Shown in pieces: positions 1-24,218 of a DNA stretch of 24,218 bases. The stretch covers positions 1 to 24,218 of IMG/VR virus record IMGVR_UViG_3300048851_000089, one strand, 5' to 3'. This DNA is from a virus. Its lineage: Duplodnaviria > Caudoviricetes. The first letter of the stretch is position 1. Every line of letters begins with the position of its first letter. The position numbers and the translations under genes are program-made. The notes under the pieces are model-generated. The model searched no databases and had not been told where the DNA came from. It worked only from the letters and a program-made list of their open reading frames with translations.

Positions 1-157
1 CCGCCGCGGCGATCAGCAAGCCGGCCTTCGCCGACGGGGTGCCGAGCCGCATCGACTTCTCCCGGCGATCATAGAGGCGCTGCCATTCCGGCGCCTCGCC
101 GCGCTCCGCCCATGCCTCGCCAAGGACTTGGTTGACCCACGTCCGTAGAAGGTTCGG
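1..157 (-). pseudogene. terL: 3' part of the interrupted terminase large subunit (GpA-like); runs off the left edge
   Basis: Minus strand reads PNLLRTWVNQVLGEAWAERGEAPEWQRLYDRREKSMRLGTPSAKAGLLIAAA, matching the GpA 'N..LGE.W' segment that precedes the nuclease motif. No ATG/GTG/TTG in frame between the upstream in-frame stop and the att core. Confidence 0.9.
143..157. repeat. Satellite att core, left copy (CCGTAGAAGGTTCGG)
   Basis: Identical to 11143-11157; encodes PNLLR of TerL on the minus strand. Confidence 0.95.
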
Positions 158-177
158 CAGTCGTAGGATTTCTGCGG

Positions 178-1362
178 CTACGCGGCTATTTGCGTCAACC
201 TTGCGTCAGGAATTGCAGCCAATTTCGCGCCGATCGCGAGAACCGCCGCGTGTCGATCCGCCGGTTTCGTGATGACGTGGGCATAGACACCCATCGTGAT
301 TCCGGGGTTTGCATGGCCCATAAGCCGCGACACGTCGGCGACCGCGAGCCCGTTATGCAGCCACCAACTCCCAGCGAAATGCCGCAGCGCGTGGAAGTGA
401 TGCGGATCGCCCGGGACCAGCACGCCCGCATCGCGCAGGAGATCATGCCATGCCCGCGTGATGTTCCGATTGTATAGCTTGCCGCCGCTCGACGTGGTGA
501 AGGCGAGGCCCCAAGGGTTCGACTTGGCGTGTCTCTCTAACCACTCCCGCAGCATCGCGACGACGTGAGCCGGCATGGGGACCACGCGCTCCCCGGCGAC
601 GGTTTTTGGCGCCTTGATCTCGTGCAGCGCGTTGAGGCTGTATCGTACCGTGATCGCCTCGCCGTCGAGGTCGATGCACGACACAGGCAAAGCGAGCAAT
701 TCGCCCACGCGAAGCCCGCAGCAAGCCGCGATATGAACCATGCACGCCAGCATTGCCGCGTACCGGACCTTGTGGTTCGGGCGCCTCTCAAGGACCGTCC
801 GCAATACCGCGCTGGCCTCGTCGAGCGTGAACTCTCGGATCCGCGGCTGTGGAGCGCCGCGGATGCCTCGCAGCGCCGCCGCAACCGGATTGGTGAGACA
901 ATAGCGATGTCGGTTCGCAAATCGCTCCACGGTCGCCAGGAAGCCTAGCACCGGACGCGCGACATGCGGCTTCATCGTCGCGGACAGCTTGTGATGCAGC
1001 TTATCGACGTCCGCCGCCCGCAGGTCTTTGAAAATGACGGTCCCGATCGTCGGCGCGATATGCAGCGACACGAACCTCGAGATTTTCATGACGTGCAGCC
1101 GCGACACCTCGCCGCGCGCCTCGCGCTTCCCGGCATCGGCGAGATACCGGGTGCAGACGTCGGCGACGGTCAGGCTGGCGGTGGGCCCGACCATCGTACC
1201 GTCCTCGGATTCGCGCTCCACCTTGCGTTTGAACGCGTCCGCCTCTTTCTTCGTCGCGAATTGCTTGGAGGGACGCCCGCCGTCGCCGTCGCTGTAGCGT
1301 ACCGTCCAAGCCTCTTTCTCGACGCCGTTGTACGTCCACCGGCGCTTGTGCACGCTCGCCAT
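178..1362 (-). CDS. int: Tyrosine recombinase/integrase of the satellite (394 aa)
   Basis: Catalytic set GLRVGE, APKT, HALRH, MGHA, GVYAH; N-terminal arm-binding-like region; GGAG RBS before the ATG at 1362. Confidence 0.95.
   Translation of the reverse strand: MASVHKRRWTYNGVEKEAWTVRYSDGDGGRPSKQFATKKEADAFKRKVERESEDGTMVGPTASLTVADVCTRYLADAGKREARGEVSRLHVMKISRFVSLHIAPTIGTVIFKDLRAADVDKLHHKLSATMKPHVARPVLGFLATVERFANRHRYCLTNPVAAALRGIRGAPQPRIREFTLDEASAVLRTVLERRPNHKVRYAAMLACMVHIAACCGLRVGELLALPVSCIDLDGEAITVRYSLNALHEIKAPKTVAGERVVPMPAHVVAMLREWLERHAKSNPWGLAFTTSSGGKLYNRNITRAWHDLLRDAGVLVPGDPHHFHALRHFAGSWWLHNGLAVADVSRLMGHANPGITMGVYAHVITKPADRHAAVLAIGAKLAAIPDARLTQIAA
191..208 (+). promoter_or_regulatory. Putative integrase arm-type sites, TGCGTCA x2
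   Basis: TGCGTCA at 191 and 202 (11-bp spacing); the same heptamer occurs three times near the other end. Confidence 0.65.
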
Positions 1363-1377
1363 AGTCTCTTCTCCATG

Positions 1378-1414
1378 TGAAAGGCCCCGCCGCGCCAATG
1401 TGGACGGGCGGGGC
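1378..1414 (-). terminator. Hairpin upstream of int, possible weak terminator or attenuator
   Basis: GCCCCGCC (1384-1391) / GGCGGGGC (1407-1414) stem followed by a short CTTTC on the minus strand. Confidence 0.35.
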
Positions 1415-1420
1415 AGGGTG

Positions 1421-1624
1421 TCAGGTTGTCGGGTGGCCCGGTGTGACAACATCTAGGTCGGCGCTGATCGTGATAAGAGAGTCCGCGATACCTTGCAGGG
1501 CAAAGCTCACGTCGTTCTCGATGTCCGTTGCCGTGAGGCTCTTGGCGATGATCTGCGCAATGGCGATGGTATGGTGCAGCCGCAGCTGTAGGGCGTTCAG
1601 CGCCGCGATGTCGTGGCGCGTCAT
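1421..1624 (-). CDS. Small helical hypothetical protein (67 aa)
   Basis: ATGA overlap with the stop of 1621..2202. Confidence 0.65.
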   Translation of the reverse strand: MTRHDIAALNALQLRLHHTIAIAQIIAKSLTATDIENDVSFALQGIADSLITISADLDVVTPGHPTT

Positions 1625-2202
1625 GCGTCGTTTCCGGGCAACAAGTAGAGCGGCCGCGTCTGGTCGATCTGCCACGCGGGCGGGGTGTTATCCTCGCGAT
1701 CGTCCGCGTCCCCGATGTCGCAGCCGGTGCGCTCGTCATGCTTCTGCCAGAATGCGCGCTGCATGACCGGGCCCGCGATCATGTGATCGTCGCCGGCCGC
1801 GCACCGGTCGCTGTCGTCGTCCTCGTCATCCTCGCGGTCGCTGGACCAGCCCGCGCGCATCGTATCGGGCTGATAGCCCTCGCACTCGATCCACGCGGCA
1901 CCTTCGCCGCGCTCCAGCAGCGTTCCGGCGGGATCATCGTCTTCAGCGTCCACCGGATCACCGGGGAGGCCATCAGGCGCGACGATGTCGAGGGCCGGAT
2001 CGTAGTCGACGCCGGGCGCGATCATCAGCACGCCCGCCCGGTCGTCGTCTTCAAGATCAGAATCGCCGTGCAGCTGGTCGAGCTTGTCGATAAGTGCGTC
2101 GACCGCAAGACCAATTTCGATGCTGTCGAGCATCTGCACGCCACGCATGAACTGCGCCAGGCGTCCGCTTCCATCAGGCGGAAAGGTGGTGTCGATATAC
2201 AT
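1621..2202 (-). CDS. Acidic Asp/Glu-rich hypothetical protein (193 aa)
   Basis: ORF directly downstream of the CI/C4-like RNA; runs such as DREDDEDDDSDR; coupled to the next gene. Confidence 0.75.
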   Translation of the reverse strand: MYIDTTFPPDGSGRLAQFMRGVQMLDSIEIGLAVDALIDKLDQLHGDSDLEDDDRAGVLMIAPGVDYDPALDIVAPDGLPGDPVDAEDDDPAGTLLERGEGAAWIECEGYQPDTMRAGWSSDREDDEDDDSDRCAAGDDHMIAGPVMQRAFWQKHDERTGCDIGDADDREDNTPPAWQIDQTRPLYLLPGNDA

Positions 2203-2208
2203 AGTTTC

Positions 2209-2463
2209 GTCTCACTGGTGACGGCTTTCTACGGCCGTTTTCAGGTGGCGGACCTGAAGCCGGGGGGTAGAAACCTGCCAGTGAGACAGGCCGGCAGCTT
2301 TTACACTTTCGTGCTGGACATGGCATACCGCCCCCGGCCATAAGGTGGCCAAGGCCGAGCCACGCCGCCAAGCGTGCTCTGTTCGGAGCCCCGCCAAGGG
2401 CTCCATTCGGCACCGATCCCTCGCCAAAGGGAAAGCTGCCTATCACTGGTCCGGGTTTCTACG
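2209..2463 (-). ncRNA. P4 CI / P1 C4-like antisense RNA switch (antisense module ~2257-2302, target copies 2209-2233 and 2443-2463)
   Basis: The minus-strand module folds as a GCCGG..CCGGC stem with an inner CCTG-[TCTCACTGG]-CAGG loop and single-stranded TTTCTAC. Complementary target pairs lie both upstream and downstream. Confidence 0.7.
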
Positions 2464-2649
2464 CCCACGGACACGATGCACCGATAATATACCTAACGCA
2501 AGCCGTCCCCCGCCAAGGGGACCGGCTCCGCGCGTGTGCCGCTATTCCGGCTCACCCGGTGGCGGTCGCCGAAATATAGTTGGTGCCTGCGCAGCCCGAT
2601 CGCGGGCGCGTTCCTTGACGTCGGAGGGGGGTTGGGACACCATCGCTGC

Positions 2650-3747
2650 ATGGACAGGATAGAATTAGGCAGGCGGCCGACAGGCAATAGATCTGCCGTT
2701 ACGCGGAATAGCGGCCTTGATGCTTTGCGCCTTTGCCTAGCAGTGTGGGTGGCGGTGTTTCACATTCACGCGCTACCGGGCGATACTTTGCCCGCAATGT
2801 ATCAGTGGTTTAGCCCGCCTGCTGCGGTGGCGACCTTCTTCACGATTAGCGGTTATCTCATACTCGGCGGCTTGGCCTCCCGGCCTGGCCTGAAAGCATA
2901 CGCGCAAAAGCGGCTTCTCCGGATCTACCCAGCTTATTTTATCGTCGTCATAGCAGCGGGGCTGGCCTTTGCCCCGACGAGTGCTGAGTTCTTTCGATAC
3001 GAAAGCTGGAACCTGATTTTCTTGAATTTCGTCGAGCCCGGATTTGCATCACTTCCGAACGGAGGCGCTGTAAATGGGTCCCTGTGGAGCATCAAAGTCG
3101 AGGTGGCGTTCTACGTAATCGCGCCGTTGCTCGCCATCGGTTGCCGGCGTTTCAGTCCGGCTCTGCTCCTCGGGCCCTTGGCTATTTGTTCCGCGGTCTT
3201 TGGCATCTTCTCGATGTCATATTCGGCTTCTCTAGTTCACCAGTTGCCGGCGCAGCTATGCTACTTCTGCATGGGCGGTCTGCTTTTCCACTACGGAAAG
3301 CAGTTGTCTCGATTCAAATACCCGATGATTGCAGCTGGCTTGGCGACCCTGCCGCTGGGCCCCTTCCTCGACCTTTTCGGTGTTGCCGCGATCGTGTTGG
3401 CCGTGATGTCAATCCGATGGGTGCCGTCGATGCCGATCGACCTTTCCTACGAAATCTATCTCGCCCATTATCCGGTTATTCAGGCGTTGACCGTTGCGGG
3501 CTTGGCGGGCTCAGCGCTCTTTACTTTTGGCACGTCGGTCGTGGCCGCGATCGGGCTGATCTCATCAATTGCGGCATCCTTTTGGCTGGCCAAGTATGCC
3601 CGGCGGCGCGCGGGCGGCAGCTTCCGCCGGGCAGCAATTAATGCCCTCCGATCTACCCGCGTCGACGGTCAGTTAATGAACCCGGCGGCGCGCATAGCGC
3701 CCTCGAGGGCCAGCACACGTTCCATCGTAGATTGCGCCTCAGCTTGA
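2650..3747 (+). CDS. Acyltransferase-3 family (OafA-like) membrane O-acetyltransferase
   Basis: Motifs LDALR, FFTISGYLI, KRLLRIYP, GSLWSIKVEVAFY, SYEIYLAH; many hydrophobic segments. Start uncertain (TTG at 2632 also in frame). Only + strand gene in the satellite. Confidence 0.9.
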   Translation: MDRIELGRRPTGNRSAVTRNSGLDALRLCLAVWVAVFHIHALPGDTLPAMYQWFSPPAAVATFFTISGYLILGGLASRPGLKAYAQKRLLRIYPAYFIVVIAAGLAFAPTSAEFFRYESWNLIFLNFVEPGFASLPNGGAVNGSLWSIKVEVAFYVIAPLLAIGCRRFSPALLLGPLAICSAVFGIFSMSYSASLVHQLPAQLCYFCMGGLLFHYGKQLSRFKYPMIAAGLATLPLGPFLDLFGVAAIVLAVMSIRWVPSMPIDLSYEIYLAHYPVIQALTVAGLAGSALFTFGTSVVAAIGLISSIAASFWLAKYARRRAGGSFRRAAINALRSTRVDGQLMNPAARIAPSRASTRSIVDCASA

Positions 3748-5870
3748 GCGTATTCGGTGGAGGCTGAAGCCGCGAACGCCCCCTTGTTCGGCGAGCCGGT
3801 TCCGATGGTCCAGCCCGCGTCCGCCACCGGGCTGAGATCGATCAACTGCACGAGCAGATCGACGCCAGTCGCGCCGGCGCTCGCATTGTAAACGTTGATC
3901 GTCACGGTCGCGCCGAGCGGAATCGGTGCGTTCGCAATGGTCTTCGTCAGGTCGACTGTGTCAATGATGGTGGCGTAATCGACGCTCGACGGGAGTGTCA
4001 GCGCGGCGCGGAACGCACCATTCACGGTGACGATAAAGGCCCAGCCGGCGCTGGAAGTGCCGGCCGCCAACCTCATGCGGCTGGTAATCCGGTACACGCC
4101 AGGGTTGATGTCGACGCCCATCACGAAATTGAGAGCGAAGCCCTGCTCGATCGGCCCCTCTGCCGGGATGTTTGCGGGGACAGTGGTGCCCTTGGTCAGG
4201 CGCATTACGTAGCCGCCATCGAGTGCGGCGTCCGAATACATCTCCTTGATGCCGCCGCCGCCTGGCGCCCCCGGCGTACCCCAATAGTTATAGGCGGTGC
4301 AGGTATGGGACAGTGCCATGGGCCCCGCCGCAGTAATTCTCATAGGCTGGAAGGGGTTCGGGGCGTTCCGAAGTGGGTTGCGCGTAGCATCAAGCAACAG
4401 AATACGGGGGTGTATCGGTAGGATAGCTTGGATGGATGCCGGCGGATCAACAATACGGAGGCGGTAGTCAAACTCTGAGCTGCCCATATTAGGATTGGCG
4501 GGCGGATCGATGATGGGGGCGTAATCATAATCAACCACCGTCGCGCGCGGCGAGTAGATCGTGTTCTCGCGCGCTAAAGGCGCCAGGTGGAAAAATGGCG
4601 CTTCGGTGCCGACCTGCGGGGAATGTATCTGGGCCCCGTAGCCGTTCAGGTAGAGGTGCGAGATTGAGCCATGGCTCTCCAGCAGCGTCCCCCTGGAAAT
4701 CGTAGTCTTTGATCCTTGGTCGTATACTGTGTACGCCGGTTCTCCCGAATTTGGATTTTCGCTGCCCCCCAAAAACGCGCTTTCGATGCGGTTGTTGTTG
4801 CCGAAAAAGCCAATACCTTCGATCATGACCGAACGCCCGTTGCCGGACATTCGGGCCGAGATTATGCAGTTGTCACAGCCCTTCAGCCAGAATCCGCGGC
4901 GCCAATTGTAGACGACCGTCGACTCGTCTGCGTAGATGTGGAACGTCTTGCATGCGCGGAAGAAGTCGCCGGTGCCGAGTCCTCCCCATGCATAGCAATT
5001 CAGAAAACGGACGTTCTGGAGAAAGCTGTAATCGTCGATCTCGGGGCTGTCGTGGGGGGTGTGCGTCTCGGTGTCGCCGAAATCGAACATTGTGCCGGCA
5101 GGGTCGGTGGCATCGAACGATATGCTGTCGAACGTCCAGTTTGCATATTCGCGGATGGCTGGAGTCCGGTAGCTCACTTTCCAGCACGTGTCGGAGCCTG
5201 TGTACCGCAGCCGGCTTTGCGTGATGTAGGGGTTGTCGCAATTTGCGCCTTCGCCGACAAAGGTGAGGCCGGGCGGCAAAGGATTGTCTTCATCGGCGAT
5301 CGAACGCGAGACGATCGACACGCCCCCAGGAACAATGACACGCCGCGTGCCGGTCGCACCGGCAAAGGCGATGGCATCCCGCCACGCTTGGGTGTCATCC
5401 GTGATCGCGTCGCCCTTGAAGCCAAAGCTGTCCAGCCGGATCGACCTCGATGTCCTATCAAGGATTCCCTGAACCGTTTCGCCGCCGCTCGTCCCGATCA
5501 TCGCCGCGCCGGCCGGCCCTTCATATGCTGCCTTGCTAGCGTACCGCGCCTGCTCGACGGCTTCGGAGCCCACCTTCTTGTACAGGATCGCATAGGTCGA
5601 CGTGCCATCGCCGACGACGGTGAAGAACCCGTTTGCCGCGGTCGCCGCCAGTCCGGCCGCCGTCGTCGGAAAAAGCGTCCCGGCCGCGGCGACCGCGCCG
5701 GACTCCGCCAGGGCCGCCGTCGCCGCACTCTGTGCCGACGCATCCGCGCTGTCGGCCGCGTCGCCCGCGCTTTTGGCGGCGCCCGCGGCAACGATCCCCG
5801 CCAGTTCGGCGCCGAAAACACGAACGACGGCCCGACCGTCGACAGCCCGCACGGATGCGTCAGATGCCAT
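3669..5870 (-). CDS. Tailspike/tail fibre with pectin-lyase-like beta-helix (733 aa)
   Basis: Ala-rich N-terminus with a GLAAT..GFFTV..LY particle-binding-type motif; FGFKGDAITDDTQAW beta-helix cap; C-terminal GWT.GTG...ALE.AMRAAGFI. AAGGA RBS before the ATG at 5870. Confidence 0.8.
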   Translation of the reverse strand: MASDASVRAVDGRAVVRVFGAELAGIVAAGAAKSAGDAADSADASAQSAATAALAESGAVAAAGTLFPTTAAGLAATAANGFFTVVGDGTSTYAILYKKVGSEAVEQARYASKAAYEGPAGAAMIGTSGGETVQGILDRTSRSIRLDSFGFKGDAITDDTQAWRDAIAFAGATGTRRVIVPGGVSIVSRSIADEDNPLPPGLTFVGEGANCDNPYITQSRLRYTGSDTCWKVSYRTPAIREYANWTFDSISFDATDPAGTMFDFGDTETHTPHDSPEIDDYSFLQNVRFLNCYAWGGLGTGDFFRACKTFHIYADESTVVYNWRRGFWLKGCDNCIISARMSGNGRSVMIEGIGFFGNNNRIESAFLGGSENPNSGEPAYTVYDQGSKTTISRGTLLESHGSISHLYLNGYGAQIHSPQVGTEAPFFHLAPLARENTIYSPRATVVDYDYAPIIDPPANPNMGSSEFDYRLRIVDPPASIQAILPIHPRILLLDATRNPLRNAPNPFQPMRITAAGPMALSHTCTAYNYWGTPGAPGGGGIKEMYSDAALDGGYVMRLTKGTTVPANIPAEGPIEQGFALNFVMGVDINPGVYRITSRMRLAAGTSSAGWAFIVTVNGAFRAALTLPSSVDYATIIDTVDLTKTIANAPIPLGATVTINVYNASAGATGVDLLVQLIDLSPVADAGWTIGTGSPNKGAFAASASTEYAQAEAQSTMERVLALEGAMRAAGFIN

Positions 5871-5872
5871 TA

Positions 5873-6136
5873 TCAATTCCTTCGGGTGGTGGTGGCGAAC
5901 GTGGCCCAGCCGGCGGGCTGCTCGCGTCCGTGTGTTTCGATGCTGTCGGCGATGGTGCGCAGCTGGTCGACGATCGTCGCGGGTTCGCCGCAGCGCTCCC
6001 AGACCCGACGAATGATCGCGTGCAGGATGCCCGAACATGCGTCGGGCTCAAAAATGCCCGAGCACGTCATGTCATCAATCCAAGCTTGGGTGCGGTCGGC
6101 CACCGCCATCATCTCGGCCGGGTCGCTCGTCTGCAT
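5873..6136 (-). CDS. Hypothetical protein (87 aa)
   Basis: AGGAG RBS before the ATG at 6136; stops 2 nt before the tailspike start. Confidence 0.65.
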   Translation of the reverse strand: MQTSDPAEMMAVADRTQAWIDDMTCSGIFEPDACSGILHAIIRRVWERCGEPATIVDQLRTIADSIETHGREQPAGWATFATTTRRN

Positions 6137-6284
6137 ATCCGCTCCTGTCATGGCTGCCGGCAGAGCGCTCCGCGGAATCGGGGCTCGCCGGCTTTCAGCC
6201 CGCCGTAGGCCGCCGCGCCGGGGTGATGCCGACTCCCGTCGAGCGCGGCCCCGGTCGATCGCGGATATCCGCGCTTCGCTTTCC

Positions 6285-8135
6285 TTAGACCGACGCGCCC
6301 GGGTTCATCACGGTGCCGCGATAGTCGACTAGGCCGGCGCCGATATCGATGCGGGCCTTGAACTGGACGCCGTCGACCTCGAACCCGACGCGGGTGTCGG
6401 TGAAGATCCCGCCTTGCCCTTCCAGGTCGCCGTATTCGAGAACGGGCCGGGTTGCCGGGTCGGAGAATAGCCGCCAGCTGAGCCCCAGCTGATAGGGATC
6501 GACCGACAGGGTGAGCTTGCCGGAGAACGGGTTTACATCGGCCACGGTACCCGCATTGACCACGGCGAGAACCTGCTCGGCGATGGTTTCGAGGGCGGGC
6601 CCGACCACGAGGTGCTTGGGCACTGCGTTGGCTGGCGTGCTGCCGTCGGCGTTCTTCTGCGTTCGGAGCAGCGCACGGGCAATCGAGAGGTTCGCGACAT
6701 TCAGCGTCCCCGCGACGACGATGTTGCCGTGGTCGGCATGATAGAGCGTCTTGCTATCGCTCGTCATCACTGCGCCGTTGCCGGCGATCATGCCGGAGAG
6801 CAGCGCCGACTGGGTTTCCGTCGCCGCGTTCACCCAGAACTGGGACAGCTGCAGGAACACGCCCAGGTCATCGTTCACCAGCGCCTGGCGGGTGATGTTC
6901 ATGATCCCGCCATAGGTCGACAGCTTGCTGCCGTTGCTGCCCTCGATCAGGTGGACCTGCTGGAATTCACCATTCTCAGGAACGTTGATCATACCCGCGG
7001 GGCCGTCCACGTTCAGATTGTAGCGGGTGCGGAAGTCGGTGTAATTCCGATTCCGCGCGATCGCCAGCAGCGGCGAGGGCAAAGCGCGGCGCGCTTCGGC
7101 GAGAACCCGCGTACCAGCGTTGCCGATCAGGGTCGCGAAGTCGCCCGCCGTGTGTGATCCATACCGGAGAACCTGGTTGACGACTGCCTGCCGACTGGCG
7201 AAGCGCACGGGCTCCCCGTTCCGCTCGAGCAGCGCGCGGGCCATGTCGACCACGCTCGCATCACGATACTCGCGCGCGCCCTCGCTCGGCTCGGTGCCGC
7301 TCATTCGGGCGTAGAGCGCGTCGGCGAAATTGTCGCGCAGCTGGCGGCTGTCGCCGCCCGGTCCGCCGCGCGACTGGCGGGGGTCGATCGATCCGAGCGA
7401 ACGATGCGCGACCAGCGCCGCCTCGATGCGTTCGTCGAGCTCGCGGCGCGACAGGGGTTCTTCGGCGTGCATGGCGAGCAGGTCGCGCTCGAACGAACGG
7501 GGCAGGTCGTCGGAGCGGTTGCAGCGGTCGCGGATGTAATCGACCGTGACGCCGCCGGCACGGTTGCGAGGCGCGGGGGTGGGGTTCGGTGCGTCAATGA
7601 TGTCGGGCATGGTCGTTCCTTTCGTTCGGACTTGTGCGGCCGCGTCGAAGGGGACGACGACCATCGACAACTCGACGGGCTCCCAATCGATCGCGTGCAT
7701 GACGGGGCGCTCTCCTGCCGTCTCGGTGCGCTCGTAGGTGTGGACGTTGTAGCCGACGGACAGGCTGCGAATGTGCCCGTCGATGATCTTGGCGACCGTA
7801 TCGGCAACGTCGGGCGTCTTGGCGAAGCGGACGCGGGCGATACCCTGCCCGTTCTCGATCCGCGCCGTCCCCGGCATCACGGAGCCCAGCACCGCGGCGA
7901 GCGATCGATCCTGATGGCTATCGATCAGGCACGCGCCCGCGTTGAGCCGGTCGAGGCGGACGTGCGCGGGGTCCATGCTCAGCGATTCGATGTAGTAGCC
8001 GCCATCCAGCCAATCGAACCGGGTGCCTTCGGCGCCTACCGACCAAACGACCTCGATCGAATTGTCGGACGGGTCGAACGATGCCGGCTGGAAAGTCGCC
8101 GCGCGGTTCGTGGTGACGGTGATGGGGTCTGCCAT
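6285..8135 (-). CDS. Prohead protease-major capsid protein fusion (616 aa)
   Basis: N-terminal HK97-type protease motifs (LIDSH, RSLSVGY, WEPVELSMVVVP); C-terminal Mu-gpT-like capsid motifs (HTAGDF, ITRQALVNDDLG, LYHADHGN, GFEVDGVQFKARIDIGAGLVDYRG). Confidence 0.9.
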   Translation of the reverse strand: MADPITVTTNRAATFQPASFDPSDNSIEVVWSVGAEGTRFDWLDGGYYIESLSMDPAHVRLDRLNAGACLIDSHQDRSLAAVLGSVMPGTARIENGQGIARVRFAKTPDVADTVAKIIDGHIRSLSVGYNVHTYERTETAGERPVMHAIDWEPVELSMVVVPFDAAAQVRTKGTTMPDIIDAPNPTPAPRNRAGGVTVDYIRDRCNRSDDLPRSFERDLLAMHAEEPLSRRELDERIEAALVAHRSLGSIDPRQSRGGPGGDSRQLRDNFADALYARMSGTEPSEGAREYRDASVVDMARALLERNGEPVRFASRQAVVNQVLRYGSHTAGDFATLIGNAGTRVLAEARRALPSPLLAIARNRNYTDFRTRYNLNVDGPAGMINVPENGEFQQVHLIEGSNGSKLSTYGGIMNITRQALVNDDLGVFLQLSQFWVNAATETQSALLSGMIAGNGAVMTSDSKTLYHADHGNIVVAGTLNVANLSIARALLRTQKNADGSTPANAVPKHLVVGPALETIAEQVLAVVNAGTVADVNPFSGKLTLSVDPYQLGLSWRLFSDPATRPVLEYGDLEGQGGIFTDTRVGFEVDGVQFKARIDIGAGLVDYRGTVMNPGASV

Positions 8136-8226
8136 GATCCTTCTATGCGGCCCGATCGATGCGAGGCGTAGCGGCGTGCTTGGGCTTAGGTATGCTTGTT
8201 GCGGCGTAGGGGTGCACGCCCTTGCA

Positions 8227-8433
8227 TCACGTCCCGATCGTTGAGCCTAAAACCGGCTCGACGTGCATGTTCATGACAAGCCGCCGGACGTCCTCGCTCG
8301 AATAGCGCACGCGCCCGCCGGGGGTGATCGTGTAGCCGATTGCGCCCTTTTTCCGCCAGCGGCGCAGCGTGTCCGGGTGCACCTTCAGCGCGCGTGCGGC
8401 CTGCGGCTCGGTCATGCCAAGGGGGTCACTCAT
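8227..8433 (-). CDS. MerR/Xis-like HTH DNA-binding protein (68 aa)
   Basis: MTEPQAARALKVHPDTLRRWRKKGAI...TPGGRVRY; ATGA overlap with the mini-TerS stop. Confidence 0.8.
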   Translation of the reverse strand: MSDPLGMTEPQAARALKVHPDTLRRWRKKGAIGYTITPGGRVRYSSEDVRRLVMNMHVEPVLGSTIGT

Positions 8434-8633
8434 TCGCCGGACTCGCCCGGCGCGCGAAGCACTACCCAGGCTGCGACGAACTCCCCCAAGGTCGCCCCAT
8501 CGGCTGGCAGCTGGCCGCGTGATCGTAGGACGCCGATCCATCGGCCCGAGACGCCGAAGAGGGCGCCGACTTGCGCGAGGGTGGGGCGGATCCGCGAAAG
8601 GTCACCTTCGGCCGCGCTCTTCTTCTTCGACAT
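8430..8633 (-). CDS. Mini-TerS: terminase small subunit DNA-binding domain only (67 aa), candidate packaging redirector
   Basis: 25/40 identical residues to the N-terminus of helper TerS (12131..12628) in a manual ungapped alignment; sits directly downstream of the satellite cos. Confidence 0.8.
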   Translation of the reverse strand: MSKKKSAAEGDLSRIRPTLAQVGALFGVSGRWIGVLRSRGQLPADGATLGEFVAAWVVLRAPGESGE

Positions 8634-8691
8634 AAGACTTCTTCCCATGCAGACTGCGAAAAAATGGCGGAAAACCGCTGAAAATCGGGAC

Positions 8692-8777
8692 AGGGAGGAA
8701 GAACCTAGGGCATTTCTGCGCCTAGCGATCTTTTGCGCCTTTGCCCCCCTCATTACACTCAAGCGGGGGAAGGACCC
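8692..8777 (-). other. Satellite cos site (cosQ/cosN-like)
   Basis: 86-bp ungapped homology to 12679-12764; minus strand GGGTCCT...GGGGGGCAAAGGCGCA..GATCGCTAGGC. Confidence 0.85.
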
Positions 8778-8838
8778 GACAGCCCGACCGATCAATGCGC
8801 CACCGCGCAACAATCGGTCGCGGCGTCGGTCCGGCCGG

Positions 8839-9084
8839 TCAGGCGCGGCCCCCGGCATGCGCGCTCCACCCCACGACGGTGGGCTCGGTCAGCGCGGCGA
8901 GCGCGGCGGGTGCGAGCGCGCGGCCGACCTCGCGTTCGATGATGATCGTTGCGGCCGTGATCAGCGCCGCCGCCTTCTCAGTCGGGTCGGTCGTGATGAA
9001 GTCGGCAAGCGCCAGCGCGGCGCGCGTGTTCGCGGCGTTGCGCTCGGCAATCTCTTGATCATCGGTCAGCTGGGCTTCGTGCAC
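8839..9084 (-). CDS. Hypothetical protein (81 aa)
   Basis: AGGAG RBS before the GTG at 9084; helical, Ala-rich. Confidence 0.65.
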   Translation of the reverse strand: MHEAQLTDDQEIAERNAANTRAALALADFITTDPTEKAAALITAATIIIEREVGRALAPAALAALTEPTVVGWSAHAGGRA

Positions 9085-9102
9085 GGTATGTTCTCCTAGT
9101 TG

Positions 9103-9223
9103 TGTCCCGCGGGACAGTTGGGGGACGTCCCGAGGGACGGACGCGAGACCGTCACGTGACGTCACGTGTGACGCTCGGTGACGATGCGTGACGCATGCGC
9201 GTGGCAGTGCTCCGGCGATGCTC
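9103..9223. repeat. Intergenic cassette of phased short repeats and palindromes (GGGAC, GTGACG and TGCTC families)
   Basis: GGGAC at 9111/9122/9134; GTGACG at 9156/9168/9178/9188; TGCTC at 9208/9219; palindromes TGTCCCGCGGGACA and GTCACGTGAC. Confidence 0.75.
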
Positions 9224-9229
9224 GCAGCA

Positions 9230-9958
9230 TCACCGGCCGGCGCCCAGCTCGGTCAGGCGCGCGATACCCTTGGGGGTCAGCAGCGCATGGTTGACCAGCT
9301 TGGCCGGCTTGTGCGGCCCGCGGTCGAGGCGGTGGACCTTGTGCTCTATCAAGCCCTGATCGATCTTCGCCTGATACCCGACCAGCCCGTCATTGCCTCG
9401 ATAGAGCCAGGCGTGTTCTTCCAGCCAGTCGAACAGGCGACCGGGCTTCACGCCCATTGCCTTCGCCGCGTGCGTGACGGCAAGCGAGCCTTGCGCCTCT
9501 GTCAGCTGTGCCAGCGCCGCCGCCTGCGGCTCAAGGGCGGCGATGCGCTGGTCTGCGGCGAGGGCGCGGCCCGTGTGATCGATCAGCAGCCTGTGGAGCA
9601 CCGCGGGGTCGCTCAGGTCGAGCGCAGGCGCGGGGCGGCCGTAGCTGCCCGTCTGCCGGATGGACGGCAGGACCTCCCGCGTTACCCATTTCGTGAACCG
9701 CTTGGCCGCGGCCTTCCGACTGCGCAGTGCCAGCTTGTAGAGCCCGCTCTCGTCGATGACGGTCGCCTCCTGACGGCCGCCAAGGGTGTCGGTAATGACG
9801 ACATCCTTCTCGTCGTCGTCGAGCCGGGTCGCGGCGTCGCGCGGGTTCGCGATGTCGAGCACGGCACAGACGTCGTTGAGCGAGAACCAATGGGCGCCGT
9901 CGCGCTGCAAGACGCGCACCGGGTGGTCGTCGAACTCGAAAGGGACGATCGCGTTCAT
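9230..9958 (-). CDS. Phage antirepressor, Bro-N plus ANT/KilAC domains (242 aa)
   Basis: WFSLNDVCAVL, IDESGLYKLALRSRKAAAKRFTKWVTREVLPSIRQTGSY, C-terminal AAKAMG..LFDWL..WLY...LTPKGIARL; GGAG RBS before the ATG at 9958. Confidence 0.92.
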   Translation of the reverse strand: MNAIVPFEFDDHPVRVLQRDGAHWFSLNDVCAVLDIANPRDAATRLDDDEKDVVITDTLGGRQEATVIDESGLYKLALRSRKAAAKRFTKWVTREVLPSIRQTGSYGRPAPALDLSDPAVLHRLLIDHTGRALAADQRIAALEPQAAALAQLTEAQGSLAVTHAAKAMGVKPGRLFDWLEEHAWLYRGNDGLVGYQAKIDQGLIEHKVHRLDRGPHKPAKLVNHALLTPKGIARLTELGAGR

Positions 9959-9991
9959 GGTCATCTCCATGCGTGTTGCCGCCGCGCCGGA

Positions 9992-10200
9992 GGGGTGCAG
10001 CGGGTGCGGGGCGCAGGGACTGCGGGGCGCAGCCGGTGCGGGGGTCGGTAGGAATTTACCGGGGCCAGGGGTGCCAGTGTGACGGGCGTCACCGTGGCGG
10101 GGTGTCAGGCTGGCGGGGGGTCCAGCAGGTTGACCGGTCAAGGGCGTGGACCGGTCCAGCGCGTTGACTGGTCCGGTGGATCGGGTGGACGTCCACCGGA
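9992..10200. repeat. Non-coding cassette of consecutive, different iteron-like tandem arrays
   Basis: 3x YGCA-N5-TGC-GGGG (9996-10044); 3x YGYCA-N3-TGRC-GGG (10072-10120); 3x GGTCMA-N5-TKGACY (10119-10169); TCCGGTGGA/TCCACCGGA-type repeats (10172-10200). Confidence 0.85.
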
Positions 10201-10227
10201 CTATTTTGGAGGGAGCCAAATAATTCA

Positions 10228-10362
10228 CGGGTCCGATTTTCGTACCGCACGGGCCCGATTTTCGAGCCAACCCGCTATGCGTCGGGCCCGATTTTCGAGC
10301 CCGTCTCCTCGTATGGGTGTCAGGCGGGTCGGGCCCGATTACCGGGCCACATATATATCTAC
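10228..10362. repeat. Putative satellite replication origin: four 19-bp iterons plus an AT-rich tract
   Basis: CGGGYCCGATTTTCGWRCC-like copies at 10228, 10250, 10283 and a more diverged one at 10330, then ACATATATATCTAC; adjacent to the rep-like gene. Confidence 0.75.
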
Positions 10363-10377
10363 CAAGGGATACCCGTT

Positions 10378-10755
10378 CTAAGCTGGTCGCCAGTCCCGGT
10401 ACTCGTGCGTTGCCGCCGCCCGCTCTGTCGGGTGAAACGTCAGGCGCCAGCTGGTCGCGAGCTTCACCTTGACCGTGAAGGCGCCGCGCTGTGTTGCGGC
10501 GATGAACCCGTGCGCCTCCAATTCATCGAAGGCGGCGGCGGCAGCCCCCCGGCGGACCCCAATCGCATCCGCGGCGGCGCGCTCGGCAAGGAACAGGTCG
10601 CCGTTATTCGTGCCGTTGTGCAGGCGGGCGAGGTAGAGCAGCAGCTTCGCCGCGGTGCCGCCCAGGTCGATCCATGCCGGACTATCGAGGATCCGGTGAT
10701 CGAACATCACGAACGGCGGGCAGCGGCTGCGGCCTTTCCGAGTGACGTTCGCCAT
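10378..10755 (-). CDS. Winged-helix protein, putative satellite replication initiator (125 aa)
   Basis: ILDSPAWIDL...LLLYLARLHNGTNNGDL...AFDELEAHGFI; located between Xis and the iterons. Confidence 0.7.
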   Translation of the reverse strand: MANVTRKGRSRCPPFVMFDHRILDSPAWIDLGGTAAKLLLYLARLHNGTNNGDLFLAERAAADAIGVRRGAAAAAFDELEAHGFIAATQRGAFTVKVKLATSWRLTFHPTERAAATHEYRDWRPA

Positions 10756-10757
10756 GG

Positions 10758-10970
10758 CTATTCGACGCGCGCCGCGGCGGCTTCCTGTGCGCGGAAGTGC
10801 TTCGCCAGCGACGATCGCAGCGCGCACACGGTAGCGCCTACCTTGAACGTCGGCAGGTCGCCCTTGTCATGCAAATGATAGACCTGCTTCCGGCTCAACT
10901 GAAGGTGAGCTGCGATGGCAGCGACCCCATAGAGCAGGTCGGCCGGGTTGGCGTTCGTTGCGTCACTCAT
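10758..10970 (-). CDS. Excisionase/AlpA-like HTH protein (70 aa)
   Basis: LLYGVAAIAAHLQLSRKQVYHLHDKGDLPTFKVG; first gene inside the right att. Confidence 0.8.
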   Translation of the reverse strand: MSDATNANPADLLYGVAAIAAHLQLSRKQVYHLHDKGDLPTFKVGATVCALRSSLAKHFRAQEAAAARVE

Positions 10971-10988
10971 GCGTCAGTCCTTGCGTCA
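10959..10988 (+). promoter_or_regulatory. Putative integrase arm-type sites, TGCGTCA x3
   Basis: TGCGTCA at 10959, 10970 and 10982; same motif as 191/202. Confidence 0.65.
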
Positions 10989-12168
10989 CCGAGCCGCCGG
11001 GACGATCCCAGAAACGGCGGATTTCTGCGGTTCTAGTGGGGAGCGCCGGGGAAAGGCGCCGGCGAGAAAAAGGGCGCCGGAGCGCCCAGTTTTTGGCAGT
11101 TTTCTGGGGGTTTGAACCGCCTTCGCGTTCATTCACCTTAACCCGTAGAAGGTTCGGATCCTTGCGGACCTCCATGAACTCGCGCGCGATCTCCAGCCAC
11201 GCGGCGCCCGGGTGCTGGCTGTACGCCGCCCAGATGTGGAACGAGCGATGCCTGGGGAACGCGATCGGGTTGTGTGCGCGCCACTCGCCGTTCTCGTCCA
11301 TCCACGGCTTTTCAGCCTCATCGATCTCGCATCCGTTTTCGCACTGATACCAGGCGCGGGTCGGATGCTCCTTCGGCGCCCAGCGGATGCCGGCGCCGGT
11401 GCCGTCGCCGAACACCAGCGTCTGGGACAAGCCGCAATGCGGGCAGGGGACGTAACGGAATTCCTGGCTGCCCTGTTCGAACAGGGCGTCGATCCGACTG
11501 AAGCCTTTCACCTTCGGGGTCGAACCCGCAGCGCTGAAGCGCCGCGGCGATGTCAGGTTGCGCTTGAACGCGAGGCGGGCGGGATCGCCTTCCTCCTTCG
11601 TCGCCCAGGGGTAGCCGTCGCATTCCTCAAGGAACACGTCGTCCGCAGTGACGCGGCGAAACTCCTTCGGACTGTTCGCGCCCTTGATCTGGATCCAGCC
11701 GCCCTTGTAGCGTTTGGCCCTGATCTGGTTGTCGGCGTGCCGCGGCTTGAACGTCGCGACCGACCGGACGACCGGCCACTGCAGCACCGGGTCGAGATCG
11801 TCGCGGCTGAACTTCTCCGCATCGTCGATCGTCGGCTGGTAGATCAGCGTTCGCGCAGGGTCGAACTTGATGCGCCAGGCGACGAAGCACTGCAGGATCG
11901 TAGAGTAGCCAATGCGGCTGCTCTTCCTGACCGAAAGCTGAGACGTCTCCGGATCGGTGAACGCGTCGGCGATGTCGGCCTGAAACGGGAATGGGCGGAT
12001 GCGCGCGCCGTCATCCGACCTCGCATGCTCGACCATGAACTTCGAAAGGGGCGGCCGCTCGCGCGGCCGGCACGCGGCAAGCCAGCCTGCGGCAAGCGTT
12101 ACACCGTGCGCCCCGGGGGCGCGGTACGGCTCAGGCGCCGCCTTCGTCTTCGGGCTCGCCCTCATCAA
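10963..12168 (-). CDS. terL: Terminase large subunit (lambda GpA family), 5' part interrupted at 11143; last 59 codons are satellite-derived
   Basis: Walker A VRKSSRIGYS, Walker B VFLEECD, GSTP, YVPCPHCG, SFHIWAAYS; overlaps the terS stop. Start at 12168 or 12165. Confidence 0.93.
   Translation of the reverse strand: MMRASPKTKAAPEPYRAPGAHGVTLAAGWLAACRPRERPPLSKFMVEHARSDDGARIRPFPFQADIADAFTDPETSQLSVRKSSRIGYSTILQCFVAWRIKFDPARTLIYQPTIDDAEKFSRDDLDPVLQWPVVRSVATFKPRHADNQIRAKRYKGGWIQIKGANSPKEFRRVTADDVFLEECDGYPWATKEEGDPARLAFKRNLTSPRRFSAAGSTPKVKGFSRIDALFEQGSQEFRYVPCPHCGLSQTLVFGDGTGAGIRWAPKEHPTRAWYQCENGCEIDEAEKPWMDENGEWRAHNPIAFPRHRSFHIWAAYSQHPGAAWLEIAREFMEVRKDPNLLRVKVNEREGGSNPQKTAKNWALRRPFSRRRLSPALPTRTAEIRRFWDRPGGSVTQGLTHE
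11143..11157. repeat. Satellite att core, right copy
   Basis: Identical to 143-157, exactly 11,000 bp away. Confidence 0.95.
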
Positions 12169-12628
12169 AGCCCCCGCCGCGCGCCTCTTCGATCCGGGCC
12201 ATGCTCAAGTCCGTGAGGACGTTGTTGATCTCGGCGTCGACCCGCGCGCGCAGCTTCGTGTCACCTTTGGCAACCCGAGCACCGACCTGTTGCAGCTGGG
12301 CGACGATCATGACGATCACGCCGGCGCCGGCGGCGACCATGTCAGGAAGCGAAGCCAGTTCCTTGCGACGCTCGGCGTTGTCCATCGCCTTCGCATCGGC
12401 CTGCTCTTTGGCAAGCCGCGCCTGCTGCTGTTCCTTGTCGAGCGAATCCGGATCAACGTCGTCGACGCCGTACTTCGTCTGCGCCCATGCTTCGATGTTC
12501 TCGAGCAGCGATGCGCCGTCCGTCGGCAGGGCGCCCTTCGATCGGAGTTCGCCGATCCATCGGCTTGAGCAGCCGAACAGCGCGGCGAGCTGGGGCCGGG
12601 TCGGCTCATCGAGGTCGATTTGCGCCAC
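12131..12628 (-). CDS. terS: Terminase small subunit (Nu1-like, 165 aa)
   Basis: N-terminal wHTH and the coiled coil QQQARLAKEQADAKAMDNAERRKEL; lies between cos and terL. Confidence 0.9.
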   Translation of the reverse strand: MAQIDLDEPTRPQLAALFGCSSRWIGELRSKGALPTDGASLLENIEAWAQTKYGVDDVDPDSLDKEQQQARLAKEQADAKAMDNAERRKELASLPDMVAAGAGVIVMIVAQLQQVGARVAKGDTKLRARVDAEINNVLTDLSMARIEEARGGGFDEGEPEDEGGA

Positions 12629-12678
12629 TTCCCTGCTCCATCTCGCGAAAGCCGCAGAAAACCGCCGGAAATGGCACG

Positions 12679-12764
12679 AGGGAGGAAGAACTATAGTGCA
12701 TCTCGTGCCTAGCGATCTTCTGCGCCTTTGCCCCCCGTATTACCTTGGATGCCGGGAAGGACCC
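12679..12764 (-). other. Helper cos site (cosQ-cosN)
   Basis: Minus strand GGGTCCT-TCCCGGCATCCAAGGT-AATACG-GGGGGCAAAGG-CGCAGAAGATCGCTA parallels lambda GGGTCCT(cosQ)...TTACG-GGGCGGCGACCT-CGCGGGTTTTCGCTA; upstream of terS. Confidence 0.85.
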
Positions 12765-12823
12765 AAGAGCAGGGGTGCCAACCCTGTTCGCGACCGCTAG
12801 GCTGGACCGGAGGAGACATTGCG

Positions 12824-13006
12824 ATGTACGTCATGAACAGAGATGCGCTCGACAAAGTCGAAGACGTGCGCCGCGGGCTTCATGTGGCAATGACCGCGCT
12901 GATCACGAGCAGGGATTATGCCGAAGCGGAATATATCATGAAGCAGATGGACGACCGTCTAGGCGTGCTCATCGCCCAGACACAGGTCGTAGCTCACCGC
13001 TCATAG
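12824..13006 (+). CDS. Small moron-like hypothetical protein (60 aa)
   Basis: GGAGGAG RBS; opposite strand to the flanking phage genes. Confidence 0.6.
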   Translation: MYVMNRDALDKVEDVRRGLHVAMTALITSRDYAEAEYIMKQMDDRLGVLIAQTQVVAHRS

Positions 13007-13084
13007 CTTCGCACTTCCCACCCTCGCGTTCACTGCGGAGGTTGGGGGCAACGGGGAGGACACCTCTGCGCTCGTTGCGGCTGC

Positions 13085-13627
13085 TTAAGCAGCGTCTGCT
13101 TGCTCCTGTACCGCATCTGTTTCGAGTAGCCAAGCCCCGATCTTCAGGTTGATGCCGGCGAACGCGACCAGCACGAACTTGCCATCGCCGCCTTGTAGGA
13201 CCTCGCCGAACAGGCCAGCGGCCGCGCCCTCCATGACCCGGACGCGTTCACCGACGGCGAAAGCCTGCCGCTGCCCCATCTTGGCCGCACGCTTGCCGCG
13301 CTCTTCGATGCGCCTGGCCCCGGCGACCTCGACATCACTGATCAACGGGATGCTCCCGAGGTGGCGGAAGATCGAGAAGCCAGGGTGGTCGCTGAAGGGG
13401 AGGGCTGCCAGCCTCAGCAGGTCATCACGGTGGCACGCGCGGGCGAACACGAACGTCGGCATGATGGGCGCCGCGTACTCTACCCGCTCGCGCGTCCGGC
13501 CGCGGCGGCGCGTCAGCGTCTGCACCGGGCTCCATACGTCGAAGCCGGCCGCCTCAAGAGAGGCAACCAGCGGCAGCGTGCGCGACGCGCCGGTCCTAAG
13601 GATGCACCAGTCCGATCCCCTACCCAT
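13085..13627 (-). CDS. NusG-family (NGN+KOW) phage late antiterminator (180 aa)
   Basis: WCILRT..., PIMPTFVFA, KOW motif FAVGERVRVMEGAAAGLFGEV; occupies the Q position upstream of cos. Confidence 0.85.
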   Translation of the reverse strand: MGRGSDWCILRTGASRTLPLVASLEAAGFDVWSPVQTLTRRRGRTRERVEYAAPIMPTFVFARACHRDDLLRLAALPFSDHPGFSIFRHLGSIPLISDVEVAGARRIEERGKRAAKMGQRQAFAVGERVRVMEGAAAGLFGEVLQGGDGKFVLVAFAGINLKIGAWLLETDAVQEQADAA

Positions 13628-14057
13628 GTTGCGTCCACCTTCTCTCGTGCCATGCCCGTGACTGAATCTGATCGCCGAACCGCCAGAACCGCGTGTCACG
13701 CTCGTGCTGACCGGCGCGGACCAGCGTCCAGCACTCGCGCTGCGGCAGTTCGACGATTCGGTGGATGTGCGTCGCGTCGACGCGGTACGTCTCGCCCGGC
13801 AGCCGGTGCGCAAGCGTCCCGCGCCAGCCTTCCTCGCCGATCGTGAACACCTCCTCGACATAACCGCCCGCCAGGACAGTCGTCTCGAACCTCCACGGAT
13901 GATCGTGCGGATCGACGTGCGGCTCCTCGCGCGTGAATCGGTGGAGCGCCCTGCCGTCGCTCAGGTGATATTTGATGAACGCGGGCGACATCCGCTCAGC
14001 ACGGATGATCTCAGTGCCGACCGGGACGTGCTCGCGTGCAGCCTTCGGTATTCTCAT
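13620..14057 (-). CDS. Cupin-like phage protein (HDHPW family, 145 aa)
   Basis: PHDHPWRFETTVLAGGYVE...HRIV...CWTL. Confidence 0.75.
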   Translation of the reverse strand: MRIPKAAREHVPVGTEIIRAERMSPAFIKYHLSDGRALHRFTREEPHVDPHDHPWRFETTVLAGGYVEEVFTIGEEGWRGTLAHRLPGETYRVDATHIHRIVELPQRECWTLVRAGQHERDTRFWRFGDQIQSRAWHERRWTQHG

Positions 14058-14083
14058 GCTCGCCTCGTCATGTGGATAAGTTG

Positions 14084-14098
14084 GAACATAGTCGGAAC
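14084..14098. promoter_or_regulatory. Alphaproteobacterial LexA box
   Basis: GAAC-ATAGTCG-GAAC, intergenic, upstream of the cupin and nusG genes. Confidence 0.65.
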
Positions 14099-14115
14099 AC
14101 CGACCGATTGGTATC

Positions 14116-14748
14116 TCATGCCGCCTTGGCCTGATCGGTCTCCGGCTCGCCCGGGTCGATGGCGAACAGGCGGATATAGTCGGCGCGCGTCGGCTTCCGG
14201 CTCGGCGCGCTGCTGGCGCCTTCCACCTTGGTGGGCCGCGCGGGCTCGCCAGCTGGTCGTTGGTCGGAATAGCGACCAACCTTGAACTGCTTGCAGATGG
14301 CGTCGAGCTCGGCTGGGGTCGCATACTCCTGACCTGGCGCCGGGAGGGCGGGGGCTGCCGCCTCCGCGGGCGGCCGTGCCAGCCGCTTGCGGCGCTCCCA
14401 AGCATCGCCCACTTCAGCCATGATGGCGGGCACGATCTTCGCGGGATGATCAGCTTTCAGCATCGCGGCCGCGGCGCCGCGCTGAAGGAGTCCGATCGGC
14501 ATGGCGTCCAGGGCGAGGCGAGCGGCCTCGAACCAAGTATCTTGGCTGTCCTCATCCATACCAACCGGCGCCACCAGTTGGAGGCAGGGCAGCAGGGTCG
14601 CGATGAACTGATCATCCGACGCTGGCTTCAGATCCCGATAATCCGCGGCGAGCCCTAAAGCGCTCGGCAGCATCGACGGTTCGACCTTGGCCACTCCGCG
14701 ACTGCCGGTTTCCGCCCAAACGTCCAGTTCCTGATCCTGATTGCCCAT
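14116..14748 (-). CDS. Replication-region protein, possible helicase loader (lambda P position)
   Basis: Follows and overlaps rep; helical core WFEAARLAL..LLQRG...HPAKIVPAI. Function inferred from position only. Confidence 0.6.
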   Translation of the reverse strand: MGNQDQELDVWAETGSRGVAKVEPSMLPSALGLAADYRDLKPASDDQFIATLLPCLQLVAPVGMDEDSQDTWFEAARLALDAMPIGLLQRGAAAAMLKADHPAKIVPAIMAEVGDAWERRKRLARPPAEAAAPALPAPGQEYATPAELDAICKQFKVGRYSDQRPAGEPARPTKVEGASSAPSRKPTRADYIRLFAIDPGEPETDQAKAA

Positions 14749-15391
14749 CGTCTTTGTCCTGCTTGATTACCCAGTTTGCCCACGCTGCTTGCCAGTCCAG
14801 CTTCCGGCCTACGCCGGAGCGATCGTCGGCGTTCGCGGCCCAATTCCGAAAGCTCTCCAAGGCAGCGCGCGACCACTCGATGCCGCGCCGATCGGCGACC
14901 TCGCGGGCGACGGTCCCGTCGGCGAAGCGCTGATGCTTCCAGTCAGCGGGCAACCGAAAAGGCTTGGCCTTGGGCTCGGATGCGCGCTCGCGCTTCGGAG
15001 AAGGCGAAGCCTTCGGAGAAGTGATGTGTCCTGACGTATTGTCCGCAGCCGCTGCGGGGGTCCGCGTCGCTGGCTGCGGGGGTGCAATCGCTGCGGGGGC
15101 GCGACGCTTGCGGGGCGCAGTATTTACGGGGGTGCAATCGCTGCGGGGGTGCAGGGTGTAGGTGCAGCCTTTGCCGGGCCGCTCGTGGCGGGTCAGGTGG
15201 CCCGCCGCCGCCATCGACTTGATAGCGCCTTGGATCGTTCGCTCCGACTTCCGCGTCTTCTTCACGAGCTGCGCGATCGACGGCCAGCACTCGCCATCGT
15301 CGTTCGACCAGTCGGCGAGCGCCAGCAGGATCAGCATCTCGCTGTCCGGAAGGTCGAGCCCCCACACCTGGGTCATGATGCGGATGCTCAT
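14612..15391 (-). CDS. Phage replication initiator (N-terminal wHTH, DnaT-like C-terminus; 259 aa)
   Basis: LILLALADWSNDDGECWPSIAQL...SERTIQ; RLPADW...ESFRNW...DWQAAWANW; iterons in the linker. Confidence 0.85.
   Translation of the reverse strand: MSIRIMTQVWGLDLPDSEMLILLALADWSNDDGECWPSIAQLVKKTRKSERTIQGAIKSMAAAGHLTRHERPGKGCTYTLHPRSDCTPVNTAPRKRRAPAAIAPPQPATRTPAAAADNTSGHITSPKASPSPKRERASEPKAKPFRLPADWKHQRFADGTVAREVADRRGIEWSRAALESFRNWAANADDRSGVGRKLDWQAAWANWVIKQDKDDGQSGSGTGRLGGNRQSRSGQGRTVDAAERFRARRGLSGSEASVG
15044..15153. repeat. Helper replication-origin iterons inside rep
   Basis: YGCA-N5-TGC-GGGG(G) and near-matches at 15044, 15083, 15100, 15116 and 15133 (16-17 bp period), positioned as in lambda O-type origins. 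Confidence 0.85.
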
Positions 15392-15711
15392 TTGCCATGG
15401 ACTCGGGGCCGCGCCGGCGTCAGGCTTTCGACCTGACAAGAGGGGGCACCATGGTGATAGGTATAATTACTAAGCCGCTGACCGCCGCGTATGCGTGGGC
15501 GAAAGGCTCGGTGGACGTCAGGCTTGAGAATTATGCTCTGAAGCGAAAGCTTTCTGTCGCCTACGAGCGGATTAGCCTCCTTGAGGCCGAGGCGAAAAAA
15601 GCGAGCTCTGAAATCGAGCGCTTGAGCAAGGAGGCCGATGCCGCGCGCACTGGCCTGAATCGACGCCCGCTTGACACGAGCAGGCTGACCCGAGGTGTTG
15701 TGTGAGATCAC
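15388..15711 (-). CDS. Possible bridging ORF (107 aa), antisense to 15451..15705
   Basis: GTGA overlap with the upstream stop and ATGA overlap with the rep start. Confidence 0.35.
   Translation of the reverse strand: MISHNTSGQPARVKRASIQASARGIGLLAQALDFRARFFRLGLKEANPLVGDRKLSLQSIILKPDVHRAFRPRIRGGQRLSNYTYHHGAPSCQVESLTPARPRVHGK
15451..15705 (+). CDS. Coiled-coil hypothetical protein (84 aa), antisense moron
   Basis: GAGGGGG RBS; heptad pattern LKRKLSVAYERISLLEAEAKKASSEIERL. Confidence 0.55.
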   Translation: MVIGIITKPLTAAYAWAKGSVDVRLENYALKRKLSVAYERISLLEAEAKKASSEIERLSKEADAARTGLNRRPLDTSRLTRGVV

Positions 15712-16106
15712 GCGGACTGCGCCTCCGCTCGCATCTTACCCGCATGCTCGACCATCGCCGCGGCGCGCGCTTCGAGCGCGTCAGCCGCCGCCCGAAGGTC
15801 ATCGCATGACACCCCACGCTCGGCGCCCGTCTTGGCGCGCAGGCTGCGCGGCTCGATCCCCAGGGCGTCGGCGAGCGCCGCGGCGCTGCCCAGCAACGCG
15901 CCCGCCTTCATCAGCGCGGCCATGCGCGGCATGGAAACGAGGTGCGAAGCCTGAGCCGCATTAGAGGCTCGCTTAGATGCGCGCCGCCTGGCGATGGTCT
16001 CTTCTTGCTGACGTCTCCGGGCGTCGCCGCGCGCTTGCATGGCTGCGTCGAACTCGGCGGCGAGGTGAGCCGGTATTGCGGCGCACATAACGGTATCGGT
16101 CTGCAT
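15708..16106 (-). CDS. HTH-containing hypothetical protein (132 aa)
   Basis: LLGSAAALADALGIEPRSLRAKTGAERGVS. Confidence 0.65.
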   Translation of the reverse strand: MQTDTVMCAAIPAHLAAEFDAAMQARGDARRRQQEETIARRRASKRASNAAQASHLVSMPRMAALMKAGALLGSAAALADALGIEPRSLRAKTGAERGVSCDDLRAAADALEARAAAMVEHAGKMRAEAQSA

Positions 16107-16174
16107 GTCAGAGCATCCCCATCGACACGCGGTCGAGCGTGAACGCGGGGCCAACGGTCCGGAAGTCGGCCGCG

Positions 16175-16429
16175 TCAGCAATCGACCGATGCCGCCTCGA
16201 GCAAAGGCTTGCCGAGCGTCGAGCCGTGGCGGTGCCCGGGGATCGGCAGCGGCATGGGCGCGGCATCGGGGAGCGGCGCCGGCGGCGATACCGTCCGCCG
16301 CGCGACAATCACGGCGTTGGCCCACTTCGGGCTCGTGGCCGCGAGCAGATTGAGGATCTCGATGGCGCGGTCGAAGTCGCGCTGGTGGACGGCCAGGGCC
16401 AGCTGGCCTCGGTTGCTACGATCGATCAT
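16175..16429 (-). CDS. Hypothetical protein (84 aa)
   Basis: GAGGT RBS; in the operon orientation. Confidence 0.55.
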   Translation of the reverse strand: MIDRSNRGQLALAVHQRDFDRAIEILNLLAATSPKWANAVIVARRTVSPPAPLPDAAPMPLPIPGHRHGSTLGKPLLEAASVDC

Positions 16430-16440
16430 GACGATACCTC

Positions 16441-17565
16441 TCAGGCTGCGTGGCGCAGGTGATCTGCTGCCAACATGAAGGGGGTGACGAGCGCCTCGAC
16501 GCCGGGGTGCGCGGCCGAGCTGATGATCGTCGCGTCGTGCGGGCCGCCCATGCGCCAGGTCACGGTGTCGCGGCCGAACAACGCAAGGGCATCGCGGACC
16601 AACGGGAACTGGAAGCCGATCGCCAGAGGCGTCCCGCGGAACGCAACACCGCTGAGGCCGATGACGCCGCTCTCCGGGCCGGCGTCGCCGACGCGAAACG
16701 CCGAAGCTTCGCAGGTCGCGCCGAGGTCAAGGCGGAAGTCGCGGTCGCGGGAGTTCGCGACGGTCATCACGACCTCGATCTCCGACAGCAACAGGTCAGC
16801 CTGCCCGCGCAGTTCGCGATCCGTCGGTGTGGCCATCAGGTCGGCGATCGGCGGGAATGTGCCATTGATCAGGCCGCCGGTGACCCGGATATTGCCAGCC
16901 TGCACGAAGACGCCGCGCGGCCCGACTTGGATCTGTGCGTCGCCTTCATCAGGCAGGATTGCCGCGATCAGCGCCGCGGCCTTGTGCGGTATCAGCGCCG
17001 CCGTATCGATGCGGTTGCCATCCTGCGCTGCGGAGTGGATGCGGTTGCCATCCTGCGCTGCAAATGCCGCCTGGCCGCCAACGTCGTAGAGGTGAACGCC
17101 GCCAAGGTACGGGCGATTGACGTCACCTTCGCCCGTGGCCGGCAGCGCGGCAACGAGGCCTGCGCGAAGCGATGCCGACGGCATCGCCGCCGTCGGCCCT
17201 TCCGGAACCGGTCGCATTGGCAGCGCGTCGCTCGGGCGACCCGGGAGCGTCGAGCGCAGCCGCCCGCACGCGAACACCGTACCCGCCTCCGTCGCGTACA
17301 TGGCGACGTCGCCGCCCTTCGCCTTCGTCACCATCGCGGACAGCACGCCAAACGCCGGATAGAACACAGCCTCACCCGGCCCGCATGGGGCGTCCGCCTC
17401 GATCTGCACCTCAACGTCCACCGTCGACAGGCGGGCGGTGCCGGCGGACACGTCGATGCGAACTACCGCAACAGACCTATCATCGCGCCGCCACGGGTTC
17501 ACCTTGCCGACGATCGCGAGCGCGGCGGCGAGGTGTCGGCGTTCGAACGTGATCGTATCGCTCAT
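16441..17565 (-). CDS. Divergent DNA polymerase III beta sliding clamp-like protein (374 aa)
   Basis: Clamp-length protein with RPYLGGVHL, AQDGNRI, LIPHKAA, LINGTFP, IGFQFPLVRDAL, LVTPF; AAGGAG RBS. Confidence 0.8.
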   Translation of the reverse strand: MSDTITFERRHLAAALAIVGKVNPWRRDDRSVAVVRIDVSAGTARLSTVDVEVQIEADAPCGPGEAVFYPAFGVLSAMVTKAKGGDVAMYATEAGTVFACGRLRSTLPGRPSDALPMRPVPEGPTAAMPSASLRAGLVAALPATGEGDVNRPYLGGVHLYDVGGQAAFAAQDGNRIHSAAQDGNRIDTAALIPHKAAALIAAILPDEGDAQIQVGPRGVFVQAGNIRVTGGLINGTFPPIADLMATPTDRELRGQADLLLSEIEVVMTVANSRDRDFRLDLGATCEASAFRVGDAGPESGVIGLSGVAFRGTPLAIGFQFPLVRDALALFGRDTVTWRMGGPHDATIISSAAHPGVEALVTPFMLAADHLRHAA

Positions 17566-17584
17566 GCTCTTGCTCCTTCGTTGA

Positions 17585-18187
17585 TCAGTAGGACTGGGCC
17601 ACATCGCGCTCGTGGCGGATGCGCTGGGCGTCTTGGTGGTTCGCAACGATGCGGCGGCCGTGCGCAGCGCTGCCAGGGATCTCGAGCTCGACCACGTCAC
17701 GCGCCTCGGCGACGCTCAGCCCTTTTGCGCGCAGGTCGCGGTACAGCTGTCGGAACTCGCGCGGGCACCACGGCAGCATCGTGTCGGAGTGCGTCAGGCC
17801 TTGGCGCTTGCGGGTCTCGGGTGCGCTTCGCGTCGCCAGCGCGCGTGCGGCGACATCCGGCTGCGACAGAACTTCGCGATACAGGCGCCGCCCGTTCGCG
17901 CGCCGCGCCTCCCGGTCGGCCTCAGGCATGTCGCGCATGTATCGGGCGAGACGCGCGCGGTGATCTTCGACGACCGCCGGGTCGTTGAACCGCGCGCGGA
18001 TTGCGGCTTTGCGCTTCTCGGTGGTCGCGGGGCTCGCGTTGTTCGCGCGCGCCAGGCACGACCGACAGCGACCGCTTGCATTCTTGGGGCCCAGTGTCTT
18101 CGGGCAGTCCGAGCACAATCGCGCTGAGCGCAAAGAACCGTCCGCAGAACCGGGCTCAACCGGCGCTGCGCTATTGAGCGCTGTCAT
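17585..18187 (-). CDS. Hypothetical protein with N-terminal Zn finger (200 aa)
   Basis: CSDC-X12-CRSC followed by basic helices. Confidence 0.7.
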   Translation of the reverse strand: MTALNSAAPVEPGSADGSLRSARLCSDCPKTLGPKNASGRCRSCLARANNASPATTEKRKAAIRARFNDPAVVEDHRARLARYMRDMPEADREARRANGRRLYREVLSQPDVAARALATRSAPETRKRQGLTHSDTMLPWCPREFRQLYRDLRAKGLSVAEARDVVELEIPGSAAHGRRIVANHQDAQRIRHERDVAQSY

Positions 18188-18220
18188 TGATTTAACCTCG
18201 ATGGTTGAACTGGTTAGCGG

Positions 18221-18682
18221 TTAATCTTCGTCTCTGGCGGTAGGTGCCAGCTTGGCCAGAAGGTCGTTAAGCGCGTCGCGGGCATCCTCGATGGCGACGC
18301 GGTTCGCGCGCACCTCGCTGGCGTCCACGTCGTCGTCATCTTCCAGAGCCTCGGCCACGGCGAGCGCAGCCTTGAGCAATTTGCAGTGCCGCCCGCGGTC
18401 GCTGCCGGCAGTCGGGCGGCTGTCGTGGCAGAGCCGATCGAGCGCACCGGTGAACCGGCCGTTCCACTCCCGCTTGGCGCGCGCGAACGTCACGACGTCC
18501 ATCGATGCGCTGGCGTCGCAGTACTTTGCGGCCTGATCCTCACTCTTGCCGAGAACGGCTCCGAGGTCGCTGAACGTCAGCCGGTCCTGCGACTTGATCA
18601 GCGACAGCTCGGTCGCGACCGCATCCAGCACCGCAGAAGCGGAAAACACGGGGCGGTTGCCGTGGATCGTCGGCGCGGTCAT
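18221..18682 (-). CDS. Putative CII-like HTH regulator (153 aa)
   Basis: LTFSDLGAVLGKSEDQAAKY; lies downstream of cro; ATGA coupling. Confidence 0.6.
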   Translation of the reverse strand: MTAPTIHGNRPVFSASAVLDAVATELSLIKSQDRLTFSDLGAVLGKSEDQAAKYCDASASMDVVTFARAKREWNGRFTGALDRLCHDSRPTAGSDRGRHCKLLKAALAVAEALEDDDDVDASEVRANRVAIEDARDALNDLLAKLAPTARDED

Positions 18683-18933
18683 CGGCCATTACCCTGGGCA
18701 TGGACACCGACACCCTCTTCAGCGCACCCAAGCCCGTCAGGCTCGCCGTCGCGCGTGCGCTGCTGGGCATGATGAACCACGCTCCCGTCCATGGTGGCCC
18801 AGTCAGCGATGTCGTCATCGGCGTCGATGATCTCCCGCGCGGTCAGGCCGACCATCACGACAACCGCAATGACCAGGAGCAGCGAAACGCCGATCACGGT
18901 TGCGATCGTCATCAAGAGGGTGTCGCTGGGCAT
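18679..18933 (-). CDS. Small membrane protein (84 aa)
   Basis: N-terminal hydrophobic helix; coupled to the next gene. Confidence 0.55.
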   Translation of the reverse strand: MPSDTLLMTIATVIGVSLLLVIAVVVMVGLTAREIIDADDDIADWATMDGSVVHHAQQRTRDGEPDGLGCAEEGVGVHAQGNGR

Positions 18934-18935
18934 GT

Positions 18936-19163
18936 TCAAGCTGCCTTTCGAACGCGAGAGGGACAGACCGGCGATGTGCACGAAGCAACCGCACGGTCAC
19001 CGGCGACCTTGCAGCGGGAACAGTGCGCCACGACGACCGGAACCTCGGCGAACACCGGCTCGATCACCGCGAACGCGTCGACGCGCTTGCCGCCGATTAG
19101 CATGCTCGCGATCGGCGCCGCAGCGACGCGCGCGCTCAGCTCGAAGGGGAGGGTGAGCAGCAT
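18936..19163 (-). CDS. Hypothetical protein (75 aa)
   Basis: Starts immediately after the cro stop; AAGGAAG RBS. Confidence 0.45.
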   Translation of the reverse strand: MLLTLPFELSARVAAAPIASMLIGGKRVDAFAVIEPVFAEVPVVVAHCSRCKVAGDRAVASCTSPVCPSRVRKAA

Positions 19164-19367
19164 CTACGCTGCTTCCTTCTGCTCGATAGGCGTCAAGGCG
19201 CGGACGAGGGGCGCCCATGTGCCGTCGAGTCGCGGGTCGGTGTCGCCCTTCTCGATCCTCAAGATCGTCGTCTCGTTGACGTCCGCGCGCCGCGCTAGCT
19301 CGGCGCGGGACAAGCCGGCCGCTTCGCGAGCCGCTTGTAGGGTTCGGGTGTCGAGAGGATCGATCAT
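19164..19367 (-). CDS. cro: Cro-like XRE HTH protein (67 aa)
   Basis: LQAAREAAGLSRAELARRADVNETTILRIEKG; divergent from cI; TTGACA at 19403-19398 on the minus strand. Confidence 0.85.
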   Translation of the reverse strand: MIDPLDTRTLQAAREAAGLSRAELARRADVNETTILRIEKGDTDPRLDGTWAPLVRALTPIEQKEAA

Positions 19368-19379
19368 ATGAACCGCATA

Positions 19380-19460
19380 GCTGCACATGTGCAGCCTTGT
19401 CAACGGCATATGTGCAGCGTTCAGCGGCGTGGGCTTGCCTGCTATCCTGCACCTATGCAG
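19380..19460. promoter_or_regulatory. OR-like operators between cro and cI
   Basis: GCTGCACATGTGCAGC (19380-19395), CGGCATATGTGCAG (19404-19417), CTGCACCTATGCAG (19447-19460). Confidence 0.8.
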
Positions 19461-19916
19461 CCAGAACAGAAGATCATCGCGCGGTGGATTGAGCGCACCG
19501 CCGCGGCGAAGGGGTGGGCTCTAGGCGACTGGGCAAAGCGCGCAGGCCTAGGCGCCGAAACGACCGTCACGCGCGCTGTAAAGGACGAGTACCCGTCCGT
19601 CACAACAGTGAAGACCCTTCACGCGCTTGCCCGGGCCGCAGGCGAACGATCCGTTCTCGATTTCCTAAACAACGACAGCGCTGAAGCAAAAACCGCGCCG
19701 CCTAGTGAAGAAACCCTGGCGGCGCTTCTAGCCGTCGTCCTGCCGCTCGCACCGAAGGGTCGCCAGTCGGCGCAATCGTTGCGAGTCGTTGCCTCAGCTC
19801 TTGCCCATGGGCTTGAGCTGCTTGGAGATCAGAGCGCCAGCTCGGATAATGCGAGCGCCCTGGGAGTGGCCGCTCGCGGAGCAGTCGCTCGACTTCGCGA
19901 TCTGACGCGGCAATAG
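19455..19916 (+). CDS. CI-like repressor without S24 autocleavage domain (153 aa)
   Basis: N-terminal HTH-like WALGDWAKRAGLGAETTVTR...TLHALARAAG; flanked on both sides by operators; no SD sequence seen (possibly leaderless). Confidence 0.75.
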   Translation: MQPEQKIIARWIERTAAAKGWALGDWAKRAGLGAETTVTRAVKDEYPSVTTVKTLHALARAAGERSVLDFLNNDSAEAKTAPPSEETLAALLAVVLPLAPKGRQSAQSLRVVASALAHGLELLGDQSASSDNASALGVAARGAVARLRDLTRQ

Positions 19917-20019
19917 CGACACGGCATAGCGCGCAGTCGAGGTAGCACGGCTGGCAGCTGGTCTCGCACTCCGGGGATGCCAGTTCGATTCGATCGACTC
20001 TGCGGCGCTGCTCTGCCAT
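19702..20019 (-). CDS. Cys-rich small protein under a LexA box, candidate SOS antirepressor (105 aa)
   Basis: ATG directly abuts GTTC-N7-GTTC; CETSCQPCYLDCALC; overlaps the 3' part of cI antisense. Confidence 0.5.
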   Translation of the reverse strand: MAEQRRRVDRIELASPECETSCQPCYLDCALCRVAIAASDREVERLLRERPLPGRSHYPSWRSDLQAAQAHGQELRQRLATIAPTGDPSVRAAGRRLEAPPGFLH

Positions 20020-20034
20020 GTTCTCTTTCTGTTC
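20020..20034. promoter_or_regulatory. Alphaproteobacterial LexA box
   Basis: GTTC-TCTTTCT-GTTC. Confidence 0.75.
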
Positions 20035-20079
20035 TAAGACGACACGGGCGTCCATAGGAAATCGATCCTACGCCGTAAA

Positions 20080-20129
20080 CTGCACATGTGCATTTTACTA
20101 TTGACGTTTTGGCTGCACATGTGCAGTTT
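20080..20129 (+). promoter_or_regulatory. OL/PL-like operators and promoter of the early operon
   Basis: CTGCACATGTGCAT (20080-20093) and CTGCACATGTGCAG (20113-20126) flank TTGACG (20101-20106). Confidence 0.8.
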
Positions 20130-20167
20130 GGCCCCATCAGGTCATACCGGCCGGGTGGAGGAACGAC

Positions 20168-20395
20168 GTGGCCGACCAGGCTTCTTCAGAATGGATCGAG
20201 CATGACGGGGCAGGGTGCCCGGTTCATGATCTCGCACGGGTCCAGGTGCAGTTTCGCGCCGACCGCGATCGCCGTACCGCCGAGCGCTCGTCGGGCCCCG
20301 AGGGCAACGTAGCGCACGCCTACGGCGACAGCTGGATCTTCGCCGCCGGCTCGGAATGTGCCGCAGACATCGTTGCATATCGGGTGGTCGCGTGA
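20168..20395 (+). CDS. Phage hypothetical protein (75 aa)
   Basis: GGAGG RBS; WIEHDG..CPV...DIVAYRV pattern. Confidence 0.75.
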   Translation: MADQASSEWIEHDGAGCPVHDLARVQVQFRADRDRRTAERSSGPEGNVAHAYGDSWIFAAGSECAADIVAYRVVA

Positions 20396-20790
20396 GCTTG
20401 CCGCGGTCCGCGTTCCAGACGCGCAAGCCGCCGCGCGCGGGTCGCCCGGCGTGGAAATGCGCTGAGGAATACAAGCGCTGGCTGCGGAAGCTGCCGTGCC
20501 CGAAGTGCGCTCATCCCGGCGACATGGCCAACCCGATCGTAGCGGCGCACGTCGACCACGCGGGCGGGAAGGGCTGCGGCACCAAGGCTCCCGACAGCGC
20601 GTGCATTCCTCTCTGCGATGACTGCCACAAGGCGCAGCATGCCGCGGGCTGGCTGACATTCGAAAAGCTGCTGCCGATGGGCGACGCGGTCGCGCTGGCG
20701 TCGGTCTACTGGACCGAATGGCCCGGCCGGCGCGCATGGGAAACTGAACTCGCCTCCGACCCTGCGCCGCGGCGCGGTGCACTCGCATGA
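20392..20790 (+). CDS. DUF968-like HNH-type Zn-binding protein (132 aa)
   Basis: WLRKLPCPKC...AAHV...GCGTKAPD...IPLCDDCHKAQH; GTGA coupling. Confidence 0.8.
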   Translation: MSLPRSAFQTRKPPRAGRPAWKCAEEYKRWLRKLPCPKCAHPGDMANPIVAAHVDHAGGKGCGTKAPDSACIPLCDDCHKAQHAAGWLTFEKLLPMGDAVALASVYWTEWPGRRAWETELASDPAPRRGALA

Positions 20791-21233
20791 CCGGCCGCAC
20801 GATCAAGTCGCATGATCCTGATCTGGATCAAACGATCCTCGACATGGCCGGGGCTGTCCATCGCCTTGAAAACGCCGAGTGGGCGATCACGCGGCTGCGC
20901 AAGGAAGAGGATCAGCGCGGCGCGCCGCAGGTCATCGCCAGCGCCAACGCCATCCGCGACACGATCGCCGCGCGCGCCGCGCGCCTCAACCTCAAGCCCG
21001 CCTGGGCGCTTAGGCTGATTATCGAGCGTCACGAGTTCCTGCGCAAGAAGATGGGGCGCCGCCCGACGCTCGAGCAGCTCGTCGGAGCCGTTGAGGCAGC
21101 GACCGACGTGCTGCAGAGCAAGGCTGCGGCTGACGACGCAGCGGCGTTCGAAGCCGAGTTCCTCGCGCGCCAGAGCCGCCACATCGCCGCGGCCGGCGTC
21201 GCCGCTGGCGCGTACCTGAGGGCGTGCGCATGA
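20787..21233 (+). CDS. Hypothetical protein (148 aa)
   Basis: ATGA coupling at both ends. Confidence 0.7.
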   Translation: MTGRTIKSHDPDLDQTILDMAGAVHRLENAEWAITRLRKEEDQRGAPQVIASANAIRDTIAARAARLNLKPAWALRLIIERHEFLRKKMGRRPTLEQLVGAVEAATDVLQSKAAADDAAAFEAEFLARQSRHIAAAGVAAGAYLRACA

Positions 21234-21658
21234 GGCCCCCCGCAACGCGCCCCGCGGGCGAAGTGATCGGTCGCCAGCCGTCATGCATCCGCGTCACGCC
21301 GTCGAAGGCCCCAAGCCCTTGGTATGGCGCGATCGTTGGCGGCGAGAAGACCGGCTTCAACGGCCATAGTATCGCGGGTGGACAGCGCTTTACCGAGCAG
21401 CAGGTCGCCCAGCTGATCGAGCGGGGCCGCGACGTCCTGACCGTTGAGACCATGACCGTGCGACGCAACTCGACGGACGCCGAGATATGGTCCGGCATCA
21501 ATCAGCCGCGGCCGGTCTACGAGTTCGAGTGCCCGGTCATCCACCGGCGCGCTGATGGCCGTGTCCGCGTCATCGCCCCCAGCGGTGCCGAGAAGCTCGT
21601 CGAGGCCGACGGGTGGATTGCGCCTTGGAAGCGCGGCGCGCGCCCAGGTGGCGCATGA
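21230..21658 (+). CDS. Hypothetical protein (142 aa)
   Basis: ATGA coupling at both ends. Confidence 0.7.
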   Translation: MRPPATRPAGEVIGRQPSCIRVTPSKAPSPWYGAIVGGEKTGFNGHSIAGGQRFTEQQVAQLIERGRDVLTVETMTVRRNSTDAEIWSGINQPRPVYEFECPVIHRRADGRVRVIAPSGAEKLVEADGWIAPWKRGARPGGA

Positions 21659-21759
21659 ACCGGCCGCTGCCCTTCGTTCCCGATCTCAGCGGCCTCGTGC
21701 CTGCCGAGGTCATGGTCGCGCTGATGCTCGCAATCCTCAATCGAAAGGTGATCCCATGA
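21655..21759 (+). CDS. Small protein (34 aa, MNRPLPFVPDLSGLVPAEVMVALMLAILNRKVIP), not in the ORF track
   Basis: ATGA overlaps with both neighbours. Confidence 0.55.
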   Translation: MNRPLPFVPDLSGLVPAEVMVALMLAILNRKVIP

Positions 21760-22010
21760 ACTGGCATGCCATCATGCACGGCGCGGGAATGGGCTGCCTG
21801 CTCGCAATCGCAGGCATCTCGCTCGCGATGATCGCCGACGCGCTGGTCCCCAACTGGACCCGGATCCTCACGGTGCTGCGCGGCAACCCCGCGCGCGGCT
21901 TCGTCCCGCTCTCCCCGACTGCCTCGGTCCTGCTCCTCAGGACGTCATTCCCTTCGCTGCACGCTGTCGAGGCCGATGCGCAGCCACCCATTTCGGAGCG
22001 AGCAGCGTGA
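21756..22010 (+). CDS. Small membrane protein (84 aa)
   Basis: AAGGTG RBS; hydrophobic N-terminus; GTGA coupling to the next gene. Confidence 0.6.
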   Translation: MNWHAIMHGAGMGCLLAIAGISLAMIADALVPNWTRILTVLRGNPARGFVPLSPTASVLLLRTSFPSLHAVEADAQPPISERAA

Positions 22011-22219
22011 GAGATTTCAATTTCAGCGGACATCGCGCGGAGATGGATCGCATGCGCCGTCAGGTCCGCCGGCAGGTCGCGGTGATCCAAATCGTAGCGG
22101 CGCTGATCATGTTCGTCATCGTGGCGGCTGGCGCTTGGCTGCTACTTCACCCCGAAGCCGTGGGCAGCTTCTTCGGCCGCATTGCAGCTGGGTTTGGGTC
22201 GGCTCAGCACCATGGCTGA
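22007..22219 (+). CDS. Small membrane protein (70 aa)
   Basis: Single TM helix; coupled start. Confidence 0.65.
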   Translation: MRDFNFSGHRAEMDRMRRQVRRQVAVIQIVAALIMFVIVAAGAWLLLHPEAVGSFFGRIAAGFGSAQHHG

Positions 22220-22403
22220 TGCATGCGACATGGCGAACGACGTCGTTCAAGCGGCGCTCGACCGCGGCATCCGCGCCGCGCGCGCCCCGCTCCCGATTGG
22301 CGTGCCCGGCGACTGCACCGAGTGCGGCGACCCCAGCCTGCGCCTGATCATGGGCCGGTGCGCGCCGTGCCGCGAGCCCAAGAAAGGCGTCCGTCGTGGT
22401 TGA
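22212..22403 (+). CDS. TraR/DksA-like C4 Zn-finger protein (63 aa)
   Basis: MADACDMAND...CTECGD...RCAPCRE. Confidence 0.7.
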   Translation: MADACDMANDVVQAALDRGIRAARAPLPIGVPGDCTECGDPSLRLIMGRCAPCREPKKGVRRG

Positions 22404-22417
22404 TCTAACCTCCTTCG

Positions 22418-22678
22418 ATGGGGGAGAGGGGCGTGGGTAGCGGGAGAGTCCTGGCGTGGGCGCCGCGCGCGATGCGGCGCGCAACGGCTGCCGATTACCT
22501 CGAGCTATCCGCCGCTGAGTTCGAGCGCGAGGTCGCCGCCGGCCGGCTGCCGATGCCGTTCAAGCTGGGCAACCACGAGCACTGGTCTAAGGACGCGCTC
22601 GACGAGTGCGTTGCCAAGATGTCGGGCGATGGCGTGGCCAGCTGGCGTGAGAAGTCGAAGCTCTATGGCGCGCAGTAA
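22418..22678 (+). CDS. Helper excisionase/AlpA-like protein
   Basis: PRAMRRATAADYLELSAAEF...GRLPMP...WSKDALD; overlaps the int start. Confidence 0.75.
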   Translation: MGERGVGSGRVLAWAPRAMRRATAADYLELSAAEFEREVAAGRLPMPFKLGNHEHWSKDALDECVAKMSGDGVASWREKSKLYGAQ

Positions 22679-23678
22679 GCCCCTTCCGTACATCAAGACG
22701 GTCCGATCGCGAGGCAAGGTGTACGAGTATTTCGTCACCGGCCTGGTCGAGGGCGGCAAGCCGGTCCTTCGCCGTCTGCCGGCGCGGACCGATCGCGCAT
22801 TCGGCCGCAGCTACGCCGGCATGGTCGCTGCGCGGCACGCGCGCGCCAGCGCGATCGCCGCGGTGACGATGGCCGATCTCAGCCGCGCCTACCAGCTGTC
22901 GCCGCAGTTCAAGAACCGCAAGGAGCGGACGCAACAGACGTACAACATCTACCTGCGCGGGATCGAGGCCGAGATGGGCGAGGCGCCGGTCGCCGAGATC
23001 GAGCGACGCGACATCCAGACGCTGCTCGACAAGCTGCAGGACCGCCCCGGCGCGGCGAACATGACGCTGGCGGTGCTGCGCAACCTGTTCAAGCACGCGC
23101 TGAAACGGGAATGGATCCAGGCGGACCCGACGCGGGATGTCGAGTTCGTCGAGGGCAGCGGGGACACGCACGAGCCGTGGCCCGAGCAGCTGGTCGTCGC
23201 CGCGCTCGCCGACCCGCAGGTCAGCCTGCCGGTCGCGCTCCTCTACTACACCGCCCAGCGTATCGGCGACGTCTGCCGCATGCGGTGGACGGACATCGAC
23301 GAGGGCTATCTTGCGGTCACGCAGGAGAAGACCGACAAGCCGATGGAGATCCGGGTCCACTCGGCGCTCGCGAAGATCCTCGAGACCCAGCCGCGTGCCG
23401 CCGAGACCATCATCCAGTGGCGGGGGAAGCCGGTCACGCCGGGCGCGCTTCGCAAGCGGATGCAGGTTTGGGCAGCGAAAGAGGGCGTGAAGATCGTCGC
23501 GCACGGGCTTCGCAAGAACGCGGTCAACGCGCTGCTCGAGGCCGGATGCTCCGTCGGTGAGACGTCGGCGATCTCCGGACAGTCGCTGGCGATGGTGGAA
23601 TTGTACGCGCGCCGACGCAACAATCGGAAGATGGGCAGCGCCGCTATCGGCCGCTGGGAGGACGCAGAACATGCATAG
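22665..23678 (+). CDS. int: Helper prophage tyrosine integrase (337 aa)
   Basis: AQRIGD, QEKT, HGLRKN, SGQS, VELYA. Confidence 0.92.
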   Translation: MARSKPLPYIKTVRSRGKVYEYFVTGLVEGGKPVLRRLPARTDRAFGRSYAGMVAARHARASAIAAVTMADLSRAYQLSPQFKNRKERTQQTYNIYLRGIEAEMGEAPVAEIERRDIQTLLDKLQDRPGAANMTLAVLRNLFKHALKREWIQADPTRDVEFVEGSGDTHEPWPEQLVVAALADPQVSLPVALLYYTAQRIGDVCRMRWTDIDEGYLAVTQEKTDKPMEIRVHSALAKILETQPRAAETIIQWRGKPVTPGALRKRMQVWAAKEGVKIVAHGLRKNAVNALLEAGCSVGETSAISGQSLAMVELYARRRNNRKMGSAAIGRWEDAEHA

Positions 23679-23701
23679 AACGTGGAAAACATCTGGAAAA
23701 C
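23667..23701 (+). promoter_or_regulatory. LexA-like box over the int stop plus putative arm-type repeats
   Basis: GAAC-ATGCATA-GAAC (23667-23681); TGGAAAAC at 23683 and 23694. Confidence 0.5.
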
Positions 23702-23798
23702 AGGGCCGGAATCCGCGCCATTCCGCGCGGCCAGCGTTAACCCGTTCTTAGCAGCGGCCGTGTCATTCCCCTGACCGATTGGCGGAGTTCGGGGATTT

Positions 23799-24218
23799 AT
23801 GCGGGTTCTGGCGTTGGCATCGCAAAAGGGGGGGTCGGGCAAGACCACCTTGTCGGGGCATCTGGCCGTTCAGGCGCAGCTGGCCGGGCAGGGACCTGTC
23901 GTGCTGATCGACATCGATCCGCAGGGATCGCTGTCCGACTGGTGGAACGAGCGCAGCGCGGAATATCCGGCGTTCGCGCAGACCACCGTCGCCCGGCTCG
24001 CCGCGGACCTGGAGACGCTGCGCCAGCAGGGCTTCAAGCTGGCGATGATCGATACGCCGCCGGCGATTACCGTCGCGATCCAGAGCGTGATCGCGGTCGC
24101 CGAACTGATCGTCGTGCCGACCCGGCCGAGCCCGCACGATCTGCGCGCCGTCGGCGCCACCGTCGACTTGTGCGAGCGCGCCGGCAAGCCGCTGATCTTC
24201 GTCGTCAACGCCGCGACA
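23799..24218 (+). CDS. ParA-family ATPase (host gene, truncated by the window edge)
   Basis: MRVLALASQKGGSGKTT...VLIDIDPQGS...MIDTPP. Confidence 0.92.
   Translation, partial: MRVLALASQKGGSGKTTLSGHLAVQAQLAGQGPVVLIDIDPQGSLSDWWNERSAEYPAFAQTTVARLAADLETLRQQGFKLAMIDTPPAITVAIQSVIAVAELIVVPTRPSPHDLRAVGATVDLCERAGKPLIFVVNAAT

Follow-up and report, generated by a model that had tools for sequence, protein, structure and literature searches.

The repeat triplet upstream of the antirepressor gene of a prophage-borne satellite is, judged from its sequence, one module of a non-coding panel matching the replication origins of several phage initiator classes. This modular panel of foreign iteron mimics is real and is broader than the initial annotation had read it, which saw in the triplet copies of the iterons of the element's own helper. 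We propose, tentatively, that the panel lets the satellite borrow the initiator of whichever helper is present to replicate itself. The premise common to all functional readings, that helper initiators bind the panel modules, is very probably correct. The family to which the element belongs inserts in prophage late genes, appears to be undescribed and would represent a variant form of helper-site mimicry.

The window, that is, the whole 24,218-nt stretch of DNA analysed, is one virus record in which two att cores delimit an element of 11,000 bp (Table 1). Searched separately, the two TerL pieces aligned with a single unbroken TerL in all of 7 helper-like loci, where they overlapped by exactly the 15-nt core; the element thus interrupts the helper terL. 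The host is probably Sphingomonas, because close relatives of the element sit in Sphingomonas. One DNA run, which may be the source sample, contained contigs without differences over the element. Their depth was similar across element and helper, and no joint of att to att was among those listed, a result that speaks neither for nor against excision. No RNA sequencing run containing the stretch was listed.

Table 1. Features of the satellite element and of its helper in the window.
Feature	Positions	Strand	Remarks
helper terL, continuation past element	1..157	-	
att core, left end of element	143..157	+	15-nt direct repeat
tyrosine integrase	178..1362	-	PF00589
acyltransferase	2536..3747	+	cargo
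tail-spike-like protein, 789 aa	3669..6038	-	cargo; weak matches (best E 4.8e-8)
protease-capsid fusion	6285..8135	-	41-42% identical to capsids of helper-like phages
HTH_17/MerR-like regulator	8227..8433	-	HTH_17 and MerR_1 above cut-off
68-aa homologue of helper TerS N-terminus	8430..8636	-	Rpp-like by analogy
packaging-site-like copy of region upstream of helper terS	8650..8790	-	
module K	9088..9140		TGTCCC/GGGAC repeats, similar to those of one more rep class; less well supported
module G	9148..9200		GTCACGTGAC-type repeats downstream of ant
ant, Bro-N + KilAC antirepressor	9230..9958	-	start about 37 nt after module A
module A	9996..10043	+	three palindromic CGCA-N5-TGCR units, 16-nt period; helper rep iteron class
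module B	10073..10114	+	three GYCA-N3-TGRC units, as in the iterons of a different group of O-like Reps
module C	10119..10174	+	GGTCMA-N5-TKGACC units, 17-nt period
C'	10171..10201		small palindromic TCCACC/GGTGGA repeat, possibly a further module; best rep match 12 nt
module D	10228..10366		four GGGCCCGATTTT-type repeats + AT-rich element
winged-HTH (wHTH) protein, 125 aa	10378..10755	-	weakly O-like
excisionase-like HTH_17 protein	10758..10970	-	
att core, right end of element	11143..11157	+	inside terL
helper terL, 5' piece	11143..12168	-	GpA type
helper O-like replication initiator, rep	14612..15391	-	HTH_36
helper class-A iterons	15044..15153	+	inside rep, then A/C-rich element on rep strand

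In its gene content the element resembles a PICI. Of the five core components given by de Sousa et al. 2023 (PMC10085698, drawn on in part), it carries four, an integrase, an HTH regulator (AlpA, MerR or Stl homologue), a capsid gene and a small terminase homologue, and its size is comparable to the roughly 10 kb of PICIs. The fifth, a primase-replicase module, was not detected: the element has only the 125-aa wHTH protein, and a search of 126 ORFs of seven elements (49 window ORFs of at least 75 aa within the element and 77 of six relatives) turned up no family of primases or helicases. We therefore call it PICI-like and not a PICI, while noting that a variant without an identified primase-replicase is described in the same source. 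It further departs from the PICIs described there in sitting inside a prophage late gene, in having its integrase at the distal end, and in carrying iteron-like modules of foreign initiators as well as a tail-spike-like gene. Nor does it qualify as a cf-PICI, as no TerL, portal or head-tail connectors of its own were found among its ORFs. On the question of structural genes beyond the capsid, the 789-aa ORF gave weak matches to tail and tail-spike proteins; together with the acyltransferase, this cargo (2536-6038) is unusual for a PICI-like element.

The 68-aa ORF had no Pfam match and aligned to the helper TerS with 63% identity over 40 aa (E 2e-16), and the neighbouring copy at 8650-8790 is about 80% identical to 12654-12770. 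Rpp of Gram-negative PICIs is likewise a short TerS-related protein beside a packaging-site-like copy (Fillol-Salom et al. 2019, PMC6739421, in the part used here). The likeness suggests that the pair may redirect packaging as Rpp does; here the pair is known from TerS homology and the site copy, and it concerns packaging, not the iteron panel. The same pairing of a pre-terS copy with a TerS N-terminal homologue was seen in relative G055. Among annotated phages no close integrase was found, all matches being below 60% identity and the 15 listed 26-29% identical. TGACGCA repeats occur at both ends of the element (186-206 and 10957-10990) and also in relatives; these are probably integrase arm sites and not iterons. 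A non-coding stretch at 2200-2470, which had no Rfam match at gathering score, is one we take to resemble the antisense-RNA leaders of P4/P1-type immunity regions.

Within the window, YGCANNNNNTGCGGGG is present six times, always on the + strand: at 9996, 10012 and 10028 in the satellite, with a period of 16 nt, and at 15044, 15083 and 15133 in the helper rep gene. Chance predicted 0.10 occurrences (sd 0.30) and no shuffle reached six. A tandem triplet of YGCA-N5-TGCG arose in 0 of 300 dinucleotide shuffles of the window and three times in 2.69 Mb of fetched DNA that had not been picked by pattern, once in a related satellite and twice in phage loci with class-A reps. The three tandem satellite units and the helper units thus exist in the shared orientation that the initial annotation had reported. 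The unit is palindromic (CGCA-N5-TGCG or, more loosely, CGCA-N5-TGCR), with G-run spacers. A shared period, also claimed, holds strictly for the satellite alone: exact helper units lie 39 and 50 nt apart, and a 16-17-nt period emerges there only when intervening degenerate units are counted (TRF on the helper cluster: 15073-15153, period 17, 4.8 copies). As had been noted, the N5 spacers differ between the two, and exact matches of module A reach at most 13 nt with any catalogued rep, compared with 14 nt with non-rep DNA.

The layout of satellite and helper, and the iteron class common to both, were borne out as well. To speak of copies of the helper's iterons is nevertheless too narrow, as it overlooks the other Rep classes: class A is widespread (about 390 IMG/VR stretches in an exact-pattern scan), an A-type module is found in most relatives irrespective of the host prophage, and the triplet sits in a multi-class panel. 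Of 80 IMG/VR matches to the class-A pattern that were fetched in full, 70 fall within rep homologues, a count that omits 40 of 120 matches (L191-L230) with short flanks. The description of the array as non-coding also seems right. A long frame passes through it into ant, yet in 10 members this frame stays open for anything from 10 to 188 codons, and a GGAG ribosome-binding site directly precedes the ant ATG in each of them, which makes non-coding the best reading. A read-through ORF (9230-10270) was dropped as the true start of ant.

Module A shares the interval separating the wHTH gene from ant with three other repeat families, D, C and B, and a second cluster (G and K) lies beyond ant, such that at least four foreign classes (A, B and C, with G beyond ant) stand beside the element's own repeats. 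In exact-pattern scans of IMG/VR, the module B pattern lay inside rep homologues in 24 of 35 matches and the module C pattern inside rep genes in 6 of 9. Modules C and G also contain longer identities to real rep genes, a 23-nt exact match to that of L308 and a 19-nt exact match to that of L395, which belongs to a further rep group; both exceed the background of at most 14 nt found in six times more non-rep DNA. For A, B, K and C', the longest exact rep match was not above background, with 13 nt for K (background 12) and a background-level match for C'. In an unbiased scan, 131 phage loci were gathered via a NusG-like gene and 78 of 118 candidate ORFs were confirmed as replication proteins; repeated 7-mers from 65 of these catalogued reps formed the word library, 13 of the 78 being dropped for too few repeated words. 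Just 9 of 483 intervals of 100 nt held at least three sites for any rep: three in the helper rep, four in the array and two in the post-ant cluster. We rejected the idea that the repeats are packaging signals, as they map to rep genes and the element has its separate packaging-site-like copy.

Module D is probably the origin of the element's own wHTH protein. It is retained, with its AT-rich flank, in the close wHTH relatives L017, L018, L044, L045, L046 and L107. By eye, the own-repeat block (10228-10366) seems inverted with respect to the distant wHTH relatives L019, L047 and L049; in these three the frame continues through the repeats, and the inversion coincides with the early stop in the window. 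A conserved hairpin-like CCGTAGCG-N3-GCGGTAGG motif, possibly a priming signal, was seen between own repeats and panel in L372, L374, L376 and L437, which are members with an HTH_36-type short Rep.

The residues of the Rep recognition helix vary with iteron class: all 7 A* reps have D at position 2, all 16 B reps have R at position 7, and 4 of 5 C reps have SKQ, with the helper Rep helix, SERTIQGAI, being A-type. The iteron classes are therefore probably binding specificities of the Reps, and the catalogue pairs recognition-helix residues with iteron classes. Ten or more distinct classes are visible among the 78 rep genes (L292-L427), and rep modules in this same set of Sphingomonas-type temperate phages are highly mosaic.

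Searches with the integrase and with the excisionase both picked out the element in 5 of 401 Sphingomonas genomes, with one further element among 391 genomes of the bacterial family and others in viral and metagenome contigs. A search of viral contigs with the single wHTH protein gave no matches; its relatives were found by alignment search. The 125-aa protein corresponds to only the N-terminal half of 271-342-aa relatives. We scored 18 distinct members, counting identical records once. In 15 of them the own Rep ends behind the HTH domain, complete copies running to 96-131 codons, and is of one of two unrelated types; in the other three the O-like Rep is full-length and has another gene after it, for which no match was found in the 15 short-Rep elements. 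A panel was defined as at least four catalogued reps covered, a threshold chosen after the data were seen. By this measure 11 of 15 short-Rep members have one, compared with 0 of 3 members whose Rep is full-length and 2 of 73 background windows. Scored as 'any cover', the comparison among these related members was 11 of 15 against 1 of 3 (p = 0.25; background 21 of 73). Module content and order differ among relatives, with modules gained or lost: G089 and L437 have own Reps that are 99% identical, yet L437 has extra K and C modules.

It seems plausible, if somewhat short of probable, that the family repeatedly shed the C-terminal half of its initiator and replaced it with a swappable iteron panel run by the initiators of unrelated temperate phages. 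An element that had lost initiator functions would keep its own repeats and one AT-rich element, and would update its panel by gain or loss of 50-bp modules. In this scheme helper Rep would bind module A, the element would excise and terL would be rejoined; Rep docked on the panel would direct helicase loading at the sole AT-rich element, kept beside module D, and the TerS-like protein and packaging-site copy would redirect packaging. Such a master-key origin is favoured by the location of the A, B and C patterns inside O-like rep genes, by the association of the panel with a short Rep, by the lack of any detected primase or helicase family, by retention of the own repeats and AT-rich element, by the confinement of scan hits to helper rep, array and post-ant cluster, by the class-dependent recognition helices with an A-type helper, and by module turnover between G089 and L437 despite near-identical own Reps.

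Several observations speak against a borrowed initiator. Taken alone, module A has the tandem palindromic iterons of an O-like initiator class that characterize a lambda-type origin but fails to show the adjoining AT-richer unwinding element: the AT fraction of the 30 nt after it is 0.23, compared with 0.43-0.60 in 19 phage origins. Likewise, all 19 phage A/A* origins have an A/C-rich element behind their iterons, whereas the seven satellites checked show none behind the A module, although for three of them the read-out spanned only 11 nt. Lambda-type origins need tight spacing, yet the modules differ greatly in order and in how far they lie from the AT-rich element, with G and K more than 1.1 kb from it, beyond ant. 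Four of the 15 short-Rep members have no panel by our metric, and the post hoc threshold, the 'any cover' result and the relatedness of members weaken the association with short Reps. The 125-aa wHTH protein could also initiate alone: by eye, the part it lacks resembles a second HTH and not a loader-binding domain, so that it could be a self-sufficient plasmid-type initiator.

The match between panel and resident prophage counts against the favoured reading as well. Of 7 testable cases, only 3 had a module of the resident class (2 of 6 if the window is set aside), this class being matched in the window (A), L107 (E) and G089 (A*) and absent from the panel in L017, G357, G311 and G602. This rate does not show tailoring of the panel to the resident helper. 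Left out of the count were L018 (no prophage seen), L433 (rep not identified), the short contigs L437, L443, L441 and L044-L046, and G055, as no rep was found in the 20-kb stretch beside its element. Nor was a class-A/B/C-type rep found in G001 with alignment A3.

The missing downstream element would fit a reading in which the foreign modules act as decoys that titrate or handcuff helper initiators and depress helper DNA replication, with the satellite copied by its own wHTH protein and module D, or passively inside the helper. We regard this as unlikely, though worth serious consideration. The modules are bare site pairs or triplets without the phage downstream element and are free in order and position, including the cluster beyond ant, and all three A units fit the consensus whereas several helper units are degenerate. 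In phage lambda, according to the part of Hayes et al. 2012 used here (PMC3349717), extra iterons without the AT-rich region act in trans on an O-type replicon, and the inhibition phenotype needs the iterons, not the AT-rich part. In the same source, however, ori-lambda alone was not inhibitory, oop being required too; the phage escaped inhibition when multicopy O/ori-lambda plasmids had no oop, which weakens pure titration, and the authors argue that handcuffing cannot explain the inhibition. Those plasmids were engineered, had one specificity and depended on oop RNA; in the window, no Rfam family was matched at gathering score. Decoys would also not predict that the panel goes with loss of a full-length own Rep, and three sites per class would presumably achieve little unless the satellite were already amplified.

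The position of the array raises a different option, namely that helper Rep bound just upstream of ant switches the ant operon on or off and so reports helper replication. In seven members with two unrelated own-Rep types (window, L017, L018, L045, L046, G089 and G311), only 26-69 nt separate the end of the last A-type unit from the ant ATG. In L107, however, an extra ORF separates panel and ant, and modules G and K are located after ant; a search of 8000-11300 for promoters of the sigma-70 type gave none, a weak argument as the consensus may not fit the host. We therefore consider a sensor or operator role improbable.

Finally, the modules could be neutral relics, fragments of rep genes acquired while the element sat in prophages and now without function. 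Capture from phages is itself likely, given the long exact matches of C and G, and some members have no panel. That the scan picked up only iteron-like stretches, and that panels recur in two unrelated own-Rep lineages, makes an absence of present function very improbable. The half-sites of module A have moreover been kept while the spacers diverged to background similarity, a comparison that is partly circular, the units having been picked by pattern, and that lends weak support only.

Precedents for a borrowed initiator come from outside the tailed phages, and the comparisons that follow draw on part of each source. Begomovirus betasatellites likewise are satellites without a replicase of their own and have iteron-like motifs bound by the helper Rep (PMC10548238); they are single-stranded plant virus satellites with a rolling-circle hairpin and no integration, and they combine cognate and general motifs where our element has a row of class-specific modules. 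The staphylococcal oriT mimics of the pWBG749 family also belong to dependent elements that mimic helper cis-sites, in several specificity subtypes set by a DNA-binding protein (PMC8136818). These are origins of conjugative transfer, not of replication, and their function was shown experimentally. The element would work like both, and is related to neither.

Characterized tailed-phage satellites mostly bring their own initiator. Among them, PLE relies on a RepA and iterons of its own (PMC7145576), and the same holds for PIMEs (bioRxiv 10.64898/2026.01.12.698999). How replication-less satellites are copied is an open question for some marine elements (PMC9618062), and the same question has been raised for Mulch and Flayer, satellites of Streptomyces phages that also have no key replication genes (PMC10690885); these have an unrelated organization, and the word 'iteron' is absent from the main text of that paper. 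In titles and abstract starts of the open-access literature we found neither helper-initiator iteron mimics in a tailed-phage satellite nor a description of this Sphingomonas satellite family, subscription papers lying outside that search. If the favoured reading is true, one origin would be served by the initiators of many unrelated temperate phages. Under either leading model, borrowed initiator or decoy, the range of helpers, as far as replication is concerned, would be legible from a row of binding sites, and the rapid diversification of phage rep and iteron classes could be partly satellite-driven. The cis-region is short and defined, and is open to direct test.

Fifteen members had context, and for 11 of these HMM or tblastn named the flanking gene, as terL of two families (five), a head protease (three), phrog_1924 (two) or the major head gene (one). 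It was called by eye in three more (G089, L440 and G311) and was not phage-like in L018. Late-gene insertions, at varied sites and with short end homology, were seen in the window, L017, L107, L283/L284, L372, L374, L376, L431, L433, L435, L437, L440, L442 and L443, in a survey whose IMG/VR matches are biased towards prophages. Relatives L281, L282 and L283 carry defence-like cargo, comprising a KAP NTPase, a DpnII/MboI-type nuclease, a TIR-domain protein, an MmeI-type restriction-modification fusion and DprA/SLOG.

Follow-up and report, generated by a model that had tools for sequence, protein, structure and literature searches.

The window (the whole stretch of 24,218 nucleotides that was analysed) is a prophage fragment. 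Besides terS and a terL gene that a satellite interrupts (Table 1), it encodes an integrase, an O-like initiator and a NusG-like antiterminator, and it has a repressor region. The satellite is flanked by a 15-bp direct repeat (143-157 and 11143-11157), with a half of terL on either side (KDPNLLR versus TWVNQVLGEAW), and its excision at this repeat would restore a gpA-type terL. An empty site is represented by one contig of run X1 that is without 149-11150; X1 may be the sample from which the window came, and the contig may derive from a related phage. Relatives of the satellite are likewise integrated in late genes, namely terL (L003, G752, L199 and G454b) or a tail gene (L001); L199 and G454b also directly follow a piece of a gpA-type terL, and the exact att repeat of the window was not found there.

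The AlpA-like, rep, Bro, major capsid protein, integrase and terL genes are all on the minus strand, the satellite being co-oriented with the late gene that it interrupts. In minus-strand order, the satellite comprises an AlpA-like gene, a winged helix-turn-helix (wHTH) Rep, an AT-rich stretch, four iterons of its own, a cassette of repeat blocks, the Bro-N/ANT gene, a second cassette, a copy of the region upstream of the helper terS, a protease-capsid fusion, a tailspike-like gene, an acyltransferase and the integrase. Capsid-forming PICIs are defined by possession of a portal, capsid, head-tail connectors and both terminase subunits of their own; the satellite has only the protease-capsid fusion of this set, with no portal, terL or connector matches. 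Among the satellite ORFs scanned there was no match to a primase or helicase, and the integrase had no tblastn match among GenBank phages at E<=1e-30. To judge from its position, the copy of the terS-upstream region is likely a cos mimic; a short ORF that follows it (8430-8700) looks by eye like the start of terS.

The satellite Rep weakly matched O-like and DnaD-like initiators among the PHROGs, at E values between 1e-4 and 6e-4, and wHTH regulators of the PDB by sequence (best E 6e-4); it has 5318 relatives at E<=0.001 and no tblastn match among plasmids. Its predicted iterons are kept beside the same Rep in five related elements (L001, L003, L004, L007 and L008), and all lie on one side of the AT-rich stretch, which sets this origin apart from the Gram-negative PICI origin as defined in the accessible text of PMC6092414. 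Six relatives (G488, G706, L198, L199, L202 and G454b) have a second type of Rep (type B) of about 100 aa, which has no BLAST similarity to the Rep of the window and is accompanied by different iterons of its own. Type B is an O-like wHTH cut off at the first iteron, 46-50% identical to the full-length phage initiators L134 and L138. Both types stop right after the wHTH (125 aa in the window, 98 aa in G488).

Table 1. Features of the satellite and its helper in the window (positions in nucleotides).
Feature	Position	Strand	Remarks
Helper-embedded satellite, 11.0 kb	143..11157	-	interrupts helper gpA-type terminase gene (terL)
Satellite tyrosine integrase	178..1362	-	PF00589
Fused protease-major capsid protein (MCP)	6285..8135	-	phrog_4523, E 5e-149
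Copy of helper 12654-12770 (terS-upstream region), ~80% identity	8667..8783		predicted cos-region mimic
Second cassette: GTCAC/GTGAC and GTCCC/GGGAC units	9103..9200	-	after Bro gene
Bro-N + KilAC antirepressor-like (Bro-N/ANT) gene	9230..9958	-	PF02498, PF03374; directly downstream of cassette
Block 1 (F1): 3 x YGCA-N5-TGCG, period 16	9992..10045	-	iteron family of resident helper initiator
Single dyad CGGTA-N6-TACCG	10046..10061		best exact match to rep regions 9 nt
Block 2 (F2): 3 x GYCA-N3-TGRC, period 15-16	10068..10120	-	
Block 3 (F3): 3 x GGTCMA-N5-TKGACY, period 17	10119..10169		
Block 4 (F4): TCCGGTGGA / TCCACCGGA units, 2-3 overlapping	10171..10201		
Single AT-rich dyad TATTTTGG-N6-CCAAATA	10202..10222		
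Satellite's own predicted origin	10228..10364	-	four 19-bp iterons (10228, 10250, 10283, 10330) and AT-rich stretch 10348-10364
Satellite Rep-like protein, 125 aa	10378..10755	-	winged helix only, no C-terminal domain; fold from sequence matches
AlpA/excisionase-like HTH_17 gene	10758..10970	-	first gene of satellite
Resident helper O-like initiator	14612..15394	-	phrog_391, E 1e-22; PF13730; iteron array at about 15040-15153

Repeat blocks and their counterparts in phage initiator genes

The sequence-only reading of this DNA had described 9992-10226 as back-to-back iteron triplets of different specificities, and the motifs do stand at the positions that it gave. Its three-copy design applies to blocks 1-3, which are triplets, but not to block 4 (two to three overlapping units) or to 10046-10061 and 10202-10222, which are single dyads. 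The interval is indeed made of arrays, but it leaves out the satellite's own iterons, which begin directly after it (10228-10348), and the second cassette. Three stretches, beginning at 10129 (period 17), 9994 (period 16) and 10083 (period 16), show the strongest periodicity (13-24 bp) anywhere in the 24-kb window; the helper's own origin (start 15071) comes fourth. Dinucleotide shuffling of 9992-10226 produced one array in 28 of 1000 rounds, and two or three arrays in none.

The cassette had also been described as non-coding, and this was borne out: the open frame upstream of the Bro start varies among five relatives (564 nt in the window, 195 in L008, 30 in L003, 297 in L004 and 336 in L001) and has a codon score of -11.6, versus +62.4 for the Bro gene, on which grounds a conserved protein was rejected. 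A known structured RNA was likewise rejected, with no Rfam match in the window at gathering thresholds.

To obtain phage initiator genes for comparison, searches were run with the helper Rep and with the C-terminal domain of that protein, without use of the cassette. Reps with the C-terminal domain of the helper carry differing N-termini and differing internal repeats. The Sphingomonas-type prophage initiators (14612-15394 of the window and L101-L147) have a common C-terminal domain and swapped N-terminal domains and internal iterons, the latter of at least 10 repeat families.

Block 1 was said to match the origin of the resident helper, and of the five occurrences of GG-YGCA-N5-TGCR-GG in the window, three are in block 1 and two in the helper rep gene; the family of block 1 (F1) is also found in the reps L101, L119, L123 and L146. 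The remaining blocks were supposed to match the initiators of other phages, and their absence from phage origins had been named as a point that would count against the proposal. Counterparts were found for blocks 2 (L139), 3 (L106/L110) and 4 (L144/L148/L150), but not for the two single dyads, which have no counterpart array among the collected rep regions. The block 2 unit is carried by a rep that was found independently of the cassette (L139), and 18 of the 20 IMG/VR matches to its two-unit pattern, some of which are near-duplicates, lie in O-like wHTH rep genes. The block 3 unit forms arrays of 4-5 copies within the prophage reps L106 and L110 (the same as L058), and block 3 shares 16 identical nt with L110. 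Block 4 resembles the rep L144, and two of the three IMG/VR matches to its pattern lie in initiator genes (L148 and L150); it is the weakest of the four assigned blocks, because one of its initiator matches looks distant in lineage. The second cassette has counterparts in the reps L143, L147 and L113 and in the rep of L196, and its F6/F6b clusters had no equal match in 169 kb of background.

In an unbiased test, motifs were derived automatically from 36 phage rep regions and scanned over each satellite locus. With the helper rep masked, the best two-site cluster fell inside the cassettes of the window, which make up 1.4% of its length, for 12 of the 36 motifs (not independent, because many belong to the F1/F1b families). 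The corresponding numbers were 13 in L001, 6 in L003, 4 in L004, 8 in L008, where the cassettes amount to 15% of a short contig, and 2 in the cassette-less G752 element; column-shuffled motifs gave means of 0.4-0.8 and a maximum of 3 in 25 rounds. A test of shared 9-mers was weaker (6 of 36). When the cassette was compared with GenBank phages by blastn, three records appeared at E 0.3, which is not meaningful, and a single-protein viral scan found none of 18 candidates.

The blocks hold 1-4 copies each, versus 2-6 in phage origins; the longest exact matches of cassette units to rep regions are 9-16 nt, with no flanking rep sequence, and the units are packed end to end. The lowest GC in 20 nt is 0.35-0.55 in cassettes versus 0.25-0.55 in phage origins, ranges that place the cassettes towards higher GC but overlap and separate the groups poorly. 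Unlike the lambda-type origin array, which lies inside the initiator gene, the blocks are intergenic and non-coding; they match the cognate iterons of initiators outside the origins of those initiators, as befits a decoy or incompatibility locus. The sequence comparisons support the cassette as a library of helper-origin iterons, for four of its six blocks and across a family of elements. By analogy with the arrangement of lambda O and its iterons, it is very probable that helper O-like initiators bind the matching blocks.

Distribution and conservation of the cassettes

Alignment scans with Rep and AlpA yielded 13 elements with a rep-to-Bro interval (the window, L008, L003, L004, L001, L201, G752, L199, G488, G706, L198, L202 and G454b). 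AlpA matches without the rep-origin-Bro layout (L195, L196, L200, G454a and G476) were left out before counting, as was L007, the sequence of which stops before the cassette. With motifs built from rep-gene sites against a 169-kb background, for families picked by hand after the cassettes had been seen, two to six iteron families precede the Bro gene in 8/13 elements, one in 2/13 and none in 3/13. The elements that score no family are L198, which has block-2-like units by eye, and the two that are cassette-less (G752 and G454b), the rep-Bro intervals of which score weakly for the phage family F9. A pattern of the Bro gene start, which is kept among relatives, retrieved no new cassette: its nine viral matches were L179 and L172, elements that had already been collected, and unrelated sequences, and only G752 was relevant among its six matches in genomes. 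No multi-family cluster was found among the distant Rep relatives L002, L005, L006, L009-L016 and L018-L050.

F1 is present in 9/13 elements and, counted with F1b, is the family nearest to the Bro start in eight of these nine, ending ~10-35 nt before the ribosome-binding site. The order of blocks is F4-F3-F2-F1 in the window, F5-F2-F1 in L004, F5-F6-F7-F2-F1-F8 in L001, and F3-F6-F1-F1b in L199, F3 being absent from its close relative G488. Blocks are spread over up to three separate spacers: they stand after the Bro gene at the matching place in L008, G488, L199 and G706, and before rep in L201. Of what the sequence-only reading had asked of relatives, the gain, loss and swapping of blocks is evident; co-variation with the resident helper is not established, because the resident family was matched in only three of the five cassette-bearing elements for which a resident initiator was found (F1 in the window, F5 in L001 and F1b in G488, but not F9 in G706 or F11 in L003).

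The same blocks accompany the second type of own Rep (6/13 elements), and their distance and side relative to the satellite's own AT-rich stretch differ between the two types. Binding of all blocks by the satellite's own Rep, the possibility that had been set against a library, is rejected as a general explanation, since the same blocks accompany own Reps that are unrelated by BLAST and have differing iterons.

Of the 250 cassette positions aligned between the window and L008, 32 differ, versus about 50% of fourfold-type third positions (28/55 in rep, 46/86 in Bro); between L003 and L004 the cassette differs at 27/267 positions, versus 15/73 (rep) and 38/146 (Bro) of such third positions. This low divergence of the cassette indicates constraint or recent exchange. 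Two observations speak against reading this strictly: positions conserved in phages are only slightly better kept (33/314 differ, versus 77/494 for others, p=0.045), and in L008 decay has affected parts of blocks 1 and 3. The dyad at 10046-10061 is retained in L008 with one change inside it. Both arms of the dyad at 10202-10222 differ jointly in L008 (about 440-462) from those of the window, and because they change together its symmetry looks selected.

Possible roles of the cassette

To our knowledge, known satellite interference works through proteins, and known cis mimics of satellites concern packaging or transfer. In plasmids, extra iterons silence initiation by handcuffing, as exemplified by incA of P1 and incC of F. 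The reading ranked first here, if tentatively, is that the cassette is a decoy of multiple specificities that may bind and stall (handcuff) the helper initiator. The non-coding array sets side by side, in one to three copies apiece, origin repeats that belong to several prophage initiators unrelated to one another. While the satellite is embedded, the cassette, 5 kb from the helper origin, might loop to it through bound initiator, by analogy with plasmids; once the satellite had excised and amplified, the cassette would titrate the initiator, theta replication of the helper would fall, and the shared terminase and capsids would go to the satellite. Several blocks would cover several helpers, because prophages exchange the DNA-binding N-terminus of Rep and, along with it, the internal iterons. 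A position-tolerant role also fits the scattering of blocks over spacers, where they are not fixed relative to the satellite's own AT-rich stretch, and the lower number of copies per block than in real origins likewise speaks for a decoy. Against a decoy, the cassette presents fewer sites, as one integrated copy, than the helper origin itself; the match to the resident initiator in only three of five elements, the cassette-less elements and the decay in L008 also tell against it. As described in PMC3349717, lambda iterons carried on a plasmid prevent the initiation of theta replication in the absence of the AT-rich region, but oop transcription is also required; the oop RNA of this precedent has no known counterpart in the satellite, which also counts against a decoy.

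The satellite Rep has no C-terminal part to engage the helicase loader, and hence the cassette might instead dock the full-length helper initiator beside the satellite origin, where helper machinery would start satellite replication. This is less likely than a decoy, although the two are not mutually exclusive. Truncation of both own-Rep types right after the wHTH, the failure of the ORF scan of the satellite to reveal a primase or helicase, the abutting of the cassette on the satellite's own iterons in the lineage of the window, and the weak F9 score of the rep-Bro interval in both cassette-less elements speak for docking, which would also parallel the oriT mimics, the gain from which is direct in the account of PMC4993578. 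However, about 300 bp separate the most constant block from the satellite's own AT-rich stretch, type-B elements show the opposite geometry, and some blocks lie past the Bro gene or, in L201, ahead of rep, whereas lambda-type iterons normally adjoin their AT-rich region (PMC3349717, accessible text). The proximity of F1 (with F1b) to the Bro start in eight of nine elements suggests another role, that helper initiator bound just upstream of Bro-N/ANT switches transcription and times satellite expression to helper replication. This is rather improbable: no sigma-70-type promoter was found in 8000-11200 (0 found, 0.4 expected, by a scan that may miss alphaproteobacterial promoters), another block and a small ORF separate F1 from the Bro start in L001, blocks 150-200 bp upstream could hardly act alike on one promoter, and in a co-oriented operon any spacer precedes a gene.

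By eye, a unit of the L199 cassette (about 1420-1440) is nearly identical to an own iteron of the G752 satellite (L047, about 1870-1890, oriented), and because of this resemblance the cassettes may also target rival satellites. The same likeness, together with the derivation of type-B Reps from a phage O-like family (46-50% identity to L134 and L138), could mean that the blocks are sites stacked to serve different variants of the initiator of the satellite itself, or the initiators of rival satellites, and not those of helpers. We regard this as very unlikely, since F1-F5 match arrays inside full-length phage initiator genes and the type-B own iterons that were examined are unlike blocks 1-4. 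Equally improbable are neutral relics, i.e., functionless fragments of helper origins captured by recombination and now decaying: capture of helper DNA by embedded satellites is documented (PMC10111431, accessible text), blocks 1 and 3 decay in L008 and cassette-less elements exist, but only the iteron units are kept, end to end and with no rep sequence around them (exact matches of 9-16 nt at the longest), their divergence is a quarter of the synonymous rate, and the arrangement recurs in two Rep lineages.

Whether as a broad-spectrum sponge for initiators or as a docking rail for them, the cassette is probably a protein-free and expandable anti-helper system, with blocks acquired from the phages met, which records past helpers and sets the range of those throttled or exploited. 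A cassette of foreign replication iterons, if truly such, would engage many helpers by means of DNA alone. With a putative cognate initiator named for each assigned block, pairwise predictions follow (the helper rep, L139, L110/L106, L144/L148 and the helper of L001). The cassettes would amount to a natural code of initiator-iteron pairs and a readable record of past helpers, and to a possible reason why prophages keep swapping the module that determines initiator specificity.

Relation to known systems, and cargo genes

The helper-embedded PICIs (HE-PICI) described by Tommasini et al. (2023; PMC10111431, main text) likewise lie inside and co-oriented with a prophage late gene between att repeats, and have an AlpA/HTH_17 gene, a Bro-network gene, an origin, a capsid gene and a cos-like copy. 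Their zones are ordered Integration, Bro, Replication and Late, whereas the order here is AlpA, Rep-ori, Bro and late genes, with the integrase at the far end; their replication zone is primase-based, whereas the satellite is alphaproteobacterial, without primase and with a wHTH-only Rep (PMC10111431). HE-PICI integrases belong to the 11capE clade, and that main text, in which the word 'iteron' does not occur, describes no helper-origin cassette (PMC10111431). The satellite works like an HE-PICI, but is not filed as a member because its gene order and replication module differ; it would extend helper-embedded satellites to a primase-less alphaproteobacterial family.

The closest parallels to the cassette come from other elements. 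Staphylococcal oriT mimics (pWBG749 and pSK41 families) are cis mimics collected by a non-autonomous element, each for a different specificity of helper protein, but they are origins of conjugative transfer of about 126 bp each, as described in PMC4993578, whereas the satellite has blocks of 15-50 bp of replication iterons. The lambda inhibition phenotype (oop and ori iterons on a plasmid) resembles a decoy in that extra iterons without an AT-rich region bind an initiator and silence initiation (PMC3349717, accessible text). Lambda inhibition and plasmid handcuffing concern one specificity and are self-directed or engineered, whereas several foreign specificities are found here in a natural parasite. 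Delta- and betasatellites of begomoviruses contain sequence identical to the Rep-binding iteron of the helper and are promiscuous among helpers, but these are rolling-circle plant elements with no Rep of their own and a single iteron or iteron-like motifs, and the iteron was dispensable for trans-replication in a test cited there (PMC4756297, accessible text). In the conflict between PLE origins and Odn of ICP1, iteron specificity is also the ground contested and replication modules are swapped, but the direction is reversed, with the phage copying the iteron-binding domain of the satellite (according to the accessible text of PMC8263062), whereas here the satellite copies phage iterons. PICI origins (PMC6092414) and PIME origins (10.64898/2026.01.12.698999) hold only the element's own iterons as described in the accessible text of these sources. 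The sequence-only reading had held a system of this kind to be new to satellites, and a full-text literature search, with subscription papers mostly outside its reach, found no description, for any phage satellite, of a cassette that combines helper replication iterons of multiple specificities.

The satellite also has cargo (2536-5870), consisting of an O-acetyltransferase on the opposite strand and the tailspike-like gene, which has a pectate-lyase-like domain, and an acidic ORF of no known family near the integrase (1803-1841, within the ORF at 1621-2202). In G454 (C6, about 58400-68300) two AlpA-like genes are 9.6 kb apart, one directly before an integrase; they probably mark both ends of a single embedded element, or else a tandem. 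L003 has low-GC cargo after its Bro gene (11944-16950) with ORFs of 407, 225 and 713 aa, and the 407-aa ORF gives weak ATPase-like PHROG matches, so that this cargo possibly consists of defence genes.
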